Positions 1 through 48,809 of a stretch of DNA of 48,809 bases are shown in pieces. How positions within the stretch are numbered: the first letter of the stretch is position 1; the number at the start of each line of letters is the position of its first letter. Source of the DNA: a bacterium (GTDB lineage: Bacteria; Patescibacteriota; Minisyncoccia; Minisyncoccales; UBA10102). Below the pieces are notes generated by a model that saw only the letters and a list, made by a program, of their open reading frames with translations, searched no databases and had not been told where the DNA came from. The stretch covers positions 1 through 48,809 of the forward strand of contig JAQBTT010000002.1 in the NCBI GenBank assembly GCA_027624865.1, in the 5' to 3' direction. The position numbers and the translations under genes were made by a program.

Positions 1-146
1 CCGCCATAGCGGGCTTCGGCGGGCAAAGCCCATAAGAAGTCCGCGAAGGCGGGATGTATTTCTTTCTTGCGTGTGGAACGTACAAATTATTCCATAATTT
101 TACGTTCCAACAGCGTTTAAATTTTTTCTGAAAATTTATTACGCTG

Positions 147-219
147 TGCCGACGGGAAGGATCGAACTTCCGACCTTGTCCTTATGAAGAACCTGCTCTA
201 ACCACTGAGCTACGCCGGC
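147..219 (-). tRNA. tRNA-Met, anticodon CAT (elongator type; tRNA-Ile2/lysidine not excluded)
   Basis: Hand-folded cloverleaf: acceptor GCCGGCG/CGTCGGC, D arm GCTC-AGTGGTTA-GAGC, anticodon loop TTCATAA, T arm GGAAG-TTCGATC-CTTCC, discriminator A, G1-C72 paired, no encoded CCA. Confidence 0.85.
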
Positions 220-307
220 ATCGCTCACTTCATTCGCTACTTTAAAACCCACCTATGGAAAATTTGGTTTCGCCAAGTTTTCATAATAAGATATCGCTTT
301 CACTTGT

Positions 308-377
308 TGCGGGGGCCGGAATTGCACCGGCGTCACAAGGTTATGGGCCTCGCATGGTACTACTCCACTACCCCGCG
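308..377 (-). tRNA. Initiator-like tRNA (CAT) with non-canonical invariant positions; possibly a pseudogene
   Basis: CGCGGGG...CCCCGCA-A acceptor with the C1xA72 mismatch typical of bacterial tRNA-fMet, and a 3' end CCGGCCCCCGCAA identical to E. coli tRNA-fMet. The anticodon loop is CCCATAA (C33), the T loop is TGCAATT (G55) and the D loop AGTAGTA lacks GG. Confidence 0.5.
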
Positions 378-467
378 TACCATCCATTTTTTTGGATTCC
401 ACTTGACTATATCTTACATGCAAAGATAAATCAAGACTATGTGAAGCTAAATTCTAAATTGATAGTC

Positions 468-986
468 CTATATGAGGTCAAGATTACTAAAAGTAACTTG
501 ATAGATAGTAAGCGTTCTTTGCGCCTCTTCCAAGGTTAGTCTGTAGTCAGGGTCATGTACCACATTGTTTCTCACTTGATGAGCCTCTGCTACCTCAAGT
601 AAATTTGGAACAATTGCAGGTGTTAAAATTTTTAGCTGGTCTCCCAGAGTTTCTCCGCGAAAACCCATACGAAGCAAGATACTGCTTAACATATCATCCA
701 CTTCAACTACAGCAAGCTTGTATTCTGCTTCATTCCCGCTTTCCAGGCGCAAGAGAACTTGTCGCCATCTTCGCGCCATGCGACGAAGACCGTATGGGCG
801 AAATGTAAAGAACTCGGTAAAGTCAAAAAGAAAGAGAAAATTTAGCCACATTGTCTGCGTTAGTATATATATAGAGAAGAGAACCAAAAAAATCCCAAAA
901 ATCCCAAATACCCATTGCAAGGGTGCAATGGATTGCTGAATCCCAGGATTGTTTATAACAGAAAGTAGTTCAATTAATTTCTCCAT
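468..986 (-). CDS. Hypothetical membrane protein
   Basis: 172-aa ORF with an N-proximal hydrophobic segment (WVFGIFGIFLVLFSIYIL); no family recognised. Confidence 0.6.
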   Translation of the reverse strand: MEKLIELLSVINNPGIQQSIAPLQWVFGIFGIFLVLFSIYILTQTMWLNFLFLFDFTEFFTFRPYGLRRMARRWRQVLLRLESGNEAEYKLAVVEVDDMLSSILLRMGFRGETLGDQLKILTPAIVPNLLEVAEAHQVRNNVVHDPDYRLTLEEAQRTLTIYQVTFSNLDLI

Positions 987-1027
987 ACCTCTACATTATT
1001 ACATACATAGAAAATAAATATATCGTT

Positions 1028-2446
1028 TTACAAGTGTTCTAACATCTCCCCTACAGAAAATAGTAAGTGTTCCTGAAATGCTGGGGCTATCACATGGAGA
1101 CCAACAGGAAGATTATTAGCTGTTCCTGCAGGAAGAGAGATTGCAGGTAATCCAACTAAATTTACAGGAACAGTATAGGTGTCAACCAAATACATCTCCA
1201 TAGGACTATGAGTCTTTGCGCCAAACTCAAAGGGCAAGACTGGGGACGTTGGACCCATTATTACATCTACCTTTAAAAACGCACTATCAAAATCTTGTTT
1301 TAAAAGCGAGCGTACTTTCTGTGCCTTAACGTAGTATGCATCATAGTACCCTTCAGAAAGAGCGTACGTACCAAGCATGATTCTACGTTTTACTTCAGCT
1401 CCAAGGCCTTCTCCACGAGTGGCAAGGTATTCACTTAAAAGATTATCAGCTTCCTTGTGCATTCCGTAGCGAACTCCATCATAGCGAGCGAGATTTGCTG
1501 ATGCCTCAGACGTATTGATAATGTAGTAGGCAGCAAGGGCATATTTTGTATTGGGAAGCTCAATGTCTACTATTGTTGCCCCTGCGGATTGAAATTTTAA
1601 AATAGCATTCTCTACAACTTCCTTTACTTGAGGATCCAGCCCCTTGGCAAAGTACTCTTTTGGAACTCCAATACGCAAGCCCTCTAGGTTGTAGGTTGTA
1701 GGTTGTAGATTGTAGGTGTGATCAATAGAAGTAGAATCTAATGGGTCCTTGCCTGCAATAACATTAAATAAAATCTCGGCGTCTCTCGTGGTCTTTGCAA
1801 AAGGTCCAACTTGATCTAAAGAAGAGGCCAGAGCAATGATGCCAGCTCTTGAAACTGCCCCATATGTTGGTTTTAGTCCAACTACTCCACAAAAGGAGGC
1901 TGGCTGGCGAATAGAGCCGCCTGTGTCCTCTCCCAAAGACAGCGTAACCTCTCCTGCCGCTACCGATGCTGCAGATCCACCAGAACTGCCCCCTGGGACT
2001 CTACGTAAGTCATGTGGGTTTCTGGTAGGTCCAAAGCTAGAATTCTCTGTGGAAGCCCCCATACCAAATTCATCCATGTTGGTTTTTCCAATAATGATAG
2101 CTCCCGCCTCGCTCATTTTTTTCACTACAGTAGCATCGTATGGAGCGATGTAGTTTTCTAAAATACGTGAACCTGCAGTGCACGGCGCACCTTTCACTAA
2201 AATTGCATCTTTCAGTGAACAAGGCACACCAGAAAGAGGTAAGAGATTCTCTCCCCTGGCGATTCTCCCATCAGTCTCTTTGGCAGAGTTTCTTGCAAGA
2301 GTTGCAGTCAAATTTAAGAAAGCATGAATATCCTTTTCTTTTTCTTCTATATTTTTTAGTGCGTTTTCGGTAAGCTCCAGCGCAGAGAACTCCTTTGCTA
2401 ATAGTCCCTCCTGAATTTTTTCAATAGTGAGATTTTGGATGTCCAT
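1028..2446 (-). CDS. gatA: Glu/Asp-tRNA amidotransferase subunit A
   Basis: 472-aa ORF with the amidase signature GGSSGGSAASVAAG; directly downstream of gatC. Confidence 0.95.
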   Translation of the reverse strand: MDIQNLTIEKIQEGLLAKEFSALELTENALKNIEEKEKDIHAFLNLTATLARNSAKETDGRIARGENLLPLSGVPCSLKDAILVKGAPCTAGSRILENYIAPYDATVVKKMSEAGAIIIGKTNMDEFGMGASTENSSFGPTRNPHDLRRVPGGSSGGSAASVAAGEVTLSLGEDTGGSIRQPASFCGVVGLKPTYGAVSRAGIIALASSLDQVGPFAKTTRDAEILFNVIAGKDPLDSTSIDHTYNLQPTTYNLEGLRIGVPKEYFAKGLDPQVKEVVENAILKFQSAGATIVDIELPNTKYALAAYYIINTSEASANLARYDGVRYGMHKEADNLLSEYLATRGEGLGAEVKRRIMLGTYALSEGYYDAYYVKAQKVRSLLKQDFDSAFLKVDVIMGPTSPVLPFEFGAKTHSPMEMYLVDTYTVPVNLVGLPAISLPAGTANNLPVGLHVIAPAFQEHLLFSVGEMLEHL

Positions 2447-2450
2447 GTAT

Positions 2451-2747
2451 CTATTTAAAAGAAAGGATCGTTTTTACTTTTAAAAATCCATCTGTAACAA
2501 AAGGGGCTAGTTTCATTATGGCCACGGTAATTTCAGGTTCATCTTGCACCCCAATATCTTCTCTTGCAACATTCTCTTGCACTATGGAATGAATCATTGG
2601 CTCTATATTTTCTGTATTGACGCTTTGTAAAATATCAAAATAATCCAAGACCTCAGATAAGTCTTTTTGATACACCAAAACCTCCTCATCTGTAAGCTTT
2701 AAGCGAGCAAGTGTTGCGATATGTTGTACCTGTTTTTTTTCAATCAT
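2451..2747 (-). CDS. gatC: Glu/Asp-tRNA amidotransferase subunit C
   Basis: 98-aa ORF (IATLARLKLTDEEV...) immediately upstream of gatA. Confidence 0.9.
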   Translation of the reverse strand: MIEKKQVQHIATLARLKLTDEEVLVYQKDLSEVLDYFDILQSVNTENIEPMIHSIVQENVAREDIGVQDEPEITVAIMKLAPFVTDGFLKVKTILSFK

Positions 2748-2748
2748 A

Positions 2749-3810
2749 CTAGTGTGGCGGCTCTAGTTCATCGGTCTCAATTAACACCTCATGCAAGTCG
2801 TTTAGATTCTCAAGTACCATGCCAGCTCCACGAACCACAGCTGTTAGAGGATCCTCCACCATGGATGTAGGAATTTTCGTCTCCTTTGCAATGAGGATGT
2901 CTAGTCCACGAAGCAGTGCTCCCCCACCGGAAAGATAAATACCTTTTTCCATGATATCAGCAAGAAGCTCAGGAGGAGTTTGTTCTACTGCAGACTTAAT
3001 CTCATCCACAATTTGCTTAATGGAGCGCTCCATTGCTTTTCGAATAGCTGTATCTGAAACCATTATTTCTTCAGGAAGTCCTGATACTAAATTACGCCCA
3101 CGCAAAGACATTTCCTTTTTTTCTTTAAGAGGGAAAGCAGAGCCAATACCAATCTTTATATTCTCTGCAGTACGCTCTCCAATGAGCAATTTGTATTCAT
3201 TTTGTGCAAATTTAATAATGTCATCGTTTAATTTATCCCCTGCTACTCGCAAGGACCTTGCATTTATCACTCCCCCAAGAGAGATAACGGCAACTTCAGC
3301 AGTTCCTCCTCCAATATCTACGATAAAATTTCCACCAGCTTCTTGCACTAAAAGGCGAGCTCCAATGGCAGCTGCCATAGGTTCTTCAATAAGGTACACT
3401 TCTCGAGCTCCAGCTTGCAGTGTGGCGTCACGTACTGCCTTTTTTTCTACCTCAGTTACACCAAATGGAATTCCTACAATAACTCGAGGACCAGGAGAGA
3501 ATAGAAACCTTCTTTTTGCAACTTTGTTAATAAAATACTTGAGCATTTGTTCTGTTACCTCAAAGTCAGAGATAACTCCTTTTACGAGAGGCCTGGTTGC
3601 TACGATATGAGCTGGGGTTCTTCCTACCATTTGTTTTGCTTCAGCTCCAATAGCTAGCACCTGACCAGTCTTTTGGTTTACCGCAACGACTGAAGGCTCT
3701 TGAATAACAATTCCCCTTCCTTGGACATATACCAACGAGTTTGCAGTTCCAAGATCAATTGCGATATCTTGGCCTAAATAGGAGAGTAGTTTTTGCAGTA
3801 GTTTTTTCAT
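2749..3810 (-). CDS. mreB: Actin-like rod-shape protein MreB
   Basis: 353-aa ORF with the motifs IDLGTANSLVY, DIGGGTAEVAVISLGG and LSGGGALLRGLD. Confidence 0.92.
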   Translation of the reverse strand: MKKLLQKLLSYLGQDIAIDLGTANSLVYVQGRGIVIQEPSVVAVNQKTGQVLAIGAEAKQMVGRTPAHIVATRPLVKGVISDFEVTEQMLKYFINKVAKRRFLFSPGPRVIVGIPFGVTEVEKKAVRDATLQAGAREVYLIEEPMAAAIGARLLVQEAGGNFIVDIGGGTAEVAVISLGGVINARSLRVAGDKLNDDIIKFAQNEYKLLIGERTAENIKIGIGSAFPLKEKKEMSLRGRNLVSGLPEEIMVSDTAIRKAMERSIKQIVDEIKSAVEQTPPELLADIMEKGIYLSGGGALLRGLDILIAKETKIPTSMVEDPLTAVVRGAGMVLENLNDLHEVLIETDELEPPH

Positions 3811-5054
3811 ATGTTTGCCAGGAGAAATTTTAATGCCTCGCTTTTTTTCACATACTCTTGCCCGCGACTTCCGTCCCGCATTGAAATTTCAATGCTCCCT
3901 GTATCATGATTCTTAGCGCTTGTGATGATGCGCAAAGGAATACCCAGTAAGTCTGCATCAGCTAACTTTTCTCCGACACGTGTCTCTTCTCTATCATCGT
4001 ACAGTGCATCAATCCCATTGTCTTGAAGTTCTTTGTATACGTCTTCCCCATCCTCCTTGCCACCTGGGAGCGAAAGAATGTGCACCGCAAATGGAGCTAC
4101 TTCTTTTGGCCATATAATGCCCTTTTTGTCACGTGAAAGCTCAACAATGGTTGCCATTGCGCGTCCAGGTCCAATGCCATAGCTTCCCATAATAGGAGCT
4201 TTTGATTTTCCTTCCTCATTGGTAAATGCCAAGCCCAAGGTATCGGCAAATCGTGTTCCCAAAGGAAATATATTCCCAACCTCAATTGCGCGTTTCTCTA
4301 TGAGATTCCCCTCATTACAATTGGGGCAAGTTGATTGCTTTTCAATAATTTCTTTGTTCACTGCAATGTTACATTTTTGACATACATAAATAGTATCCTC
4401 CCCTGCCTCGCATATTGCTTGAAATTCATGGGAGTATTCAGAAAAACTCCCCCCAGAAGCATATGTTAGTAACGTATGTTCTCCAATACCTAGGCGAGAA
4501 AAAATCTTGCCATATGCTTCTTTTGATTTTTCATAAAACTCATCATGCTCCTCTTGGTTCTTTGAAAAAGAATATAAGTCTTTCATAACAAACTCACGAG
4601 TTCTTAAAAGTCCATTTTTTGCTCGAAGCTCATTTCGAAATTTTGTTTGAAATTGGTAAGGGTATAAAGGAAGATCTTTCCAGGAAGAGATGTGATGGCG
4701 CAAAAGATTCGTTATGGGTTCTTCATGTGTATTTGCCAGCCCTACCTCGGTATTGTTTTTCAATTTGGTTTTAAACCAAATATCTACCTTGTTATCATCC
4801 CAGCGCCCTGTTTTTTGCCAGGGACTTGCGTCTTGCAGTGAAGCAAGCAAAAGCTCTTGACCCCCAATAGCATTCATTTCTTCACGAATAATCCCAATAA
4901 TCTTGTTTAACACCAAAAGACCCAAAGGCAGGAATGAATATACCCCTGCCATTTCTTTGTGTATGAATCCAGCCTGCATCAGAAGCTGGGCATTTATGCC
5001 ATCTTCTTTTGGAGGTGTTTTTTGAGTTTTAGTAAATAACTGAGACTGTCGCAT
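3807..5054 (-). CDS. proS: Prolyl-tRNA synthetase, short form without the INS editing domain
   Basis: 415-aa ORF with class II motifs (FRNELRAKNGLLRTREFVMKD) and a CxxC...CxxC insert. The TGA stop overlaps the mreB ATG. Confidence 0.88.
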   Translation of the reverse strand: MRQSQLFTKTQKTPPKEDGINAQLLMQAGFIHKEMAGVYSFLPLGLLVLNKIIGIIREEMNAIGGQELLLASLQDASPWQKTGRWDDNKVDIWFKTKLKNNTEVGLANTHEEPITNLLRHHISSWKDLPLYPYQFQTKFRNELRAKNGLLRTREFVMKDLYSFSKNQEEHDEFYEKSKEAYGKIFSRLGIGEHTLLTYASGGSFSEYSHEFQAICEAGEDTIYVCQKCNIAVNKEIIEKQSTCPNCNEGNLIEKRAIEVGNIFPLGTRFADTLGLAFTNEEGKSKAPIMGSYGIGPGRAMATIVELSRDKKGIIWPKEVAPFAVHILSLPGGKEDGEDVYKELQDNGIDALYDDREETRVGEKLADADLLGIPLRIITSAKNHDTGSIEISMRDGSRGQEYVKKSEALKFLLANI

Positions 5055-5075
5055 ACCCCGTAAAGCAAAACCGAT

Positions 5076-5357
5076 TCAAGAAGACCTGTAGCGCCGTAAG
5101 CGTTGGGCAAGGTATCTTCTTCCTGCCGTGGACTTTAAGTAGCACTCACGCTGTTTAGCGTATTCTTGATTTAGGCTTGCCTCTAAATAAATTGTTTTAA
5201 ATGGTCTTCTAAATTTTGTTGAAAAATTATAGCCCCGCTTATGTTCTTCCAATCTCCGGTTCAGGTTTTCCGTATATCCTGTGTATGTATCTCCATCCTT
5301 TATACTTTCTAGCACATAGACCCAGAAGAACATAATCGGTTTTGCCTTACGGGGCAT
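5076..5357 (-). CDS. Stand-alone GIY-YIG nuclease-domain protein
   Basis: 93-aa ORF with VYVLES...GDTYTGYTENLNRRLEEH (GIY-YIG pattern); TGA stop. Confidence 0.75.
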   Translation of the reverse strand: MPRKAKPIMFFWVYVLESIKDGDTYTGYTENLNRRLEEHKRGYNFSTKFRRPFKTIYLEASLNQEYAKQRECYLKSTAGRRYLAQRLRRYRSS

Positions 5358-5387
5358 ATCCTTTACTATGCAGAATTTTCTCTAATA

Positions 5388-6476
5388 CTAGAATATCCTA
5401 ATAACATCTTTTATGGTAACCCAGATCATCATTGATATTAACAGGACAAACACTATTGCAGAAAGTCTCTTTTCAAAAGTTTCTGAAATAGGCTTTTTGC
5501 GTATTGCTTCTATTGTTAAAAATAGCAATTTCCCGCCATCAACCACAGGGATAGGAAGAGCGTTGAAGATAGCAAGGTACACTGCAAGAACAGCAAGGAA
5601 AGAAAGGAAGTGAGGCACTCCAAGTGATAGAGAGTTTGTTAAAAGATGAACAATGCCAACTGGACCTGTAAATTCAACTCCTGCCGGCACGCCCCTACCA
5701 GATACAAGGTTTACAGCAAGGCCTCCAAGACCACCTATAATTTCTCCAGTAAGTTTTCCTGTTCTAATTACCCCTTGCACGGGAGCCTCAAGTAGTGTGT
5801 ATTTCACAAATGCAGTTCGCACAAGAGCAACTCCCATAGATCCTTCCCCGTCGGGTGGATCTATTCTTGGCATTAACGTAACCTCACTAATTTCATCCCC
5901 TCGCTTAAGAGTAATAATGATTTCTTCTCCTACTACCTTATCGGTGAAGGATTGCACCTCCCCAACTTTTGTTGGGAAAGCAAATGCTCCAGAGGTAGAG
6001 CTCACCATTTTTACAATGCTGTCTCCAAGCTCAATGCCAGCTATTTTCGCCGGAGAGTCCTTTGCTACACCAAGAATTTGTACTTGAGGATTTATTACTC
6101 CTGCAGTTTCTTCATCTCCAATTCCCGTTGGAATACCACTGGTAGCGCCAAGCCCAGTAAAGATAATGACGGCCACAAGCCAAAAGGCCACAACACCAGC
6201 TGCAACGATAACCATTCTTTGCCATATGGGTTTTGCAGAAAAGCTTCGGGGACCGGGGATAGCTTGTTCCTCTCCTTCAAGGCGTACAAAGGCACCTAGC
6301 GGAAGTAAGTTGATAGAATAAATAGTCTCCCCTATCTTTTTCCCAATCAGGCGAGGGGGAAGTCCAATACCAAACTCTTCAACTTTTACCCCATACTTTT
6401 TTGCAAAAAGATAGTGGCCCAGTTCATGCAGGATAACCAAAATAAGAAAGCTTGCGATAACGATAATAAGTGTCAT
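5388..6476 (-). CDS. rseP: RIP site-2 metalloprotease (M50) with PDZ domain
   Basis: 362-aa ORF with HELGHYLFAKKYG (HExxH), multiple TM segments and a central PDZ-like region. Confidence 0.88.
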   Translation of the reverse strand: MTLIIVIASFLILVILHELGHYLFAKKYGVKVEEFGIGLPPRLIGKKIGETIYSINLLPLGAFVRLEGEEQAIPGPRSFSAKPIWQRMVIVAAGVVAFWLVAVIIFTGLGATSGIPTGIGDEETAGVINPQVQILGVAKDSPAKIAGIELGDSIVKMVSSTSGAFAFPTKVGEVQSFTDKVVGEEIIITLKRGDEISEVTLMPRIDPPDGEGSMGVALVRTAFVKYTLLEAPVQGVIRTGKLTGEIIGGLGGLAVNLVSGRGVPAGVEFTGPVGIVHLLTNSLSLGVPHFLSFLAVLAVYLAIFNALPIPVVDGGKLLFLTIEAIRKKPISETFEKRLSAIVFVLLISMMIWVTIKDVIRIF

Positions 6477-6565
6477 AATTTCTAATTTTTAATTTAAAAA
6501 CAATTTCTAATTTAAAATTTAAAATTTATCATTGTTTTTGAATTTGAAATTTATCATTTGTTTTT
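6477..6565. repeat. AT-rich spacer repeat, family E (copy E1)
   Basis: Shares attgtttttgaatttgaaatttatcattt (29/29 nt) and tttttaatttaaaaacaatt with 47303-47434; fills the frr-rseP spacer. Confidence 0.8.
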
Positions 6566-7120
6566 TTATAGTTCAATCTCTACCTTCTTCTTTTCAACTA
6601 ACTCATCCACCTGTTTTGTATAGCTATCAATTAACACTTGCAGTTCTTCTTTCCCCTTAAACTTATCATCTTCACTAATATCCCCTTTCCTTGCGTCCTC
6701 TTGAATCTCTCTCCACCCTTCATCTCTCCATTTTCTTGCAGTTTGTTTTGTTTGTTCTGCCTTTTCAGCTAAAATGTGAAATAGAGTTTGACGATATTCT
6801 TGCGTTAGTGTTGGCAGGGTAATACGCAATACCTTTCCTTCAACAACAGGAGAAATCCCAAGAGACTCTTTTAAGAGAGCTTTTTCTATAGGACCTATGG
6901 AAGCAGGATCCCAGGGAGAGATAAGAATTTGTCTTCTTTCGGGAGATGAAATTCCAGCTAGTTGTTTAATAGAAAGCATCTGCTCATGCATAGTAACCAT
7001 AACATCCTCCACAAGAGCAGGGCTTGCTTGACCCGTTCGAATTTTAGCTAGTTCATGACGAAAAAACTCTATTGTCTTTTCCAGCTCCGGCTTTATACGC
7101 AAAAGTGTTTGTTTAACCAT
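6566..7120 (-). CDS. frr: Ribosome recycling factor
   Basis: 184-aa ORF with typical RRF sequence (IRTGQASPALVEDV...). Confidence 0.93.
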   Translation of the reverse strand: MVKQTLLRIKPELEKTIEFFRHELAKIRTGQASPALVEDVMVTMHEQMLSIKQLAGISSPERRQILISPWDPASIGPIEKALLKESLGISPVVEGKVLRITLPTLTQEYRQTLFHILAEKAEQTKQTARKWRDEGWREIQEDARKGDISEDDKFKGKEELQVLIDSYTKQVDELVEKKKVEIEL

Positions 7121-7122
7121 AA

Positions 7123-7836
7123 TTATAGTTCAATTAAAATACGTTCCATTGCAAAGCGTCCATTTATTGTAGTTTGACGAAGCGCGATAAGAACTTCTTG
7201 AAATATGTAAAGGATGCGAAGGGTGGAAGTTACGCCTTGCCCAAGTTCCTTTAGAAACTGCAGGCGAAGTTCTCTTTGTAAATTCAGTAATGTTTTTTGC
7301 AAGATTTTTTGATCTTGACTTACGCGCTCTGCAAAGGCAAACCGCTCTGCAATAGAAGAAGCTGTAAGTTTTGCAAGGAGACTTGCATCGCTCCTTTTTG
7401 GTTCGCCAAATGTATACATTTTTAATTCTTGAGCGCGAGAGCAAATTGTATCAAGCAGGAGAGCTGGATGAGAAACCTGCAACAAAAGCAGCACATTGCC
7501 TCTTGGCTCTTCTAAAAGTTTTAAGAATGCGGACTGCGCCTCTTGATTCATTGTATCTGCAAGCTCAATAATTCCTATTTTATATAAAGTACCCCAAGCA
7601 CTCAAGCTCAATTGTTTCTTTAGTGCACGTATCTGTCCTATGGTAATTTCATCTTTCTCAGGACGTATTCTTACTGTGTTGGCAAGAGTTTTTGATGGAT
7701 CTTCACCAAGAAGAAAGGTTGTAAAGTTTTGAACAAGCTTTTCTTTTCCTGCGTTATCATTTCCTGAAAGAAGGTACGCATGCGAAAGCTTCCCTTTCTC
7801 ATATGCCCCTGTAAGTAGCGCTAAATAGTCTATCAT
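7123..7836 (-). CDS. holB: DNA polymerase III delta-prime-like clamp-loader subunit (short)
   Basis: 237-aa ORF with LSHAYLLSGNDNAGK and LKLLEEP motifs. Confidence 0.75.
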   Translation of the reverse strand: MIDYLALLTGAYEKGKLSHAYLLSGNDNAGKEKLVQNFTTFLLGEDPSKTLANTVRIRPEKDEITIGQIRALKKQLSLSAWGTLYKIGIIELADTMNQEAQSAFLKLLEEPRGNVLLLLQVSHPALLLDTICSRAQELKMYTFGEPKRSDASLLAKLTASSIAERFAFAERVSQDQKILQKTLLNLQRELRLQFLKELGQGVTSTLRILYIFQEVLIALRQTTINGRFAMERILIEL

Positions 7837-8840
7837 TTCTTTGTCATAATACTCTTTTTATACACATCCAAATTGTCCAAGACAACCCCAGCTCCTCTGG
7901 CAACACACGTTAAAGCATCTTCTGCAATGAAGCATGGCACACCAGTTGTTTGGGAAATAAGTTGATCAATATTTTTCAGTAGAGCTCCACCACCAGAAAT
8001 AATCATTCCTTTGTCCATGATGTCAGCTGAGAGTTCAGGAGGAGTTTCGCGAAGCTGAGCCTTAATTGTTGCTACAATTTCTTGCAAAGGCTCTTGCAGT
8101 GTCTCTGAGATTTCAGTAGAGGTGAGTTTAATATTTTTTGGAAGTCCTGCTACCAAGTCCCTCCCTCGGATTTCAATCATTGCCTCTTGCTTCAAAGGAG
8201 TTGCGCACCCAACTTTTTTCTTAATTTCCTCTGCAGTATTCTCTCCAATTGCAACATTGTATTTAGTTTTTACATAGTCTGAGATTGCCTGATCCATTTT
8301 ATCTCCCGCTACCCGAAGGGAAGTTGCGCTCACAATGCCTCCAAGAGAAATCACTGCAACCTCAGTGGTCCCTCCTCCAATATCCACAATCATATGACCC
8401 GAGGTTGAGTTAATGGGGATTCCAGCTCCAATAGCAGCTAAGATAGGCTCCTTTGCAACGTATGCCGCTCGTGCTCCAGCTTTCGTTGTAGCTTCAACTA
8501 CAGCTCTTTTCTCAGTAGAGGTGATACCAGCGGGAACAGAGACCAATACTTCTGGCTTAAAGAATTGATATCGTGGGATAGCTCTTTTAATAAAGTATCG
8601 AAGCATAGCTAGGGTAACTCTATAGTCTGCGATAACACCATCGCGCATAGGGCGATACACACGAATGGTATCGGGAGTTCTTCCGGTCATTTCTTTTGCA
8701 GCCTCCCCTACCGCCAAAATGCTATTATCCAGTAATGAAACTGCAACTACTGAGGGCTCATCTAGTACAATGCCTTTTTTTGGCACAAAAACCAGAGAGT
8801 TTTTAGTCCCAAGATCAATACCAATTTTGCTGACGAACAT
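7833..8840 (-). CDS. mreB: Second MreB/Mbl paralogue
   Basis: 335-aa ORF with IDLGTKNSLVF, DIGGGTTEVAVISLGG and ISGGGALLKNID. Confidence 0.9.
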   Translation of the reverse strand: MFVSKIGIDLGTKNSLVFVPKKGIVLDEPSVVAVSLLDNSILAVGEAAKEMTGRTPDTIRVYRPMRDGVIADYRVTLAMLRYFIKRAIPRYQFFKPEVLVSVPAGITSTEKRAVVEATTKAGARAAYVAKEPILAAIGAGIPINSTSGHMIVDIGGGTTEVAVISLGGIVSATSLRVAGDKMDQAISDYVKTKYNVAIGENTAEEIKKKVGCATPLKQEAMIEIRGRDLVAGLPKNIKLTSTEISETLQEPLQEIVATIKAQLRETPPELSADIMDKGMIISGGGALLKNIDQLISQTTGVPCFIAEDALTCVARGAGVVLDNLDVYKKSIMTKK

Positions 8841-8870
8841 AATAATGAATAATTATTTTGTAAGGAAGCA

Positions 8871-8935
8871 ACCCCGCCCTCTATGCCATTTAAACTGTGA
8901 TTTTTCTCTTACTTAAACAGCTTAGAGGGCGGGGT
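8871..8935. repeat. GC-clamped hairpin repeat, family B (copy B1)
   Basis: accccgccctcta...tagagggcggggt inverted arms; its loop is similar to copy B3; lies between the murA stop and the mreB start. Confidence 0.85.
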
Positions 8936-8945
8936 AACTCGGATA

Positions 8946-10220
8946 TCAAGATATCCTCGTTATATCTGCTCCCAGTTTTTGTAATCGCTCCTCTATTCTC
9001 TCATATCCTCGGTCTACTTGATAGATGTTGCTGATGGTACTTTTTCCTTCTGCCATGAGAGCTGCCATGATAAGGGCTGCTCCTCCTCGCAAATCAAATG
9101 TACCAAGGTCGTTCCCTCTCAGCTTTGTTGGTCCATTAATAATCGCTCGGTGTGGATCAGTGAAATAAATTTCAGCTCCCATCTTGTTTAACTCCTCTAA
9201 ATACTTTAACCTTCCCTCATATAGTGGATCATGCAAGAGCGTAGAACCTTTTGTTTGGGTAGCAAGTACCCCAAGTACTGATTGCAAGTCAGATGGAATA
9301 CCAGGGTAAATTAAGCTTTGGATTTTATCTATCTTTAAATTGCGCGCTGGCAAAACCATAACATCGCCCATACCGCCTCTCCCTTCTTTCACTTCAAACT
9401 CAGCACCAAAGTCCTTTAGCTTCTTGAAAAAAAACTGCAAAAACTTTAAAGGAACATTTTTTACCAGTACTTTTCCTTGGGTTCCAATTGCCATAGTAAT
9501 AAAGGTGGCAGCCTCAATGGGATCGGAAATAATAGTGTGGGAAAATCCTTTCAAGCTCTTCTTCCCTTCAATTGTTATCTCATGAAGCCCAGAAACCCTT
9601 ATCCACGCCCCCATTTTTTTCAGTGCTAGCATTAACTCTTGCACCTGGTAATCCATGTCTGCAATTTTAATTACGATACGCTCTGATTGAGACGCACAAA
9701 AAAGGAGGAGGTTCTCTGTCCCCGTAACAGAAAACTCATTTAAAATAACCGCCTTATTCTTTGGCTTCCCTGAAAACTTCAATTCAAAGCCTTGGCGCAT
9801 AGGCCTTATTACAACACCTAGCTGACCGAAAGCATCCAAATGAGTATCTATTGGGCGTGCTCCAATAATGTCTCCTCCGGGCTTAGGAAGATATATCTTT
9901 TTAAATCTTGCTAGAAGTGGTCCATACAAAAGTACAGACCCTCGAAATCGCAACATAGCCTCTTTATTAATAGTGGCAGGGTTTAAGTTCTTTGTATTAA
10001 TTTTTACACTTCGCTTCCCCATCCATTCAACCTTGGCCTTCATACTTTCTAAGATTTCTAGCATACGAAAAACATCCTCAATTAAAGGAAGGTTTTTAAT
10101 GATGCAATCTTGTTTGGTAAGAATAGTAGCGGCTAAAATTGGAAAAGCGGCATTTTTTGCCCCCATTACATCAATCTCACCCTCTAGGCGATTTCCGCCA
10201 CGAATAAGGAATTTCTCCAT
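8946..10220 (-). CDS. murA: UDP-N-acetylglucosamine 1-carboxyvinyltransferase
   Basis: 424-aa ORF with typical MurA sequence (GAKNAAFPILAATIL...); TGA stop. Confidence 0.93.
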   Translation of the reverse strand: MEKFLIRGGNRLEGEIDVMGAKNAAFPILAATILTKQDCIIKNLPLIEDVFRMLEILESMKAKVEWMGKRSVKINTKNLNPATINKEAMLRFRGSVLLYGPLLARFKKIYLPKPGGDIIGARPIDTHLDAFGQLGVVIRPMRQGFELKFSGKPKNKAVILNEFSVTGTENLLLFCASQSERIVIKIADMDYQVQELMLALKKMGAWIRVSGLHEITIEGKKSLKGFSHTIISDPIEAATFITMAIGTQGKVLVKNVPLKFLQFFFKKLKDFGAEFEVKEGRGGMGDVMVLPARNLKIDKIQSLIYPGIPSDLQSVLGVLATQTKGSTLLHDPLYEGRLKYLEELNKMGAEIYFTDPHRAIINGPTKLRGNDLGTFDLRGGAALIMAALMAEGKSTISNIYQVDRGYERIEERLQKLGADITRIS

Positions 10221-10309
10221 AAAGTATTTCCTCTATCCTACCAAAATCTCACCATTTTGCAATAAAAATCAAAATCCGCACAACCAAATAAAAAACTAAG
10301 CCCACCTAA

Positions 10310-10342
10310 AAATATTCTATGAACTGTTCATAGAATATTTTA
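10310..10342. promoter_or_regulatory. Perfect 16+1+16 palindrome (core ATGAAC-T-GTTCAT): candidate operator and/or AT-rich terminator
   Basis: aaaatattctatgaac t gttcatagaatatttt, centred at 10326. It lies 12 nt after the TrpR-like stop and about 90 nt upstream of the murA ATG. Confidence 0.55.
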
Positions 10343-10353
10343 ACTGACAACAC

Positions 10354-10863
10354 TTATCTCTTCCGGGATGGGGTATGACGGATTGCTTGTTTCGTAAACT
10401 CCTTGCTATCTCGTTCTTGTTTTGCCTCCACTTCCTCTAAAATATTGAAAAGAAGAAATGGAAGCGGATAACGCTTTTTGACGCGCTCAAACTCACTTTC
10501 GCTTCTTGGGATCTTGGACTTTTCTTTCTGAATTCGTTTTTTTCGTTGGGTAAGAAGTCGATTGGCAACAATTTGATACCCACGCCCCCCGCCTTCTCTC
10601 TGAAATTTTCTTCGAACGGCAGTTACTGTTCCCATTCCGGTACCAGTTAGTTCTTGGATTTTTTGAGAAGAAAATCCAGCAGAGAGTAGCACAGCTATCT
10701 CTATTCTTCGCATGAACATTGCAATCTCGTCTGGGGCGAGCAAATCACGAAAAAACTCTCGCACTTCTTCTCGGGACTTCAGACAATGAACTGCATCGTA
10801 AAACTCTCCGATAAGCTGGATGCGCTGTTCCTTGGGAAGATTGTTTAAAGAGAATCTTGCCAT
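10354..10863 (-). CDS. TrpR/YerC/YecD-family DNA-binding protein
   Basis: 169-aa ORF with LLAPDEIAMFMRRIEIAVLL and an HTH (SSQKIQELTGTGMGTVTAVRR). Confidence 0.75.
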   Translation of the reverse strand: MARFSLNNLPKEQRIQLIGEFYDAVHCLKSREEVREFFRDLLAPDEIAMFMRRIEIAVLLSAGFSSQKIQELTGTGMGTVTAVRRKFQREGGGRGYQIVANRLLTQRKKRIQKEKSKIPRSESEFERVKKRYPLPFLLFNILEEVEAKQERDSKEFTKQAIRHTPSRKR

Positions 10864-10918
10864 AGTACAAAAGTATTAAAATTGATGAAATGTTAAACGA
10901 CCTTGTAAAACTACCCTC

Positions 10919-10968
10919 ACTATATCTTGCCATCCTAAATATATCAATGAACTGTTCATTGATATATT
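10919..10968 (-). promoter_or_regulatory. Candidate promoter (TTGATA-17-TATAGT) overlapped by a perfect 15+1+15 palindrome (core ATGAAC-T-GTTCAT)
   Basis: Palindrome aatatatcaatgaac t gttcattgatatatt at 10938-10968. The -35 (10942-10947) lies inside one arm and the -10 is at 10919-10924, upstream of the TrpR-like ATG. Confidence 0.5.
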
Positions 10969-11027
10969 CAAGTTATGGCATTGTTTGGCAGGGTTTATTA
11001 GGACTATCATGCTACTTTTTACAATGT

Positions 11028-11075
11028 AAAAAAAGGCGCTAGATTCTTCTTTTAGAGAAAGAAGAATCTAGCGCC
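11028..11075 (-). terminator. Intrinsic terminator after the GC-rich TPR-like gene
   Basis: Perfect 18-bp stem ggcgctagattcttcttt/aaagaagaatctagcgcc followed by T7 on the minus strand. Confidence 0.85.
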
Positions 11076-11094
11076 ATGACTCTCATATGCCCGT

Positions 11095-11823
11095 CTATAG
11101 CTGGCCAAGAAGCTTGAGGATTCGCTGATAAGCGTTCTCCAACTGCTCTCGATGGCGCGGAGTTTCTGGGTCCAGAATACACTGTTCCGCCCAGCAAAAA
11201 TACGAATCGCGAGCTGCTTCAAGCGCACCTTGTTTATCCAATAGCTGTTCAAAGACACAAGAGCGCCAGAAGTGTAACGCGCCGCGGTGATGCCAGTTGC
11301 GGTCGATACCGTATCGGACTTTTGCCATGTCCAGAAAACCAAGAGCCAGAACCAAATCGGAACTATCCTGCGGCTTTGCAAGAAAGAAGCGTCCGGCATT
11401 GTGACAAAGATTTGCCACCTCAACCATAGATTCTGTAAAGCGTGAAACGGCAAGGACAACTTCGCTGTGGGGAATGGTGCTGTCTGCGTCCCGTGCCCGA
11501 ATGACAAGTGCATTCTGGACATTCACCAGGTCTCCCAACTCATTGGCAAGTTCCTGGATTAGCATATCATCCTTGTCCCGATAGGCAGCAAGATACAGCA
11601 AACCTTCTCGGGCGAACGTTACAGGGCCGGCGGCCACAAACCACTCTCGCGCAGTTTCGTATTCGCCCTTACGGTAATGACACCAACCGCCGAGCGCATG
11701 AAGCTCTCCGATCTCCGGATCGCCTTGGGCGCACACGGCTAGCTCTTGCCCTACTGCTTCCAGACAGCGATCAAACTCGCCATTGTCATAGTAATCATTA
11801 CGTAATTGTACCGCTGTTGCCAT
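11095..11823 (-). CDS. Hypothetical helical-repeat (TPR-like) protein, compositionally foreign
   Basis: 242-aa ORF, visibly higher G+C than its flanks, with GAGGAG 7 nt upstream of the ATG and its own terminator. Confidence 0.65.
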   Translation of the reverse strand: MATAVQLRNDYYDNGEFDRCLEAVGQELAVCAQGDPEIGELHALGGWCHYRKGEYETAREWFVAAGPVTFAREGLLYLAAYRDKDDMLIQELANELGDLVNVQNALVIRARDADSTIPHSEVVLAVSRFTESMVEVANLCHNAGRFFLAKPQDSSDLVLALGFLDMAKVRYGIDRNWHHRGALHFWRSCVFEQLLDKQGALEAARDSYFCWAEQCILDPETPRHREQLENAYQRILKLLGQL

Positions 11824-11914
11824 AAGAGAACTCCTCGGGAAAGATAAAGAACTATACCTGCTGTTTTCATACCCCAGATTTTCTTTTTTGTCAAAGTGCG
11901 CTATAATGTGTCGT

Positions 11915-13306
11915 ATGACTAAACGTCAGCGTACATTACTGTTTTCCTCGCTCCTTGGTCTTTTTTTTATTCTAGCTCCCTCATTTGCTCTGTATTCACA
12001 AGGATATCGGATTGATTTTCAAGGAGCAAGAATAGCAAAGACAGGTGCTTTTTATTTTAAAGTAGCCCCCTCAAGAGCAGATGTCTTTATTGATGGAAAT
12101 TTAATGAAAAAAACGGATTTCCTCTTTGGTTCTTTGCTTACAAAAAACTTCTTCCCTGAAAGTTACTTCGTTGAGATTGTAAAGGAAGGGTATCACTCCT
12201 GGCAAAAAATCCTTACTATAGAGGAGCAGCAAGTTACCGAAGCAAAGAATATTTTGTTGTTTAAGAAGAACCCTGCATTTCAAAAGCTTGCAGATGGGGT
12301 TTTACATTTTTGGATTTCTCCAAGTAAGCAATATGCAATATTAGAGAAAGCGGGAGAGAAGAAAATGCAATTGCTCAATCTTGAAACTGGGGGCACGGAG
12401 CCCTTGAAAAGAGAAGCACACAAGGGAGATAAGATTATTAATATTACATGGGCAAAGGATTCACGCCGATTCCTGCTTCGCGCCACCAGCAAAGAACAAC
12501 TCATTTACGAGGTTTGGAATATCTCAAATAATAAGCCTTGCTTTCTTATCCCTTGCAGTCTTACATATCTTGGGGAGGATATAGGAAACGTGCAATTTTC
12601 TCCAACATCACCAGAAGAGGTACTCTTCACTAAATTTCTCAATACAACGCAGGTATTGCTTACAGCGCCATACATAGAGCAAGAAATAGCAACTCCAATT
12701 GCAAATAATATTGTAGCTTTTACTAGTTATGGAGATTTTATCTTTTGGCTCGCTAGCGATGGTACACTTTGGCAGAAAGATAGTAATGGAGGTAGCGCAC
12801 CACAAATTTTTCAAGAATCAGCTTTTTTACCAAAAAAAGAAACTGATTATGAATTGAAAGTTGTTGGCGATGCTATATTAGTAAAAGAAGATACGACACT
12901 ATTTTTGCATAAGAGAGGTGACTTGAAGCGACGTGAAATCCTTTCACCTGTCTTTGAATTTGCCATTGATTCAGGTGGCACTAAAGTGGCGCTTTACAAT
13001 CAATCGGAACTATGGGTACTCTTTTTAAAGGAAGAGACAGAGCAGCCACAGCATAATGCAGGAGAGCTAACTTTGCTTACGCGATTTGCGCAATCCCCAA
13101 AACAGATTACCTGGATTGATTCCTCCTACCTTCTCTTCAGCTTAGAGAATATATTGCGTAACGTTGAAATTGACATAAGAGGCAGTCTAAACGTTGTAGA
13201 TATTGCCTCATTCCCCTCTCCAGAATTCTTTTGGAACAACGAAAAAGGCACCCTCTATATCTTAAGCAAGGGTGCCTTCTCTGTTTCCGAACAACTCGTA
13301 CGCTAG
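11915..13306 (+). CDS. Membrane-anchored protein with a PEGA-like domain and a beta-rich C-terminal region
   Basis: The ORF-track start at 11888 is TTG; the ATG at 11915 gives MTKRQRTLLFSSLLGLFFIL (signal anchor). Contains ADVFIDGN...VEIVKEGYHSW (PEGA-like). TATAAT at 11902-11907. Confidence 0.7.
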   Translation: MTKRQRTLLFSSLLGLFFILAPSFALYSQGYRIDFQGARIAKTGAFYFKVAPSRADVFIDGNLMKKTDFLFGSLLTKNFFPESYFVEIVKEGYHSWQKILTIEEQQVTEAKNILLFKKNPAFQKLADGVLHFWISPSKQYAILEKAGEKKMQLLNLETGGTEPLKREAHKGDKIINITWAKDSRRFLLRATSKEQLIYEVWNISNNKPCFLIPCSLTYLGEDIGNVQFSPTSPEEVLFTKFLNTTQVLLTAPYIEQEIATPIANNIVAFTSYGDFIFWLASDGTLWQKDSNGGSAPQIFQESAFLPKKETDYELKVVGDAILVKEDTTLFLHKRGDLKRREILSPVFEFAIDSGGTKVALYNQSELWVLFLKEETEQPQHNAGELTLLTRFAQSPKQITWIDSSYLLFSLENILRNVEIDIRGSLNVVDIASFPSPEFFWNNEKGTLYILSKGAFSVSEQLVR

Positions 13307-13307
13307 G

Positions 13308-13602
13308 TTACCGTTTCCTCCAATGCCGAGTCGCTTGGCTCCATTAAAATGTTCGCCTGCGCTCCTTAAAACCCCTCGGTTTTAATATTTCCGCCACGGG
13401 AAAGAATACTTCTCTCCCGACCCCTCTCTAGACAGTGTCGAAAGCTATCGCTTCCTCCACTGTCTAGTCGCTTGGCTCCATTAAAATGTTCGCCTGCGCT
13501 CCTTAAAACCCCTCGGTTTTAATATTTCCGCCACGGGGAGATACCCAATCTCCCCGACCCCCTCTGTGCAGACAGTGTCAGAAACTACCGTTTCCTCCAC
13601 TG
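13308..13602. repeat. Family G element: two tandem 137-bp units plus three copies of the rpsI 3' end
   Basis: Units 13329-13465 and 13466-13602 share 72 identical nt and then diverge in a hairpin. rpsI-end copies lie at 13308-13325, 13445-13465 and 13585-13602 (the real one). Confidence 0.85.
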
Positions 13603-14070
13603 TCTTGCTCTTCGAGCTCTTTTGAGTCCAAACTTCTTACGCTCGCGCATACGAGGATCTCTTGTGAGGAACTTTAGAGTTTTCATAGAGTCTCGCATCG
13701 CGGCGTCCCATTCTACGAGAACACGGGCCAACCCATGACGCACTGCCTCTGCTTGTGCTCTCATTCCACCACCGCGTACAACAATGCTTACATCAAATGT
13801 TTTTCCATCAGCCCCTCTTTCAAGGGCCTCCTTTGCGATAACCTGATACTCTTTGTCCTGAAAGTAGTCTTCAAAAGATTTTTGATTTACAACAAAACTA
13901 GTTTTCTTTGCATCCTTAATACGTATCCTGGCGACAGCAGTCTTTCTTCGCCCTGTTGCTTGCCAATATTTCCCCTCCACTTTTTTGGAAATTTCTTTTG
14001 CGCCAGCAAGAGCTTTAGCTTTTACTGCTTTTGGGGGATTTTTCTTTTTTACGATTTCTTTTTCTGCCAT
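13585..14070 (-). CDS. rpsI: Ribosomal protein uS9 (Lys-rich N-terminal extension)
   Basis: GRRKTAVARIRI...RKKFGLKRARRARQWRKR; the start at MAEKE (14070) is 4 nt after the rplM stop. Confidence 0.93.
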   Translation of the reverse strand: MAEKEIVKKKNPPKAVKAKALAGAKEISKKVEGKYWQATGRRKTAVARIRIKDAKKTSFVVNQKSFEDYFQDKEYQVIAKEALERGADGKTFDVSIVVRGGGMRAQAEAVRHGLARVLVEWDAAMRDSMKTLKFLTRDPRMRERKKFGLKRARRARQWRKR

Positions 14071-14074
14071 GGTA

Positions 14075-14428
14075 TTACAGCTCAATCTTCAGTCTCGTTA
14101 TTTGTCTTGCTCGTAATTTGTTTATAGGCATCATCCCATATACTGCTTTTCGCAATACCTCTTCGGGTTGCTCATCAAAAAACTTTTTCAGTGTGCGCTC
14201 TTTCAAACTTCCCAAGTATCCTGAATGCCGGAAATACTGCTTTTGATCAAGCTTTTTTCCAGTAAAATGAATTCTTTTGAAGTTTTGAACTGTCACAAAA
14301 TCCCCTACATCTTTGTGCGGAGCAAAATCCCCTTTCGTTCTTCCACGAAGAAGGTTTGCAACTTCCACTGCCAAGCGTCCCAATGGACGTCCCTGTGCAT
14401 TTATAATATGATTTTCACGTTGCTCCAT
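14075..14428 (-). CDS. rplM: Ribosomal protein uL13
   Basis: 117-aa ORF (GRLAVEVANLLRGR...), upstream of rpsI. Confidence 0.93.
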   Translation of the reverse strand: MEQRENHIINAQGRPLGRLAVEVANLLRGRTKGDFAPHKDVGDFVTVQNFKRIHFTGKKLDQKQYFRHSGYLGSLKERTLKKFFDEQPEEVLRKAVYGMMPINKLRARQITRLKIEL

Positions 14429-14434
14429 GATAGA

Positions 14435-14782
14435 TTATACAAGTTCAATAATTGCAAGTTTAGCTGAGTCTGATTTTCGTGGTCTGCGCTTTATAATTCG
14501 GGTGTATCCTCCTTGCCTCGCCATGTACCGCGGTGCTACCTCATCTACGAGTTTCTTTGCTCCCTCTTCTCCCAGGAGCGCTGTTAAATACCTTCTGTGA
14601 GCAACGCCACCTATCTTTGCTCTTGTAATGATCTTTTCCGCTAAAGGAGAGATATCCTTTGCCTTTGCCTCTGTTGTTTCAATCTTTTCTGCAAGTATTA
14701 AAGAACGGAGCAAGCTTCTCTGCAATGCTTTCCTTGGTCCCGCCTTGCGAGACAGTGTTCTTTTTTTAACTCGCTTTTTCAC
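14435..14782 (-). CDS. rplQ: Ribosomal protein bL17
   Basis: 115-aa ORF (GGYTRIIKRRPRKSD); GTG start abutting repeat C1. Confidence 0.92.
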   Translation of the reverse strand: MKKRVKKRTLSRKAGPRKALQRSLLRSLILAEKIETTEAKAKDISPLAEKIITRAKIGGVAHRRYLTALLGEEGAKKLVDEVAPRYMARQGGYTRIIKRRPRKSDSAKLAIIELV

Positions 14783-14916
14783 CCCAGTACTAGAAATTAG
14801 ACTTCTCCAGAAGTGCGATATATGCGACCATTGTTGATGTTTTGCTTGATGATTTCATAATAGATTAAATGTTATATTTTTGCGAGAGACAGCACTGTCT
14901 AATTTTCAGTACGGGG
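14782..14916. mobile_element. MITE-like element, family C (copy C1)
   Basis: Terminal inverted repeats ccccagtactagaaattagac / gtctaattttcagtacgggg. Flanked by TTCA on both sides, and the proximal copy forms part of the rplQ start codon. Confidence 0.7.
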
Positions 14917-14964
14917 TTCATTAATTTTCTTTAAAAATCAAGGTTCTTGCCATAGGCAAGGTTC

Positions 14965-15744
14965 TTATTTCTTCTTTGCGGTCTTTTTTGCTGCTGGCTT
15001 CTTTTTTACAGGAACTTTCTTTGCTTTTTGCTTTTTTTCTTCTGCTGGCTCACCCACGTCATCTTTCAAGCCACTTTGAACGATTTGGAATTGACCTACA
15101 AGAATACCTGAAGCTTCTTTTAGAGCAGCTTCTGGATTTACCGTACCATCAGTTTCAATCTCCAAGATAAGGCGATCAAAGTCAGTTCTATCTCCAACAC
15201 GCATTTGCTCTACGCGATAGCTCACTCTCCTTATTGGAGTGTAGATAGAATCCATAGCAATGCTCCCAATTTCTGTCTTGCCTCTCCCGCGACTTTCTGC
15301 TGACTCATACCCTACACCTCGGCCAATTTGTACCTCAATATCAAGCTCAGATGCTTTATCAGTGAGACTTGCAACGGGAGCATCTTTACTTGCAACTTCA
15401 ACCTGACTTGGAGTCTTAAAGTCTCTTGCTGTCACCACTTTTACTCCCTTTATTTTCAATGATGCGGTAAATGGACCATCTCCAAATACTCGAAAACGAA
15501 CCTGCTTTAAGTTTAAAAGAATCCCAAGGACATCTTCCTTAATGCCAGAGATTGTTGCAAACTCATGAGAAGCTCCTTTTATCTTTACCTCAGTGATAGC
15601 AGCACCCCCTAAAGAAGATAAAAGAACTCTTCGCAAGCTATTCCCTAATGTTGTGCCATATCCTGGGTATAGGGATTCAATCTCAAAAACTCCTCTGTTG
15701 TCTCCGTTTGATACGATCTTTGTTGTTTTAGAAAATGGAATCAT
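14965..15744 (-). CDS. rpoA: RNA polymerase alpha subunit: NTD only, with a Lys-rich tail replacing the CTD
   Basis: 259-aa ORF. The NTD is recognisable (GYGTTLGNSLRRVLLSS). It ends in EEKKQKAKKVPVKKKPAAKKTAKKK with no alpha-CTD-length sequence. Confidence 0.9.
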   Translation of the reverse strand: MIPFSKTTKIVSNGDNRGVFEIESLYPGYGTTLGNSLRRVLLSSLGGAAITEVKIKGASHEFATISGIKEDVLGILLNLKQVRFRVFGDGPFTASLKIKGVKVVTARDFKTPSQVEVASKDAPVASLTDKASELDIEVQIGRGVGYESAESRGRGKTEIGSIAMDSIYTPIRRVSYRVEQMRVGDRTDFDRLILEIETDGTVNPEAALKEASGILVGQFQIVQSGLKDDVGEPAEEKKQKAKKVPVKKKPAAKKTAKKK

Positions 15745-15774
15745 GCGAAAATAAATTTATTTATTTATTTGAGC

Positions 15775-15876
15775 ACCCCGCCCTCTATGCAGTTGGACAG
15801 AATGCTTATTTTTTACTTTTCACTCTACACTAAAACATACTTCATGCCCTTTGTAAATATGCAGAGAGGGCGGGGT
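15775..15876. repeat. GC-clamped hairpin repeat, family B (copy B2)
   Basis: accccgccctctatgca...tgcagagagggcggggt; followed on the mRNA by the shared leader gctcaaataaataaataaatttattttcgc-ATG(rpoA). Confidence 0.85.
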
Positions 15877-15893
15877 AACTCGGCGCTACCTCG

Positions 15894-16418
15894 TTATCTT
15901 GAATAAAATTCAAATATTAATGATACTTCGACTGAAGGCGCAACTTGCTCAAATGAAGGAAATTGTAAAATAGTAACTTCAGGTTTTTCCTTATCAAGTG
16001 TCATCCATGCGGGAGCCTCATACTTCTTCATCCCAAGCAATGTGTTCTTAAATAAAGTTCTTTGGAGTGATGCTGTGCGAACGGTAATAACATCCCCTTT
16101 CTTTACTTCATAGGAAGGAATATCCACCTTCTTGCCATTTACCTTAAAATGACCGTGCGTGACCATTTGACGAGATTGCTTGCGCGTTGGGGCAAAGCCA
16201 GCGCGATACACAACGTTATCTAATCTTCGCTCAAGTTTCTGCAAAAAAAGCTCTGGAGAATCGCCATGGGCGCTCTTTTCCAATGCTGCCTTAACATACC
16301 CCTTAAACTGCTTTTCTCGAAGGTTATACTGACCTTTTAAGTCCTGCTTCTCTGCAAGTTGCTTTCCATATTCAGACTGCGGGCTAGGCCGTCGTTTTCG
16401 CATTACTCCCTTTTGCAT
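15894..16418 (-). CDS. rpsD: Ribosomal protein uS4 (N-terminal about 40 aa of canonical S4 absent)
   Basis: 174-aa ORF (LERRLDNVVYRAGFAPTRKQSRQMVTHGH); alignment to E. coli S4 begins near residue 45. Confidence 0.9.
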   Translation of the reverse strand: MQKGVMRKRRPSPQSEYGKQLAEKQDLKGQYNLREKQFKGYVKAALEKSAHGDSPELFLQKLERRLDNVVYRAGFAPTRKQSRQMVTHGHFKVNGKKVDIPSYEVKKGDVITVRTASLQRTLFKNTLLGMKKYEAPAWMTLDKEKPEVTILQFPSFEQVAPSVEVSLIFEFYSR

Positions 16419-16427
16419 ATGTATAGG

Positions 16428-16856
16428 TTACACTCTTCTTACTTTTTTCTTTCGTGGTCCATTATGTGGGATTGGTGTTAAATCTAAAATGGTCTGGATT
16501 TCAAAACCTCTTGCTCCCAATGAGCGCAATGCAGACTCTCTTCCTGGGCCAATGCCTCGCAAAGTAATAGTAACCTTCTCTACCCCTCGCGCCTTTGCAA
16601 CATCTGCCAAGGATTCTGCTACCTTGGAAGCTGCAAATGGTGTAGACTTTTTTGTTCCCTTAAATCCAACTGTGCCAGCTGATGTACTATACACAACATT
16701 CCCCTGTGTGTCGGCTAAAGCAATAATAGTGTTGTTGTATGAGGAGAAGATATTTATCCTACCCTCAAGAAACGTACGCCCCTTTGCTGGAATACGCACT
16801 GCTGTGGCATTTGAGCCAGAACTACCTCCTTTTTTAATAACTCGTTTCTTTCCCAT
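16428..16856 (-). CDS. rpsK: Ribosomal protein uS11
   Basis: 142-aa ORF (GFKGTKKSTPFAA...GPGRESALRSL). Confidence 0.94.
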   Translation of the reverse strand: MGKKRVIKKGGSSGSNATAVRIPAKGRTFLEGRINIFSSYNNTIIALADTQGNVVYSTSAGTVGFKGTKKSTPFAASKVAESLADVAKARGVEKVTITLRGIGPGRESALRSLGARGFEIQTILDLTPIPHNGPRKKKVRRV

Positions 16857-17015
16857 AATGCTTTTACTTCGTAAAAGAAACTCGAAATTCGAATATCGAA
16901 ATACGAAACAAATTAGAAATTCTAAATTCTAATTTTCTAACCTGTTTTGAATTTTGTATTTTGGTCATTAGTATTTGTTTAGGATTTCGGATTTCGTGCT
17001 TCGGATTTCCCACCG
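16857..17015. repeat. AT-rich heptamer-periodic hairpin spacer, family D (copy D1)
   Basis: Homologous over most of its length to 44171-44313 (cgaaattcgaatatcgaaat...ggatttcggatttcgtgcttcgg). Ends with the hairpin cttttac-ttc-gtaaaag 4 nt from the rpsK ATG. Confidence 0.8.
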
Positions 17016-17405
17016 TTAGGTGGGGCTTGCTGCTGCTTTCTTTCCAGAACCAACTGTTTTTCGAACATTTCCACGAACGGTTCTTGTATTCGTACTGGTA
17101 CGTTGCCCTCTCACTGGAAGCCTCTTTTGATGGCGCATTCCACGCCATGAACCAATGTCTCGAAGACGCTTTACGTGCATCATTACCACTCGACGTAAGT
17201 CTCCTTCAATAACAAAGTCTTTTTCAAGGGCCGCGCGAAGCTTTGTGAGCTCTTCTGCAGTTAACTCCCCTGCTTTCTTTTCAGGACTAATCTTTGCCAA
17301 TTGTAAAATACGCTCACTACTTTTAATGCCAACACCGTATATATAGGTTAAGGCAAATTTAATTTGTTTTTTTTCTGGAATATTTATTCCTGCAACTCTT
17401 GGCAT
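17016..17405 (-). CDS. rpsM: Ribosomal protein uS13
   Basis: 129-aa ORF (MPRVAGINIPEKKQIKFALTYIYGVG). Confidence 0.94.
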   Translation of the reverse strand: MPRVAGINIPEKKQIKFALTYIYGVGIKSSERILQLAKISPEKKAGELTAEELTKLRAALEKDFVIEGDLRRVVMMHVKRLRDIGSWRGMRHQKRLPVRGQRTSTNTRTVRGNVRKTVGSGKKAAASPT

Positions 17406-17476
17406 AGTATTTTTACTTCGTAAAAGAATTTCTAATTTCTAAACCCTAGTTTCTAAATAGAAGGTTGGAATACTAT

Positions 17477-17630
17477 TTTTCTGGAAGCTCTCGGAGGCAG
17501 TTTTGCCCGCCTGCAACGCTTGATGCGTAGCATCTGCGGGCAGGCATGGTCCGCCGATGAGGCGGAAAACTGCCGAGAGTGCAACTCCCAAAATCCAGCT
17601 GGGGATTTTGAGGGGCGGTTCCTAAGAAAA
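17477..17630. repeat. Structured GC-rich repeat, family A (copy A1, with an extra nested hairpin)
   Basis: Shares gcatggtc, ccgagagtgcaRctcccaa and gaggRgcggttc blocks with 33171-33289 and 46692-46809; its stems co-vary between copies. Confidence 0.8.
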
Positions 17631-17647
17631 TATAGTATCCAAGCTTC

Positions 17648-17764
17648 CTATCCCTGCCTCTGTTTATGCTTTGGATTCTTCTTGCATGTAACAAACAGCA
17701 CCCTTTCTCGCTTTACGATTGTGCAGTCTTTACATATCCTCTTTATGGTTGAACGAACCTTCAT
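17648..17764 (-). CDS. rpmJ: Ribosomal protein bL36
   Basis: Not in the ORF track (38 aa). Hand translation gives [38 protein letters not shown], between infA and rpsM. Confidence 0.9.
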
Positions 17765-17765
17765 A

Positions 17766-17990
17766 TTATTTGTTCCTATATACAATTCTTCCGCGTGTTT
17801 TATCATACGGACTCATCTCTACGGTCACTTTATCACCAGCCAAAATACGAATTCTAAATTTTCTGAGTCTTCCTGCAAGGTATGCTAGTATCTCGCTCCC
17901 ATCTTCAAGGCGTACTCGAAACTTTAAGCTTGGGAGTGTTTCAGTGACTTCTCCCTGTAATTCAATCTCCTCTGATGTGCCATTCTTCAT
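17766..17990 (-). CDS. infA: Translation initiation factor IF-1
   Basis: The ORF-track ORF was trimmed to [33 protein letters not shown]... (74 aa), avoiding overlap with the upstream gene. Confidence 0.92.
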
Positions 17991-18030
17991 GTAGTAATTT
18001 GCGAGTTCAAGTATACCAAAAAAACTTTGA

Positions 18031-19293
18031 TTAGTCAACAACCACCTCAATCCCTAGTCTATCCACATTCCCAGGAAGAGACGAGACCCAGAAAGGCCAC
18101 AAAACAAGGTCAATTTGAGTAAATATGTTATAGGAGGAAAGGATGCTTCCTGCCTCATCTTTTGACTTCCCCCTGAGCTTAATTTTCAGCTCAGTTGGGT
18201 CTACATACTGATATACCGTAGTTTCAACGCTAAGATCCAAAGAGGCTGTTTTTGCATCTTTGTTCACCACAATTTGCTGGAAATCTACCTTAGTCTTTTC
18301 GCTAGCAATACGTTCATCTTCACCAATTTCGTCGGAGAGAAAAATATTCACCAAGGTATCAATATCTGTCTTGGGAAACATAAATAGAGTTGCACTAAGG
18401 GAAACACTCACATTAAATTGGTCCAGTTCAGCGCCAGCAGGTACTAAAGAGTTAGCTTCCAGCACTTCAACAACAATAGAGTCCTTTGTTGCCAGCATGT
18501 GCTCTGGCACTTGACTTAAAAGCTTTTCCTCTGCCTTTCCCGTGAGTTCCCCAATAAGAGAGTCCTTTGCATTTGCAATGTCAGTTGCCGAAACAACAGA
18601 TACCTGGCGCTCCGATCCTCCAGTCATGGGCTTTGTAGATTCAGCGTAAATTACAGTAAACAAAGCAGAACCAGATAATCCAGGCAAGGAGAAGTTAGCA
18701 GGTCCAATGTTGTAATCCTCTCCTGGCTCTGCTGCAGTAACTTCAATATCAATAAATCCAGGAATCAACTTTCCTTGTCCTTCTGTCGCTCCAGGAATGG
18801 TTACCGCTACAGGAGTTCGAAACAGCTTCCCATCCTCGGAAAGAAAACGAGTCTTGGCAACCAATTTTTGAGGTGAAATTTTATACGCATTAAATACCCG
18901 AATAGTTCCAGATGCCTTATTTACCTTTATAGTATTGCTGGAAGCAGGAAATAGGCGAGTTACTTTTTCTTCATCATCTAACGTACGGGATGGAATCTTA
19001 AATTCTTCCCTATCCAATTGCTCCAGGCCAACTTGAGCTGTGATAGACTTTAGTAGTTTTATTTGCCGTGCTTCTGGCCACAGCGTAATATCGGCTTTAG
19101 CAAAGAAAATATGTATACCTCCAATCAATAGTACCATCAAAACTAAAAGAGGCAGAACTACCTTTTTCATCAAACTTGGCAAGCCCTTGCGTTTGCGCTT
19201 TGGGCTTGCTTGAGGCGCCTCCTCTCCAGACTCCTTTGTTTTTTCTGGAGCCCTTTTGGGAGGAGCGATATCTTGAATTTTCCAATTTGCCAT
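18031..19293 (-). CDS. Hypothetical membrane-anchored protein
   Basis: 420-aa ORF with a basic N-terminus, one TM segment ([20 protein letters not shown]) and a large extracytoplasmic-looking domain. Confidence 0.7.
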
Positions 19294-19353
19294 ACGGTTA
19301 TTCTCTCACAAATATGAAAACGCGCAAGTCTCTCCAAAAACTATTGCAAACGC

Positions 19354-19638
19354 TTAATAAACATCGCCATTTTTTTCAATCTGTTCGTCTTCGTAGGGAG
19401 CCGCATAACGGCGGTAGAATTCGTCTCCGATGTTGCGAAACACCCCGGCAATCAGGGCGATAGCCCAGTATCGTTTTTCTGGAGTAACCCCCAGGGCCAA
19501 ACGAGTACATGCATAGTTTAGAAGGCCTGCAAACATGTGAGGATCATTTGTTTCTTTTGTAACTTTTTTAATCTCTTCTGCCAATGCGTCAATATGGGAA
19601 TTAAGACGAGGTCTGTTTTCTTGTTTAATGTATGGCAT
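19354..19638 (-). CDS. Hypothetical small protein
   Basis: 94-aa ORF (GLLNYACTRLAL...YRRYAAPYEDEQIEKNGDVY); family not confidently recognised. Confidence 0.6.
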   Translation of the reverse strand: MPYIKQENRPRLNSHIDALAEEIKKVTKETNDPHMFAGLLNYACTRLALGVTPEKRYWAIALIAGVFRNIGDEFYRRYAAPYEDEQIEKNGDVY

Positions 19639-19669
19639 ACAATAAATGATTAAATTTATATACGACTTT

Positions 19670-20107
19670 TTAAAAGTTTCTTATATCTCCATCAAGCAAA
19701 GTTGGCTGCATTCCCATGACTTCCTCATAAACAGACGAAGTTTCAGGCATAGAGTTAAGCACAAAGATTGGTTTTTTGTAATGAAACGCAAGCGCCATTT
19801 CCATTAAGGTGTTTCCGCCAATGTATCCATCCATATCATTTTTCTTGTAGTTGAGCACCAAGATAGCGTCGCTTTCCAGAATCTTCTTGAAATGCCGGCG
19901 CATCAGCATTGCCTTCCTGGTAAAATCCTTGGGATTTTTAAACCAGGTCTTATACGTTTCAACAGCAAAATCCCCGCTTTTTTTCATCTTATGCGCAGTA
20001 TGCGGGATTTTCACCTTGTACCCCTGCTTTTGCAGCTCTTTTTGCACTTCCAACGCTTGTTTATAAAACGAAGCACTGCAACAAATTGTAATAACATTAC
20101 CTTTCAT
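19670..20107 (-). CDS. Nucleoside 2-deoxyribosyltransferase-like protein (tentative)
   Basis: The ORF was trimmed to MKGNVITICCSASF...DGYIGGNTLMEMALAFHYKKPIFVL (146 aa); aaaggaaag lies upstream. Confidence 0.6.
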   Translation of the reverse strand: MKGNVITICCSASFYKQALEVQKELQKQGYKVKIPHTAHKMKKSGDFAVETYKTWFKNPKDFTRKAMLMRRHFKKILESDAILVLNYKKNDMDGYIGGNTLMEMALAFHYKKPIFVLNSMPETSSVYEEVMGMQPTLLDGDIRNF

Positions 20108-20196
20108 ATGACACTTTCCTTTAATACTCCAATACTCGCTAGTATTGGAGCATAGTGATACGCGATTACTTACTGAAGTCGTTTTCAATCAAATGT

Positions 20197-22068
20197 TTAC
20201 TCCGCTTTCAATACAGCTCGAATTCTGCGGACACCAGCAGAGTTAGCTTCTTCTTTTATGATTTTAAAATTACCAAGTTCCAAAGTATTTTTAACATGAG
20301 GACCACCGCAAAACTCTTTTGAAAATGCTTCTCCTTTTTTATTCTTTGCAGAGTATACGGAAACCACGTCTCCGTATTTCACGCCAAACTCCATCTCTGC
20401 TCCTAGCTTCATTGCATCTTTCTTTGGCATTTCTTCTCGCATCATATCTAAACTCTCTTCAATCTTTTGATTTACCAAGTTTTCTACTTCTTGTAGCTGC
20501 TCTGGCGCAACTTTTTGCGGATGTGAAAAGTCCAGGCGTATTCTTTCTGCTGTAATATTACTTCCTCGTTGGTGTACATGCTCCCCAAGCACACAACGTA
20601 AAGCCGCAAGTACTAAATGGTTTGCAGTATGCAGTTTAGTAGTTTCGTAAGAAGCATCAGCAAGCCCTCCTTTAAATCTTCCCGCAATAGCAGTGCGTGA
20701 AACTTCCTGATGTTTTTTAAATTCTTGGTCAAATCCCTCTTCATCAAAACTAAAGCCTCGCTCTTTTGCCAAATCTCTAATGATGTCCTTTGGAATACCA
20801 AGGCTTTGAAACAACAGAAACGAATTTTTAGCCGTAAAGCTTGCTTGGCTAAGATGCACGAGCGAGGTGGTTTTTAATCCTACTTCCAAGGTAGTGCGGA
20901 ACTTCTGTTCCTCTTCCTGGATGTTTTGCACTATTTTTTCTCTTTGCTCAACCAATTCTGGGTATGCACCTTCATACGCGTTAATAAGAGGATCAACAAG
21001 GAGAGCAAGATTTCCCTGCCCTAACCCTATTACATCAGCATGCCGTACAGCACGACGAAGTAATCTTCGCACGATATACCCACGCTCTGTGTTGGATGGT
21101 ATAACACCATCCCCAATCATAAAAGCAGCACCTCGAATGTGGTCTGCAACAATCCGAAAGGAGGTAATACTATCTCCATACTTTTTTGCACTTAATTCCT
21201 CTATCTTCCTGATAACAGCAGACAGCGTATCTATTTTAAATACATCAGCATCTTTGTTAACAGCTGCAGTAATACGCTCCAATCCCGCGCCAAAATCTAC
21301 GTTGCGTTGCGTCAGTTTCTCAAAGCTTCCACTCTCTGTTTTCCTATACTCCATAAAGACAGAGTTTCCTATTTCCATAAATCTTCCACAGTCACAATTG
21401 GGATGACAGTTCTTTCCAAAGCTTTCATCATGCAAAGTTCCAAAATCATAGAAAATTTCAGAATCAGGCCCACCTGGCTCGCCTGGGGGCATATTGGAAG
21501 GAACCCCTGATCTACTCCACCAGTTCTTCTTTACTCCGTAAGCAAAAATCCTTCCCTCTTGCATGCCAAGCTCATACCCCTTCTCCTCAGTTTCCAAATC
21601 AACATCATTTGCCTCAATCCCCTTTTCTTTGAATAAACGCTTTAGGAGAGCAATGGATTCCTCATCTTTTGGTATGTTATTTTCACTATCACCAGAAAAC
21701 ACAGTCATATATAATTTGTGAGGGTCTAACCCAAGCTCACCTGTCAAAAAAGAAAAAACCCAAGGTAATTGTTCTTCTTTAAAGTATTCACCCAAAGACC
21801 AGTTTCCGAGCATCTCAAAGAATGTGGTATGTCGATTGTCTCCTACTTCCTCAATGTCATCTGCCCGAAAACTTTTCTGGGAATTAACCAAACGAGAACC
21901 CATGGCATGAGGTTGCCCTAATAAATATGGGATGAGAGGTTGCATGCCAGAGCCCACAAACAATGTTGTAGGATCATTCTCTGGAACTAAAGAAGCAGAA
22001 GGAATAACTGCGTGCCCTCTTTCTTTAAAAAAGTGTAAGTACTTTTCTCGTATTTCGTTTGAAGTCAT
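20197..22068 (-). CDS. alaS: Alanyl-tRNA synthetase, short form lacking the C-Ala domain
   Basis: Start at MTSNEIREKYLHFFKERGH. Editing-domain motifs are present: HTANHLVLAAL, HxxxH and CGGPHV. Confidence 0.92.
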   Translation of the reverse strand: MTSNEIREKYLHFFKERGHAVIPSASLVPENDPTTLFVGSGMQPLIPYLLGQPHAMGSRLVNSQKSFRADDIEEVGDNRHTTFFEMLGNWSLGEYFKEEQLPWVFSFLTGELGLDPHKLYMTVFSGDSENNIPKDEESIALLKRLFKEKGIEANDVDLETEEKGYELGMQEGRIFAYGVKKNWWSRSGVPSNMPPGEPGGPDSEIFYDFGTLHDESFGKNCHPNCDCGRFMEIGNSVFMEYRKTESGSFEKLTQRNVDFGAGLERITAAVNKDADVFKIDTLSAVIRKIEELSAKKYGDSITSFRIVADHIRGAAFMIGDGVIPSNTERGYIVRRLLRRAVRHADVIGLGQGNLALLVDPLINAYEGAYPELVEQREKIVQNIQEEEQKFRTTLEVGLKTTSLVHLSQASFTAKNSFLLFQSLGIPKDIIRDLAKERGFSFDEEGFDQEFKKHQEVSRTAIAGRFKGGLADASYETTKLHTANHLVLAALRCVLGEHVHQRGSNITAERIRLDFSHPQKVAPEQLQEVENLVNQKIEESLDMMREEMPKKDAMKLGAEMEFGVKYGDVVSVYSAKNKKGEAFSKEFCGGPHVKNTLELGNFKIIKEEANSAGVRRIRAVLKAE

Positions 22069-22155
22069 AGGCCGTATGATAGCACACACCACTCTTGGTA
22101 TGAAGGAGAACTATTGACTCCCTCCTTGGATATGCTATATTATATCTATCACTAT

Positions 22156-22193
22156 GAAAAAGCTCCCATGTGGGTTCCGTCCCACAGCGGGGC
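22156..22193 (-). terminator. Bidirectional-looking intrinsic terminator after the NYN gene
   Basis: gctcccatgtggg...cccacagcggggc hairpin, with an A-run on one side and a T-run on the other. Confidence 0.7.
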
Positions 22194-22197
22194 TTTT

Positions 22198-22695
22198 TTA
22201 TTTATGGTATTCAAGGCGCGCTCTAAAACGCTCCAGGAAAACAATATTATTAGGGACTGCCTTTCGCAGTAATACTGATGCCTTTCTGTGGCTTGGGCTT
22301 AAAACCATCGCAAATCGCTTTTTCTCCACAAGGAAATTCACCAGGCAAGCGAAATCACCGTCGCCACTAACAAGTACTGCTTTATCATGTTGTTCCTCAT
22401 ATGTATCAGATACTGCCTGAAGCACTAACTCTGCATCGCAGTTTCCCTTGATCTCTCCTTTGCCGTCGGGAATAGTCGGTTTGAATACAATGGTATAGCC
22501 TCAGTTTTGAAGGTTGCGATACAAATTAGTATTTCCAGCAACAAAACCAAGAAACATATACGCCCTTTGCACAACGTATTTGTCTTTAAGATACACGCGA
22601 AATCGTTTGTAGTCCAAACGCCATCCAAGCTCCTCAATGCCTTTATGGAGATTTGCTCCATCTATATACGCAAAGTTGTTTTCTTTTGGAGTCAT
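22198..22695 (-). pseudogene. NYN/LabA-like domain gene interrupted by one in-frame TGA
   Basis: 22504-22695 (MTPKENNFAYIDGANL...LQN) and 22198-22500 (GYTIVFKP...KGNCDAELV...SGDGDFACL) are in the same frame, separated only by TGA at 22501-22503. Confidence 0.75.
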
Positions 22696-22700
22696 ATCAG

Positions 22701-23747
22701 CTATATGATGACACCACCTCCCAAAAGCTCTTCTCCATTGTAAAATACAGCAAATTGCCCTGGGGTAATTGCTCGCTGTGGAACCTCTGGGATTACTTTT
22801 ATTACGCCATCTTTCATTTCCTTGAGCGTAACATGCACATCCTCTTGTCGGTAGCGAAACTTTGCTGATATGGAATCTGCTACCTCTTTATATGGCAAAA
22901 ACCAATTCATGTCGCGAATCAGAAGTTCAGATGTCATAATATCCTGTTCATCTCTCGTAACTTCCAGGGTATTTAATGCTCCATCTTTTTTTGCAACATA
23001 GTATGGACCGCCTGATAGTTTTAATCCTTCCCGTTGTCCTACGGTATAGTAATATGCTCCATCGTGCGTTCCAAGTATCTCACCTGTAGTGCTTACAATA
23101 GCCCCTTCTTTTTTGGGAATGTGAACCCGCAAAAAATCTCCAAGCTCTACCTTCCCTACAAAGCAAATCCCCTGACTATCTTTGCGCTCTGCATTTGGCA
23201 AGCCAAGTTTTTTTGCAAACGCTCTTACTTGAGTCTTTTCATACTCCCCTATTGGAAATAGGGTTTTTGCCAACACCTCGGGTTTCACCATCGCTAAAAA
23301 ATATGACTGATCCTTTGTTTCATCTTTGCCTTTGAGCAACACATAATCGGCATTCTTTTTTTTCACTCGAGCGTAGTGTCCGGTAGCAACAAAGTTAGCG
23401 CCAAGCGCCATTGCCTTTTTAAAAAACAACCCAAACTTAATTTCTCGGTTGCACATGATATCTGGATTTGGAGTAACTCCCTCTTGATATCCCTTAATCA
23501 TATACTCAACTACCTTTTCTTTGTACTCATTAATAAAGTTCCAAACATATAGAGGAATTTTTAAATGCGAGGCAGCCAGGCGAGCTGAGCGTTCATCCTC
23601 CTTTGTAGTGCATGCAGGGCCCTCTGTCCAACACTTCATATATATTCCCACCACGTCAAAACCAGCTTTTTTGAGCAAAGCTGCGGCTACCGAACTATCT
23701 ACTCCGCCAGACATCCCAACGAATACTTTTCTCTTTTTTTTATTCAT
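22701..23747 (-). CDS. mnmA: tRNA 2-thiouridine(34) synthase
   Basis: Start at MNKKKRKVFVGMSGGVDSSVAA (PP-loop SGGxDS). Confidence 0.92.
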   Translation of the reverse strand: MNKKKRKVFVGMSGGVDSSVAAALLKKAGFDVVGIYMKCWTEGPACTTKEDERSARLAASHLKIPLYVWNFINEYKEKVVEYMIKGYQEGVTPNPDIMCNREIKFGLFFKKAMALGANFVATGHYARVKKKNADYVLLKGKDETKDQSYFLAMVKPEVLAKTLFPIGEYEKTQVRAFAKKLGLPNAERKDSQGICFVGKVELGDFLRVHIPKKEGAIVSTTGEILGTHDGAYYYTVGQREGLKLSGGPYYVAKKDGALNTLEVTRDEQDIMTSELLIRDMNWFLPYKEVADSISAKFRYRQEDVHVTLKEMKDGVIKVIPEVPQRAITPGQFAVFYNGEELLGGGVII

Positions 23748-23791
23748 TATGAATACTAAGTATGCCACAGCGTGCATCTTTTGTCACACAC

Positions 23792-23824
23792 AAAATAAAA
23801 AGAGAGTAGCAAGAAGCTCTCTCT
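23792..23824 (-). terminator. Intrinsic terminator between a promoter-driven mini-ORF and mnmA
   Basis: gagagagc-ttctt-gctactctc stem followed by TTTTTATTTT on the minus strand. Confidence 0.7.
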
Positions 23825-23842
23825 TTTTATTCACTAGCAAGA

Positions 23843-23878
23843 CTATTTCTTGCCGCCCTTTTTCTTTTTTGCTGGCAT
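23843..23878 (-). CDS. Candidate 11-aa Lys-rich leader peptide MPAKKKKGGKK (speculative)
   Basis: ATG CCA GCA AAA AAG AAA AAG GGC GGC AAG AAA TAG, lying between the promoter at 23942-23969 and the terminator at 23792-23824. Confidence 0.25.
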   Translation of the reverse strand: MPAKKKKGGKK

Positions 23879-23941
23879 GTATTTGTGGATTGATTAAGAG
23901 ACGTGAGGACGACCATTCCCTCAACATATGCTCTTTGGCTT

Positions 23942-23969
23942 ATTCTAGAATGCCAACGTACTGTGTCAA
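23942..23969 (-). promoter_or_regulatory. Sigma70-like promoter TTGACA-16-TAGAAT
   Basis: -35 at 23964-23969 and -10 at 23942-23947, immediately after the folP stop. Confidence 0.6.
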
Positions 23970-23981
23970 TGGTGCATAACT

Positions 23982-24821
23982 TTATCTTACAACTGCATCA
24001 CTCATACGTGCTGTGCGGACCGCCTCTTTCACATCATGCACTCGCATAATATCCACTCCTTGCGTAATGCCAAGTGCAACAGTAGCTAAAGTCCCCTCAA
24101 GTCTATCACTTGGCGCAAGTCCGCCCAGTGTTTCTCCTATAAAAGATTTTCTTGAAGTTCCAAGGAGCAAGGGAAGATGAAAATGCGAGCGTATCTTTTT
24201 AAGATTGCGAAGTATTTCCAAATTATGTTCTGTCTTTTTCCCAAACCCAATACCAGGATCAACAATTATGTTCTCTCGCAAAACTCCCACATCTATCGCT
24301 TGCAAAACACTTTTTTCAAGGCTTGCTATGACATCTTTTGTAACATTGGTATATTCATAGCTTGATTGATTATGCATAAGGATAAGAGGAGTTTTTTGCT
24401 TTGCTGCAACACTCGCAATACGAGGGTCCTTTTTAAGCCCCCATACATCATTAATAAGCGAAGCACCTTCCTTAATTGCGCGCTCTGCAACATCTGCTTT
24501 GTATGTATCAATGCTCATGGGGATTTTTAAAACCAAGGCAAGCTCATGAATCACTGGCAATACACGCTCCAATTCTTCCTTAACTGAAATTAGATTTGCG
24601 CCCTTTCCATACACAGTTCCAGGAGGCTTTGAGGATTCCCCACCAATATCTATGATATCAGCCCCGTCTTTTTCCATTTGTAGTGCCTTTGCAATCGCAA
24701 CTTTCGCGCTCCCTGCAAGCCCATCGCCAGAAAAAGAATCGTCCGTGATGTTTAGCACTCCCATTACATATGTACGACTCCCCCACTCAAGTATACTATT
24801 CTTAATTTTCATCATAGCCAA
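23982..24821 (-). CDS. folP: Dihydropteroate synthase
   Basis: 279-aa ORF (GVLNITDDSFSGDG...DIGGESSKP...DPGIGFGK). Confidence 0.92.
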   Translation of the reverse strand: MAMMKIKNSILEWGSRTYVMGVLNITDDSFSGDGLAGSAKVAIAKALQMEKDGADIIDIGGESSKPPGTVYGKGANLISVKEELERVLPVIHELALVLKIPMSIDTYKADVAERAIKEGASLINDVWGLKKDPRIASVAAKQKTPLILMHNQSSYEYTNVTKDVIASLEKSVLQAIDVGVLRENIIVDPGIGFGKKTEHNLEILRNLKKIRSHFHLPLLLGTSRKSFIGETLGGLAPSDRLEGTLATVALGITQGVDIMRVHDVKEAVRTARMSDAVVR

Positions 24822-25300
24822 TCTTTTTTATACAACCTAACTTCTTCTTTTTGAGGCAAATCCTCAAGTATATTTGAAACACTTTTCTTTACTACAGGAT
24901 GCGTCAACTGAGGGGCAATCTCACATAGCGGGACAAGAACAAATGCTCGCTCATGTAATCGTGGATGAGGAACTACAAGGTTCTCTTTTGCAAGAATCTC
25001 ATCTTCGTAAAATAGTATATCTAGATCTATGGTGCGCGGTCCATTTTCTATTGTGCGAACTCTCTTAAGCTTTTGCTCAATCTCCAAAACAAATGAAAGG
25101 AGTTCTTGCAAAGTTAGCTTGGTTTCAATTTGCACCACAGCATTTAAAAACCAATCTTGGTTGGCATATCCCACCGGTTCTGTTTCATACAAAGAAGAAA
25201 AGGCCAGCACCTTACTTTGCTTTTCCAGTTCTCGCGCAGCTTCTTTAAGATACCTCTCTCTATCTTTAATATTTGAACCCAAAGCAATATATGAAACCAT
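24812..25300 (-). CDS. folK: HPPK (6-hydroxymethyl-dihydropterin pyrophosphokinase)
   Basis: The ORF was trimmed to MVSYIALGSNIKDRERYL...RTIDLDILFY...PHPRLHERAFVL. Confidence 0.88.
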   Translation of the reverse strand: MVSYIALGSNIKDRERYLKEAARELEKQSKVLAFSSLYETEPVGYANQDWFLNAVVQIETKLTLQELLSFVLEIEQKLKRVRTIENGPRTIDLDILFYEDEILAKENLVVPHPRLHERAFVLVPLCEIAPQLTHPVVKKSVSNILEDLPQKEEVRLYKKDWL

Positions 25301-25543
25301 ACTAAACTCTAGCAAAAAACCGCCTGCTTGGCGATTGTTTGACAATAAATTAATTCTCTGCGAGAATAAAATTGTGGATGTGCAGCCTGCAAGGATACAT
25401 CTTCTTCGGAAGAGAAGCCGTAGGGCACTGTTCATTCACCTAAGCTCATTAGTTTTATAGCACACTACGTATACCTTAAGACCCGTCACTACATGGGTCT
25501 TTCTTTTTGTGAAAACGGTGCTCCGCAGGTAGGACTCAAGCTT

Positions 25544-26221
25544 TTAGTTAACTTCTTTAATAATATTTAAAAACTCTTTTGCGTCCAAAGAAGCAGCTCC
25601 TATCAATACTCCATGCACCTTTCCCACTTTCATAATCGAAGTAATGCTTTTTGCATCTACGCTCCCGCCATACAGTATTGGAACATTTTTTCCTACAACT
25701 TTCTTCATTGCTTGGGCCATCGTAGAAATATTCCCTGGAGTAATACGTTTTCCTCCTTGCGTACTAATTGCAGAAGATGGCTCAAACACCACAAGTATAT
25801 TCTTAAAGCTCTTCATGTTCTTTGCAATCATTTGAAGTTCTCGCACATTTTCAACACATAAGATAACTTTTAATCCAGCTTGCAAAGCAGCCTCAGCTTT
25901 TGCTTGCACCATTCCTAGGGTTTCGGCAAGATACTTCTTTCGTTCAGAATGCCCCAGGATAACAAAGGTACATCCCAAGCTCTTAAGCTGAAAAGGAGAA
26001 ACTTCCCCCGTAAGAGCGCCTTTTTGCTCCCAGGAACAGTTCTGCGCCCCAATTTGTACATTCTTTGATGCTGGCAACTGGGGAATAAAAACATAGGGAG
26101 GACAAAGCACCACTGTAGCGTTATATCCTTTAGCGCCCTTTGCCACCTTTTTTGCCAACACAAAAGCGCCCCTTGATGTTAATGGGTTCATCTTCCAGTT
26201 CGCAATAATAATAGGTTTCAT
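25544..26221 (-). CDS. tpiA: Triosephosphate isomerase
   Basis: The ORF was trimmed to MKPIIIANWKMNPL...ILGHSERK...YGGSV. Its ATG overlaps the TGA of a remnant ORF (ATATGA). Confidence 0.9.
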   Translation of the reverse strand: MKPIIIANWKMNPLTSRGAFVLAKKVAKGAKGYNATVVLCPPYVFIPQLPASKNVQIGAQNCSWEQKGALTGEVSPFQLKSLGCTFVILGHSERKKYLAETLGMVQAKAEAALQAGLKVILCVENVRELQMIAKNMKSFKNILVVFEPSSAISTQGGKRITPGNISTMAQAMKKVVGKNVPILYGGSVDAKSITSIMKVGKVHGVLIGAASLDAKEFLNIIKEVN

Positions 26222-26493
26222 ATGTTTAAGAGTCCAAGCGTGATCATACTTACAATGATCCCTGCTATTATGTGCCCCAATAGCATTATTGTTAAGGGGA
26301 AAATAGCTATTAACATATAGTAATGCCACATGTTAGTACGGACACAATGGCTGCAGCCATTATGTGCCCCAATAGCATTATTGTTAAGGGAAAAATAGCT
26401 ATTAACATATAGTAATGCCACATGTTAGTACGGACACAATGGCTGCAGCCATTATAACGCCAAAAAGGATAAGAGGAAATGCCTTGCGAAACG
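26218..26493. repeat. Three tandem 92-bp units, each encoding a variant of the C-terminal TM helix of the upstream membrane-protein gene
   Basis: 26267-26358 equals 26359-26450 apart from one base (26300 g vs 26392 a). The units read ...GVIMAAAIVSVLTCGITIC*, ...GHIMAAAIVSVLTCGITIC* and ...GHIIAGIIVSMITLGLLNI*. Confidence 0.85.
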
Positions 26494-26851
26494 GTATCCC
26501 AAAAACAAAGGCAACAAGAACAGCGGTCCACGCTCCGGTAAATGGTAGTGGAATTGCTACAAACAAAACAAGAGAAAGATCTTTTAGTAATGTAAACATT
26601 TTCTCATGTCTTTTCCTGGTTCGCAAAAAGAGCCAAGTAAAGATCTTTGCAAATATTGAAAAGCGCGAAGAAAGAGTTTCTGCGATAAAGCCGAGAGAAG
26701 GCAAAAAAAGCACAGGAATCATGTTTCCTGCAATTGCTAAGAAAAAGACCTGCCAGAAAGGCAACTTATACACCAATACACCCAAAGGAATTGCCCCTCG
26801 AAGCTCTGCAATTGGAGAGGCTGCAATAAGCGCAACAAAAAGTTGTTCCAT
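26402..26851 (-). CDS. Small multi-pass membrane protein (COG2426 / small multidrug export-like, tentative)
   Basis: 149-aa ORF (MEQLFVALIAASPIAELRGAIPLGV...) with 4 hydrophobic segments. Confidence 0.75.
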   Translation of the reverse strand: MEQLFVALIAASPIAELRGAIPLGVLVYKLPFWQVFFLAIAGNMIPVLFLPSLGFIAETLSSRFSIFAKIFTWLFLRTRKRHEKMFTLLKDLSLVLFVAIPLPFTGAWTAVLVAFVFGIPFRKAFPLILFGVIMAAAIVSVLTCGITIC

Positions 26852-26876
26852 GTTGCACTATTGTATCATCTCTCGT

Positions 26877-26919
26877 AAAAAAAGAAGAGTGCCCGGGATT
26901 TTAATTTTCCCCAGGCACT
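26877..26919 (-). terminator. Intrinsic terminator after the 74-aa ORF
   Basis: agtgcctgggg...cccgggcact stem followed by a T-rich run on the minus strand. Confidence 0.7.
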
Positions 26920-26932
26920 ATATACATAAAAA

Positions 26933-27157
26933 TTATGCGAGCGTGCTTTGAAGCTGGCAAAATCGAAGTAGCTTTCGTATTTGTGTTTTCTCAGAGGCTC
27001 CAATTTCGCCCCCAAGCTCAAAGTATACTACAAGGTACATGCGCCTTGCTGATTCCTCCCACAGATTTAAGGAGCCTCCTTCAAGAATCTTTCGCAAAAG
27101 GGATTGGAGAATCTCGCAAGCCTGTCTTAAAGCTTCCATTTTCCCATGATCAACCAT
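26933..27157 (-). CDS. Hypothetical 74-aa protein (self-contained cassette)
   Basis: MVDHGKMEALRQACEIL...; GGGGGAGGG lies 4 nt upstream of the ATG; it has its own promoter and terminator; higher G+C than the flanks. Confidence 0.6.
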   Translation of the reverse strand: MVDHGKMEALRQACEILQSLLRKILEGGSLNLWEESARRMYLVVYFELGGEIGASEKTQIRKLLRFCQLQSTLA

Positions 27158-27194
27158 AATTCCCTCCCCCAAACACAAAGTAGATGGTGTAGGA

Positions 27195-27223
27195 AATATA
27201 ATAAACTGATGTCCTCTTGTCAA
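27195..27223 (-). promoter_or_regulatory. Sigma70-like promoter TTGACA-17-TATATT
   Basis: -35 at 27218-27223 and -10 at 27195-27200, upstream of the 74-aa ORF. Confidence 0.6.
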
Positions 27224-27253
27224 TATTTCTTTGTCTTGCGACATCAATGAAAT

Positions 27254-27283
27254 AAAAAAGGCACTCCTAGCTAAAGGGTGCCT
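27254..27283 (-). terminator. Intrinsic terminator after the 93-aa ORF
   Basis: aggcaccc...ggagtgcct stem followed by T6 on the minus strand. Confidence 0.7.
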
Positions 27284-27312
27284 TTCATTCTTGCCCGAAG
27301 CCACCAAAGAGG

Positions 27313-27594
27313 CTAAGGGTGCTTGAAGCTAAACTCATCGCCCGCTCGAATGAGGGTCATCCCGCTTCCTTTGGGAGTGAGCTTCTTGCCGTTTAAACTG
27401 AAGGGGCCAAGGACAGTTATATTACCATTACCGATTTTAGCCATGGCAACCCTGGCAGCTTGAGGCACTGTGCAACCAACAAACCCATGATGGCTCTTAA
27501 TAACCTTAGTGCCTCTCCATTTGTGCCAAAGGAAGGCCTTTGGTGCGTTCGTGATCCTAGCTGTAGTAAGCTGAAAATCAGGTCCTCTTCTCAT
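27313..27594 (-). CDS. Hypothetical 93-aa protein (self-contained cassette)
   Basis: MRRGPDFQLTTARITNAPK...; GAGGAG upstream; candidate TTGACA-17-CATAGT promoter at 27628-27656; higher G+C than the flanks. Confidence 0.55.
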   Translation of the reverse strand: MRRGPDFQLTTARITNAPKAFLWHKWRGTKVIKSHHGFVGCTVPQAARVAMAKIGNGNITVLGPFSLNGKKLTPKGSGMTLIRAGDEFSFKHP

Positions 27595-27644
27595 CCCCTC
27601 TACTCCTCGCCAAAAATCCTCGTCTTGACTATGCTCTATTCACC

Positions 27645-28385
27645 CTATTTTGTCAATACCACAGGGCCTTTCTTGGTAATAGCGATAGTATCTTCAAAGT
27701 GACAGAACAAGGAGCCATCTTTTGTGTTGTAACTTTGGCCATCTTTTGCCAATTCTAATTTCCAGTCTCCTGTTGTAACCATAGGCTCAATGCAAATAAC
27801 CAACCCTTCTTGAATTTCCTTATCTGTATGTGCTTTTCCATAATTTAATACCTTTGGCATTTCATGAATTTCTCTTCCAATGCCGTGTCCACATAGCTCA
27901 CGTACAACCCCGTAGCCGAGGTCTTCCAAATATGTTTGCACCGCATATCCAATATCTCCCAAGCGATTCCCCACTTTTGCCTGCTCCATCCCAAGCTCCA
28001 AGGCTCTCTTGGTAGCTACTATAAGATCAGATTTTTCTTTTGATATTGTGCCAATAGGAATGGTTCTTGCCATATCCAAATACCATCCCTTCCATCTAAG
28101 TCCCATGTCTAAGGTTAAAATGTCACCTTCTTGGAGCTCTCTTTTTGATGGCGGAGTATGCACCCCCTCATCATTCACCGCAGTACATAAAACACCGGGA
28201 AACCCATGATATCCAAGAAATGCAGTCTCAGCTCCAGCGTCCAAGGTGAGCTTCCTAGTTAAAGAGTCTAGATCCATTGTTGTTACTCCAGGCTTTGCAT
28301 CCAAAGCAACCTTAGCTAAAATGCGGGCGAGGATCACTCCTCCCTCCCGCATCTCTTGAATATCTTTTGTTGTTTTTAAATTCAT
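27645..28385 (-). CDS. map: Methionine aminopeptidase type I
   Basis: 246-aa ORF (GYHGFPGVLCTAVNDEGVH...HGIGREIHE). Confidence 0.93.
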   Translation of the reverse strand: MNLKTTKDIQEMREGGVILARILAKVALDAKPGVTTMDLDSLTRKLTLDAGAETAFLGYHGFPGVLCTAVNDEGVHTPPSKRELQEGDILTLDMGLRWKGWYLDMARTIPIGTISKEKSDLIVATKRALELGMEQAKVGNRLGDIGYAVQTYLEDLGYGVVRELCGHGIGREIHEMPKVLNYGKAHTDKEIQEGLVICIEPMVTTGDWKLELAKDGQSYNTKDGSLFCHFEDTIAITKKGPVVLTK

Positions 28386-28389
28386 TTAG

Positions 28390-28974
28390 CTAAAAGAGTC
28401 CGCTTACTGCTGTTTCCATATCCTCCTGTACTTTCTTCACGTCTTGATTTCCATTTACCTCAACAAGCTTTCCTTGTTTTCTGTAGTGCTCAATAACTGG
28501 GACTACCTCATCTTCGTACCATTCCATTCGTTTTGCAATTGCTGACGCACTATCATCTGCGCGACCGCGCATCAAGAGACGCTTCTCAGACTCCTCCTTT
28601 GAAATACTCAGGTGAATCACTCTAAAGTTCTCCTCAAGCTCATAGAACTGATAAATCTCATCTAGAAGAAAGGCTTCATATACTTTTCGAGGGCTCCCCT
28701 CAAAAACAATCCCTTGATATTCTCCCTTTTCCTGTATGCTCTCCAGCTCATGTAACCACATATCAAATATGATAGGTGTCGGCATCAATCCTCCTGTGTT
28801 TAATATCTCCTTAATTTTAGTTCCAATAAAATCTTCCTTTTCTGCGCGCTCACGCAAAAGTCCTCCTGAGCTAATAATTTTTAAATTAAACTCCTTGGCA
28901 AGAAACGCTGATTGCGTCCCCTTCCCTGAGCCTGGTCTTCCCAGAATAGGGATAATAGAAAACTTCTTATTCAT
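28390..28974 (-). CDS. Adenylate/nucleoside-monophosphate kinase paralogue (short LID)
   Basis: 194-aa ORF with P-loop GRPGSGKGTQ and GGLLRE. Confidence 0.8.
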   Translation of the reverse strand: MNKKFSIIPILGRPGSGKGTQSAFLAKEFNLKIISSGGLLRERAEKEDFIGTKIKEILNTGGLMPTPIIFDMWLHELESIQEKGEYQGIVFEGSPRKVYEAFLLDEIYQFYELEENFRVIHLSISKEESEKRLLMRGRADDSASAIAKRMEWYEDEVVPVIEHYRKQGKLVEVNGNQDVKKVQEDMETAVSGLF

Positions 28975-29684
28975 ACACCTTGTGCAATTGTATTGATACG
29001 TGAGAACACCTCTGACACAGAACCAGTGGCAGAAATACGATGCACGGGGATTCCTTGCTCTTCAAAATACTCAAGCAATGGGAAGGTCTCCTTTCTAAAT
29101 GTTGCAAGACGCGTTGTGATAAGCTCAGGAGTATCGAAAGAGCGAGTAATCAACTTTGAGCCATCAAGAGGGCACAGAGTTAATTGCTCCGTTTCTTTAA
29201 TATATAAAATGGGGTGGCGTACAAGCTCACAAATACGTCGATGAGAATTTCGAAATATCGTATCCTCTTCATCAACATCAAGGTACAGAACAATAATATT
29301 TTCTTTTCCAAATGATTCAAGAGCAAAAGGCATGAGATATTCCATTTGAGAAATAGCTCGAGGAAATCCATCAAGTAGTATGCTTTGCTCCTCTCTCTTT
29401 AATCTTTTTAGGCGAGCCCTGACTGTATCTACAACGAAAGGAGTCTCATTGAGCACTCCACTTTCCCAAAGCTTTTGCTGATCTGCAACGTAATACTTCT
29501 TCCCTTCACTCTCTACATACTCTCCGGGCTCTGCATTCAAAAACCTCTCTTCCAAGAGTTTACTCATCTCAATGCGAGTAAGGCGCAATTTATCAGCTAA
29601 CAGGAGTGTCTGAGTTCCTTTTCCAGAACCTGGTGCACCAAGAAAGATATAGAGACGTTCTTTTAATTGTTGAGGAAGTTCCAT
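28971..29684 (-). CDS. adk: Adenylate kinase (long form)
   Basis: 237-aa ORF with P-loop GAPGSGKGTQ and LLDGFPR, in the canonical position after secY. Confidence 0.85.
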   Translation of the reverse strand: MELPQQLKERLYIFLGAPGSGKGTQTLLLADKLRLTRIEMSKLLEERFLNAEPGEYVESEGKKYYVADQQKLWESGVLNETPFVVDTVRARLKRLKREEQSILLDGFPRAISQMEYLMPFALESFGKENIIVLYLDVDEEDTIFRNSHRRICELVRHPILYIKETEQLTLCPLDGSKLITRSFDTPELITTRLATFRKETFPLLEYFEEQGIPVHRISATGSVSEVFSRINTIAQGV

Positions 29685-29687
29685 TGG

Positions 29688-30968
29688 TTAAAACGTGTCA
29701 TATTCTCTCATTTGAAGCTGAGCACGTATTTGACGCAGAGTTTCCAAAACCACAGAAACCACAATGAGGAGGGCGGTACCTCCCAAAAGAAATTGGAACG
29801 AAGCAATTTGAGTTGCTCCTTGCACGATAGAAGGCATAACAGCAATAGTTCCTAGAAATAGTGCTCCAACTAATAAAATTCGGTTCAAGATAAAAGAAAG
29901 GAAATTGGAAGTAGAAACACCGGGCCGTACCCCTGGGATAAAGCCACCCATCTTTTGCAGGTTCGTAGCAATTGATTTTGGATCAAAGGTTACTGCTGTA
30001 TAGAAAAAGGTAAACATTACCACGAGCAAGAAATAAAGAATTCCATACGCCCATGGGTTCACTAAAAAGTTTTGCACACCATTCGCAATGTTCCCAATAA
30101 AGCCTCCAACTCCTACAAGAAACGAAGCTACCATTCCAGGAATAGTGAGCAAGGATAGAGCAAAGATAATAGGGATAACACCTGCTGGGTTTACTTGGAG
30201 TGGAAGATAGGTTGAGGCTCCGCCAAACATCTTGTTCCCGCGAACTCGCTTTGCATAGGAAACCGGGATATTACGCCTGGCCTCCGTGATATACACCACC
30301 CCTGCAATAATAACAATTGCCATAACAAAAAAGGCAACATAGGCAGGGAGACGAGTTGGATCATAGGCAAGAAACATTTGTCTAATGGAAGAAGGAAAGC
30401 CCGTGACAATACCTGCAAAAATAAGCAAAGATACCCCATTTCCAATACCTTTTTCAGTAATAAGTTCCCCAAGCCACATCAGGAGCATTGTCCCTGCTGT
30501 GATGGTTACAAGGGCTGTGACAAGGATTTCAGGACTCAAGTGATCAATTACCTGCTGTTGCGTCAAAAGAGCCAAGAATCCGTATCCTTGCAAAAAAGCA
30601 AAAGGAACAGCAAGATACCTGCCATACTGGTTAAACTTCGCTCTTCCTGTCTCCCCTTCCTCTTTATACAGTCTTTCCAGGGCAGGAACAATCATGGTTA
30701 AAAGCTGCATGATAATAACAGCTGTAATGTAGGGACCAAGTCCAAGCATGACAATAGAAAGACTATCCAATGCTCCACCAGTAAACAGGTTTAAAAGGCC
30801 AAAGAGTTGATTGTTTGAGAAAAATTCCTCAATGCGCGCTGTATCAATACCTGGCATTGGGATATTTGCCATGAGACGAAACAATACAAAGATACCCAAA
30901 ACAAACAGAATTTTCTTCCTTAGATCAGGAATCTGAAATGTTCGAATGATGTTATAGAGCCAACTCAT
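29688..30968 (-). CDS. secY: Preprotein translocase subunit SecY
   Basis: 426-aa polytopic ORF (LGLGPYITAVIIMQLL...). Confidence 0.95.
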   Translation of the reverse strand: MSWLYNIIRTFQIPDLRKKILFVLGIFVLFRLMANIPMPGIDTARIEEFFSNNQLFGLLNLFTGGALDSLSIVMLGLGPYITAVIIMQLLTMIVPALERLYKEEGETGRAKFNQYGRYLAVPFAFLQGYGFLALLTQQQVIDHLSPEILVTALVTITAGTMLLMWLGELITEKGIGNGVSLLIFAGIVTGFPSSIRQMFLAYDPTRLPAYVAFFVMAIVIIAGVVYITEARRNIPVSYAKRVRGNKMFGGASTYLPLQVNPAGVIPIIFALSLLTIPGMVASFLVGVGGFIGNIANGVQNFLVNPWAYGILYFLLVVMFTFFYTAVTFDPKSIATNLQKMGGFIPGVRPGVSTSNFLSFILNRILLVGALFLGTIAVMPSIVQGATQIASFQFLLGGTALLIVVSVVLETLRQIRAQLQMREYDTF

Positions 30969-31396
30969 GTGATGCTACCACCGCTCTCTTCAATGGACTT
31001 CTTTGCGCCAGCCGTAAGGAGACATCCTTGAACTGAAAGTGGGCTTTCTAATATAGCTATTCCTACGATTTTTACTACAGGAGGCACTCCTCTCTTTTGA
31101 AATATCAATTCCTTCTCAAATAAGCTTGCAGGAGAAATGAGTTCGTCCTTTGAAAATTTCTTTACAATCATTTGCAAGGTAACTGTTTGAGGTTTGCGCT
31201 GTCTTTTCACTCCCCTATATCCCTTCAGCTTAGGATAACGCTTTAATACCTCTCTGACAACAGGGGCCACCTTTCCTCCAGCTCTTGATTTCTGTCCCTT
31301 CATTCCACGCCCAGAATAAGTGCCTCTTTTGCCACCTCTTCCAATACGCTTTTTTGAAGCTCTTTTCGTTTTTGGTTTTATTTCGTGTAATTGCAT
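30965..31396 (-). CDS. rplO: Ribosomal protein uL15
   Basis: 143-aa ORF (RIGRGGKRGTYSGRGMKGQKSR). Confidence 0.94.
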   Translation of the reverse strand: MQLHEIKPKTKRASKKRIGRGGKRGTYSGRGMKGQKSRAGGKVAPVVREVLKRYPKLKGYRGVKRQRKPQTVTLQMIVKKFSKDELISPASLFEKELIFQKRGVPPVVKIVGIAILESPLSVQGCLLTAGAKKSIEESGGSIT

Positions 31397-31397
31397 A

Positions 31398-31597
31398 CCA
31401 GGTACTAGAAATTAGACTTCTCTTGACTCTGTAGTGAATTTTGGACATGCTTTCGCAAACAAAGTTTGGTCCAAAATCTACTACGGGGTTGACTTGCGAT
31501 ATATGCGACCATTGTTGGTATTTTATTTAAAGATTTCATAATGAGTTGAATATTGTGTTTTGGCGAGAAATAGCAAGGTCTAATTTTCAGTACCTGG
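31398..31597. mobile_element. MITE-like element, family C (copy C2) with a nested family F element at 31428-31488
   Basis: 20-nt TIRs ccaggtactagaaattagac / gtctaattttcagtacctgg, flanked by CATA on both sides (the proximal copy is the rplO start codon). The nested 61-nt hairpin element is flanked by a TTGAC direct repeat that is absent from C1. Confidence 0.75.
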
Positions 31598-31601
31598 CAT
31601 A

Positions 31602-32150
31602 CTACAAAGTTTCCTCTTTTACCTTTTCTTCAACTTCTTCTTTCTTTGGCTCTTTTCCTTTTTCGTCGCTCACCTGAAGCATTCGAATAGCTGCCAAAGT
31701 TGCCAGTGCATTGTTTAACTTATTTCTACTTCGCGTAATAGTTTTAGCAGAGATATTCTTGATTCCTGCTTTTTCTGCAATAATTCTTGTAACTCCCCCA
31801 GCAACTAACCCACGTCCTTGCTTTTGAGGTTTCAGTAAAATACGTGAAGCGCCAAATGTAGCTGTAACTTCATGCGCAATTGTATCGTTAACGATAGGTA
31901 CAGTAACCAAGCTCTTTGTGGCCTTGCGAGTTGCTTTCTCTATTGCTTGCGCAACATCAGCGCCCTTTGCAACGCCGACTCCCACTCGAGCCTTATGATC
32001 TCCCACTACCACTACAGCGCGAAAACGGAATCTTCTTCCGCCGGCTGACACACGAACAACACGCGCTAAATCGACGAGCTTTGAATCAAACTCGGATTTC
32101 TCTCGTGGTTTCCCTCTTTGCTCAAATTGTTTTCGCTGTTTTCCTGGCAT
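31602..32150 (-). CDS. rpsE: Ribosomal protein uS5
   Basis: 182-aa ORF (VVRVSAGGRRFRFRAVVVVGD...). Confidence 0.94.
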   Translation of the reverse strand: MPGKQRKQFEQRGKPREKSEFDSKLVDLARVVRVSAGGRRFRFRAVVVVGDHKARVGVGVAKGADVAQAIEKATRKATKSLVTVPIVNDTIAHEVTATFGASRILLKPQKQGRGLVAGGVTRIIAEKAGIKNISAKTITRSRNKLNNALATLAAIRMLQVSDEKGKEPKKEEVEEKVKEETL

Positions 32151-32154
32151 ACTA

Positions 32155-32505
32155 TTAAAAGACTAATCCTCCTTCTCTTGCGCCTTCTGCAAGTGCTTTA
32201 ATGTTTCCATGATACTTATACCCACCTCTATCAAACACAATTTTTGTAATTCCTTTTGCTTGCGCATCTTTTGCAATTTGCTTTCCCATTGCGCTTGCTC
32301 TTGTAATCGGAGCCCCTTTCTTTACGTCTTTTAAGTCAGAGATTGCAGTGATCACTGTCCCTTTCATGTCGTCTACCAATTGAGCATACAAATGCTTTTG
32401 GGAACGAAAGACACAAAGCCTTGGACACTTTGCAGTGCCTTTTACTCTTGCTCGAACACGCTTGTGTCGAGTTACTCTTTGTTCTCTTGGGGTTTTCTTT
32501 ATCAT
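32155..32505 (-). CDS. rplR: Ribosomal protein uL18
   Basis: 116-aa ORF (RLCVFRSQKHLYAQ...FDRGGYKYHGNIKALAEGAREGGL). Confidence 0.94.
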   Translation of the reverse strand: MIKKTPREQRVTRHKRVRARVKGTAKCPRLCVFRSQKHLYAQLVDDMKGTVITAISDLKDVKKGAPITRASAMGKQIAKDAQAKGITKIVFDRGGYKYHGNIKALAEGAREGGLVF

Positions 32506-32513
32506 ACCATTAT

Positions 32514-33080
32514 TTATGCACCTCCCGAGGCGCCTGCTGCTTTCTTACCTTCCTTTCTTCGCACTACTTCACCAACGTAGCGAACACCTTTTCCTTTATA
32601 AGGTTCCACTGGTCGATACCTTCTGATCTTTGCTGCAAATTCACCTACCTGTTGCTTGTTGATACCAGAGACAATAACGGTATTCTTTTCCACGACACAC
32701 GTAATGCCTTCTGGCATTTTTGCTTTTACGGGGTGGGAAAATCCAAGGGAAAGGTTAATCACGTCTCCTTCCACTGCAGCGCGATACCCTGTTCCTTCTA
32801 TCTCAAGTCTCTTTTCATACCCCTCAGTTACGCCCTGTATCATATTTGCCAGGAGCGTCCTGGTAAGTCCCCACAATCCTTTTGCAAGAAAAGCTCGTTT
32901 TTTTGAAAGGTCCTCACGCAAAGAAACCTGAATGACACTTTCCTCCTTTACTACGGATACATCAGGATGCATCTCATATACAAGTTCGCCTCGAGGTCCC
33001 TTCACCTTAGCTACGTGGTCTTCCAGACTCACATCCACATTAAGTGGTACTTCAATTGGTTGTTTTCCTATCCTTGACAT
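32514..33080 (-). CDS. rplF: Ribosomal protein uL6
   Basis: 188-aa ORF (MSRIGKQPIEVP...YKGKGVRY). Confidence 0.94.
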   Translation of the reverse strand: MSRIGKQPIEVPLNVDVSLEDHVAKVKGPRGELVYEMHPDVSVVKEESVIQVSLREDLSKKRAFLAKGLWGLTRTLLANMIQGVTEGYEKRLEIEGTGYRAAVEGDVINLSLGFSHPVKAKMPEGITCVVEKNTVIVSGINKQQVGEFAAKIRRYRPVEPYKGKGVRYVGEVVRRKEGKKAAGASGGA

Positions 33081-33170
33081 AAATTTCTAATTTCTAAATC
33101 CTAATTTTAAATTAAATCCTCTCCCTTCCCGAGATCTCCCACAGGGAGACAATGACCAAATACTTTCTGT

Positions 33171-33289
33171 GAGAAATGTTGCTCTCCGGGAAGCTCTCGC
33201 AGGTGTTTTGGCATGGTCTTGAGCGAAGCGAAAGCAAAACACCGAGAGTGCAGCTCCCAAAATCCGGCTGGGGATTTTGAGGAGCGGTT
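33171..33289. repeat. Structured GC-rich repeat, family A (copy A2)
   Basis: gctctccgggaagctctcgcaggtgttttggcatggtc...caaaacaccgagagtgcagctcccaaaatccggctggggattttgaggagcggttctccgggagc; between rpsH and rplF. Confidence 0.8.
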
Positions 33290-33349
33290 CTCCGGGAGCA
33301 ATATTCCGAGCAGAACTGATTGTTTGAAATGTATTGATAATCATATTTT

Positions 33350-33739
33350 TTACCACACTTCACATAATATTTCTCCTCCAATGCCAAGTGCTCGTGCTTC
33401 ACCAGTTGTCATAAGTCCTTTGGATGTTGAAACAATGCCAATGCTCTTTGCTCTACCTACTTTCCCAAGCTCTAAGGTAGAGGCATATGCTCGCTTTCCT
33501 GGCTTGGACACGCGCTTTACTCCAGTAACTCTGGCAACGCCGTCTTTATACACCAAGAGTAACTCCATGGATTTCTTCCCTTTCTTGGTCTTTATCTCCA
33601 CTTTGGAGATAAAGTTTGTTCTCTCCAAAATCTTTCCGATTTCAAATCGAATTCTGGAAAATGGAACCTCAGTTACCTCCTTTCCAACGGCTTGAGCGTT
33701 CTTTATCCTATTTAACATGTCTGCAATTGGGTCTACCAT
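33350..33739 (-). CDS. rpsH: Ribosomal protein uS8
   Basis: 129-aa ORF ([13 protein letters not shown]...GGEILCEVW). Confidence 0.94.
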
Positions 33740-33918
33740 GAAGATTTTGTAATACCTGGTAGTAATCCTTTATTTGCCATCTCTCGAAAACATATTCGAC
33801 AGAGTCCAAAGTCTCGAAGAAATCCTCTCTTCCTTCCACATCTAAAACATCTTCTCACAATTCGAGATTGAAACTTTGGCTTCCTTTTTGACTTTTCAAT
33901 TTGTGACTTTGTTGCCAT
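33733..33918 (-). CDS. rpsN: Ribosomal protein uS14, zinc-binding type Z
   Basis: 61-aa ORF with [23 protein letters not shown]. Confidence 0.93.
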
Positions 33919-33931
33919 ATCTTTTCGTGAC

Positions 33932-34005
33932 CTAGGACTTATGACTTATGACGAATGACATTCTCTGATGCTTTTTGTCATTTGTCATTAGTCATTAGTC
34001 ATTAG
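33932..34005. repeat. Long imperfect hairpin built from 7-nt repeats (TGACTTA/TAAGTCA type)
   Basis: ctaggacttatgacttatgacgaatgaca ... tgtcatttgtcattagtcattagtcattag; its right arm overlaps the rplE stop codon. Confidence 0.75.
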
Positions 34006-34562
34006 TTAGTTTTAAATGGAAATCCAAGTTGGGTAAATAATTCCATTCCTTCCTCATGCGTCGTAGCAGTTGTTGTTACGGTAACTTCAAGCGAAAAAGA
34101 AATCTTAGATTTTTCTGGGGAAATCTCAGGGAAAAATAGGTGCTCCTGAATTCCAATATTTAAGTTCCCCTGCGCGTCAACGAAAGAAGTTTTCAGCCCC
34201 TGAAAATCACGTGACCGTGGAAACATAACATGTACAAGGCGATCTAGGAAGTCGTACATCTTTTTCCCTCGCAATGTTACTTTCACTCCAACAGGAGCGC
34301 CTTGCCGTAACTTAAAGGTTGCAATAGACTTTCTTGCTTTTGTTAGTACCGGCTTTTGTCCTGCAATCAAAGCTATATCATCTGCAATTATCTCTCCCAT
34401 CTTTCGTGCTTCCTCATTACTCTTTCCCGAAGCCATTTTCCCAAATCCAGAGTTAATAACCACCTTCTCAATTAAAGGAACTGCCATAACGCTTGTCAGT
34501 CCAAACTTCTTTTGAAGCAAAGGCGCAACTTTTTTTCTGTATGTTACTTGCATGTTTTCCAT
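34002..34562 (-). CDS. rplE: Ribosomal protein uL5
   Basis: The ORF was trimmed to MENMQVTYRKKVAPLL..., 2 nt after the rplX stop. Confidence 0.93.
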   Translation of the reverse strand: MENMQVTYRKKVAPLLQKKFGLTSVMAVPLIEKVVINSGFGKMASGKSNEEARKMGEIIADDIALIAGQKPVLTKARKSIATFKLRQGAPVGVKVTLRGKKMYDFLDRLVHVMFPRSRDFQGLKTSFVDAQGNLNIGIQEHLFFPEISPEKSKISFSLEVTVTTTATTHEEGMELFTQLGFPFKTN

Positions 34563-34564
34563 GA

Positions 34565-34870
34565 TTACGTTTCCTGTCCACATTTCTTGCAGACTCGGGT
34601 CTTATTTGTTCCTTCCATTTTATATCCTGCGCGTGTCGCCTTATTGCACTTCACGCAAATCAATCGTACGTTCCCAAGTGCGATAGGGTTTTGCTTCTCT
34701 ATAATCTGTCCCTTTTCGCCAGACTTTGTTGGCTTGCGGTGTCTCTTTTTAATATTCACTCCTTCAACAATAACCTTAAGGCCTTGAGGGAACACCTTAG
34801 TAATCTTGCCTTTTTTGCCCTTCTCCTTTCCGGAAGTTATTGTAACAGTGTCTCCAGTTTTTAGTTTCAT
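34565..34870 (-). CDS. rplX: Ribosomal protein uL24
   Basis: 101-aa ORF (MKLKTGDTVTITSGKEKGKKGKI). Confidence 0.93.
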   Translation of the reverse strand: MKLKTGDTVTITSGKEKGKKGKITKVFPQGLKVIVEGVNIKKRHRKPTKSGEKGQIIEKQNPIALGNVRLICVKCNKATRAGYKMEGTNKTRVCKKCGQET

Positions 34871-34946
34871 AGTAGAGTGTTTTTGAAGAATTTTAGTAAT
34901 GTATTAAGTGAAATTCTGAGAAAATGCGATACTATATCGCGTAGCG

Positions 34947-35315
34947 CTATATAATTTCCTTTGCTAATCCTGCTATTTTTGTGAATCCCTTCTCTCGAAT
35001 TTCTCGAGGGAACGGTCCAAACATTCTTCCGCCTTTTGGCTCTTTATCCTTTTCCAAAATCACTGCTGCATTTTCATCAAAGCTAATGTAGGAACCATCC
35101 TTTCTTCGCAAAGCCTTTTTTTGACGAACCACCACTGCTCGCACAACCTCATGCTTTTTAACTAGGCGTCGTGGAAAAGCTTCTTTTACTGCTGCCACAA
35201 TAATATCACCAATTTGTGCATATCGTCTCTTTGATCCTCCAAGCACCTTAAAACACTGGATTATTTTTGCTCCTGAATTATCTGCAACTTTTAATTTTGT
35301 TTGTGCCTGTATCAT
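34947..35315 (-). CDS. rplN: Ribosomal protein uL14
   Basis: 122-aa ORF ([17 protein letters not shown]). Confidence 0.95.
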
Positions 35316-35330
35316 AGCGTACGTTGCCTC

Positions 35331-35567
35331 TTAGAAAACTTTTCTTATTACCTTCCATCGCTTATCCTTGCTCATGGGATTTGCCTCTTCTATGACAACT
35401 ATATCATTCGTTTTGTACTCGTTGTTCTCATCATGCGCCTTGTACCTTTTATGTGAACGATACCTTCTCTTATATTTTGGGTGGGTCTTTAAGGTTTCTA
35501 CCTTAACCACGCAGGTCTTATCCATTTTATCTGAAACCACTACACCTTTTAATTGTTTTTTTGGCAT
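35331..35567 (-). CDS. rpsQ: Ribosomal protein uS17
   Basis: 78-aa ORF ([19 protein letters not shown]). Confidence 0.93.
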
Positions 35568-35571
35568 CGTA

Positions 35572-35757
35572 TTATCTCTTCTCGCGCATAATTGTTTGTA
35601 TCTTTGCTATCGTCCTCCTTGACTCGTGCATCTCTTGCGTATTCTTTACCTTACCTGCTGCGTGCTGAAAGCGAAGCTCTCGTCCTTTTTCTTTCAAGGC
35701 TGTCATCATTTCAAGTAATTCCTTTTCAGTTTTCTCTCGTAATTCTAGTATTTTCAT
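35572..35757 (-). CDS. rpmC: Ribosomal protein uL29
   Basis: 61-aa ORF ([26 protein letters not shown]). Confidence 0.92.
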
Positions 35758-36167
35758 GTAGCATCCTTAATAACAATACTGGTCTTCACTGCCAACTTTG
35801 CAGAAGCCTTACGCAAAGCTTCTCTTGCCATGTCTTCTTTAATCCCTTCAATTTCAAATATTATTCTACCAGGTCGAATTGGAAAAGCGTAATGGTCAAC
35901 TGCCCCCTTTCCGCCACCCATGGGAGTCTCAGCTCCTTTCTTTGTAATGGGTTTGTCTGGGAAAATACGAATCCACATCTTTCCTCCTTTTCTCAAGTAG
36001 CGAATAATCGCGCGGCGTCCGGCTTCAATCTGGCGCGCTGGAACCCATTTTGTCCCTTGAGACTTTAAACCATAGCTACCAAAGGAGAGCTGGTTTCCGC
36101 TGTGGGACAACCCTTTACTTCTCCCCTTTCGTACTTTTCTATGTTTTACTTTTTTTGGAGCTAACAT
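35754..36167 (-). CDS. rplP: Ribosomal protein uL16
   Basis: 137-aa ORF ([16 protein letters not shown]...). Confidence 0.94.
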
Positions 36168-36194
36168 ATGCGAAAATAAATTTATTTATTGAGC

Positions 36195-36281
36195 ACCCCG
36201 CCCTCTATGCCGTTCAAACTGTGTAATCTTTCATTGCTCAAACAGCTTAGAGGGCGGGGTTTCGTAGCGCTTCTGCGCTAC
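36195..36281. repeat. GC-clamped hairpin repeat, family B (copy B3), plus the accessory hairpin gtagcgc-ttct-gcgctac
   Basis: accccgccctcta...tagagggcggggt at 36195-36260. The small hairpin at 36264-36281 contains the rpsC TAG stop. Shared leader gctcaataaataaatttattttcgc before the rplP ATG. Confidence 0.85.
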
Positions 36282-36910
36282 TCAAATACTTCCCCTTTAT
36301 ACAACCACACCTTCACTCCAACAGCGCCATAGGTGGTTCTTGCCTCAACAAGAGCATAATCAATAATTGCGCGTTGTGTTTGCAATGGCAAACGTCCCTC
36401 TTTCAACACTTCTCTTCTGGCAATATCCGCTCCACCCAAACGTCCTGCAATCGCAAATTTCACTCCTTCAATGCCTTTGGTGGATGAAACTTTCTGCATC
36501 ATCTGCTTCATCACACGGCGATGTGGCATTCTCTTTTCCAACTGCTGGGCAATGTTTTGCGCCACTAATGTTGCTGACTCAAAAGGATTCTTGATCTCTC
36601 GAATCTCCAAACGAACATCTTTTGCCAAAACAAACTTTTGCAGTGCCTTCTTTACAATTTCAATTCCAGAACCCCCTCTTCCAATAATTAGTCCTGGTCT
36701 TCCAGAGCTTATGATAACGGTGAGGCGTCCAGCAAATCGTTCAATCTCAATGGCTTCCAGTGAAGCTTCCTTTAGTCTTGCTTCCAAAAATTCTCGGATA
36801 CGAAAATCCTCTTCCAAAGTCTTTGCGTATGCTTTCTTCTCAACCCAACGAGAAAGCCAATCTTTGGTTTCACGAATACGAAATATTTTTGGGTGTACTT
36901 TATGTGACAT
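36278..36910 (-). CDS. rpsC: Ribosomal protein uS3
   Basis: 210-aa ORF (MSHKVHPKIFRIRETKDW...). Confidence 0.94.
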   Translation of the reverse strand: MSHKVHPKIFRIRETKDWLSRWVEKKAYAKTLEEDFRIREFLEARLKEASLEAIEIERFAGRLTVIISSGRPGLIIGRGGSGIEIVKKALQKFVLAKDVRLEIREIKNPFESATLVAQNIAQQLEKRMPHRRVMKQMMQKVSSTKGIEGVKFAIAGRLGGADIARREVLKEGRLPLQTQRAIIDYALVEARTTYGAVGVKVWLYKGEVFE

Positions 36911-36935
36911 GCGAAAATAAATTTATTTATTGAGC

Positions 36936-37054
36936 ACCCCGCCCTCTAGGCTCTATGTACTGTTGTTGAAGACTCACAGGGCAAGATTTCTTTCAATATA
37001 GCGTCTTCAAACATACAGCATAGAGGGCGGGGTTTCGTAGCGCTTCTGCGCTAC
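36936..37054. repeat. GC-clamped hairpin repeat, family B (copy B4), plus the accessory hairpin
   Basis: The same arms and the same gtagcgcttctgcgctac hairpin as B3, but a different loop. Shared leader before the rpsC ATG. Confidence 0.85.
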
Positions 37055-37567
37055 TTAAATAGCCTTTCTTCTAAAGAATCTTGCTGCTCCCTTTGGTTCT
37101 TTTTGTCGTGGAGCAATGGACTGCTTCTCCTTTGCGTAAGTTTTTGGAACCTCCTTCTTTGTGCTTGTCGCCTCAATAATCTCTTTTTGTGCGTTCATAG
37201 CTTCTCCTTTCTTTGGCTTTACCGCTTCTGTTCCTTCAATTTCATCTACAACAATAGTGATATGGGAAGTCTTCTTTTGAATCTCAAATGCTTGCCCACG
37301 AGCTCTTGGACGAAATCTTTTTAACTTTGGTCCTTCATTCACAGCAATATGTGAGATGTATAGATTAGCTGCTTTTGCTTGGAAGTTATGCACTGCGGAA
37401 GCAACAGCTGAGTTTAATGTTTTTAACACCGGCAATGCTGAATGTTTTGCAGCAAATTGAAGTAAGGACTGTGCTTCCACAACCTTCTTTCCACGAACAA
37501 GATCCACTGACATGCGAACCTTACGAGGCGCAATTCTTAAATATCTCAATGTTGCTGTTGCTTTCAT
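37055..37567 (-). CDS. rplV: Ribosomal protein uL22 with a long C-terminal extension
   Basis: The ORF was trimmed to MKATATLRYLRIAPRKVR...; about 60 extra C-terminal residues. Confidence 0.92.
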   Translation of the reverse strand: MKATATLRYLRIAPRKVRMSVDLVRGKKVVEAQSLLQFAAKHSALPVLKTLNSAVASAVHNFQAKAANLYISHIAVNEGPKLKRFRPRARGQAFEIQKKTSHITIVVDEIEGTEAVKPKKGEAMNAQKEIIEATSTKKEVPKTYAKEKQSIAPRQKEPKGAARFFRRKAI

Positions 37568-37571
37568 AGTA

Positions 37572-37892
37572 TTACTTCTTTGCTGCAGGAGCCGGGACAA
37601 GTCCTGCCTTTGACTTTTGTTCTGCCTCCTTTTGTATCTTTCCCCCGTGTCTTACAAACTTTGTTGTTGCGGAAAATTCTCCTAACTTATGTCCTACCAT
37701 TTCCTCTACCACTCGCACAGGCACAAAGTCCTTTCCATTATGTACTCCAAAGGTAAACCCAACCATTTCAGGGGTAATCGTAGCTCTTCTTGACCAAGTC
37801 TTAATAACAGTGGAGTCCCCCTGCTTTATGTCCTTGAACTGAGCTATCAAATGCTCATCAATATATGGGCCTTTTTTTAAACTTCGTGCCAT
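37572..37892 (-). CDS. rpsS: Ribosomal protein uS19
   Basis: 106-aa ORF ([15 protein letters not shown]...). Confidence 0.94.
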
Positions 37893-37894
37893 TC

Positions 37895-38674
37895 TTATTT
37901 CTTCTTTTTCTTTTTTCTACGAGATACAATAAGCTTGTCGGACCATTTCTTCTTTCTTGTTTTTACTCCCAACGCATGTTTTCCCCAAGGGGTCTTTGGA
38001 TACTTCATTCCCCTTCCGGTTCTTCCTTCACCACCTCCATGTGGGTGATCCACTGGGTTCATCACGGTTCCTCGAACCGTAGGACGCCACCCCATTTTGC
38101 GACGGGTTCCAGCTTTTTTCAGCACCTTGTACCTATGTTCTGGGTTAGAGATTGATCCTACTGATGCATAGCTCTTTGAAGAAATCTTTCGTGCTTCACC
38201 AGAAGGCATTTGCACCTGTGTGTACCCTGCATCGTGAGCCAATATTTGAGCTGAGGCTCCCGCTCCGCGTACAAGCTTTCCTCCTCGGTCCGGCGCAACT
38301 TCAATATTATATACAACAGTTCCTGTAGGAATATTTGCAAGGCGCATTCTGTTCCCATTTTTTACCTCAGCTTTTTCCTTTGTTATAATCTCCTCCCCTA
38401 CCTTTAAGTCATAGGGGGCAAGAACATATGCTTTCTCTTCATTCTCATATTGCACCAATGCAAGAAGTGAAGTTCGGTTAGGATCATACTCAATAGCAAG
38501 TACTTTTCCTGGCATATTAATATGCAATTGCCCAAAATCAACTGCACGATACATTTTCCTTGCTCCACCTCCACGGTGACGAATGGTGATGCGCCCCGTA
38601 TTGTTTCTCCCTGATTTTGTCTTCAATCGGGAAAGCAATGCTTTTTCAGGCTTTTTCTTTGAAATTATTTTCAT
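37895..38674 (-). CDS. rplB: Ribosomal protein uL2
   Basis: The ORF was trimmed to [11 protein letters not shown]...; contains [16 protein letters not shown] and [14 protein letters not shown]. Confidence 0.94.
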
Positions 38675-38678
38675 GTAA

Positions 38679-39113
38679 TTATCTTGAAATAATATCAAGG
38701 GTTTGTCCCTCTTGTAAATGAACGATAGCCTTTTTCATTCCTGGCTTTACCACTGCTCTCTTTCCAGCACCAATCTTGCGCGCTGGCTTTATTGTCAGAC
38801 GGACCCCTTTTACGCCAACTCCATACAGAGCCTCAACAGATTGCTTCACAGCTCCCTTTGTTGCTGTAGGGTGGACACGAAACACGTACTGCTTTTGCTC
38901 AGCTAGCCAAGATGCTTTCTCTGTAATATGTGGACTCTGCAGTACAGATGAAAGAGCAGGAGTCATCTTCTTCCCTTTACTCTTTACTGCTGGGGCCGCT
39001 TTCTTTACTACTTCATCTTTTTTCTTTGATGTTTCTTTTTTCTCAACCAAAGGGCGCGCAGTTCGCAGCGCAGTTTTCTCTTTTGTTCCCTTTTTAAAAA
39101 GATTAAACGCCAT
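38679..39113 (-). CDS. rplW: Ribosomal protein uL23 with a Lys-rich N-terminal extension
   Basis: 144-aa ORF; the C-terminal 95 aa are L23-like (VLQSPHITEKAS...YVFRVHPTATK). Confidence 0.9.
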   Translation of the reverse strand: MAFNLFKKGTKEKTALRTARPLVEKKETSKKKDEVVKKAAPAVKSKGKKMTPALSSVLQSPHITEKASWLAEQKQYVFRVHPTATKGAVKQSVEALYGVGVKGVRLTIKPARKIGAGKRAVVKPGMKKAIVHLQEGQTLDIISR

Positions 39114-39114
39114 G

Positions 39115-39744
39115 TTAGCTCAAAAATGTTTCCTCAATTACTTTTAAAGATTCTTTTGGCAAAACAATGTAGGTAATTTGGGTGAGCAACAATGCGCTCA
39201 ATTCTCTTGCCTGCACGGTTTGTACATAAGGAATGTTTTGTGCCGCGCGAATAATCTTTTCGTCCATTGTAGGCAATACAAGCAATGTGCTCTTTTTCTC
39301 AAAAGGAAGTCCATTGAGTATTGCAACTAAGTCCTTTGTCTTTGCCTTCTCTATATTTAGGGAATCCAAAACAATGACCTGCTTTTGTCGGAGTTTCTCA
39401 GACAAAACAGTAAATAAGGCCTTTCTTCTCATTTTCACGTTCAATTTTCGCTTGTAGTTTCGCTCTGCTGTTGGTCCGTGAGTAACTCCACCTCCACTCC
39501 AAATAGGAGAGCGGATAGAGCCATGACGAGCTCGTCCTGTGCCCTTTTGACGCCAAGGCTTCTTTCCACCTCCACTCACTTCACTTCGGTCCTTTACTTT
39601 TGCTGATACCTGTCGTTGGTTCCCCATCTGAATAACTGTAACCTGCTGCAGCAAATCATCATTTCGTGCAACATCAAAAATCTTCTTTGCAAGCTCCAAC
39701 TCCTCAACTTTCTCTCCTTTTATGTTGATAACTGCTTGTTTCAT
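39115..39744 (-). CDS. rplD: Ribosomal protein uL4
   Basis: 209-aa ORF (GGGKKPWRQKGTGRARHGSIRSPIWSGGG). Confidence 0.94.
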   Translation of the reverse strand: MKQAVINIKGEKVEELELAKKIFDVARNDDLLQQVTVIQMGNQRQVSAKVKDRSEVSGGGKKPWRQKGTGRARHGSIRSPIWSGGGVTHGPTAERNYKRKLNVKMRRKALFTVLSEKLRQKQVIVLDSLNIEKAKTKDLVAILNGLPFEKKSTLLVLPTMDEKIIRAAQNIPYVQTVQARELSALLLTQITYIVLPKESLKVIEETFLS

Positions 39745-40301
39745 ACTTTTCCTTCAATAAAAAGGAGCGTGCCTGGACGACCAGGTACAGCTCCTTTTAC
39801 TGAGAGTGTATTGCTTTCAATATCAATTTGCACTATTTTAAGGTTTTTCACTGCAATCCTATCTCCTCCCATTCTTCCAGGCATACGTCTTCCTTTAATA
39901 ACTCGCTGTGGATACCTACTCCCAACAGATCCAATGGTTCGATGTTCGTGCTTTACACCATGTGAAGCGCTCTTTCCGTGCATTCCGTGTCGTTTTACAC
40001 CTCCTTGAAATCCCTTCCCTTTGGAAATACCAGATACTTTTACGCTATCCCCTTCCTCAAATATAGAAATAGTCGCCTCATCTCCAACCTCCAAAGCAGT
40101 TCCCTTAATCTCTTTTATTGCTTTAAACCCTTTTTTCTTCTTTGGCTCAAATCCAACCTGAATTGCCTCATACCCATTAACTTCCATAGTGAGCTTTCGC
40201 AAAACAGAAATAGGCCCAGCTTCAATAACGGTCACAGGAATGACTTTATCTTCTTTAAATATCTGGGTCATACCCAATTTTCTTCCTAGTATGCTTTTCA
40301 T
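39741..40301 (-). CDS. rplC: Ribosomal protein uL3
   Basis: 186-aa ORF (ILGRKLGMTQIF...GKGFQGGVKRHG). Confidence 0.94.
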   Translation of the reverse strand: MKSILGRKLGMTQIFKEDKVIPVTVIEAGPISVLRKLTMEVNGYEAIQVGFEPKKKKGFKAIKEIKGTALEVGDEATISIFEEGDSVKVSGISKGKGFQGGVKRHGMHGKSASHGVKHEHRTIGSVGSRYPQRVIKGRRMPGRMGGDRIAVKNLKIVQIDIESNTLSVKGAVPGRPGTLLFIEGKV

Positions 40302-40319
40302 AAATGGTTTATATCTTTA

Positions 40320-40346
40320 CAACAAAACACCGGACCTAACCCGGTG
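40320..40346 (-). terminator. Terminator-like hairpin in the rplC leader (candidate attenuator)
   Basis: caccgg-gttaggt-ccggtg followed by TTTTGTTG, about 20 nt upstream of the rplC ATG and about 65 nt downstream of a promoter. Confidence 0.45.
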
Positions 40347-40409
40347 CTCAAAAAAGCTTTCGGTTAAACCCTCACTGCTCACAAGGCTAGCTTAGTGTTC
40401 ACAAAATAG

Positions 40410-40438
40410 AGTATATATCAATGACAAAAGAATGTCAA
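40410..40438 (-). promoter_or_regulatory. Sigma70-like promoter TTGACA-17-TATACT for rplC and downstream genes
   Basis: -35 at 40433-40438 and -10 at 40410-40415. Confidence 0.65.
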
Positions 40439-40588
40439 TAACAAAAAGGGTTGGGGAAGAGGAGGAAGGCTTGGAGCGGTAGCTCAACAAAGCGCATGCC
40501 CCTCCTGGACGAGTCATGTCGCCCAGTCCCGCTTTCCCTATACCATCTTTAAAATAATAAGCAAGATGATGTACGAGATGAGTTCAAA

Positions 40589-40616
40589 TGAAAAGCCCCG
40601 TTTTTCTTCACGGGGC
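40589..40616 (-). terminator. Intrinsic terminator after the Cys-rich ORF
   Basis: gccccg-tgaagaaaaa-cggggc followed by TTTTC on the minus strand. Confidence 0.75.
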
Positions 40617-40644
40617 TTTGTTCTCTCTTAAGCTATGGGGCATC

Positions 40645-40872
40645 TTATGCACTTTCTTGAGCAGCCTCTTGCATCCGCTCCTTCCGTTCCCCTTCTGTAA
40701 GTCCCCGCCCCCACCATTTAGGACAACTTCCATCAGGGCAAAGATGCACGTCAGGCTCGCTACAGGTGCCACAGAGAGACAGGCCACACCCACCACCAAC
40801 TGGGCAAGACCATTCCATTCCTCCAGTTGGCTGCGCGCATTGCCCGCAAACTCTTACCTCAGGCATCTTCAT
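40645..40872 (-). CDS. Hypothetical 75-aa Cys-rich (8 Cys, two CxxC) protein
   Basis: MKMPEVRVCGQCAQPTGGMEWSCPVGGGCGLSLCGTCSEPDVHLCPDGSCPKWW...; GGAGG 4 nt upstream; GC-rich; has its own terminator. Confidence 0.6.
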   Translation of the reverse strand: MKMPEVRVCGQCAQPTGGMEWSCPVGGGCGLSLCGTCSEPDVHLCPDGSCPKWWGRGLTEGERKERMQEAAQESA

Positions 40873-40979
40873 CCTACCTCCAAGCTACCAAGTCTAATCT
40901 ATTCATACCACTCTCATCTAAGAAATCAACTTTATTAAAAAATCACCTAAATGGCAATTCTCTCTTAGTACCCATATAT

Positions 40980-41010
40980 CAATACCACACCATGGTATGG
41001 TGTGGTATTG
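40980..41010. promoter_or_regulatory. Perfect 14-bp inverted repeat (3-nt spacer) upstream of the Cys-rich ORF
   Basis: caataccacaccat ggt atggtgtggtattg. Confidence 0.5.
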
Positions 41011-41054
41011 GTACAAGATAAAAAGTACCAGAGGTATCTGTTAATATCTTAACT

Positions 41055-41088
41055 AGAGCGCGGCCGAGAACTGTTCTCGGCCGCCCAA
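41055..41088. repeat. 34-nt GC-rich palindromic repeat R (copy 1)
   Basis: agagCgcggccgagaac t gttctcggccgcccaa; identical to 41756-41789 apart from one base. Confidence 0.85.
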
Positions 41089-41126
41089 GCTTCGCTAAGC
41101 TTAACTAGGTTTAGGAGGATTAAAAA

Positions 41127-41170
41127 CAAAAAAAGAAAGCCTCGCACAGGATTATTGCCGTGTGCGAGGC
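41127..41170 (-). terminator. Intrinsic terminator after the 106-aa ORF
   Basis: gcctcgcaca-12 nt-tgtgcgaggc followed by a long T-rich run on the minus strand. Confidence 0.85.
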
Positions 41171-41187
41171 TTTTTGAAACGCATATC

Positions 41188-41508
41188 TCATGCAGTCAAA
41201 AGAACGGGATTGCCCAAGCTGTTATGAAGCGCCTCAACGACTATTGGCGGGCTGGCCGGAACAAACACTCGTTGAAGCTTTGGAGCCTCCAAAACAGAAC
41301 CCCATGCCTTTGCTCCTTGTACCGCGCGCAAAAGTGTTCTACGAAGAGCCCTGGAAGAAGTACAAAAGATATAGGAATCTGCACCCCAAAGTCCAAACTC
41401 AAGGCCGGGAATGCGAACTATCCAAAGAAAACCGTCGTTTTCTGGAAAGAGCCATATCTCTGGCTCACTTGTTATTTCCTGAAGCTGGATGGTCAACATG
41501 GTCAACAT
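41188..41508 (-). CDS. Hypothetical 106-aa protein
   Basis: MLTMLTIQLQEITSEPEIWLFPENDGFLWIVRIPG...; GGGGAGGGA 4 nt upstream of the ATG; promoter and terminator present. Confidence 0.55.
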   Translation of the reverse strand: MLTMLTIQLQEITSEPEIWLFPENDGFLWIVRIPGLEFGLWGADSYIFCTSSRALRRTLLRAVQGAKAWGSVLEAPKLQRVFVPASPPIVVEALHNSLGNPVLLTA

Positions 41509-41555
41509 AGTATCCCTCCCCTGCTTTCTATTCGTGTGGTAAAACGCTTTCACCC

Positions 41556-41584
41556 AGATTACGCAACTTCACCGCTATAGTCAA
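41556..41584 (-). promoter_or_regulatory. Candidate promoter TTGACT-17-TAATCT
   Basis: -35 at 41579-41584 and -10 at 41556-41561, upstream of the 106-aa ORF. Confidence 0.45.
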
Positions 41585-41703
41585 CACAGCTAAACCAAAA
41601 ACCCGCCCACATGGCGATTCTGTAAAACTTGCTCCGAGCAAGGTGGGGATAACTTAGCCTGACTAAGTTTGAATAACTAAATTCGGTTTAGCTTTCTGCA
41701 ATG

Positions 41704-41738
41704 CTGGGCTGGGCTAAGACTGTCTTAGCCCAGCCCAG
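41704..41738. repeat. Perfect 17+1+17 palindrome
   Basis: ctgggctgggctaagac t gtcttagcccagcccag, with a single central T like repeat R and the TrpR-flanking palindromes. Confidence 0.85.
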
Positions 41739-41755
41739 TACGCGTTCGCCTATCC

Positions 41756-41789
41756 AGAGGGCGGCCGAGAACTGTTCTCGGCCGCCCAA
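41756..41789. repeat. 34-nt GC-rich palindromic repeat R (copy 2)
   Basis: agagGgcggccgagaac t gttctcggccgcccaa. Confidence 0.85.
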
Positions 41790-41873
41790 TGTTGCTCCCC
41801 TTGCAGAACGTACTAAGAACTTTTGAGTGGATGAGTATAAAGGAAAAAATGAGGAAATTTCCTTCTTTTATGC

Positions 41874-41908
41874 AAAAGAAAGCCCGAGTTGCCATTGCTA
41901 CTCGGGCT
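41874..41908 (-). terminator. Intrinsic terminator after the 84-aa membrane ORF
   Basis: agcccgag-12 nt-ctcgggct followed by TTCTTTT on the minus strand. Confidence 0.8.
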
Positions 41909-41953
41909 CTTGATTCTTCGTTTCTCATCTCGTCAACTGTAAAGATTCACAAA

Positions 41954-42208
41954 CTACGGCCAACCCTTCTTGGCTACTATTCGGTGGGTGATGGAACCAA
42001 ACAGTAGTCCAGCGAGTCCACCAATGAGTACGCCAACACCGATGCTGTCCCCTCTAACAGATTCAGAAAGAAGACATAGGGCAAGCATGACAAGCATGCC
42101 TAGCACCACCCCACCAAGAACTCCTAAAAGTTCTCTCGAGAAGACGTCGAAAAAAAGATGTGCGACAAAGTACAGCGGTACAGCGAGCTTTACTGGATTA
42201 TCATTCAT
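41954..42208 (-). CDS. Hypothetical 84-aa two-TM glycine-zipper membrane peptide
   Basis: MNDNPVKLAVPLYFVAHLFF...GVLGGVVLGMLVMLAL...GVGVLIGGLAGLLFG...; AAGGGAG 6 nt upstream of the ATG, downstream of a TATAAT promoter. Confidence 0.6.
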   Translation of the reverse strand: MNDNPVKLAVPLYFVAHLFFDVFSRELLGVLGGVVLGMLVMLALCLLSESVRGDSIGVGVLIGGLAGLLFGSITHRIVAKKGWP

Positions 42209-42251
42209 GATAACTCCCTTCCCAATCATAGGATCACTATCGTGTCTTGCC

Positions 42252-42279
42252 ATTATACCTATTCTCTCTTGTAATTCAA
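42252..42279 (-). promoter_or_regulatory. Sigma70-like promoter TTGAAT-16-TATAAT
   Basis: -10 at 42252-42257 and -35 at 42274-42279. Confidence 0.6.
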
Positions 42280-42295
42280 TGAAGGCTACGCTACC

Positions 42296-42320
42296 AAAAA
42301 ACCGCCCCGAAAGGGGCAGT
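42296..42320 (-). terminator. Short intrinsic terminator directly after rpsJ
   Basis: GCCCC-tttc-GGGGC followed by GGTTTTTT on the minus strand. Confidence 0.6.
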
Positions 42321-42346
42321 TCTTTCAAACTAAGCTTAGCTTAGTT

Positions 42347-42691
42347 CTACATCTTTATCTCTATATCAACTCCGGCTGGAAGATTGAGGTTCGTTAGAGC
42401 TTCAATCACCTTAGGATTTGGAGCGAGAATATCAATGATTCTCTTATGTGTTCGCATCTCGTACTGTTCTCGTGCATCCTTATGCACAAAGGAAGAACGG
42501 TTTACCGTGTACTTTTTAATAGCCGTTGGCAAAGGAACAGGACCTACAGCCTCACATCCATATCTTAAAACAGTATCAATAATCTGCTTTGAAGAAGCAT
42601 CTATGACTTTGTGGTCGTAAGCTGAGATTTTAATCCTCAACTTTTGCTGCAAGGGAGCTGTCTTTTCTGTTTTTTGTTTTGTAGCGGGCAT
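42347..42691 (-). CDS. rpsJ: Ribosomal protein uS10
   Basis: 114-aa ORF (KLRIKISAYDHKVIDASSKQIIDT...THKRIIDI). Confidence 0.94.
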   Translation of the reverse strand: MPATKQKTEKTAPLQQKLRIKISAYDHKVIDASSKQIIDTVLRYGCEAVGPVPLPTAIKKYTVNRSSFVHKDAREQYEMRTHKRIIDILAPNPKVIEALTNLNLPAGVDIEIKM

Positions 42692-42720
42692 AAAAGGTAC
42701 AGGCTAAGCGAGATAAAGAA

Positions 42721-43914
42721 TTACGCAATAATCTTACTTACAACTCCGGCTCCTACGGTCTTTCCACCTTCACGAATAGCGAATCTTTGATTCTCTTCCA
42801 TTGCAATAGGCACCAGAAGCTTTACCTTAAAGTTTACGGTGTCTCCTGGCATTACCATTTCAACTCCCTCTGCAAGTTCAACGTCACCGGTTACGTCCGT
42901 GGTTCTAAAATAAAACTGTGGCTTGTATCCTTTAAAGAATGGGGTGTGTCTTCCACCTTCCTCTTTTGCCAAAATGTATACCTCTGCTTGAAACTCGGTG
43001 TGAGGAGTTACAGACCCTGGCTTTGCCAAAATCTGCCCTCTCTCAATGTCGTCTTTCTTTGTACCACGCAAGAGAATACCAACGTTGTCTCCCGCTCGTC
43101 CCTCGTCCAAAGACTTGTTAAACATCTCAACTGAGACAACAACGGTCTTGCTCGTTGGCTTAATACCAATTATTTCAATTTCTTCGTTTGAGTTTACAAT
43201 ACCTCTCTCAATTCTTCCGGTAGCTACCGTTCCTCTTCCTTCAATGGAGAAGACATCTTCAACAGCCATAAGGAAAGGCTTGTCTATCTCACGAACGGGT
43301 TCTGGAATGTATTCGTCTACCTTAGCCATAAGTTCCAAGATAGGCTTTACCGCTTCGTCGTCAACGGAAGTTGCTGCCAATGCCTTTAAGGCAGAGCCTC
43401 GAATTACAGGAGTAGTATCTCCAGGGAATTGATATTTGTTTAAAAGCTCTCGTACTTCAGACTCTACCAAGTCTGCAATTTCAGGATCGTCTACCATGTC
43501 AATTTTGTTTAGAAATACAATGATAGATGGGATTCCAACCTGACGCGCCAAAAGAATATGCTCTCTGGTTTGAGGCATAGGTCCGTCTGGAGCAGAAACC
43601 ACCAAAATGGCTCCGTCCATTTGAGCGGCACCTGTGATCATGTTTTTAATGTAGTCTGCGTGACCAGGAGCATCAATATGCGCGTAGTGACGTGCATCAG
43701 TTTCATACTCCAAGTGAGCAATGTTAATGGTGATTCCTCTTTGCTTTTCTTCTGGAGCAGCATCAATCTGATCAATGGATTTCTCTGTAACCCTCTTTCC
43801 TGCCAACTTTAATGAATGCAAAATATCTGCAGACAATGTTGTCTTCCCGTGATCAACGTGACCAATAGTTCCGATATTAACGTGGGGCTTTGTTCGCTCA
43901 AATTTTTCTGCCAT
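42721..43914 (-). CDS. tuf: Elongation factor Tu
   Basis: 397-aa ORF ([26 protein letters not shown]). Confidence 0.97.
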
Positions 43915-43960
43915 AAGTTTTTTCTATTAGCTTTTATTAGTATTACTTAGTTCTTACGTA

Positions 43961-44170
43961 TCATAGAGGTAAATCGTCAATTGTCAACTCCCCAGCACCT
44001 CGCTCTACATCTTCCTCTTGATAAAAAGGCTCGGCCTCCTCTTTATCTCCATTCTCAATCTCCCTATCATCCACATACGGAGCAATGATCATCACCGGCT
44101 CTCCATTCTCAACAATGATAATCTTCCCTTTATCCTTTCGCAGTATCCTCTTTAAATCTTCAAGATCCAT
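43961..44170 (-). CDS. Hypothetical 69-aa acidic protein (Phd/YefM-like N-terminal pattern, tentative)
   Basis: MDLEDLKRILRKDKGKIIIVENGEPVMIIAPY... followed by an acidic tail; located between fusA and tuf. Confidence 0.5.
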   Translation of the reverse strand: MDLEDLKRILRKDKGKIIIVENGEPVMIIAPYVDDREIENGDKEEAEPFYQEEDVERGAGELTIDDLPL

Positions 44171-44313
44171 AGGCTTTTACTTCTTAAAAGAAATTCGAAT
44201 ATCGAATATCGAAATTAGAAACAAATACAAAAATTCTAATGTTCCAAGTTGAAAGCTTTTTATATTTTGGGTTTTAGTCATTGGGATTTGTTTCGGATTT
44301 CGTGCTTCGGGTT
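44171..44313. repeat. AT-rich heptamer-periodic hairpin spacer, family D (copy D2)
   Basis: Homologous to 16857-17015; ends with cttttac-ttc-ttaaaag 3 nt from the ORF-69 ATG. Confidence 0.8.
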
Positions 44314-46452
44314 TTATCTCCTCTTACCGTCTATTATCTCTTGCGCAATATTTACTGGTACCTCCTCGTAGGTATCGAACTCCATAGTAAAGGTTCCGCG
44401 CCCTTCAGTCAAGGACCTTAGGTTGGTCGCATACCCAAACATCTCAGCTAATGGAATCTTTACATTCACTACCTTCAAGTTTACCCTATCAAACGTTTCA
44501 TCAATCTTGCCTCTTCGCGATGATAAATCTCCAATAACATCTCCAAGAAAATCAGGAGGAATCACTACCTCAAGACTCATCACAGGTTCAAGGAGCATTG
44601 CTCCTGCTTTCTTTGCTGCTGATTGAAAGGCAATGGAGGCTGCAATCTTAAACGCAAATTCAGAGGAGTCTACTTCGTGAAAGGAACCATCATATAGCGT
44701 TGCCTTAATATCAATCATGGGGTACCCAGCTACCACTCCCTTATCCATTGCTTCCTTAATCCCCTTTTCTACAGCTGGAATATATTCGTGAGGAATTGAA
44801 CCACCTTTAATTTCATTTACATACTCAAATCCTTCCCCTCTCTCCTTTGGAGCAACGCGCAAGAGAACGTGTCCATACTGACCACGACCTCCTGACTGAC
44901 GTATGTACTTTTCCTCAGCTTGACCATCTGTCTTAATCGTCTCTTTGTATGCCACCTGAGGTCTCCCAACGTTTGCTGTAACATCAAACTCCCGCTTCAT
45001 TCTATCTACGATAATTTCCAAGTGCAGCTCCCCCATCCCAGAGATAATAGTATCTCCGGTTTCCTGGTCAGAGGAAACTCGCAATGTTGGATCCTCATCC
45101 GACAAACGTTTAAGCGCCATTCCCATCTTCTCTTGGTCAACTTTTGTTGCAGGTTCTATGCGAACTGAGATAACAGGCTCAGGGAAGCTAATTTGCTCAA
45201 GTAAAATGGGACTGCCCTCATCAGCCAACGTATGCCCTGTAGTGGTGTTTTTAAGGCCCACAGTGGCAGCAATATCTCCTGCAAAGAGTTCATCTACATC
45301 TTCTCTCTCGTTTGCATGCATTCTTAAGATTCGAGCAATTCTCTCTTTCTCTCCAGTGGTAACGTTTAGTACGTATGAACCCTTTTTTAACGTTCCAGAG
45401 TACACTCGAAAGTATGTTAAGGCACCTACAAAAGGATCAGTTGCAACCTTAAAAGCAAGAGAGGAAAAGGGTTCATCATCCGCAGCATGGCGCTCAATCT
45501 CCTCACCAGATTTTGGATTAATTCCCTTAATGGGTGGAACATCTACGGGAGAAGGAAGGTAATCTACTACTCCATCTAGCATAAGTTGGACTCCTTTGTT
45601 TTTTAAAGAAGAACCTACAAAGACAGGGACCAACTTGTTTGCCAGCGTTGCTTCTCGCAATACCTTTTTAATCTCGTCTGCTGGGATTTCCTCACCTGCA
45701 ATATATTTATTCATTAAGTTCTCATTTTCCCCAGCTACCTTCTCCATGAGCTTCTCTCGCCATTCCTTTGCTTTTTCTGTAAGGTCCGCTGGAATCTCTT
45801 CTTCTACAATTGTTTCTCCAAAGACTCCATCAAAAGAGTAAGCCTTCATTTTGATGAGATCTATGCACTTGGTGAACTTATCTTCCTCTCCATTGGGAAA
45901 TTGCACTGCAACAGCATTTTTGGTAAGTTTCTCTCCAATGGAAGCAAAGCTCTTTTCAAAGGAAGCTCCCATACGATCCAACTTGTTGATAAAGCAGATG
46001 CGGGGAACTTCAAACTTATCAGCCTGACGCCATACGGTTTCTGACTGGGGTTCCACTCCCGCTACCCCATCAAAAAGCACTACAGCTCCATCCAATACTC
46101 GAAGTGAGCGTTGTACCTCTACGGTAAAATCAATATGCCCTGGGGTATCAATAATATTAATACGATATTCGTGTTCTTTTCTGCGTTTTTCTGCGTCCTG
46201 GTCTGCGTTTTTCTGCGTGCCAACGTAAGTTGGCAACCAAAAGCATGTAGTAGCAGCTGAGGTAATGGTAATACCTCGCTCTCGTTCTTGAGCCATCCAG
46301 TCCATAACAGCGGCGCCTTCATGCACCTCCCCTATTTTGTGTGAAATACCTGTATAAAACAAAATACGCTCGGTAGTAGTCGTCTTACCAGCATCAATAT
46401 GAGCAATAATACCGATATCTCTTATTTTTTCAATTGGATATACGCGTGGCAT
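44314..46452 (-). CDS. fusA: Elongation factor G
   Basis: 712-aa ORF ([25 protein letters not shown]). Confidence 0.97.
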
Positions 46453-46492
46453 ATTAGTTATGAGTATTAAATACTTGCGAATGTTGATGTAA

Positions 46493-46561
46493 GAGAGGGG
46501 TCGGGAGAGAAGTATTCTCTCCCGTGGCGGAAATATTAAAACCGAGGGGTTTTAAGGAGCG
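46493..46561. repeat. Family G core (copy G3), inverted relative to the rpsI-locus copies
   Basis: The reverse complement matches cgctccttaaaacccctcggttttaatatttccgccacgggaRagaatacttctctcccgacccctctc of 13360-13430. Confidence 0.85.
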
Positions 46562-46573
46562 AGGGACGAGCGA

Positions 46574-46636
46574 CGCGTCGATATGGGCGATAATCCCAAT
46601 ATCACGGATTTGCTCTATAGGATATTGTCTTGGCAT
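46574..46636 (-). pseudogene. Orphan diverged copy of the first 21 codons of fusA
   Basis: [21 protein letters not shown] versus the real [21 protein letters not shown]. Many synonymous differences; it runs into the G3 element and a stop codon. Confidence 0.8.
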
Positions 46637-46638
46637 AT

Positions 46639-46680
46639 AGGAATTAGGAATTAGGTTGTAGGTTGTAGGTTGTAGGAGGC
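46639..46680. repeat. Six tandem heptamers (AGGAATT x2, AGGTTGT x3, AGGAGGC)
   Basis: Read directly from the sequence. The same AGGTTGT x3 tract occurs inside gatA at 1686-1720. Confidence 0.9.
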
Positions 46681-46691
46681 GAGGCAATGAA

Positions 46692-46809
46692 TTTTTAACA
46701 AGCTCGCGCAGGCGATTTGGCATGGTCTCCGAGCTTGCCGAGGAGAAAACTTCCGAGGGTGCAGCTCCCAATTTGCGCTGGCGAATTGAGGAGCGGTTCT
46801 CAAGAAAAC
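46692..46809. repeat. Structured GC-rich repeat, family A (copy A3)
   Basis: gcatggtc, ccgagggtgcagctcccaa and gaggagcggttc blocks are conserved. The distal hairpin is rewritten as caatttgc-gctg-gcgaattg. Confidence 0.75.
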
Positions 46810-46834
46810 AGCATCCAAGCATCATCTCCATCCC

Positions 46835-47302
46835 TCACCATGCGAAATGCGCGAATGCTCGGTTCGCCTCTGCCATGCGATGAGTATCTTCTTTTTTCTT
46901 AAAGGCAGTTCCTTCACTCTTATATGCTGCCATAAGTTCCTCGGCAAGTTTTTCACGCATTGGCTTTCCTTTCTTTCCTCGTGCTGCATTAATAATCCAA
47001 CGAGTAGCCAAAGACTCTTTGCGGTGGTCCTTTACCTGTACAGGAACCTGATAGGTAGCGCCTCCAACTCTTTTGGAGCGCACCTCAAGCAATGGAGCAA
47101 CATTTTCTAAAGCCTTCTGGAATACCTCGATAGGATCTTTCTTGGTTTTGTCTTTAATAATTTCCAAAGCACCATACACAATCTTTCGTGCGGCAGACTT
47201 TTTCCCCTCAGTCATAATATGATTGATAAACTTAGCAATCTGCACATTATTGTGAACCAAGTCAGGATGAGGAATTCTTTTTTGTATTTTGTATCGAGGC
47301 AT
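46835..47302 (-). CDS. rpsG: Ribosomal protein uS7
   Basis: 155-aa ORF ([16 protein letters not shown]...). Confidence 0.95.
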
Positions 47303-47434
47303 ATAACTTTTATTGCGTAAAAGAAATTTCTAATTTCAAATTTTTAATTTAAAAACAATTCACTAATTTCTAATTTTAAAATTGAATATTTGAAATTGTT
47401 TTTGAATTTGAAATTTATCATTTAAAATTTATAC
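47303..47434. repeat. AT-rich spacer repeat, family E (copy E2)
   Basis: Shares two long blocks with 6477-6565; ends with cttttat-tgc-gtaaaag 4 nt from the rpsG ATG. Confidence 0.8.
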
Positions 47435-47848
47435 TTAGGACTTCTGTCGTTTGGTTCCGTACTTACTTCGAACCTGCTTTCTTCCTTCCACTCCCGAAGC
47501 GTCCAACACGCCTCGAACAATGTGATATCTGACTCCAGGCAAGTCTTTTACTCTTCCTCCTCTGAGCAAAACTACGGAGTGCTCCTGCAAGTTATGCCCC
47601 ATTCCAGGAATATAAGCAGTAACCTCCATTCCATTTGAAAGACGTATTCTTGCTACTTTACGTAATGCAGAGTTTGGCTTTTTGGGCGTAGTGGTAAAAA
47701 CCCGCAAGCAAACTCCCCTCTTGAAGGGAGCGGGGTACCGTACGGGCTGATTCTTTTTTGTATTAAACCCAAAAGTCAACGCAGGAGTTTTATCCTTCCC
47801 TTTTGCTTTCTTTCGAGGGTTTTTTATTAATTGATGAATAGTAGGCAT
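47435..47848 (-). CDS. rpsL: Ribosomal protein uS12
   Basis: 137-aa ORF ([14 protein letters not shown]...[16 protein letters not shown]). Confidence 0.96.
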
Positions 47849-47850
47849 AT

Positions 47851-47987
47851 CCTGTAGTGAAACTTCCAGTTATCTTTTAAGATTTCGTAATTGTTGTGCG
47901 TTTAGCATCATTGGTATTTGTTGCTTACTATTCTAGCCCCATAATCTCCAAAAGATAAAGAAATCTTCTGAAAATTCTACTACGGGG
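47851..47987. mobile_element. MITE-like element, family F (copy F2), in the rpsL leader
   Basis: Its termini cctgtagtga... and ...ctactacgggg are the same as those of nested F1. Flanked by the direct repeat CATAT (47846-47850 and 47988-47992); the proximal copy contains the rpsL ATG. Confidence 0.65.
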
Positions 47988-48009
47988 CATATAAACAATT
48001 TCACACAAA

Positions 48010-48038
48010 AGCTTATCAAAATTCTTGCAATTTGTCAA
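48010..48038 (-). promoter_or_regulatory. Candidate str-operon promoter TTGACA-17-TAAGCT
   Basis: -35 at 48033-48038 and -10 at 48010-48015. Confidence 0.5.
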
Positions 48039-48088
48039 TAAAACTACGTATCTCTTTTACCAAATCAGAGGTTGACGCAGTTGTAAAC

Positions 48089-48715
48089 TTAAAATAGGTT
48101 CGGGAAAGCATTCATTGGCTTTCCCATAAGAAGGATAAATAGCACGTTCACGATTACCCCGAGTATCCCTGTGAAAAAGACAATGAACAAAAGAATAAAT
48201 ATTCCATACCTACTAAGTCCTTCCTGCACGTACGCAAGTGATCTTGGCAAAAATGCAAATAAAATATGGGACCCATCGAGTGGAGGAATAGGCAAAAGAT
48301 TCAATGCGGCAAGCATAAGATTGATTATTACAATACTGCTTACAATGGCAGCAAATGCCGGATTTAATTCCATAAGGGGCAAGAAGCGAAGTGCCAACCC
48401 AAAGACAAGTGCGATCGCAAGATTGGAAGCAGGACCAGCAAACCCTACTTTTAAAGATCCGAATTTATGGTCTTTAAAGTTAAGCGGATTTACAGGGACT
48501 GGTTTTGCCCACCCAATAACAAAGCCTCCAACTAAAACCATAATAGCTGGCAAAATAATTGACCCTATGGGGTCAATATGTGGAATGGGGTTAATAGTTA
48601 ACCTCCCTGCATTCTTTGCCGTAGGGTCGCCTTGTGCATTTGCAACTATTCCATGTGAAACCTCGTGAATTACCACAGAGAATATTAAAATGGCAATGAG
48701 AAAGATAAACTCCAT
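48089..48715 (-). CDS. Site-2 protease family (M50) membrane metalloprotease
   Basis: The ORF was trimmed to MEFIFLIAILIFSVVIHEVSHGIVA (HExxH); polytopic. Confidence 0.8.
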   Translation of the reverse strand: MEFIFLIAILIFSVVIHEVSHGIVANAQGDPTAKNAGRLTINPIPHIDPIGSIILPAIMVLVGGFVIGWAKPVPVNPLNFKDHKFGSLKVGFAGPASNLAIALVFGLALRFLPLMELNPAFAAIVSSIVIINLMLAALNLLPIPPLDGSHILFAFLPRSLAYVQEGLSRYGIFILLFIVFFTGILGVIVNVLFILLMGKPMNAFPNLF

Positions 48716-48780
48716 ACATCTTACTTTATCACAAACACTAAAAATAACCAGTGGTTTTGGATTTTTGATTTTATGATTTG

Positions 48781-48809
48781 TTTCGCCCGCCTGCAACGCT
48801 TGATGCGTA
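48781..48809. repeat. Partial family A sub-element cut by the window edge (copy A4)
   Basis: gcccgcctgcaacgcttgatgcgta is identical (25/25) to 17505-17529. Confidence 0.7.

Follow-up and report, generated by a model that had tools for sequence, protein, structure and literature searches.

Tandem units behind rpsI in a CPR bacterium as probable insertions of a small, non-coding, site-specific integrative element

Described systems and the rpsI repeat

Integrase-mediated integrative elements, including those of the Streptococcus ICE/IME literature, reportedly use rpsI, rpmG, rplL and tRNA genes as integration targets, and their gene-less derivatives, the cis-mobilisable elements (CIMEs), are said to accrete in tandem; a repeat running from the T-loop to the 3′ end of a tRNA gene is the identity block of P4-type tyrosine integrases. 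The stretch of DNA analysed here (the window, 48,809 nt) contains a repeat behind rpsI that probably represents a small, site-specific integrative element, non-coding and non-autonomous, that has inserted twice in tandem; its family is widespread in CPR bacteria. Read on the core strand, the order of parts in a typical copy is a gene end (T1), a segment a′ that is the inverted complement of the first 10-16 nt of T1, a core, a tail hairpin and a second gene end (T2). The first part of the gene end, a, is 10-16 nt of a highly conserved motif, and the remainder, b, runs to the stop codon, or back to the start codon in antisense genes. Like integrative elements and CIMEs, the element carries a gene end that keeps the gene intact, leaves the native end displaced as a direct repeat, has T-loop-to-3′-end repeats at tRNA genes, forms arrays at the regenerated site, and shares rpsI and rpmG as targets; unlike them, its units are 110-200 nt long, gene-less and without a linked integrase, and one structured core serves more than 40 targets, with an inverted target complement in each unit.

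The CTX phage reportedly integrates through a folded single-stranded attP hairpin, which the host's XerCD recombines with dif. As in CTX and IMEX elements, the units here present a target copy, a spacer, an inverted target copy, a body and a target copy, their hairpin mimics a duplex target, and tandem arrays occur; the CTX enzyme is host-encoded and acts in trans, and an enzyme for the present element would likewise act in trans. In contrast to CTX, the targets are not dif but many tRNA T-loops and coding motifs, the spacer holds a functional gene end, and the element is 50 times smaller. The inverted target copies and the order T - spacer - T′ - body - T, which here takes the form a-b-(x)-a′-core-tail-a-b, would favour a folded-circle hairpin integration. 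Overall, integrase-type integrative elements and CTX-type hairpin integration are the nearest known systems, and the element falls under the definition of neither.

MITEs, REP/BIME, Correia and RUP repeats and the PATEs of IS200/IS605 are also short, non-coding, multi-copy, hairpin-rich and non-autonomous, and lie at gene boundaries. Unlike these, the element has neither terminal inverted repeats nor a short target duplication of fixed length; its ends are a gene end and ..GCGAC or ..AGTGA, the flanking repeat is a gene end of 14-110 nt that has often diverged, and the targets are conserved intragenic motifs. A derivation from IS200/IS605 PATEs was rejected, as hairpins are present, but the gene-end repeats are long and there is no common 4-5-nt target. 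In Allomyces, a homing endonuclease gene in atp6 is said to bring a foreign C-terminal segment and to leave the resident pseudo-end behind; in both cases, a conserved site in an essential gene is invaded, a diverged carried end rescues the gene and the old end stays, whereas the endonuclease is encoded there and nothing is encoded here, with a structured core and a complementary arm instead.

Guide-directed mobile systems include the bridge or seek RNAs of IS110/IS1111 and the omega-RNAs of TnpB/IscB. These share with the element a short target-complementary sequence beside a conserved scaffold, and the use of many targets by one scaffold. However, no IS110 or TnpB/IscB gene lies in or near the units, Rfam returned no match to the corresponding RNAs, and those systems leave no long gene-end duplication; a guide role for a′ is hypothetical. 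In particular, the units differ from bridge-RNA elements in having no ORF and in having long flanking repeats. A TnpB-like reading, with a scaffold and a T2 guide and with T1 recoded for immunity, was rejected as a general account because T1 is identical to T2 in many copies. An integron attC reading was also rejected, as was a diversity-generating retroelement, there being third-position changes of all kinds and no reverse transcriptase among the neighbours.

The rpsI and fusA loci of the window

The gene content of the window is that of a minus-strand ribosomal-protein super-operon of a CPR bacterium. Its S7 and S9 proteins share 79-92% identity with those of Patescibacteria MAGs; the homologues with a name are more distant and belong to Wildermuthbacteria (59-64% for S9 and 68-79% for S7). 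The target gene rpsI (ribosomal protein S9; 13585..14070, minus strand) was identified as an ORF and by a Pfam Ribosomal_S9 match to the identical protein, which ends in RARRARQWRKR, the C-terminus of all S9 homologues compared. Tandem Repeats Finder reports a repeat at 13309-13605, with a period of 137, 2.1 copies and 87% matches; the last seven rpsI codons are present three times, and two units (140 and 137 nt) stand behind the gene. The preliminary description of this locus had proposed a 137-bp, two-hairpin tandem element ending at 13602. The tandem period of 137 stands, while the hairpins number four, the units measure 140 and 137 nt, and the feature ends at 13605.

Three versions of the gene end with synonymous-type changes had also been described, and each was found at its exact coordinates. 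Copy 1 (T1), AGACAGTGGAGGAAACGGTAG (13585-13605, minus strand), is the real end, encoding RQWRKR and the stop, and is interpreted as an element-borne replacement end in use. Copy 2, AGACAGTGGAGGAAGCGATAG (13445-13465, minus strand), has two synonymous changes. Copy 3 (T2), CGGCATTGGAGGAAACGGTAA (13308-13328, minus strand), encodes RHWRKR, with a synonymous AGA>CGG change and a TAA stop, which lies 1 nt from the stop (13304-13306) of a convergent ORF at 11888-13306 on the plus strand. In the rpsI sense, the order is copy 1, unit 1 (end at 13466), copy 2, unit 2 (end at 13329) and copy 3.

Unit 1 (140 nt; 13466..13605, minus strand) begins with copy 1 and continues on the same strand with the complementary arm a′ (13570-13585), the junction AGAGGGGGT (13557-13565), the variable hairpin H2 (13534-13556), an invariant segment composed of TGGCGGAAATA, the hairpin H3 (TTAAAACC GAGG GGTTTTAA) and GGAGCG (13497-13533), and a tail hairpin with a terminal GCGACT (13466-13496). 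Unit 2 (137 nt; 13329..13465, minus strand) begins with copy 2, and its parts are a′ at 13430-13445, the junction at 13420-13429, H2 at 13397-13419, the invariant segment at 13360-13396 and the tail at 13329-13359. DNA folding yields four hairpins in unit 1 (dG -32.4 kcal/mol, z -7.9) and a comparable stability for unit 2 (dG -31.4 kcal/mol, z -8.6); for both units (z ~ -8), the gene-sense strand folds 4-5 kcal/mol more stably. The units match the covariance model of the family at 84 bits (unit 1) and 88 bits (unit 2).

Repeat comparison and folding bear out the reported 72-nt identity between the units (13329-13400 equals 13466-13537) and the single divergent hairpin, whose pairing is kept in both units (GGGGAGAT/ATCTCCCC versus GGGAGAGAAG/CTTCTTTCCC); 100 shuffles gave no match. 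Likewise, inverted repeats and folds agree with the earlier observation that an arm in each unit is complementary to the gene end, forming a hairpin with the stop codon in its loop. In each unit, this arm, a′, covaries with the gene-end copy that lies towards the gene (AAAC/GTTT for unit 1, AAGC/GCTT for unit 2), which implies that gene end, a′, core and tail travel as one unit. Many positions differ between the two H2 hairpins, and a counterpart of each occurs elsewhere: unit 2 has the H2 of a copy at fusA, and unit 1 has an H2 identical to the one in an element (L196) at the 3′ end of rpsG in the related MAG JAUYJZ01, whose own rpsI site (L184) is empty. The tails of the two units are the same. 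Judged by these sequences, the two units are not simple duplicates of each other; unit 2 or unit 1, whichever came later, may be the product of another integration, or of unequal crossing-over and a subsequent exchange with a further copy. Two other assemblies with the same S9 gene end in a contig break ~50 nt past the stop, inside unit 1, and the count of two units therefore rests on a single contig; the contigs with an exact match to the S9 or EF-G protein all either break in the repeat or share the same structure.

A third copy of the core, left unconnected to the repeat in the preliminary description, lies between rpsG and fusA on the other strand, where a 35-mer recurs at 46521-46555; 70 nt of this copy are 99% identical to unit 2. 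The second target gene is fusA (EF-G; 44314..46452, minus strand), an ORF whose element-borne T1 comprises the first 21 codons (46390-46452) and ~40 nt of 5′ leader on the minus strand, with 46392-46413 being the part paired with a′. On the plus strand, the element body (46464..46574, a covariance-model match of 90 bits) contains a′, an imperfect complement of codons 14-21 (46464-46489), the core (46492-46561), which is antisense to fusA because this gene was struck at its 5′ end, and a tail ending in ...GAGCGAC (46562-46574). Beyond it lies the displaced native 5′ end of fusA (T2; 46575..46636, minus strand), which encodes 21 residues (tblastn E 9.5e-10) and differs from the functional start by 12 synonymous and 2 non-synonymous changes over 20 aligned codons. 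The rpsI and fusA loci have the same polarity, consisting of the functional gene part, the complementary arm, the core, a tail ending in ..GCGAC and the displaced part.

When the ends of every window ORF were compared by tblastn, the only significant duplicate was the start of fusA; the rpsI-end copies gave weak matches (E 0.13 and 0.67), and the other repeat families of the window had no gene-end duplication. Rfam 15 returned only two tRNAs for the whole window at the gathering threshold, and only a chance match to IhtA for 13250-13660 with E up to 10 (15 bits versus a gathering score of 76).

Empty sites, family spread and anatomy

Comparison of the regions downstream of rpsI indicates that occupancy varies between lineages. 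The site is empty in the relatives L177-182 and L184-189, in which the rpsI stop lies 1-6 nt from the stop of the convergent gene, and five S9 relatives (80-87% identity, same gene order) carry no element there; one unit is present in L001, L003, L011, L012 and L045, and two in the window and in L074. Copy 3 aligns colinearly, together with the flank downstream of it, to the empty sites of L177-182 and L186-189 (CGTCAGTGGAGGAAGAGATAA-T-TTAGTGCAC... in the empty site versus CGGCATTGGAGGAAACGGTAA-C-CTAGCGTAC... in the window), which implies that copy 3 is the displaced native end of rpsI and that 13329-13605 (277 nt) is inserted sequence. Added to the five S9 relatives above, a sixth, L183, reads ...CGATAGCTTTCGAC and then native sequence, with a 14/14 match to the window's copy-2/a′ junction, and is a probable deletion scar.

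The fusA site is empty in the closest relatives (L190-195; S7 92% identical), where a 6-nt spacer separates rpsG from fusA. The displaced copy in the window resembles the native fusA starts of these relatives, MPRQYPIERIRDIG, more than the functional copy does. In particular, the blocks CAATATCC.ATAGA and AATCCGTGATATTGG occur in the relatives' fusA starts and in the displaced copy, and are absent from the functional copy; the functional fusA start is therefore the imported one. The copies are thus insertions with an established polarity, in which the replacement end is foreign at fusA and the displaced end is native at both window sites.

Across 21 pairs of T1 and T2 (339 codons), 207 codons are identical, 93 differ synonymously and 39 non-synonymously, and the nucleotide differences number 29, 23 and 117 at the three codon positions, versus roughly 1:1:1.7 expected for the neutral decay of a duplicate. 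The third-position excess implies that the two ends diverged mostly at a time when each still served as a gene end, in different lineages; the pattern is that of two alleles under protein-level selection and not of decay after duplication. Several pairs are 100% identical (92 nt in L033), and in the recent copies L033 and L010 the identity of T1 and T2 ends sharply at the stop codon.

The core also occurs well beyond this locus. Family counts are lower bounds, and copy totals refer to the matches listed. An exact 20-mer of the core occurs at 51 or more loci in GTDB contigs with one genome per species, of which two are chance matches and 49 are true, the latter essentially all in Patescibacteria MAGs of many classes; a degenerate 24-mer of the core occurs at 120 or more loci in metagenomes. 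In total, there are at least 171 copies, at least 147 of them non-redundant, in Patescibacteria/CPR genomes and metagenomes, spread over many CPR lineages. As for elements of tyrosine integrases and CIMEs, a direct repeat holding a gene or tRNA end flanks the unit, in 132 of 157 evaluable copies (84%) among the matches listed, including window copies 1-3 and the two fusA starts. Median lengths are 32 nt for the repeat (range 14-110) and 175 nt for the unit (range 109-457), the latter taken between successive repeat starts; the size of the element is ~110-200 nt, and the longest measures 457 nt.

Among the matches listed, tRNA 3′ ends account for 59 copies, protein 3′ ends for ~43, and protein 5′ ends, in antisense, for ~15. 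The targets comprise 29 anticodon types and at least 20 protein genes, in contrast to the one or few attachment sites of a tyrosine integrase. The protein genes include rpsI (the commonest among the matches listed), rpsG, rplK, rplR, rpmG, fusA, gyrB, gap, pgk, clpP, rnhA, dinB, a deoC-like gene and a Mur-ligase-like gene. The repeat starts at a very conserved motif, such as PQ(F/W)SKR, TLMG, GKANPAP, AHIDAGK, WYDNEWGY, GNPGPAG or the T-loop, and extends from this motif to the stop or start codon. In the 3′ class, the distance from the stop to the core anchor is nearly constant (55-62 nt before the anchor), and at the 5′-end targets fusA, rplK, rnhA and dinB the core is antisense to the gene. 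Some copies (L009, L019, L007 and L023) have no detectable T1 or T2.

The core consists of RGGGGTCGGG, the variable hairpin H2, CCCGTGGCGGAAATA, the hairpin H3 and RGAGCG; in an alignment of 43 copies, GTGGCGGAAATATTAAAACC is invariant, in part because the search pattern imposed it. The tail is a variable hairpin that ends in ..GCGAC, or in ..AGTGA at tRNA T-loop sites, and a terminator-like hairpin sometimes stands between b and a′, or between tRNA and core in tRNA-type units. The arm a′ lies 4-6 nt 5′ of the core. Its complementarity to T1 is perfect or nearly so over 10-16 nt in most copies, poorer to T2, above the 95th percentile of shuffles in 69% of copies, and kept by compensatory and wobble changes (for example, L045 versus L173, and the window units); counted as an indicator of the strand, the mismatches between a and a′ number 36 G-T versus 20 A-C, from over-extended alignments. 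H2 covaries, with double changes in 5/8 pairs, 98% of cells paired and 0/500 shuffles as good, and H3 covaries in the diverged copy L005b (CCAGAAACC/GGTTTCTGG). Three copies (L006, L007 and L023) are circular permutations, open at H2 and closing around H3, and argue for a three-way junction with the a:a′ helix as its open arm. An enrichment of the d(GCGAAGC) mini-hairpin in tails was dropped, as it occurs in only 5/45.

Junctions at tRNA T-loop sites are precise. In many tRNA species, the native GGTTC-RAWTCC, with the hyphen marking the junction, meets a tail end that reads ..AGTGA-RAWTCC; such a fixed junction beside a conserved, non-homologous tetranucleotide implies cutting and joining at a defined bond and not general recombination. 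Across targets, the junctions have no common sequence, and no tetra- or pentanucleotide is shared to the left of them. Further, arrays occur at other loci, with two units at fusA (L029) and arrays at rnhA (L077) and gyrB (L082), and the second units have diverged in the arrays L074 and L161. Identical core and tail modules stand at different targets within one genome, as at a permease 3′ end (L010) and rpsI (L012) of one MAG, or, for the core, in unit 2 and the fusA copy of the window; modules are thus shuffled between copies.

Proposed integration and rival explanations

The preliminary description had raised the possibility of serial site-specific integration, in which each element brings its own gene end, and the family, the empty sites and the H2 matches support this reading; none of the results that the description had set out as refuting it was observed. 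By precise recombination of its a-b segment with that of the chromosome, a unit would be inserted at the left edge of a. The gene would then run on into the element-borne T1 and stay functional, with the native T2 pushed behind the element; T1 would again be a complete target, at which further copies could enter, building arrays with the newest unit beside the gene. In the window, two units would have entered rpsI 21-23 nt before its stop, and one would have entered fusA after codon 21. The intermediate may be a folded single strand or a small circle, in which a:a′ would form a duplex copy of the target; a′ may help to select or present the target, and the enzyme would be supplied in trans. 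For two copies, a duplication arising at insertion is a better fit than an element-borne T, namely L068, whose repeat takes in all native downstream sequence up to a′, and L028, which carries a remnant of another tRNA end; both of these, and also L033, would fit either an insertion-time duplication or later homogenisation. No characterised tyrosine or serine integrase is known to work with one core at dozens of unrelated targets, which counts against a site-specific integrative element.

The family is large, and none of its copies encodes a protein. In agreement with the earlier remark that the element encodes nothing, the 171 copies contain no ORF and no recombinase, transposase or reverse transcriptase; within the 8-15 kb examined per locus, they have no cargo above ~350 nt, and neither an integrase nor a cognate full-length element was found. 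A Pfam scan of a first batch of 148 flanking ORFs found no enriched recombinase, transposase or reverse transcriptase, and only housekeeping families recur. Repeats sought up to 5 kb on each side of weak-flank copies revealed no autonomous copy; in L016, the core is cut in the H3 loop and followed by ordinary genes, with no second half-core. The window ORFs of unassigned function (40588-42328 and others) have no recombination-related Pfam matches. A small GIY-YIG protein is encoded at 5076-5357 of the window and has no link to the element. No circular or excised form was observed, and a scan of virus contigs with a core 18-mer gave two chance matches inside coding sequence. Compared by eye with consensus sequences, the core matched neither a tRNA (as reverse complement) nor hammerhead, twister, pistol or hairpin ribozymes. 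Full-text literature searches, by topic and by core sequence, and Rfam yielded no earlier description of the family, which is apparently undescribed within these sources.

The strongest rival dispenses with dedicated integration and is unlikely, though worth considering: after a rare founding event at each target, copies would spread as transforming DNA by homologous recombination only, with the gene body and T1 as left arm and T2 as right arm, and the core and a′ would serve uptake, stability or termination. CPR bacteria probably take up DNA, which suits this explanation, as do the foreign T1 and native T2 at the window's fusA, the T1/T2 differences, which are those of diverged functional alleles, the lack of an enzyme linked to any of the 171 copies or among the 148 neighbouring ORFs, and the sharp end of T1/T2 identity at the stop codon in L033 and L010, as recombination with element-free alleles would leave it. 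However, plain homologous recombination cannot explain the fixed junction, the conserved core and the maintained a′: one phosphodiester is used in the T-loops of many tRNAs with the conserved, non-homologous AGTGA alongside, the complementarity of a′ to T1 persists through compensatory and wobble changes, and the core is invariant; the founding of more than 40 targets, and the presence of one module at different targets per genome, are also left unexplained. Plain homologous recombination, with T2 as the right arm, probably has a share in the spread between genomes. The alternative offered in the preliminary description, local tandem duplication by slippage or unequal crossing-over and then gene conversion, with no mobile element, would account for the 72 identical nucleotides and the head-to-tail units, and, given a first unit, unequal crossing-over between gene-end repeats could raise or lower the number of units. 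As the origin of the element, it is refuted by the same core at 147 or more other places beside other duplicated gene ends and by the empty rpsI sites of relatives, and it is almost certainly wrong; moreover, the H2 hairpins differ at many positions, with their matches in the fusA copy and L196, and copy 3 has a synonymous AGA/CGG arginine switch relative to copies 1 and 2.

The units could instead be decayed relics of larger integrase-carrying elements, that is, attL-attR scars that have lost their internal genes, like the CIMEs of streptococcal ICEs. The att-like flanking repeats, the tRNA and rpsI/rpmG-type targets, the tandem accretion and the tRNA repeats from T-loop to 3′ end, as at P4-type integrase sites, are all in keeping with such relics, but kb-size cargo and partial integrases are absent from the 171 copies, unit size is narrowly spread around 175 nt, one core serves dozens of targets where an integrase family normally has one or few, and a compact functional unit is what the structure, the covariation and the permuted forms suggest; this origin is very unlikely. 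It is also highly improbable that the core is a cis-acting functional RNA (a 3′ stabiliser, terminator, processing signal or small RNA) beside highly expressed genes, with the duplicated ends as by-products. The a:a′ hairpin around the stop codon, with compensatory changes on the sense strand, the many highly expressed targets and the terminator-like hairpins of tRNA-type units agree with such an RNA; against it, the core is antisense at the 5′-end targets, a terminator-like hairpin precedes the core in tRNA-type units, pairing of a′ with the tRNA T-arm should hinder tRNA folding, close relatives lack the element, and Rfam has no match.

Returning to site-specific integration, a tentative extension is that it is naturally programmable: the 10-16 nt of a′, beside a conserved three-way-junction scaffold, might base-pair with the target and direct a trans-acting CPR recombinase or nuclease to a particular conserved motif of an essential gene, with the recoded end rescuing the gene. 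If this were true, exchange of a-b and a′ would retarget the scaffold, which would explain both why a single core is found at more than 40 targets and why a genome can have identical cores at different ones.

If site-specific integration is the correct account, it represents a selfish-DNA strategy that has no earlier description in the sources searched, in which a gene-less 150-nt element settles in the best-conserved sites of essential genes and tRNAs throughout the superphylum and brings a spare gene end with it; it would also point to a trans-acting, many-target recombination activity in CPR bacteria. This activity may be guided by base pairing, making it a candidate tool for inserting small payloads, and the newly transformable Saccharibacteria are a possible test bed. 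For CPR genomics, the element breaks assemblies at rpsI and tRNAs and creates pseudo gene ends and read-through pseudo-ORFs that are prone to annotation miscalls. Further, it leaves datable fossils of foreign alleles, which can serve as markers of gene flow. Decay products are also found, including the truncated unit L040, the scar in L183 and a stop codon within the T2 of L173.

Element traces at the rpsI and rpsG sites of relatives

At the rpsI site of one relative (L183:1960-2000), the gene ends in ...AAACGATAG CTTTCGAC and is then followed by native flank. Fourteen nucleotides of this end are identical to the junction in the window between the second of its three rpsI gene ends (13445-13465) and the complementary arm a' of unit 2 (13430-13445), and by this sequence comparison the L183 segment is probably a deletion scar of the element. 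In the metagenome-assembled genome JAUYJZ01, the rpsI site (L184) is empty and an element is found at the 3' end of rpsG (S7; L196:1660-1790), with the displaced gene end, FAHFAW*, behind it; the H2 hairpin of this element and that of window unit 1 behind rpsI have the same sequence throughout.

The element family also breaks short-read CPR assemblies at rpsI. In two other assemblies of the window's rpsI (L054 and L055), the contig ends about 50 nt past the rpsI stop codon, where the shared core starts.

A pseudo-ORF ahead of fusA

At the 5' end of fusA in the window, a pseudo-ORF on the minus strand (46454-46831) begins upstream of the displaced fusA start (46575-46636), continues in frame through that start and then through the element, and terminates at a TAA stop codon 1 nt ahead of the real fusA ATG. 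This arrangement may allow translational coupling through the pseudo-ORF, whereby fusA expression would be kept despite the insertion.

Element copies with unusual ends

In seven copies (L008, L025, L028, L031, L050, L070 and L080), the stretch from the tail to the displaced gene end, T2, contains nested remnants; for example, L028:950-1000 holds a fragment of a second tRNA 3' end. Moreover, the T-loop is interrupted by TAGCGAAGCG or TACAAGCGAAGC in several tRNA-Tyr-type sites. Judged from their sequences, the nested remnants and split T-loops suggest either older insertions or earlier flanks that were carried over. The loci L019, L064, L094 and L131 represent one copy, whose a' is long and whose T2 is tRNA-like (..CCCCTTGGGACTACCA). 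ARAGORN found no tRNA upstream of it; a tmRNA-like gene may lie there undetected, or the gene end T1 may have been lost.

Other repeats and the S10 operon

Ribosomal-operon spacers in the window (17573-17621, 33242-33290 and 46744-46800) and the rpsG-fusA spacers of L196 and L197 carry members of a second repeat family, CCGAGAGTGCARCTCCCAAAATCC.GCTGGGGATTTTGAGG.GCGGTTC. Its copies are about 50-60 nt long and contain a hairpin, and the one between rpsG and fusA is conserved in relatives. In another family, the inverted pair ACCCCGCCCTCTATGC ... GCATAGAGGGCGGGGT flanks short spacers between ribosomal-protein genes (8870-8955, 15748-15896, 36168-36288 and 36909-37061). Many of the spacers that precede ribosomal-protein genes carry heptamer arrays, made of TAGGTTG repeats and AT-rich AATTTCT-type repeats (1685-1717 and 46645-46677; 6477-6565, 16877-17009, 33080-33113 and 47324-47433). 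A 99-nt repeat with 82% identity, found upstream of rplQ (14814-14912) and of another operon segment (31495-31593), possibly arose by duplication of a leader or promoter. A 92-bp tandem repeat (26252-26455; 2.1 copies, 98% identity) overlaps the ends of the ORFs at 25544-26329 and 26402-26851.

Within the S10 operon, about 2 kb of small ORFs, for which Pfam gave no match, are inserted between rpsJ and rplC (40302-42346). Inverted repeats of 27 nt occur in this stretch (41060-41086 and 41759-41785), as do several terminator-like hairpins.

Follow-up and report, generated by a model that had tools for sequence, protein, structure and literature searches.

Family A, a structured non-coding repeat in ribosomal-protein operon spacers of Patescibacteria

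Among described bacterial repeats, the closest known elements to the one reported here in size and setting are ERIC and Correia. ERIC is a non-coding, imperfect palindrome of ~130-150 nt found in transcribed intra-operon spacers; it varies between related genomes, accepts internal insertions at set places and occurs in both orientations. The Correia/NEMIS elements of Neisseria are ~100-150 nt long, bear terminal inverted repeats and insert beside genes, and the hairpin formed from their ends is a substrate of RNase III. For REP, ERIC and Correia elements alike, effects on the stability or translation of neighbouring cistrons have been reported. We know of no interspersed repeat family described for the Patescibacteria, whose genomes are among the smallest and most compact in bacteria, and a full-text literature search found no paper pairing Patescibacteria with MITE or REP elements. 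Here we describe family A, a so far undescribed repeat family that is common in groundwater and marine-sediment metagenomes. It came to light in the spacers of ribosomal-protein operons, which rank with the most strongly conserved and expressed regions of a genome, within a 48,809-nt stretch of patescibacterial DNA (hereafter the window).

Family A resembles ERIC in length, in its imperfect and non-coding palindrome, in its place within intra-operon spacers, in its variable presence among related genomes and in its internal insertions at set places. However, the two share no sequence similarity, and family A has a three-way-junction tip with invariant junction nucleotides and has been seen in Patescibacteria in a single orientation so far. 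With Correia it shares its size, its terminal inverted repeats and its position beside genes, with which it would be co-transcribed; but Correia duplicates a TA target and carries an IHF site and promoter parts, whereas family A has neither a duplication nor a promoter signal. The REP/BIME-RAYT systems and the IS200/IS605 PATEs are similar in being defined by structure, in lacking target duplication, in their compensatory hairpins and in their orientation bias. REPs are only 20-40 nt long, though, and the ends of PATEs are unpaired, whereas family A is 143 nt long with paired ends, and we found no conserved flanking tetranucleotide and, in the 49 kb of the window, no RAYT or TnpA gene. Rickettsia palindromic elements (RPEs) and yeast mitochondrial GC clusters are likewise GC-rich folding repeats that have entered compact, AT-richer genomes where they cause little harm, but RPEs often lie in frame inside genes while family A copies are intergenic and the reading frames that cross them differ. 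Finally, autoregulatory leaders are also structured RNAs in the spacers of ribosomal-protein operons, yet one and the same family A element precedes rpsM, rplF, fusA and a MazG-like gene.

Copies and fold of family A

The L2 protein places the window organism as a Patescibacterium near Wildermuthbacteria/Parcubacteria. The source contig comes from an aquatic metagenome (run X1), and the 1-kb stretch of flanking genes around the first copy is indexed in that run only. Searched with a covariance model of the copies, the window yields three matches and no others:

17463-17644, + strand: A1, between the rpmJ stop codon (17648-17650) and the rpsM start (17405); covariance model R1, 131.5 bits, E 3e-34
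33169-33311, + strand: A2, in the rpsH/rplF spacer; covariance model R1, 157.9 bits, the top-scoring copy
46679-46820, + strand: A3, in the rpsG/fusA spacer, after the rpsG stop codon (46835-46837); covariance model R1, 120.8 bits

An earlier note on this DNA, made from the sequence alone, had reported conserved blocks in three ribosomal-protein spacers, and we confirm that each block occurs exactly three times, always on the + strand: GAGRGTGCARCTCCCAA at 17575, 33244 and 46755, and TTGAGGRGCGGTTC at 17608, 33277 and 46786. These matches lie far above what shuffled sequence yields (0 of 100 shuffles gave as many matches for GAGRGTGCARCTCCCAA) and are not due to chance. The coordinates given there were too narrow, as following the pairing to its ends leads to the limits listed above. 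The closing stem of the note is not flanking sequence but part of the element and reaches the conserved termini, which on the + strand read 5'-(A)GCGAGGCA ... TGCCGAGC-3' and are degenerate in A1 and A2. Once a foreign nested insert of 39 nt is removed from the 182 nt of A1, the units measure 143, 143 and 142 nt in A1, A2 and A3.

All genes around the family A copies are carried on the - strand. The window copies begin 3-30 nt past the stop codon of the upstream gene, and AT-rich heptamer repeats separate them from the next start codon; the rpsG-fusA spacer measures 382 nt and the rpsH-rplF spacer 269 nt. More generally, every copy with known flanks lies between co-directional genes, in one orientation and 1-30 nt after a stop codon, and the GC skew of the window suggests that these genes are co-directional with replication.

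In the predicted fold of family A, a long rod, the two ends pair over ~24 bp (P1), a pairing present in every copy, and close a three-way junction that bears an arm composed of P2, P3 and P3a and a P4 hairpin. With A2 as the reference copy for part coordinates, owing to its best score with covariance model R1, the parts are as follows:

33169-33192, + strand: 5' arm of P1, pairing with 33288-33311; compensatory changes occur in P1
33288-33311, + strand: 3' arm of P1, from the fold prediction
33193-33249, + strand: the P2-P3-P3a arm, from Alifold
33193-33198 with 33244-33249, + strand: P2, from Alifold
33202-33210 with 33235-33243, + strand: P3, with two-sided changes in 6 of 9 pairs
33211-33218, + strand: conserved asymmetric bulge GCATGGTC, RNA consensus GCAUGGUY
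33219-33234, + strand: P3a, a variable hairpin whose length and sequence differ among copies
33250-33287, + strand: P4 arm with junction nucleotides; hairpin GCAGCTCCCAAAATCC / GGATTTTGAGGAGC, loop 33266-33271

The predicted folding energies are -71.3 kcal/mol for A1 (z -4.2) and -62.6 kcal/mol for A2 (z -6.0). Decay is most advanced in A3, whose P3 and P1 are partly mispaired and whose fold reaches a z of only -2.7 on the + strand and 0.0 on the - strand.

The paired stem changes to which the earlier note had pointed are real in our alignment, and its multi-stem structure with compensatory changes has been borne out with more sequences. Four sequences show two-sided changes in 10 of 40 pairs, against 3.5 +/- 1.4 after shuffling (0 of 500 as high) and 0-4 pairs in controls with slid pairing, and with the seven distinct copies whose full sequences could be compared, the number rises to 23 of 39 pairs; further copies are known as sequencing depth, variant tables and 30-nt loose ends. 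The most divergent stem exchange is seen in A9, where the whole P4 arm is swapped for GGTTGGCTCCGACC/GGTCGGAGAACAACC with its pairing retained and where P1, P3 and P3a also differ. The constant parts are the termini, the bulge GCAUGGU and the junction strands GAGAG(U/C)GCA and CGGU. Most groundwater copies read GAGAGCGCAG, the majority consensus, where the window has GAGAGTGCAR; this variant gives P2 a G-C instead of a G.U pair at its base. Covariation of this extent is what a structured RNA is expected to show; palindromic DNA repeats show the same, so that it is no proof of an RNA by itself.

In all seven copies the fold of the + strand, which is antisense to the genes, is 3-12 kcal/mol more stable than that of the - strand. 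In the seven-sequence alignment, G.U cells on the + strand number 18 and A.C cells, which correspond to G.U on the - strand, number 6, although these counts reduce to ~9 versus 5 independent events and the difference is not significant. On the basis of these predictions we lean towards the + strand as the structured one. The RNA-labelled runs that contain the element are direction-less, whole-genome-amplified contigs, and all other runs with the element are DNA.

On the gene strand the bulge reads RACCAUGC (33211-33218, 17544-17551 and 46721-46728). In every copy known in full, a short frame of 9-35 codons, M(P/Q)xxLREL..., begins at the AUG of this bulge; in A3 it runs in frame into a relic fusA start. 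The exposed AUG could matter for ribosome loading. A coding reading was nevertheless rejected: frames differ between copies, and the residues of the mini-ORF change exactly where P3 covaries. The earlier claim that the crossing ORFs have no conserved frame and that the element is non-coding is borne out, as those ORFs lie in differing frames and have no protein relatives, and six-frame translations of four copies found nothing in a set of 5.8 billion proteins.

Comparison with Rfam agrees with the statement in the earlier note that no described non-coding RNA is recognisable. At gathering threshold, Rfam 15 identified only 2 tRNAs in the whole window, and relaxing the search to E = 10 for four copies brought no matching family; the S10-Clostridia ribosomal-protein leader reached 18.4 bits against a gathering threshold of 35.1, on the antisense strand. 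Known ribozymes and riboswitches gave no Rfam signal. Two candidates were considered and rejected, namely a hammerhead, whose GAUGAG...GAAA in A1 falls in the variable P3a loop, is missing in other copies and has no Rfam signal, and a group II intron domain 5 starting from GCGGUUC, with which length, loop and Rfam disagree. Outside the element, two small hairpins between A2 and rplF (33116-33152, - strand) weakly resemble the whalefall-1 RNA motif (18.6 bits against a gathering threshold of 37, E 0.015), probably by chance. Simple scans revealed no excess of promoters or terminators at the copies.

The 39 nt foreign to A1 form a separate repeat, element H, which the earlier note had taken for an extra nested hairpin belonging to A1 and, in its second occurrence, for a partial fourth copy of family A at 48781-48809:

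17505-17543, + strand: element H, a 39-nt GC-rich palindromic repeat within the internal loop of P3 in A1
48785-48809, + strand: element H, truncated solo copy at the window edge, upstream of an M50 peptidase gene

Positions 17505-17529 are identical to 48785-48809, the last 25 nt of the window, and no family A sequence precedes the latter copy. Run X1 also contains an A1-like copy with another left flank and without H; it has GGCATGGTTCTCGCGAAGCGAGAC there, an ordinary short P3a hairpin. The same run holds one further H copy with a different flank, and H reaches a depth of ~19x against ~5x in its flanks, about four times as much. Because a sister copy lacks it, because it recurs in other contexts and because its depth is raised, H is an independent small repeat that was inserted into A1. 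With its 39 nt it is nearer to REP in size than family A is.

Occurrence among relatives and in metagenomes

Family A is patchily distributed among the relatives of the window organism. A covariance-model search found no copy in two related contigs, L027 and L029, or in two shorter ones, and the spacers that are filled in the window are short in the former two:

L027: L2 83% identical; rpsG-fusA spacer 6 nt, rpsH-rplF spacer 1 nt
L029: L2 70% identical; rpsG-fusA spacer 104 nt, rpsH and rplF overlapping

Exact-protein look-ups of L36 and S14, aimed at orthologous spacers, returned no record. A fourth copy, A4, lies in the JGI groundwater contig L001, upstream of a MazG-like gene and adk. The host of this contig is distant, since its adk is only 36% identical to the closer window adk and 26% to the other paralogue, yet the element cores of L001 and the window are near-identical despite this distance. 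Further loci were reached through homologues of the L001 MazG-like protein. The secY/MazG spacer contains a copy in L001, L054/L055 and L052/L062, with A7/A8 and A9 situated at the same place in two other species, 1-2 nt after the secY stop codon, but no copy in L034 (31 nt) or L035 (an unrelated 121 nt). No direct repeats flank A1, A2, A3, A7/A8 or A9, and these sites have no flanking motif or target sequence in common. Judged from such sequence comparisons, the family A copies are lineage-specific insertions. The number of copies per genome looks modest, with 1 copy in 20 kb of L062. Tandem adenylate-kinase-like genes (237 and 194 aa) follow secY in the window (28390-29684), and L052/L062 have the same pair with a MazG-like gene in front.

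Metagenomic contigs show that the element is highly repeated. With contigs of the groundwater runs X4-X7 aligned to L001, depth was 100-1277x over the element versus 3-9x over the gene flank, with 16-37 contig pieces per run and several unrelated left flanks meeting the same element end. The depth in these runs peaks over the two terminal arms, and the termini are the best-conserved part of the groundwater subfamily. Run X1 has two more copies with other flanks besides the window's three in 49 kb. More than 20 marine-sediment and marine runs, drawn from many studies, contain 31-mers of A2; four of them show several copies, with differing P3/P3a and flanks, as well as apparent orthologues of A1 and A2. 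In run X20 an A2 orthologue shares 96% identity with A2, while the rpsH end next to it looks more diverged, as seen by eye in a single 30-nt loose end.

Contigs break off within the element in three independent assemblies of the L001 organism and, several times, in the A7 organism. Nesting was seen a second time at position 1224 of L001, inside a copy: one contig shares the left end only and then differs for at least 255 nt, its continuation opening with another AAGCGAGGC terminus. Scans of sequence collections with the strict patterns GTGCANCTCCCAA...TTGAGGNGCGG and GCATGGT...GAGNGTGCANCTCCC recovered far less: the genome collection yielded 0 true copies and 7 chance matches in high-GC genomes, and the JGI metagenomes 1 true copy (L001) and 1 chance match. 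Matches are few because the patterns were too strict: the GTGCAR of the window is GCGCAG in most copies. Three scans of viral contigs gave only chance matches and no covariance-model match, and on these grounds a phage element was rejected. Four phage contigs (L006, L010, L017 and L019) share ...tagcttaGAGGGTGCAACTCCCAAagctatactcctatcgac... downstream of a terminator-like hairpin; the stretch is unrelated to family A and, from its sequence, clearly appears to be a conserved non-coding feature of those four phages.

These patterns carry some practical consequences. Family A breaks metagenome assemblies at ribosomal-protein loci and so explains fragmented contigs used for phylogeny and binning. 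It may also serve as a marker for recent gene flow among uncultured Patescibacteria, and with its fold, its covariation and its conserved junction it is a well-defined candidate for the action of a repeat on operon mRNA.

Origin and possible function

Family A falls in the class of interspersed repeats because it is repeated, has terminal inverted repeats, occupies some sites and leaves the same sites empty in relatives, takes part in nesting, occurs in distant hosts and breaks assemblies. Its repetition, its covarying fold, its insertion polymorphism, its nesting and its wide distribution are direct observations. We read it as a mobile repeat, non-autonomous and non-coding, of the ERIC/Correia/REP/MITE kind and with its fold under selection, and give this reading a probability of roughly 55%. 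Family A would have colonised Patescibacteria genomes as a small mobile element, probably mobilised in trans, that inserted into the very short spacers of co-transcribed genes just after the upstream stop codon. Copies would then be co-transcribed within the operon mRNA and tolerated because they carry no terminator, and the fold may be retained because a mobilising enzyme recognises the folded strand or because it is harmless or useful in the transcript.

Which known class the element might belong to can be judged from several of its properties. Like a MITE, it is small, non-coding and present in many copies, has filled and empty sites among relatives and ends in terminal inverted repeats of ~24 bp with the termini GCGAGGCA and TGCCGAGC; unlike one, it has no fixed-length target-site duplication at the five sites compared. 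REP/BIME is a poor match for a 143-nt unit with a branched fold and solitary copies, and so is a ribosomal-protein leader for an element that sits in four different spacers and is missing there in L027, L029, L034 and L035. No transposase or other mobilising gene was found in the window. The earlier note had set a selected RNA or single-stranded DNA structure against an ordinary MITE. The selected structure stands, but the opposition does not, as both hold at once; the MITE alternative is favoured by long terminal inverted repeats, empty sites, nesting and repetition and lacks its target-site duplication. Family A also departs from a plain MITE in the invariant junction nucleotides at its branched tip and in copies that persist at one locus and covary across species. 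The compensatory change in old, diverged copies of one locus such as A4 and A9, the X20 orthologue, the conserved junction and the single orientation suggest a constraint beyond that on a dead selfish insert.

The main rival, which we consider doubtful, is that family A is a cis-acting RNA module of the operon mRNA, perhaps a former mobile element that is now kept for its function. By analogy with the Correia/NEMIS hairpin, which is the model for such an RNA-level role, its stem could be cut by an RNase III-type enzyme or could block 3' exonucleases, and in either case neighbouring ribosomal-protein cistrons would be uncoupled in stability or translation. The ~24-bp stem is long enough for RNase III, and the position of all known-flank copies, 1-30 nt after a stop codon between co-directional genes and in one orientation, is consistent with this role. 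So are the orthologous copies that persist with compensatory changes, one of which appears more conserved than the adjoining coding end (by eye, from one 30-nt loose end), and the conserved unpaired bulge RACCAUGC that exposes an AUG on the gene strand. However, close relatives manage without the element, and the genes that follow this module are unrelated to one another; in 7 of 7 copies RNA of the gene strand is the less stable of the two, and wobble-type pairs favour the opposite strand by 18 to 6. This rival is compatible with a mobile repeat rather than exclusive of it. A further proposal, which we regard as unlikely, is a domesticated mobile RNA module: its conserved three-way junction, with the exposed bulge GCAUGGU / ACCAUGC, would guide cleavage or be the binding site for a protein or ligand, and by spreading among ribosomal-protein cistrons the module would provide portable control over the stoichiometry or turnover of translation-machinery mRNAs. 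If true, it would explain why orthologues are kept, covary and are apparently more conserved than the neighbouring coding sequence.

The strand that folds better bears on two other explanations. Y1/HUH transposases recognise folded hairpins on one DNA strand and insert without target duplication, and family A might be a single-stranded DNA element moved by such an enzyme, either an IS200/IS605-type derivative (PATE) or a REP-like unit. The missing target duplication would fit, as would an orientation that is always the same with respect to genes which usually run with replication, the arms that conserve structure rather than sequence and the nesting of small palindromic repeats (H) in family A. 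We think this improbable, though, as the ends pair as long inverted repeats, unlike those of IS200/IS605, there is no conserved tetra- or pentanucleotide beside them, no Y1 transposase was seen and, if genes follow the fork as GC skew suggests, the better-folding + strand is the template of the leading strand, whereas it is the lagging-strand template that is exposed. It seems very improbable that family A is a small RNA gene of its own, or an RNA that binds a ligand or protein, made from the + strand antisense to the operons. The three-way junction with its invariant nucleotides would then be a functional core, in line with the conservation of the GCAUGGU, GAGAG(U/C)GCA and CGGU blocks while stems covary and with a + strand that folds 3-12 kcal/mol better in every copy and holds the larger share of G.U cells (18 against 6). 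Yet no promoter or terminator signal frames the element, the wobble counts are not independent (~9 versus 5) and fall short of significance, the P4 block that had been called conserved is wholly replaced in A9, and the element is patchy among relatives.

Other small repeats in the window

With family A and at least 3 other small repeat families, spacers of 0-6 nt in ribosomal-protein operons have grown to 240-380 nt. Family B occupies 8871-8935, 15771-15877, 36191-36261 and 36936-37034 and has perfect inverted repeats of 13-14 bp. Its ends read ACCCCGCCCTCTA(T/G)GC ... GC(A/T)TAGAGGGCGGGGT around variable centres of 45-90 nt. An AT-rich hairpin flanks it, and two copies have the GC hairpin GTAGCGCTTCTGCGCTAC beside them as well. 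Three of its four copies lie in ribosomal-protein spacers (rpsD/rpoA, rplP/rpsC and rpsC/rplV).

Family C was seen at two sites. The 5' end of fusA is present twice at 46453-46634 (- strand), as a relic start at ~46572-46634 followed by ~115 nt of family C (...ctccttaaaacccctcggttttaatatttccgccacggg...) and then by the genuine start at 46452. Many synonymous sites differ between the two copies, which are therefore not a fresh target duplication; judging from the sequence, the doubling looks like a replacement of the 5' end of the gene together with a family C repeat. Just downstream of rpsI (13300-13600), family C forms a tandem of ~137-nt units. Each unit opens by repeating the final ~15 nt of rpsI (ctaccgtttcctcca), and the fusA and rpsI cases thus tie the family to duplicated gene ends at two sites. 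By coordinate arithmetic, an independent assembly of the window organism appears to end in this tandem. The sequence AGCGAGGGACGAGCGAC (46558-46574) joins left and right ends that resemble those of family A with the interior missing, and is unique in the window and absent from shuffles; we dropped it as an excision footprint of family A, since part of it belongs to family C.

Heptamer runs lie immediately upstream of many start codons, at 17426-17463, 33081-33118, 46631-46676, 47324-47429, 6472-6559 and 1685-1716. On the gene strand they read TTTAGAA/ATTAGAA or CTACAAC/CTAATTC, and they take up the space that separates family A copies from the next gene. They bring to mind the direct heptamer repeats described between genes of Beggiatoaceae (PMC4679880). 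A small hairpin, CTTTTACGAAGTAAAAG on the gene strand, stands 2-4 nt before the starts of rpsK, rpsM, rpsG and a small ORF that precedes fusA (16860-16880, 17409-17430, 44173-44193 and 47306-47326); an A2-like copy from a marine run has this motif next to it.

Follow-up and report, generated by a model that had tools for sequence, protein, structure and literature searches.

MITE-like elements adjoining the start codons of ribosomal-protein and other genes in patescibacterial genomes

Mycobacterial interspersed repetitive units (MIRUs) have been described as inserting at start codons, with an internal open reading frame (ORF) coupled to the adjacent gene, such that expression is little affected (PMC12548453, citing Supply et al. 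1997; PMC3184786). MIRUs resemble the elements described here, which are also small repeats located in operons and at start codons. In MIRUs, the internal ORF runs in the same direction as the genes and links an upstream stop codon to a downstream start codon; a comparable ORF was intact in four of 10 copies of the elements described here. There are also several differences. MIRUs are 40-100-bp units that often form tandem arrays (VNTRs), whereas a single copy, with no tandem array, was found at every site occupied by the elements that we call the C family. The MIRU ORF and the downstream start share an overlap of 4 nt, whereas the relay ORF of the C elements ends 7 nt before the start. Furthermore, the C elements and a second family, which we call F, have long inverted repeats at their termini and 4-5-bp duplications that clearly covary with the site, and MIRUs have neither. 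The host phylum of MIRUs also differs from that of C and F.

The Correia/NEMIS elements of Neisseria, the RUP elements of pneumococci, and the ERIC elements of enterobacteria are similar to C and F in that they are 100-200 bp long, have terminal inverted repeats, form a hairpin in the mRNA, are flanked by a short target duplication, occur in many dispersed copies, and encode no transposase. Correia elements have a TA duplication and a characteristic 26-bp inverted repeat. They are located near genes but off start codons, have no fixed orientation, and in some cases contain promoters or IHF sites. The termini and the 4-5-bp duplication of C and F were unrelated to those of Correia, RUP, and ERIC elements, and relative to these three groups, the start-codon register and the fixed orientation of C and F are new.

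Other repeats are located directly upstream of genes and contribute the translation start, namely, REP2 of Neisseria and the upstream repeats of Borrelia (PMC3184786). These repeats bring their own promoter, ribosome-binding site, and ATG, whereas C and F bring none of the three; instead, the duplicated target and a single base from the element terminus together restore the start next to C and F. Insertion sequences of the IS1380 family have "CC" ends and generate 4-5-bp duplications. The C and F termini likewise begin with CC and their duplications are 4-5 bp, a resemblance in these two features only. A search of the literature on MITEs in CPR/Patescibacteria found no description of such elements. 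Elements of this kind are already known, and MIRUs are a functional precedent. The novelty lies in the host lineage, in the start-codon register and the fixed orientation, and in the fact that stop and start are both retained at ATGA overlaps.

The DNA that we analyzed (referred to here as the window) comprised positions 1-48,809 of contig JAQBTT010000002.1 (assembly GCA_027624865.1). The window was gene-dense, carried the str, S10, spc, and alpha ribosomal-protein operons, and had almost all of its genes on the minus strand. The best matches to its proteins were in Patescibacteria/CPR metagenome-assembled genomes (MAGs). A metagenome scaffold in ENA and a Logan contig, the latter derived from an aquatic metagenome, contained the same sequence. 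When the window was searched with the arm pattern of the elements, four matches were found, compared to 0.4 expected. The elements and the genes next to them are all on the minus strand.

In the case of rplO (30965-31396), which is followed by secY, a C-family MITE-like element of 200 nt (C2; 31398-31597) was located between the start codon and the stop codon (31602-31604) of rpsE (31602-32150). C2 was recognized by reading the sequence and by nhmmer matches to a C profile. Its arms, ccaggtactagaaattagac and gtctaattttcagtacctgg, formed 20-nt inverted termini, and it was flanked on both sides by CATA, with a 5-bp reading, CATAC, also possible. The proximal target-site duplication (31394-31397; TATG on the sense strand) held the rplO ATG (CAT at 31394-31396), and the distal duplication (31598-31601; also TATG on the sense strand) directly followed the rpsE TAG stop. 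The length of C2 was accounted for by a 135-nt core, a nested hairpin element of the F family (F1; 61 nt, 31428-31488), and the 5-bp duplication of F1, TTGAC (31423-31427 and 31489-31493). Specifically, C2 minus F1 and one TTGAC was 135 nt, which is the canonical C length. A single TTGAC was present at the position of F1 in eight other C copies, all in other genomes, and these copies provided a clean empty site for F1.

The second C-family element, C1 (135 nt; 14782-14916), was located upstream of rplQ (14435-14782) and started 48 nt past the stop codon of rpoA (14965-15744), not at the stop itself. The rplQ gene begins with GTG (14780-14782), and the G is the complement of position 14782, which is the last sense-strand base of C1. 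The proximal duplication (14778-14781; TTCA, or TGAA on the sense strand) supplied the TG of this GTG and the AA of the second codon, AAA. With the A at 14921, the distal duplication (14917-14920; again TTCA, sense-strand TGAA) forms the ancestral ATG, which has been retained. The sense strand therefore read ATGAA on the distal side of C1 and GTGAA, the rplQ start, on the proximal side. Based on the consensus fold and pair counts, the 5' arm of the C1 stem (14892-14916; CCCCGTACTGAAAATTAGAC plus the inner AGTGC on the sense strand) was assigned a partner in the 3' arm (14782-14816).

The third element, F2, was a 137-nt member of the F family (47851-47987) in the 5' leader of rpsL (47435-47848), about 240 nt after the previous gene. 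Its 5-bp duplications, CATAT (ATATG on the sense strand), were located at 47846-47850, where the copy holds the rpsL ATG, and at 47988-47992. The interior of F2 was unique in the source metagenome. Upstream of rpsL was a TTGACA-17 nt-TAAGCT box (48010-48038) that was not called by the consensus scan and that was conserved in a relative without the insert (L023); we tentatively take this box to be the probable rpsL promoter, now parted from the start codon by F2. When the sequence was read again, the original prediction held for C2, C1, and F2 in all respects: their coordinates, their CATA, TTCA, and CATAT flanks, the rplO and rpsL ATGs in the proximal copies, and the ATGAA/GTGAA pair at rplQ with a G donated by the element end. 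The nesting of F1 and its TTGAC repeats were likewise borne out, but C1, which had been put forward as the empty site for F1, read CCAGAAG at the equivalent position and was a diverged empty site.

The F family was represented by F1 and F2, plus short contigs that were F1-like. The arms of the F elements were about 11-18 nt, their termini contained a GTAG motif, and both duplications were 5 bp (CATAT for F2 and TTGAC for F1). The target of F1, GTCAA, was inside another element and was not a start codon. We regard C (135 nt) and F (61-137 nt) as related families, both of which duplicate 4-5 bp of the target on insertion. Because the C termini (CCCCGTACTG..) were similar to the F termini (CCCCGTAGTAG..) and the duplications were of similar length, one enzyme may move both families.

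Orthologous junctions were fetched from relatives that were located through their L15, L17, and S12 proteins. At the rpsE-rplO junction, relatives (L012-L017) whose L15 was 85%, 76%, and 73% identical had an empty site, TAGTATGCAA, consisting of the stop codon, one base, and the ATG. This sequence was exactly that of the window minus C2 and one TATG. The rpoA-rplQ junction was also empty (site ATGAAAAAGCG in L018-L022). It read ...AATAATGAAAAAGCG... in relatives with 84-83% identical L17 and ...GGTATATGAAAAAGAGG... in GCA_030698465.1, a genome that carries seven C copies itself, and each of these two sequences equaled the window minus C1 and one TGAA. It follows from these empty sites that the ancestral rplQ start was ATG and that rplQ acquired its present GTG when C1 inserted. 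At rpsL, the leader was empty in L023, which has a 92% identical S12 and the same upstream TTGACA...TAAGCT box; the leader of L023 read ...tgtttcatATGCC, and its counterpart in the window was ...tgtttATATG[F2]ATATGCC. Four 200-aa matches to S12 (P0241-P0244) were considered as read-throughs of the element and rejected because they were duplicated mis-assemblies.

To count C copies beyond the window, one representative genome per species was searched with an exact 18-nt arm sequence, and eight full C copies were found. Seven of these were on separate contigs of GCA_030698465.1, whose L17 is 68% identical to that of the window, and one was in a Yanofskybacteria MAG from the same sample. With C1 and C2, the total was 10 copies in three genomes. 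All were 134-137 nt long, with C2 counted without F1 and one TTGAC, and all 10 were flanked by direct 4-bp repeats, namely, TTCA in seven copies, TACA in L010, CTCA in L006, and CATA in C2. Since the flanks covaried with the site, the repeats are duplicated target and not part of the element. Identity between C copies was 94% in the arms and 75% in the interior, but the census was small (10 C and 2 F), and the arm value is inflated because one arm was used as the query and the eight additional copies were found by an exact 18-nt match to it.

Contigs of the source metagenome had a depth of about 6 in the flanks of the elements, compared to 25-68 inside C and F1, and loose contig ends in the same metagenome contained further ...ATGAA/CCCC and ...ATATG/CCCC junctions. 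A JGI metagenome scan with the C 5' arm gave one chance match that was not accompanied by the second arm, no C or F arms were found in viral contigs, and a BLAST search of plasmid and phage records with C1 gave no match. Thus, the proposal that these elements had transposed was strongly supported by the two lines of evidence on which it had been staked: direct repeats that flanked all 10 C copies and varied by site, and empty sites in relatives at all three loci (rplO, rplQ, and rpsL).

The features of C and F were those of MITEs. The elements were small (135, 200, 137, and 61 nt), had no transposase gene and an internal ORF of at most 43 codons, and had terminal inverted repeats, site-variable duplications, empty sites, and multiple dispersed copies. 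A transposase supplied in trans would move them. No autonomous element or transposase with C or F termini was found in about 250 kb (the window plus about 200 kb of loci). The sole plus-strand ORF of the window (11888-13306) was considered as a transposase candidate, but it had no Pfam hit and is a resident gene, since an ORF of the same size and strand was present in the same position, after rpsI, in relatives.

In the consensus fold of the 10 C copies, a 19-bp terminal helix was joined across a 9-nt bulge to a 5-bp inner helix, CGTGC/GCACG. Of the cells in this alignment of 24 pairs by 10 copies, 98% were paired. Four pairs were altered on both sides, compared to 0.5 in shuffled data, and none of 500 shuffles reached four. 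These compensatory changes, after which the bases still paired, were a C-G to A-U change in the inner helix of C1, a G-C to U-A change in C2, the replacement of the terminal pair by U-A in L006, and, again in C2, the CCAGG/CCTGG ends. They indicate that pairing itself is maintained in C, a pattern that would be compatible with a DNA or an RNA structure on either strand. Template switching within the palindrome could be an alternative source of such arm changes without selection. Wobble pairs and mismatches in the C stem were balanced between the strands, and the arms of the F elements paired better on the antisense strand. When folded singly, C1 and C2 had z-scores of -3.6 and -7.4, respectively, relative to shuffled sequence. 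A search of Rfam at gathering thresholds returned only two tRNAs elsewhere, and at E<=1 the matches on all three sites were noise. The terminator scan found none in the elements, and the promoter scan found a weak antisense TTGnnn-16-CATAAT match in C1 and C2 at near the shuffle rate.

All 10 C copies adjoined a start codon, and the same arm was always next to the gene, which means that the elements had one orientation. In each case, the downstream ORF began at the element boundary. The genes identified downstream via Pfam encoded a class-I tRNA synthetase (which, based on a motif, we take to be of the IleS type), a HAMP-domain protein, RNase III, and a NifS-like aminotransferase; YceG, RecR, an MreD-like protein, L17, and L15 were also among the downstream products, and the ORF downstream of the L009 copy had no Pfam match. 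Because the Pfam domains aligned from the first profile positions, the starts at the boundary are the true N-termini of these mutually unrelated genes.

The way in which the start was rebuilt followed from the register of the insertion. In the common register, the distal repeat retains the ancestral ATG, and the proximal repeat plus the last G or A of the element makes a new GTG or ATG. In four of the MAG copies, the TGA stop of the upstream gene was in the distal repeat, and the target was an ATGA stop/start overlap; here, the stop persists in the distal TGAA, and the GTG or ATG arises where the terminal G or A of the element meets the proximal TGAA. C2 and F2 had the other register, in which the duplicated TATG or ATATG includes the whole ATG. 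At the level of sequence, then, both flanking reading frames survive the insertion. The claim that the duplication regenerates a start codon held for F2 as well as for each of the 10 C copies. The accompanying claim that the insertions lie exactly at stop/start junctions was right for C2 and the four MAG copies but not for F2, which is in a 5' leader that is not a stop/start junction, or for C1, which is 48 nt from the stop.

The window contained 81 TGAA sites at which an insertion would disrupt no gene, and only nine of these were start codons; all seven TGAA-type copies were on a start codon, which gives a rough p of ~2e-7 (the null was taken from our own gene list and is approximate). In addition, both C termini end in GGGG, which means that a GTG could be rebuilt in either orientation, and the orientation was nonetheless non-random.

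Taken together, we estimate a probability of roughly 80% that C and F are non-autonomous MITE-like families that inserted at start codons, where the start was rebuilt and where translation would be relayed through the element. The start-codon bias would then be mainly a matter of survivorship: in a packed genome, a start codon would be the sole position at which a hairpinned insert is kept translated, and an insert at a start codon could not be removed by imprecise deletion. The bias might instead be mechanistic and not selective, with a transposition machinery that recognizes start-codon regions (RTGAA or NATG plus context). All copies are at start codons despite about 70 intergenic TGAA sites in the window alone, and the register varies (TGAA, TGTA, TGAG, TATG, and ATATG), such that the shared feature is ATG or GTG and not a fixed tetramer; both observations fit such targeting. 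However, the reconstructed targets show no conserved sequence beyond R-T-G-A/T-A/G, F1 inserted at GTCAA and not at a start codon, and we know of no DDE transposase that reads start codons. We consider active targeting possible but doubtful.

In the C consensus, an open frame of 43 codons began at the distal ATG and was closed by a TAG within the 3' arm, 7 nt short of the rebuilt start. This relay frame was intact in four of the 10 copies, and these were exactly the four at ATGA overlaps (Fisher p=0.005; the test was post hoc and n was small). In the other six copies, the frame was broken by CAA>TAA changes or indels. These included C2, which is at a stop-1 nt-start junction and whose frame stops at codon 7, inside the 5' arm. 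The relay ORF was rejected as a conserved protein because the changes in it were mostly non-synonymous and six of 10 frames were broken. In every C copy, the frame from the distal ATG met no stop over most or all of the 5' arm, and a ribosome that starts at the distal ATG should therefore still be able to unwind the stem. If the element were inverted, the relay frame would stop after seven codons, and this early stop is a possible reason for the fixed orientation.

We propose that ribosomes would initiate at the retained distal ATG, via the original Shine-Dalgarno (SD) sequence or via ATGA coupling, and would read on into the element, unwinding its 24-bp terminal stem. The rebuilt start would then be unmasked, or termination at the UAG 7 nt before the start would be followed by reinitiation, as in a MIRU-like relay. 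The original prediction was that terminal pairing brings the upstream stop and the downstream start together and so preserves coupling; translation from the retained distal ATG would fit the data at least as well. The stem does not discriminate for coupling, as it is equally expected for transposition.

A form of the pairing idea in which the element is not translated, and the stem loops out the 135-200 nt such that the upstream stop/SD is placed beside the rebuilt start, strikes us as unlikely. The stem is long, conserved, and covarying, and in C2 the stop/SD and the start directly flank the base of the helix. A precedent for such bridging is provided by genes 38 and 25 of phage T4, in which a hairpin brings the SD closer to the AUG. 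Yet a 24-bp helix that ends at the start codon should block 30S binding, and the 4-5-nt duplicate and the helix width would both add to the effective distance between SD and AUG. Bridging also leaves the single orientation unexplained, as the GGGG at both termini would rebuild GTG either way, and it does not explain why a long internal ORF was kept only at ATGA junctions.

We regard it as less probable still that the stem is an RNase III substrate, and that cleavage splits the transcript, after which the downstream gene is translated on its own from a very short leader. The transcript would contain a near-perfect duplex of 19+5 bp, RNase III is encoded in these genomes, and one C copy is located at the start of rnc. 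Neisseria Correia elements are cleaved by RNase III, which is a precedent for this type of processing. On the other hand, cleavage would cost the downstream gene its original SD or coupling, for which there is no obvious replacement in the 3' arm, and the start-codon register would be unexplained.

Single-strand elements moved by a Y1/HUH transposase (REPIN/RAYT or IS200/IS605 PATE), as opposed to cut-and-paste MITEs, might show the compensatory changes in the hairpin, the strict orientation relative to co-oriented genes, the GTAG motif in the F termini, and the preferred tetranucleotide 5' of the element that we observed. Y1 elements, including REP/REPIN and IS200/IS605 PATE, make no target duplication, however, whereas the extra 4-5 nt that flank C and F always copy the local target, vary from site to site, and are present once in the empty sites. 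Moreover, IS200/IS605 PATE insert 3' of a fixed tetra- or pentanucleotide and have subterminal hairpins, whereas the flanks of C and F are variable and their pairing is strictly terminal. This makes a Y1/HUH origin very improbable. Finally, the position upstream of r-protein genes and the stable folds might suggest that the sequences are assembly artefacts or ancient, fixed leaders that regulate these genes in cis, but this has next to no chance of being correct. A fixed leader is refuted by the empty rpsE-rplO, rpoA-rplQ, and rpsL sites in relatives with 73-92% identical flanking proteins, the elements are also upstream of unrelated genes and have no Rfam match, and two assemblies made independently from the source sample both contain C2.

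The genomes of CPR/Patescibacteria are tiny and tightly packed, and mobile elements in them have been little described. The start-codon insertion and relay described above, which we prefer, can be extended to a broader idea that we offer tentatively, as one that may well not hold: C and F could be "translation-neutral" transposons of ultra-compact genomes, with homing to start codons and ATGA overlaps, termini that re-create a stop and a start, a relay ORF and a meltable stem that hand ribosomes on from the old start to the new, and selection on the relay only at coupled genes. Because the inserts change starts (ATG to GTG) and create false upstream ATGs, they may mislead gene callers in MAGs. 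The elements represent a well-documented case of small transposons persisting in the most essential operons, including ribosomal-protein and rpoA operons and a tRNA-synthetase gene, and the route to persistence was landing on start codons and rebuilding them, with before-and-after evidence at all three sites in the window. If the relay and unfolding are true, C and F would be the second independent example, after MIRUs, of a repeat made harmless via translational coupling, and they would provide a natural test bed for the reach of termination-reinitiation and of ribosome unwinding over a 135-nt structured spacer.

Besides the MITE-like C and F elements, the window contained a further family of GC-rich hairpin repeats, located before rpoA, rplP, rpsC, and mreB (15745-15893, 36168-36277, 36911-37054, and 8841-8945). 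The hairpin of this family, ..ACCCCGCCCTCTAWGC ... GCATAGAGGGCGGGGT.., was followed by a conserved AATAAATAAATTTATTTTCGC, the end of which directly adjoined the ATG of rpoA, rplP, and rpsC. In the case of the mreB copy, an AT-rich tail of another sequence was found instead of AATAAATAAATTTATTTTCGC. Because the rplV-rpsC spacer consisted only of ATATT in L014, a locus from a relative, the GC-rich hairpin repeats were likewise lineage-specific inserts that adjoin start codons.

AT-rich repeats of the AATTTCTAATTT type were located at 16857-17015, 17406-17472, 44171-44313, and 47303-47434, as well as at 6477-6565 and 33081-33118. These repeats carried a small terminal hairpin (CTTTTAC-GAAG-TAAAAG) that was positioned 3 to 6 nt upstream of an ATG, and the genes behind the hairpins were rpsK, rpsM, a small ORF after fusA, and rpsG. 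This motif was matched 5 times compared to 0.27 expected; the 5 matches corresponded to four sites, since the motif is palindromic and matched one site on both strands. The AATTTCTAATTT-type repeats and their hairpins may serve these genes as a common leader for translation initiation, or they may constitute a mobile family in addition to C and F.

Two other intergenic regions differed from those at the same positions in relatives. The first was an insert of about 380 nt between rpsG and fusA (46453-46834), a position that spans about 100 nt in relatives. A 70-nt piece of a 137-nt unit, which is tandemly repeated after a 472-aa ORF (13309-13537), recurred inside this insert in inverted orientation and with 99% identity. 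This recurrence appears to represent a further element that was copied very recently. The second was a gap of about 2 kb between rpsJ and rplC (40302-42346), which had no Pfam-recognisable gene and contained a 27-nt inverted repeat (96% complementary; 41060-41086 and 41759-41785). In relatives, this position was 140 to 340 nt long or had an inserted short-chain dehydrogenase gene. Two adenylate kinase genes were adjacent to each other at 28390-29684, compared to one in L014, and a 92-nt tandem duplication (92% identical) was located in the region of a membrane-protein-like ORF (26252-26435).

The spacer between the rpoA stop codon and C1, one of the two C copies in the window, contained AAGAACCTTG twice and a small hairpin, CTTGCC-TAT-GGCAAG (14925-14964). 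A terminator scan identified this hairpin as terminator-like on the + strand, and a similar motif was present in the rpsL-rpsG spacer of L023, a locus from another relative. Inside C1 and the second copy, C2, an antisense sequence resembling a promoter (TTGATG or TTGGTA, 16 nt, CATAAT) was found at the equivalent position on the + strand (14834-14861 and 31515-31542). The CATAAT block was kept in most of the 10 C copies (two in the window and eight in two other MAGs), and the scores of the matches in C1 and C2 were close to those of shuffles; we consider the match a weak candidate for an antisense promoter.

A second contig from the source metagenome run, which matched window positions 31401-31540, contained a C left arm and, in the TTGAC site that F1 also occupies in C2, an F1-like insert, but the loop of this insert differed from that of F1. 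Most other F1-like copies started with CCCGTAGTG, which was nearer the F consensus than the TCTGTAGTG of F1. A mobile subfamily made up of the C::F composite is one possible explanation, and a hot spot at the TTGAC site is another.

One C copy in MAG GCA_030698465.1 (7222-7356 of locus L005) was located on the start codon of rnc, the gene for RNase III. The transcript of this copy would be predicted to form a 24-bp duplex, and RNase III is the enzyme most likely to cut a duplex of this kind.

What the first reader, a model, noticed from the sequence alone, without database searches (positions are those of the whole stretch)
40302..42346. A 2-kb GC-rich island of three small-protein cassettes splits the normally adjacent rpsJ-rplC pair
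S10 (rpsJ, 42347-42691) and L3 (rplC, 39741-40301) are one of the most conserved gene adjacencies in bacteria. Here they are 2045 bp apart. The gap holds three monocistronic units on the operon strand, each with its own signals. (i) An 84-aa two-TM glycine-zipper peptide has a TTGAAT-16-TATAAT promoter, an AAGGGAG SD and a terminator. (ii) A 106-aa protein has a TTGACT-17-TAATCT promoter, a GGGGAGGGA SD and a strong terminator. (iii) A 75-aa protein with 8 cysteines (two CxxC) has a GGAGG SD and a terminator. As a result rpsJ has acquired its own terminator and rplC its own TTGACA-17-TATACT promoter. The island is visibly richer in G+C than its flanks. Its ORFs carry strong SD sequences, whereas about 15 housekeeping starts I checked (tuf, rpsJ, rplC, fusA, rpsL, alaS, mnmA, tpiA and others) have none. 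I cannot place any of the three proteins in a known family. A small membrane peptide, a soluble partner and a zinc-ribbon-like protein, flanked by palindromic repeats, could be a toxin/immunity or other accessory module sitting in the most transcribed locus of the cell. That interpretation is inference only.
Basis: partly seen in the sequence, partly recalled or inferred. Interest (0 to 1): 0.8.

Follow-up and report, generated by a model that had tools for sequence, protein, structure and literature searches.

The report
Small-gene islet between rpsJ and rplC
A 1.7-kb stretch of apparently foreign DNA carrying three self-contained small-protein genes sits between two ribosomal-protein genes of an uncultured Parcubacteria bacterium, but in this lineage that junction is an operon boundary where extra genes often accumulate, so the case is a modest one.

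Summary
rpsJ (42347-42691) and rplC (39741-40301) lie 2045 nt apart. The gap carries three minus-strand small ORFs with strong Shine-Dalgarno (SD) sites and strong terminators. Its G+C is 46.9%, against 41.8% elsewhere in the window.

The closest genome, L003 (S10 87% and L3 89% identical), has a 306-nt gap. That gap already holds the same rpsJ terminator, the same TTGACA-17-TATACT rplC promoter and a near-identical rplC leader. The island (about 40570-42294) is therefore a lineage-specific indel. It did not create those signals.

In 71 Parcubacteria relatives the gap has a median of 247 nt, and 27 have 600 nt or more (maximum 5.6 kb) with unrelated cargo. The tuf-rpsJ gap never exceeds 188 nt. 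So rpsJ ends the tuf unit, and rplC starts its own operon behind a conserved attenuator-like hairpin.

The 106-aa protein is real. It belongs to a five-member family with dN/dS of 0.15-0.39, and every member is an SD-led, terminator-flanked unit in an SD-poor genome. The 84-aa membrane peptide and the 75-aa Cys8 protein have no homologues.

No toxin, defence, phage or plasmid match was found.

Best reading: moron-like accessory units inserted at an insulated operon boundary. Their function is unknown.

The parts
42347..42691 (-). rpsJ (S10). It is the last gene of the tuf-containing unit and lies 29 nt downstream of tuf with no terminator between them.
   Evidence: Pfam PF00338, E 5.5e-32. The tuf-rpsJ gap has a median of 36 nt and a maximum of 188 nt in 79 relatives. 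No terminator-like site was found at 42692-42720.
42296..42319 (-). T1, the intrinsic terminator of rpsJ. It is ancestral and not part of the insertion.
   Evidence: Stem energy -13.2 kcal/mol followed by U6. The same hairpin follows rpsJ in L003 at 6343-6368. 50 of 71 relatives have a terminator-like hairpin within 150 nt after rpsJ.
40570..42294 (-). Lineage-specific island of about 1.73 kb. It is absent from the closest genome, L003.
   Evidence: blastn synteny breaks between window positions 40568 and 42348, against L003 6379 and 6335. The junctions were also read by eye. G+C is 46.9%, higher than all 437 same-size windows elsewhere.
42252..42279 (-). Predicted promoter of p84, TTGAAT-16-TATAAT.
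   Evidence: 10 of 12 consensus matches. Its -10 element overlaps the upstream ATG of the 99-aa reading, which favours the 84-aa start.
41954..42208 (-). p84, an 84-aa membrane peptide with two hydrophobic segments and GxxxG motifs. The SD GGGAAGGGAG lies at 42214-42223.
   Evidence: Hydropathy peaks at residues 26-48 and 55-75. Only sub-threshold glycine-zipper Pfam hits were found, at E 0.18-0.32. It has no homologue among 5.8 billion proteins. SD duplex energy is -7.9 kcal/mol.
41873..41909 (-). T2, the terminator of the p84 unit.
   Evidence: Stem energy -20.1 kcal/mol followed by a U-tract.
41751..41789 (-). Copy 1 of the 39-nt direct repeat, with the 14-1-14 palindrome GGGCGGCCGAGAAC-N-GTTCTCGGCCGCCC. 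It lies upstream of the p106 unit.
   Evidence: No match was expected by chance (mean 0.00 in 100 shuffles). The repeat has only these two copies in the window and was not found in the 89 loci fetched by then, in JGI metagenome contigs or in viral contigs.
41704..41738 (-). Perfect 17-1-17 palindrome of unknown role.
   Evidence: repeat I2. RNA hairpin energy -31.3 kcal/mol.
41556..41584 (-). Predicted promoter of p106, TTGACT-17-TAATCT.
   Evidence: Read from the sequence. It did not pass the tool's filter, which requires a T at position 6 of the -10 element.
41188..41508 (-). p106, a 106-aa soluble protein of a rare uncharacterised family. The SD GGGGAGGGA lies at 41513-41521.
   Evidence: Four homologues were found: P0003 (E 8e-20), P0004, P0007 and P0008. 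They align over the full length with 21 invariant columns. dN/dS is 0.15-0.39. There is no Pfam, PHROG, PADLOC or PDB match. The AF2 model has pLDDT 59 and gave no Foldseek hit.
41128..41174 (-). T3, the terminator of the p106 unit.
   Evidence: Stem energy -23.6 kcal/mol followed by U7.
41050..41088 (-). Copy 2 of the 39-nt direct repeat. It lies downstream of the p106 unit.
   Evidence: 92% identical to copy 1, 701 nt away.
40977..41013 (-). 17-3-17 palindrome upstream of p75.
   Evidence: repeat I3. RNA hairpin energy -21.6 kcal/mol.
40645..40872 (-). p75, a 75-aa protein with 8 cysteines (CxxC at 9-12 and 34-37; C23, C29, C45, C50). The SD GGAGG lies at 40873-40882. Its coding status is the least certain of the three.
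   Evidence: SD duplex energy -9.9 kcal/mol. No homologue was found in any search. Its score under the host codon model is -0.03, below every host gene but above the antisense ORF at -0.14.
40586..40619 (-). T4, the terminator of the p75 unit and the last island feature.
   Evidence: Stem energy -17.4 kcal/mol followed by a U-tract.
40440..40568 (-). Conserved non-coding block shared with L003. It is ancestral spacer of unknown role.
   Evidence: Aligned with L003 6379-6513. The consensus fold has a GGGCGA/UCGYCC hairpin and AGGAGG/CCUCCU pairing. The 41-aa ORF here is not conserved in L003.
40410..40438 (-). rplC promoter, TTGACA-17-TATACT. It is ancestral.
   Evidence: 11 of 12 consensus matches. 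Identical hexamers and spacing occur in L003.
40302..40409 (-). rplC leader with an attenuator-like hairpin at 40320-40349.
   Evidence: The 58-nt core is 97% identical to L003, whereas coding DNA is about 80% identical. Covariance model R1 hits 40313-40355 at 36.4 bits. All hits with E<0.05 in 881 kb lie in the rpsJ-rplC spacer. Stem covariation is shown. A possible antiterminator pairing carries a compensatory change.
39741..40301 (-). rplC (L3), the first gene of the rplC-rplD-rplW-rplB... operon.
   Evidence: Pfam PF00297.

Best explanation
**The organism and its operon layout**
- The window comes from an uncultured Parcubacteria (CPR) bacterium.
- In this lineage rpsJ is the last gene of the fusA-tuf unit and has its own terminator.
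- rplC starts a separate operon, with its own sigma-70-type promoter and a conserved leader that ends in an attenuator-like hairpin.

**What the island is**
- The roughly 1.73-kb island lies in the spacer between that terminator and that promoter.
- It consists of three autonomous small-gene units. Each has a strong Shine-Dalgarno site and an intrinsic terminator, and two have a recognisable promoter.
- The units most likely arrived by horizontal transfer after the split from the nearest sequenced relative (inferred).
- Each unit ends in a strong hairpin, and the rplC promoter and leader are intact. The insertion therefore should not disturb ribosomal-protein expression, which explains why it is tolerated (inferred).
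- The same spacer has repeatedly taken up unrelated cargo in related genomes (shown).

**Function**
- The function is not established.
- p106 is a real cytoplasmic protein under purifying selection (shown).
- p84 is probably a small oligomerising membrane protein with two transmembrane segments (inferred).
- p75 is probably a small protein that binds two zinc ions (inferred).
- My best guess is three independent accessory small proteins rather than one coupled system.
For: **Empty site and absence from relatives**
- L003 has a 306-nt gap with the same terminator, promoter and leader.
- No homologue of the three ORFs occurs in 80 related loci.

**The junction is variable in this lineage**
- The rpsJ-rplC gap has a median of 247 nt, and 27 of 71 relatives have 600 nt or more.
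- The tuf-rpsJ gap has a median of 36 nt and never reaches 600 nt in 79 relatives.
- Cargo elsewhere is unrelated: TauE, NYN, reverse transcriptase, a NUDIX-methyltransferase-CYTH protein, DUF3141, a beta-helix protein, aminotransferase IV and pirin.

**Composition and signals**
- The island has higher G+C than all 437 same-size control windows.
- SD duplex energies of -7.9 to -11.7 kcal/mol compare with an SD-poor host.
- Four strong hairpins followed by U-tracts and the promoters are listed.

**p106 family**
- The family has five members, with dN/dS of 0.15-0.39.
- In four other contexts the gene is again an SD-led unit followed by a terminator-like hairpin; three also have one upstream and one has its own downstream 2-TM ORF. 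Neighbouring genes mostly lack SD sites.

**Related units and leader**
- A second islet at 26870-27644 holds two SD-led small orphan ORFs, each followed by a terminator-like hairpin. One has its own promoter.
- The leader motif is specific to the rplC upstream region.
Against: - No mobility gene, target-site duplication or att-like boundary was found, so the mechanism and direction of the indel are inferred. Loss in the L003 lineage is not formally excluded.
- The G+C excess is only about 5 points.
- p84 and p75 have no homologues and show no variation across assemblies. Their coding status rests on signals alone, and p75 scores poorly under the host codon model.
- All promoters and terminators are predictions. 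No transcript data were available.
- Small membrane ORFs lie next to p106 homologues in 3-4 of 5 contexts. This could mean that p84 and p106 are functionally linked after all.
Confidence: 0.7

Rival explanations
1. Toxin/immunity or toxin-antitoxin module. The glycine-zipper membrane peptide p84 would be a membrane-damaging toxin, p106 its soluble antidote or partner, and p75 a zinc-ribbon regulator.
For: - p84 has two hydrophobic segments with GxxxG motifs.
- p106 homologues lie next to a 72-aa 2-TM ORF in L083, a 74-aa 2-TM ORF in L085-L087 and a 174-aa membrane protein in L089.
- These small neighbours also carry strong SD sites.
Against: - There is no PADLOC, Pfam, PHROG or PDB match for any of the three proteins.
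- p84 and p106 are separated by terminator T2 and about 290 nt, and each has its own promoter. Classical pairs are co-transcribed.
- The neighbouring membrane ORFs are not homologous to p84 or to each other.
- The L084 homologue has no membrane-peptide neighbour.
- Membrane proteins are common neighbours by chance.
Confidence: 0.15
2. Cassette captured by site-specific recombination. The 39-nt palindrome-bearing direct repeats that flank the p106 unit would be recombination sites, comparable to att or dif sites or to the ends of palindrome-associated transposable elements (PATEs). The island would then have grown cassette by cassette.
For: - Two copies that are 92% identical lie in direct orientation, 701 nt apart, and bracket exactly one promoter-ORF-terminator unit.
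- In L085 a duplicated fragment of the arfB 3' end follows the 74-aa membrane ORF. That looks like an insertion scar.
Against: - The island has no recombinase or transposase, and no ORF longer than 124 aa on the operon strand.
- The repeat was not found in 89 loci, in JGI metagenome contigs or in viral contigs.
- p106 homologue loci lack such repeats.
- The island's outer boundaries carry no repeat.
Confidence: 0.12
3. Ancestral operon members. The three genes would be old, vertically inherited residents of the rpsJ-rplC spacer that were deleted in the L003 lineage.
For: - Many relatives have something in this spacer.
- The direction of a single indel cannot be proven from one close relative.
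Against: - None of the 80 related loci encodes a homologue.
- G+C and SD usage are atypical for the host.
- p106 homologues sit in unrelated contexts elsewhere, near arfB, MOSC and other genes.
Confidence: 0.07
4. Mostly non-coding DNA. The island would be filler or a structured-RNA region, and the p84 and p75 ORFs would be chance reading frames.
For: - p84 and p75 have no homologues anywhere.
- Each ORF has a long antisense ORF.
- The region is rich in perfect palindromes.
- p75 has a codon score of -0.03.
Against: - p106 is demonstrably coding.
- All three ORFs have a correctly spaced strong SD site. The base rate is 6.1% per ATG, so about 2e-4 for three.
- Each is followed by a strong terminator on the same strand.
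- The sense ORFs score higher than their antisense partners.
- No Rfam family matches.
Confidence: 0.06

Closest known systems
Phage 'morons' (independent transcription units added between conserved genes; Cumby, Davidson & Maxwell 2012, PMC3594210)
   Same: - Extra DNA lies between two genes that are neighbours in the closest relative.
- Each unit has its own terminator, and most have their own promoter.
- G+C differs from the flanks.
- The cargo is small proteins of unknown function.
   Different: - The location is a chromosomal ribosomal-protein cluster, not a phage or prophage.
- There are no phage genes nearby.
- There is no PHROG, phage-genome or viral-contig match.
Genomic islets (short horizontally acquired segments without mobility genes)
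   Same: - The segment is a lineage-specific indel of about 1.7 kb.
- Its composition is atypical.
- It carries orphan genes.
- It encodes no integrase or transposase.
   Different: - The insertion point is the rpsJ|rplC boundary, which is used again and again across Parcubacteria (27 of 71 relatives).
- The cargo genes carry SD sites in a genome that otherwise hardly uses them.
E. coli S10-operon leader with L4-mediated attenuation (reviewed in Fu et al. 2013, PMC3616713)
   Same: - A terminator-shaped hairpin sits in the 5' leader, immediately upstream of the first gene of the operon that encodes L4.
- The leader is more conserved than the coding sequence.
   Different: - The leader precedes rplC, not rpsJ.
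- There is no sequence or Rfam similarity.
- L4 dependence is untested.
- This feature concerns the ancestral flank, not the island itself.
str operons that end with rps10 (archaea, cyanobacteria and plastids; from my own knowledge, not checked here)
   Same: rpsJ follows tuf closely and is transcriptionally separated from rplC.
   Different: Here rpsJ and rplC remain neighbours on the same strand, separated only by a variable spacer.

Membership tests
Phage moron | Extra DNA between two genes that are adjacent in related genomes | tested here: met
   L003 has a 306-nt spacer and the window has 2045 nt. The flanks are collinear.
Phage moron | Own promoter and terminator | tested here: met
   Tested at the sequence level only. 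Promoters were found for p84 and p106, and terminators T2, T3 and T4. The p75 promoter is weak (9 of 12). No transcript data were available.
Phage moron | [quoted passage not shown] | tested here: met
   46.9% against 41.8 +/- 1.2%. None of 437 control windows is as high.
Phage moron | Resides in a phage or prophage genome | tested here: not met
   The flanks are tuf-rpsJ and rplC-rplD. There are no PHROG hits, no match in phage genomes and none in viral contigs.
Toxin-antitoxin / toxin-immunity / defence system | A component matches a known toxin, antitoxin, immunity or defence family | tested here: not met
   PADLOC gave no hits. Pfam gave none above threshold. PDB sequence and fold searches gave none.
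Toxin-antitoxin / toxin-immunity / defence system | Partner genes are co-transcribed or translationally coupled | tested here: not met
   Terminator T2 (-20.1 kcal/mol), about 290 nt of spacer and a separate promoter lie between p84 and p106.
Toxin-antitoxin / toxin-immunity / defence system | The gene pair is conserved across genomes | tested here: inconclusive
   Three to four of the five p106 contexts have an adjacent membrane ORF, but these ORFs are not homologous to p84.
Toxin-antitoxin / toxin-immunity / defence system | The toxin is toxic and is neutralised by its partner | not testable with these tools
   This requires expression experiments.
Integron gene-cassette array | Promoterless cassettes, each ending in an attC site, next to an intI integrase and attI | tested here: not met
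   The units have their own promoters. The only repeat is a perfect 14-1-14 palindrome in two copies, around one unit only. The island has no ORF longer than 124 aa. An integrase elsewhere in the genome was not searched for.
Glycine-zipper membrane peptide families (Pfam PF13488, PF13441) | Score above the Pfam gathering threshold | tested here: not met
   Scores were 12.2 and 11.2 bits, against cut-offs of 25 and 28.9.
E. coli-type S10 (L4) leader and other curated r-protein leaders | Match to an Rfam covariance model | tested here: not met
   No ribosomal leader family appeared, even at E<=5.
Vertically inherited S10-operon member | Present at the same position in related genomes | tested here: not met
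   tblastn with the three proteins against 80 related loci found only the identical contigs.

The most novel reading that the evidence does not exclude
Parcubacteria may use the rpsJ|rplC operon boundary, and other boundaries such as the one after map, as landing pads for a distinct class of self-contained small-gene cassettes. Each cassette would carry a strong SD site and flanking terminators. Some would be bracketed by palindromic recombination sites. A still unidentified recombination system would move them. Their SD sites would give them a privileged translation mode in genomes that otherwise barely use SD sites.
Probability: 0.1. Interest if true: 0.7.

Novelty: new member of a known kind. 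Interest (0 to 1): 0.35.

Why it matters
1. **Premise corrected.** In Parcubacteria the 'universal' S10-L3 adjacency is an operon boundary with a variable spacer of up to 5.6 kb. This matters for people who use syntenic ribosomal-protein blocks as phylogenomic markers or as checks on binning.
2. **Possible engineering site.** The spacer lies between a terminator and a promoter and is naturally insulated. It could serve as a neutral insertion site when engineering Patescibacteria.
3. **New small proteins.** The work adds a small protein family (p106, five members) and two orphan small proteins from microbial dark matter.
4. **Candidate leader.** As a by-product, it reveals a candidate ribosomal-protein leader/attenuator upstream of rplC. 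That motif is widespread in Parcubacteria and absent from Rfam.

None of this is surprising on its own. The island itself is an ordinary kind of accessory insertion.

Tried and rejected
**Protein family and structure searches**
- Pfam, PADLOC and PHROGs gave nothing above threshold for the three proteins. Pfam and PHROGs gave nothing for the p106 homologues either.
- PDB sequence searches gave only noise for the p106 profile and for p75.
- AlphaFold2 models of p106 were poor: pLDDT 50 for the single sequence and 59 with a five-sequence alignment. Foldseek against the PDB gave no hit with E<0.4, so no fold is assigned.

**Homologue searches**
- The word-indexed search of 5.8 billion proteins found only self-hits for p106 and p84, and nothing for p75.
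- Only the exhaustive HMMER search, followed by a profile search, recovered the four p106 relatives.
- A metagenome-contig scan with p75 found no relative.
- Viral-contig scans with the concatenated proteins and with the p106 profile found none.
- Phage and plasmid genome collections gave no match.

**RNA and repeat searches**
- Rfam gave nothing in the gap at gathering thresholds, and only sub-threshold noise at E<=5.
- The 39-nt repeat was searched for in JGI metagenome contigs, in viral contigs and in all fetched loci. There were no further copies.
- The 'CTAAGCTTAG' motif, which seemed to mark cassette borders, is not significant: 6 matches were found against 2.3 expected. I dropped it.

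**Other checks**
- No population variation is available. L002 and L091 are identical to the window, and L001 differs at a single position over 7067 nt.
- The N-terminal 'MP' seen in three p106 homologues suggested a tautomerase-like catalytic Pro1. The proline is not conserved, so I rejected the idea.

Full report
**1. What is in the sequence**

The ribosomal-protein cluster runs on the minus strand.
- rpsJ lies at 42347-42691 (Pfam Ribosomal_S10, E 5.5e-32) and rplC at 39741-40301 (Ribosomal_L3). They are 2045 nt apart.
- tuf ends 29 nt upstream of rpsJ, and no terminator-like site lies between them.

Read in the operon direction, the gap holds the following features (coordinates verified):
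- Terminator T1 at 42296-42319.
- The p84 unit: promoter TTGAAT-16-TATAAT at 42252-42279, SD GGGAAGGGAG, the p84 ORF at 41954-42208, and terminator T2 at 41873-41909.
- About 290 nt of palindrome-rich spacer. It contains copy 1 of a 39-nt repeat (41751-41789) and a perfect 17-1-17 palindrome (41704-41738).
- The p106 unit: promoter TTGACT-17-TAATCT at 41556-41584, SD GGGGAGGGA, the p106 ORF at 41188-41508, and terminator T3 at 41128-41174.
- Copy 2 of the repeat at 41050-41088 and a 17-3-17 palindrome at 40977-41013.
- The p75 unit: SD GGAGG, the p75 ORF at 40645-40872, and terminator T4 at 40586-40619.
- A 130-nt block at 40440-40568, the promoter TTGACA-17-TATACT at 40410-40438, and a 108-nt leader that runs up to rplC.

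The four terminators have stem energies of -13 to -24 kcal/mol and are followed by U-tracts.

**2. Is it more than chance?**

- **G+C.** The island (40570-42294) has 46.9% G+C. Same-size windows elsewhere average 41.8 +/- 1.2% with a maximum of 45.0%, and none of 437 reaches it.
- **SD sites.**
  - Anti-SD duplex energies for the three ORFs are -7.9, -11.7 and -9.9 kcal/mol.
  - Only 2 of 39 host gene starts reach -7.9, and one of those is mis-spaced.
  - Over all 424 ATG codons followed by at least 50 codons, the rate is 6.1%. Three out of three by chance is about 2e-4.
- **Codon usage.**
  - Under a host codon model, p106 scores 0.21 per codon, within the host range of 0.30 +/- 0.08.
  - p84 scores 0.07 and p75 scores -0.03.
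  - The three antisense ORFs score -0.01 to -0.14.
- **Assembly.** The region is identical in two other assemblies (L002, L091), and a third (L001) differs at one position over 7067 nt. It is not an assembly artefact, but there is also no population variation to exploit.

**3. Organism and the empty site**

- A scan of one genome per GTDB species with S10 returned only Patescibacteria/Parcubacteria-type MAGs.
- The closest, L003 (CAJXJI010000002), has S10 87% and L3 89% identical and is collinear with the window at about 80% nucleotide identity.
- Its rpsJ-rplC spacer is 306 nt. It contains four features that the window shares:
  - the same terminator directly after rpsJ;
  - the homologue of the 130-nt block;
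  - the same TTGACA-17-TATACT promoter;
  - a leader whose 58-nt core is 97% identical to the window's.
- Homology breaks between T1 and the 130-nt block. The window-specific DNA is therefore about 40570-42294.
- I saw no target-site duplication and no terminal repeat at the two junctions.
- It follows that the rpsJ terminator and the rplC promoter were not created by the insertion. They are the ancestral state, and the island sits between them.

**4. The junction is not conserved in this lineage**

- In 71 related loci that carry both genes, the rpsJ-rplC spacer has a median of 247 nt. Twenty-seven loci have 600 nt or more, and the maximum is 5607 nt.
- The tuf-rpsJ spacer has a median of 36 nt, a maximum of 188 nt, and never reaches 600 nt (n=79). 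The rplC-rplD spacer has a median of 11 nt.
- Fifty of the 71 have a terminator-like hairpin within 150 nt after rpsJ.
- The large spacers carry unrelated genes: TauE, NYN domain (twice), a reverse transcriptase, a NUDIX-methyltransferase-CYTH protein, DUF3141, a beta-helix surface protein, a class IV aminotransferase and pirin, plus many small ORFs.
- None of them encodes a relative of p84, p106 or p75.
- In these bacteria, then, rpsJ belongs to the tuf unit and rplC begins a new operon. The boundary between them is a recurrent site of gene gain. From my own knowledge (not checked here), rps10 likewise ends the str operon in archaea, cyanobacteria and plastids.

**5. The rplC leader (flank, not island)**

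- About half of the related loci have a terminator-shaped hairpin 10-75 nt before the rplC start. Its consensus is A-CCGGG-[YUAG-type loop]-CCCGG-U followed by a U-tract.
- In an alignment of 32 examples, the stem shows 30 cells with changes on both sides, against 9.8 +/- 2.4 in shuffles. Pairing collapses when the partner columns are shifted. The examples were selected for being hairpins, so pairing as such is by construction.
- The stronger test is specificity.
  - A covariance model built from the alignment was searched over 881 kb on both strands.
  - It gave 34 plus-strand hits with E<0.05, and all lie in the rpsJ-rplC spacer.
  - Four of these are in loci that were not in the seed alignment. 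The window hit at 40313-40355 scores 36.4 bits.
  - Nothing elsewhere scores better than E=0.4.
- One of the hits (L080) is the rpsJ terminator rather than the leader hairpin.
- Between the window and L003, the stem carries an A-U to G-C compensatory change. An upstream GAACRCU segment co-varies with the 3' arm, as an antiterminator would.
- No Rfam family matches. The published set of ribosomal leader candidates lists an rplC-associated L4 leader only for Archaeoglobi (PMC7247131).
- The hairpin works like the L4-controlled attenuator of the E. coli S10 leader (PMC3616713). It shares no sequence with that leader, and its ligand is untested.

**6. The three proteins**

*p106*
- p106 is a real gene.
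- An exhaustive HMMER search of 1.84 billion cluster representatives found two relatives (E 8e-20 and 5e-8). A profile search of 5.8 billion proteins added two more.
- The five proteins align end to end with 21 invariant columns, including DGxxW, GLxF and DSxIFCxxSxxL.
- dN/dS is 0.15-0.39 wherever dS is not saturated.
- The homologues lie on short contigs that look like Parcubacteria (a TauE gene similar to that of L006; neighbours without SD sites). Their contexts differ:
  - after arfB and a metallo-beta-lactamase-fold gene (L083);
  - beside a MOSC gene (L084);
  - after arfB (L085-L088);
  - after a membrane protein (L089).
- In every case the gene has a strong SD site (-8.7 to -12.1 kcal/mol) and is followed by a terminator-like hairpin. 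L084, L085 and L089 also have a terminator upstream. In L083 a small 2-TM ORF with its own SD follows before the terminator. Most neighbouring genes have no SD site.
- No Pfam, PHROG, PADLOC or PDB relative exists. The AF2 model is of low confidence (pLDDT 59) and Foldseek finds nothing.

*p84*
- p84 has two strongly hydrophobic segments (residues 26-48 and 55-75) with GxxxG motifs. Its only Pfam hits are sub-threshold glycine-zipper matches.

*p75*
- p75 has eight cysteines, spaced as in a small fold that binds two zinc ions.

*Both orphans*
- Neither p84 nor p75 has a homologue in any collection searched.

**7. Are they one system?**

- Small 2-TM ORFs lie next to p106 homologues in L083 (downstream, 72 aa) and in L085-L087 (upstream, 74 aa). 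A 174-aa membrane protein precedes the homologue in L089.
- This hints at a link, but several points argue against it:
  - These ORFs are not homologous to p84 or to each other.
  - L084 lacks such a neighbour.
  - Membrane proteins are frequent neighbours by chance.
  - In the window, a strong terminator and a separate promoter divide p84 from p106.
- I therefore rate the toxin/immunity idea at about 0.15 and prefer three independent accessory units.

**8. How did it get there?**

- This is not known. The island has no ORF longer than 124 aa on the operon strand and no recognisable mobility gene.
- The 39-nt palindrome-bearing direct repeats bracket exactly the p106 unit, 701 nt apart. They could be recombination sites or operator sites.
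- The repeat has no other copy in the window, in the 89 loci fetched by then, in JGI metagenome contigs or in viral contigs.
- Its 13-nt core GAGAACNGTTCTC recurs once, in L089. There it forms the centre of a 20-1-20 palindrome next to three DnaA boxes. About 0.05 matches are expected by chance in 900 kb.

**9. Comparison with known kinds**

- The architecture matches the definition of a phage moron on three points: extra DNA between genes that neighbour each other in relatives, its own promoter and terminator, and deviating G+C (PMC3594210).
- The fourth point fails, because the setting is a chromosomal ribosomal-protein cluster with no phage signal. It works like a moron but is not a member of that class.
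- It fits the broader, well-known category of a small genomic islet of orphan genes.
- A second islet of the same style lies after map at 26870-27644. It holds two SD-led orphan ORFs of 93 and 74 aa, each followed by a terminator-like hairpin. One has a TTGACA-17-TATATT promoter. The pattern is therefore not unique to this junction.

**10. Verdict**

- The main surprise, a split in an 'inviolable' adjacency, dissolves once relatives are examined.
- What remains is an ordinary accessory insertion with one new small protein family and two unverified orphans.
- Two by-products are of some interest: the recurrent use of the rpsJ|rplC boundary, and a candidate rplC leader.
- Interest is 0.35. Novelty: a new member of a known kind.

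Noticed in passing
window 40302-40409 (-), hairpin 40320-40349; also L003 6545-6642 and about 33 other loci: A terminator-shaped hairpin (CCGGG, a YUAG-type loop, CCCGG, then a U-tract) is conserved just upstream of rplC in about half of 72 Parcubacteria loci.
- A covariance model finds it only in the rpsJ-rplC spacer across 881 kb.
- The leader core is 97% identical between the window and L003, and a possible antiterminator co-varies with the stem.
- There is no Rfam match.

It is a candidate new ribosomal-protein (L4?) leader/attenuator.
   Followed up: partly
window 26870-27644 (-): A second islet lies directly after map. It holds two orphan ORFs of 93 aa (27313-27594) and 74 aa (26933-27157).
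- Both have strong SD sites (-8.4 and -11.8 kcal/mol).
- Each is followed by a terminator-like hairpin, and one has a TTGACA-17-TATATT promoter.
- G+C is 45.2%.
- Neither has a Pfam match.

The architecture is the same as in the rpsJ-rplC island.
   Followed up: partly
window 40440-40568 (-); L003 6379-6513: A roughly 130-nt non-coding block lies between the rpsJ terminator and the rplC promoter and is conserved with L003.
- It has a conserved GGGCGA/UCGYCC hairpin and AGGAGG/CCUCCU pairing.
- The 41-aa ORF in it is not conserved.
- Its function is unknown.
- The island's right-hand edge abuts it.
   Followed up: partly
window 43961-44170 (-): A 69-aa acidic ORF lies between fusA and tuf. It is conserved at the same position in L003 (69% identity) and in at least eight other Parcubacteria loci. 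It has no Pfam match. It appears to be an unannotated conserved small gene inside the str operon.
   Followed up: partly
window 41066-41078 and 41767-41779; L089 5148-5188: The 13-nt palindrome core GAGAACTGTTCTC of the island repeat occurs once more among about 900 kb of fetched loci. That copy is in L089, a contig that also carries a p106 homologue. There it is the centre of a 20-1-20 palindrome next to three TGTGGATAA DnaA boxes. It may be a protein-binding site.
   Followed up: partly
L085 2200-2335: Downstream of the 74-aa membrane ORF lies a fragment that encodes a copy of the ArfB C-terminal tail (…QKRKRLSEKHIIYTRKQQRKRP…). The intact arfB gene lies just upstream at 1392-1748. This looks like a scar from insertion of a small-gene cassette into the 3' end of arfB.
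   Followed up: no
window 26300-26359 and 26392-26451: An exact direct repeat of at least 60 nt, with a 92-nt period, lies at the 3' end of a small membrane-protein gene. It overlaps the predicted GTG start of tpiA. The true tpiA start is probably further downstream.
   Followed up: no
L016 3346-4518; L006 7329-7928; L040 6411-7046: Other Parcubacteria carry a reverse transcriptase (RVT_1) or NYN-domain genes in the same rpsJ-rplC spacer. The NYN gene recurs in two unrelated genomes.
   Followed up: no

Follow-up and report, generated by a model that had tools for sequence, protein, structure and literature searches.

On the minus strand of the window, by which we mean the whole 48,809-nt stretch of DNA analysed here, rpsL (47848-47435) is followed by rpsG (47302-46835), which encodes ribosomal protein S7 in a reading frame of 155 aa and whose homologue in relatives carries PF00177, and by fusA (46452-44314), which encodes the 712-aa elongation factor EF-G. 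The assembled path has the conserved order rpsL-rpsG-fusA-tuf. Downstream of rpsG, the spacer at 46637-46834 is occupied by another repeat family (approximately 46690-46830; families D15 and D18) and by heptamer tandem repeats (CAACCTA three times and ATTCCTA twice, 46637-46680), the latter forming the leader of a second, orphan fusA start. This orphan 5′ fragment corresponds to nt 1-62 of fusA (46575-46636) and is followed without interruption by a structured sequence, the G element (46491-46574), base 46574 being common to the fragment and to the GTCG with which the element begins. The intact fusA lies beyond the element, its first 21 codons representing the regenerated terminus.

The first-pass annotation of this DNA had proposed that a diverged orphan of the fusA 5′ end precedes the real gene and runs directly into a G element, and both statements agree with our comparison. 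With the shared base included, the copy spans 63 nt (46636-46574, with its ATG at 46636-46634) and encodes 19 of the 21 residues found at the start of the working gene. Eighteen of the 63 nt differ (29%), distributed as 4, 1 and 13 over codon positions 1, 2 and 3, and the differing codons comprise 12 synonymous and two non-synonymous ones (Q4V and Q9K). Homology between the orphan and fusA stops at codon 21, where the fragment abuts the element; over the next 11 codons 27 of 33 nt differ. The two ATG codons are 184 nt apart and hence in different frames.

At fusA, the element runs on the minus strand from its GTCG start (46574-46571) through a short variable arm and the pyrimidine run CTCCTT to hairpin P3 (46555-46536), the joiner TATTTCCGCCA, hairpin P4 (46524-46502), a single A and a pyrimidine tail, CCCCTCTCTT (46500-46491). 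This order is found throughout the family, whose members start with GTCG(C), or with TCAC in one subgroup. P3 is invariant across copies (TTAAAACC-CCTC-GGTTTTAA). P4, which has a purine-rich 5′ strand, covaries: seven of its ten pairs are changed on both sides, and the observed covariation score was reached by none of 500 shuffles. The tail is a parallel complement of the P4 purine strand and tracks it in at least eight stem variants (for example GGGAGAGAA with CCCTCTCTT, and GGGAGGGAA with CCCTCCCTT), with 84% parallel-complement matches over 31 variants vs. 62% in the antiparallel sense, and none of 2000 permutations reached the observed match. To judge from the letters, such a pattern would be the signature of an intramolecular pyrimidine-motif triple helix (H-type), or mirror repeat. 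Both P3 and P4 are present in the minimum-energy folds of the fusA copy, whether it is folded as RNA or as DNA.

Two further copies of the element reside in the window, arranged as tandem units downstream of rpsI on the plus strand (13308-13584). The core of the fusA copy is 99% identical over 70 nt to the rpsI-side copy at 13360-13429, and a 41-nt part of it occurs again at 13497-13537; 100 shuffles gave no match by chance. With a covariance model the three copies score 84-94 bits, and no others are detected in the window. Each rpsI unit consists of a gene-end fragment, an element, an inverted site copy and a short spacer, in conformity with the family layout described below. In unit 1 the fragment of the rpsI 3′ end (13308-13329) precedes an element at 13330-13429 and the inverted site copy AGACAGTG at 13430-13437, and in unit 2 the corresponding features are found at 13445-13465, 13466-13566 and 13570-13577, with the same inverted site copy. 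The intact rpsI gene, encoding S9, occupies 13585-14085 on the minus strand, and its last 21 nt are the repeated terminus. Searched with Rfam 15 at gathering score, the window yields two tRNAs only and no family for the element, and at a permissive threshold the best E-value matches at the locus reach 15-20 bits, compared with gathering thresholds of 37-80. Scanning the locus for sigma-70 promoters and intrinsic terminators gave nothing useful.

As three copies of the 70-nt core are present and the de Bruijn graph branches at the core, an assembly chimera across this repeat might be thought to have created the locus. Its support was examined at contig level using Logan unitigs from the single public run holding the sequence, and two independent unitigs of equal depth were found to reproduce both junctions without a single difference from the contig: the first, of 1180 nt and depth 6.9, takes in fusA as far as 46549, and the second, of 886 nt and depth 6.2, spans 46532-46900 and continues past it. 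The graph branches nowhere else than in the repeated core, from which the remaining edges run to the rpsI copies; the rpsG-fusA order is kept along the assembled path, and equivalent structures are found in more than 50 independent assemblies. We consequently give a chimera next to no credence: as far as contig-level data show, the orphan and the element form a real locus and are no assembly artefact.

The segment that separates the element from the fusA start was described in the first-pass annotation as a new leader lacking a Shine-Dalgarno motif. The motif is indeed absent, but this is unremarkable, because most genes of the window lack one. As for its novelty, the leader largely consists of a decayed inverted copy of fusA nt ~33-70 that spans the insertion point (46456-46494, minus strand). 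Its alignment to the reverse complement of that part of fusA requires two gaps. The score of 29 compares with 14.2 on average, and 26 at most, among 444 genomic 45-mers, and is reached by 18 of 2000 shuffles. The inverted copy matches the current fusA and not the orphan. Similar segments are found throughout the family, the one at fusA being longer but decayed: the 10-22 nt immediately following the tail are the reverse complement of the intact target at the insertion point and for 0-8 nt beyond it, and the match exceeds the 95th percentile of cross-locus controls in 61% of loci. When compared with both the intact gene and the fragment, the inverted copy agrees better with the intact gene in 13 cases, worse in one, and equally in eight. 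Together with the inner end of the fragment, the inverted copy forms an outer stem that closes the element. No conserved TAM- or PAM-like motif was found beside the target match, and some junctions show microhomology of 0-3 nt of GTC.

A reading frame of 60 codons starts at the orphan ATG, crosses the element and ends at a TAA (46456-46454), thus covering 46454-46636 on the minus strand. Of the three frames through the element only the one it uses is open, and its stop is separated from the fusA ATG by 1 nt; the first-pass annotation had overlooked this. The same frame arrangement is seen in five of six independent genes targeted at their 5′ ends (p ~0.02 for the frame alone), and at the other 5′-end insertions the orphan frame stops at positions ranging from a 4-nt overlap with the functional start to 14 nt before it. 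Termination this close to the real ATG suggests translational coupling, so that fusA may be expressed by termination-reinitiation from the orphan frame, and coupling of this kind would let fusA keep its old initiation region.

To survey the family, a 25-nt piece of the core, AAAACCCCTCGGTTTTAATATTTCC, was used as a probe against one-genome-per-species assemblies, metagenome contigs and viral contigs. It was detected in 39 genome contigs and 77 metagenome contigs, corresponding to 100 distinct copies, and in none of the viral contigs scanned. All named assemblies bearing the core belong to Patescibacteria (Paceibacteria and bins labelled Uhr-, Falkow-, Yanofsky- and Saccharibacteria). The elements, approximately 85-130 nt long, are non-coding and defined by their structure, and they share a fixed layout in which a gene-end fragment is followed by the element, the inverted site copy, an optional spacer and an intact terminus continuing into the gene. 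The left-hand copy of the terminus is the fragment, which ends at the GTCG of the element, and the right-hand copy runs into the intact gene. Flanking direct repeats (score at least 28) were found in approximately 70% of some 90 evaluable copies in other genomes, vs. 1.5% of mismatched-locus controls; they are 14-105 nt long (median 36) and 73-100% identical. The earlier proposal that a G element is associated with replacement of a gene terminus and retention of the other one therefore holds family-wide, most copies having a gene-end fragment on one side and a regenerated end on the other.

A gene terminus could be named as the target of 51 copies, namely 25 tRNA 3′ ends, 17 protein-gene 3′ ends and nine protein-gene 5′ ends. 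Eleven kinds of tRNA are targeted, with the break within or beside the T-arm. The protein-gene 3′ ends include those of gyrB, rpsJ, fusA, a membrane protein and rpsI, the last in at least five assemblies including the present one (the others being L001, L011/L035, L051 and L063), and the 5′-end targets are fusA (here), rnhA (on four different contigs), dinB, hpf, a glycosyltransferase gene and a trxB-like gene. A metagenome scan for AHIDA-coding sequence adjoining the core revealed no second insertion at the fusA 5′ end; in relatives, the same element subfamily is found at the 3′ end of fusA (L045, with a repeat of ~100 nt) and after rpsJ (L042), where five of 28 nt distinguish the two copies, each of which encodes GVDIEIKM*. 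All 51 assigned copies have their tail towards the gene body, the gene being antisense to the element at 3′-end targets and sense at 5′-end targets. The geometry is thus fixed with respect to the gene end and not to the orientation of transcription, which argues for a rule acting at the DNA level.

Additional observations bear on how the elements travel. The rnhA-targeted copies on the four contigs share a conserved leader between the element and the ATG, so this leader travels with the element. Identical elements occur at different targets within one genome (L010 and L011), indicating either that the element proper can change target or that copies are homogenised by gene conversion. In four of the 100 copies the same helices follow one another in circularly permuted order; this is compatible with a circular intermediate and is no proof of one. 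All-against-all clustering of the open reading frames neighbouring 39 loci (up to 8 kb) recovered only the target genes as recurrent, and no integrase, transposase, recombinase, reverse transcriptase or nuclease recurs beside the element at ~40 loci (~4 kb). A single HNH-like reading frame was seen between two copies in L038.

Where the two fusA starts come from can be approached through the type of differences that separate them. Over all protein-gene cases, fragment and working terminus differ at 25, 11 and 72 sites in codon positions 1, 2 and 3, and the differing codons comprise 64 synonymous and 29 non-synonymous ones. The synonymous share of 69% fits two sequences that diverged mostly as working gene ends; free decay of one copy in place would give approximately 37-40% by our own estimate. 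The synonymous excess at fusA and its family-wide counterpart thus bear out the earlier suggestion that both copies had evolved as EF-G coding sequence before they met. In many family members the repeats are 100% identical (27-105 nt) and extend past the gene end into the non-coding flank, so that duplication at insertion also seems to happen, or else homogenisation by gene conversion.

Comparison with relatives indicates that the orphan is probably the displaced resident start, as it is closer than the current start to the fusA start of the closest relatives. In the 17 closest EF-G relatives (82-91% identical) the protein always begins MPRQ/K...E(Q/R), which is the pattern of the orphan; V4 and K9 of the current start are found in none of them, and Q4 and Q9 of the orphan are the relatives' states. 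At the nucleotide level, the closest relative matches the orphan at 56 and the current start at 46 of the 63 nt (the gene-wide mean for 21-codon windows being 52.9, sd 3.7). In this alignment of both 63-mers to relatives, which the first-pass annotation had suggested, the next two relatives do not discriminate (51 vs. 48 and 50 vs. 53 matches, orphan vs. current start). Taken site by site, the three closest relatives support the orphan at 10 of the 18 differences and the current start at seven. Within the last 15 nt it is the current start that is favoured, which hints at a reciprocal mosaic (Fisher p = 0.10), and reconstructing both 63-mers as such a mosaic produced by a single crossover gave a slight, non-significant gain. 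The GC content at third positions (GC3) is 0.14 for the current codons 1-21, within the lowest 1.8% of windows, compared with 0.37 gene-wide and a typical 0.43 for the orphan. In the two closest relatives in which fusA is linked to rpsG (L040 and L041), fusA follows 5-6 nt after rpsG and no element is present; L042 has homologous filler in the rpsG-fusA spacer. No residues foreign to the clade occur at fusA positions 10-72, and there is no sign of a foreign tract past codon 21. A 10-residue insert (residues 78-88) that resembles inserts of distant EF-Gs was considered as a trace of a longer foreign tract and dropped as evidence, because it lies in a hypervariable loop, is built on a local tandem repeat and is preceded by residues 10-72 without foreign states.

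Taken together, our preferred explanation, to which we assign a probability of approximately 0.65, is that fusA holds, after nt 62, a member of a Patescibacteria-wide family of small non-coding insertions that restore the gene ends they interrupt, with the orphan as the resident start and with expression of the gene coupled through the reading frame. The comparisons above show the fixed layout, the conserved fold, the range of targets and the synonymous-type divergence of the family. The family is presumably mobile, and it is taken to be non-autonomous because no protein recurs beside its copies. Of the two interpretations offered by the first-pass annotation, restoration of the target gene by the inserting element is the better fit; the other, recombination with DNA from a related lineage, may describe how the diverged terminus arrived. 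The first 21 codons of the current fusA and the leader would have arrived with the insertion or been made by it. The diverged terminus would derive from a fusA allele itself subject to selection; the simplest course would be that a filled allele or unit spread among related lineages.

The mechanism of insertion is the least certain part of this explanation, and two routes may be envisaged. Along one of them, a unit consisting of the element, the inverted site copy, a spacer and a terminus copy would recombine with the homologous end of its counterpart gene in a different genome, regenerating the gene and displacing the resident end; this could account for the diverged pairs, the co-travelling leader and the agreement of the inverted copy with the intact gene. 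Alternatively, a replicative template switch might copy the element, move for a short stretch to the wrong target strand and afterwards copy the terminus a second time; such a switch could explain why some repeats are identical and why units occur in tandem, as well as the inverted copy and the microhomology of 0-3 nt at the junctions. The two routes may both be at work, the template switch creating new units and recombination spreading them. By analogy, an inverted site copy placed after a folded scaffold resembles a scaffold-plus-guide arrangement and may serve as a guide or as a primer-landing site. A bolder version of the idea, which we hold only tentatively and consider somewhat less probable than its negation, is that the elements form an undescribed non-autonomous class in which a triplex scaffold and a target-complementary segment direct insertion just inside gene termini, either by guidance (RNA or single-stranded DNA) or by self-priming template switch, the terminus being rebuilt in the same event, so that essential genes such as fusA, rpsI and gyrB, and tRNA genes, could be colonised and remain functional; the circularly permuted copies would then reflect a circular intermediate.

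Several rival explanations were considered. The insertion may have duplicated the fusA start in place, as in a long target-site duplication, yielding two copies that were identical at first, after which the working copy changed rapidly by synonymous, AT-enriching substitutions suited to its new upstream context and the orphan stayed near the ancestral state. The family members with identical repeats of 27-105 nt that include non-coding flank are in line with such a history, as are the direction of the changes from orphan to current start (nine GC to AT and three AT to GC by our own count, with GC3 down to 0.14), their concentration in nt 1-42, and the closeness of the orphan to the nearest relative. 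We nevertheless consider it unlikely: the family-wide 64:29 excess of synonymous changes is unexpected under free decay of one copy, four changes on the orphan's side close to the junction all fall in third positions, and the two copies differ more in third positions (62%) than fusA does from its closest relative (37.5%), although that relative lacks the insertion. Another supposition is that ordinary allele replacement introduced foreign fusA DNA, joined by homologous exchange at one end and illegitimately at the other, and that the element was a bystander carried in or trapped by chance. This would explain the synonymous-type divergence of the two 63-mers, recombination being common in bacteria. 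It would leave to coincidence that ~50 gene termini in many genomes show one and the same layout, always with the GTCG end joined to the fragment and the inverted copy after the tail, and no foreign tract is found downstream of fusA codon 21; we regard it as very improbable.

Somewhat less likely than duplication in place, but likelier than a bystander role, is descent from an integrase-driven element, of which the G element would be a remnant or miniature comparable to a CIME (attL-attR with nothing between) and mobilised in trans by a tyrosine or serine recombinase; the repeats would then be att sites and the regenerated terminus an attP-borne gene end. Targeting of the tRNA T-arm region and of conserved protein-gene ends, with one terminus displaced and the other restored, follows classic integrase logic, and integrase target sites were reportedly sorted into sublocation classes by Williams in 2002; the orientation rule obeyed by 51 of 51 copies and the GTC microhomology at some junctions point the same way. 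Against this origin, however, no integrase gene recurs within ~4 kb of ~40 loci, the repeats of 14-105 nt have neither a common crossover core nor a conserved flanking motif, the interior is a uniform, covarying fold of 85-130 nt and not the random remnant of a deletion, and att sites contain nothing equivalent to the inverted site copy.

If our preferred explanation, a family of small insertions that restore gene ends, is correct, the streamlined genomes of CPR bacteria carry a widespread parasite-like element, which can live inside essential conserved genes because the interrupted gene end is rebuilt. It would also explain orphan fragments of gene ends and tRNA ends in CPR genomes, which can be misleading for gene callers and tRNA finders, and would provide a marker for recombination between lineages. 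An interrupted operon gene would be kept expressed via a read-through frame ending at the real start. The 25-nt core is unchanged across assemblies labelled as several Patescibacteria groups, and the compact fold of two hairpins and a mirror-repeat third strand would point to a partner enzyme and a chemistry that could be worth finding.

Various known systems share individual features with the G element, and a full-text literature search returned no description of such an element within the collection searched. Small, non-coding, hairpin-forming repeats that are present in multiple copies and presumably moved in trans, such as the MITE-like Correia, RPE, REP/REPIN and PATE repeats, are similar in general appearance, and RPEs can lie within genes. 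MITE-like repeats, however, carry their own terminal inverted repeats and generate short fixed target duplications or none, whereas the outer stem of the G element is made of target sequence and differs at each site, and its long duplication (14-105 nt) regenerates the gene end. Homing introns and inteins also occupy conserved sites in essential genes and can import donor flank by co-conversion, and guide-bearing elements (group II introns with EBS-IBS pairing, IS110 with its bridge RNA, TnpB with its omega-RNA) likewise place a target-complementary segment beside a folded scaffold; differently from both, the G element does not rely on splicing, the gene being rebuilt by duplication, and has no Rfam match, associated protein or target-adjacent motif that we could find. 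In polymorphic toxin loci (the orphan modules of rhs and cdiA), too, the incoming segment becomes the new gene end and the old end, with which it has a block of homology in common, is left as an orphan, but these loci swap functionally different tips together with immunity genes by homologous recombination, whereas the ends exchanged here are equivalent and the agent is tiny and structured. A diversity-generating retroelement was rejected on the grounds that the differences are of all types, fall mostly in third positions and are not confined to adenines, and that no neighbouring protein (reverse transcriptase) recurs. This analogy and those with retrons, integron attC sites, IS200/IS605 and Helitrons were set aside, since the hallmarks of these systems are missing: changes specific to adenine, an adjoining reverse transcriptase, R-box cores, or a tetranucleotide target that is not duplicated.

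Parallels also exist with systems that insert at the ends of conserved genes. Casposons and CRISPR spacer integration, both of which depend on Cas1, target the 3′ end of tRNA-Pro or archaeal EF-2 genes and duplicate the target segment, and the G element similarly duplicates target segments at the ends of tRNA and elongation factor genes. Cas1 duplications, though, have a length fixed by a ruler mechanism, and casposons extend over kilobases and encode Cas1 and a polymerase, which the G element lacks. In its logic the G element resembles integrative elements and CIMEs (islands mobilised by tyrosine recombinases, and prophages), which insert inside the ends of tRNA or protein genes, restore the gene and leave the displaced end as a direct repeat. 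The G family shares with them the attL/attR-type flanking repeats that include the end of the target gene, together with the restored gene; no integrase recurs in or near the element at 39 loci (up to 8 kb), and no common crossover core was found, the junctions sharing only 0-3 nt of GTC. Unlike these islands, the G element measures ~100 nt, uses many targets, each with its own copy of the terminus, and has no recombinase in it or nearby; it combines repeats of 14-105 nt that lack a common core with a covarying fold and an inverted site copy. The G element would thus be a gene-end-restoring insertion that differs from integrase islands in size, in targets, in its fold and in its inverted copy.

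The EF-G protein encoded by fusA carries a 10-residue insert in a loop of its G domain (residues 78-88; 46178-46215, forward strand), which is founded on three tandem repeats of TTTTCTGCGT. This insert is absent from the 17 closest relatives, with the exception of the EF-G P0012, where a different insert is found; the distant EF-Gs P0041 and P0042 have an insert resembling that at residues 78-88. The loop around these residues looks hypervariable.

The spacer between rpsG and fusA is filled by a second repeat family with the seed AGAAAACTTCCGAGGGTGCAGCTCCCAA (approximately 46690-46830), also found at 17564-17591 and 33233-33260 and, in the further relative L042, at approximately 3010-3170 of that contig, where homologous filler occupies the equivalent rpsG-fusA position. 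As the two genes are separated by only 5-6 nt in the closer relatives L040 and L041, it appears that this repeat family, too, has been gained or lost. The orphan fusA start is itself preceded by a heptamer array of three CAACCTA and two ATTCCTA units (46637-46680, reverse strand). AT-rich tandem repeats with units of 7-8 nt lie upstream of many genes in the window, including the ORFs at 5388-6476, 16428-16856, 17016-17405, 32514-33080 and 46835-47302, and such repeats also occur at 1685-1716; comparable arrays precede fusA in the relatives L042 and L043. These arrays might constitute a leader or initiation signal in this SD-poor genome.

A GC-rich motif, (C)ATAGAGGGCGGGGTGCTCAATAAATAAATTTATTTTCGC, is repeated directly upstream of several ribosomal-protein genes, frequently in inverted pairs: the copies at 8871-8899, 15748-15790, 36168-36223 and 36909-36964 have counterparts in inverted orientation at 8920, 15861, 36245 and 37018. 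The motif could be a site of regulation or one more element. Within the ribosomal-protein cluster, a 99-nt repeat of 82% identity is present in two intergenic regions (14814-14912 and 31495-31593). In addition, a 92-nt tandem duplication of 92% identity (26252-26343 and 26344-26435) spans the start of the ORF at 25544-26329 and the end of that at 26402-26851. It is a gene boundary that is duplicated here; no G element is present within it (26252-26435).

On contigs outside the window, circularly permuted versions of the element, in the order P4 3′ strand, tail, TTT, P3, joiner and P4 5′ strand, are found in L006, L007, L017, L024 and L042 (957-1029). The copies of L007, L017 and L042 are nearly identical and all three are without a flanking repeat; those in L007 and L017 are located directly upstream of genes, one of which appears to be infC. 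The permuted version might represent the element fold in stand-alone form. In a single case, L038, two copies of the element with a common tRNA-end repeat flank an ORF that resembles an HNH endonuclease (+372 to +1079 from the conserved core, in element orientation). Some of the tRNA-end fragments adjoining elements in the left flanks of L009, L016, L020, L025 and L038 contain an additional CGCTTCGCTA-like insert in their T-loop sequence, which suggests nested or repeated insertion events.
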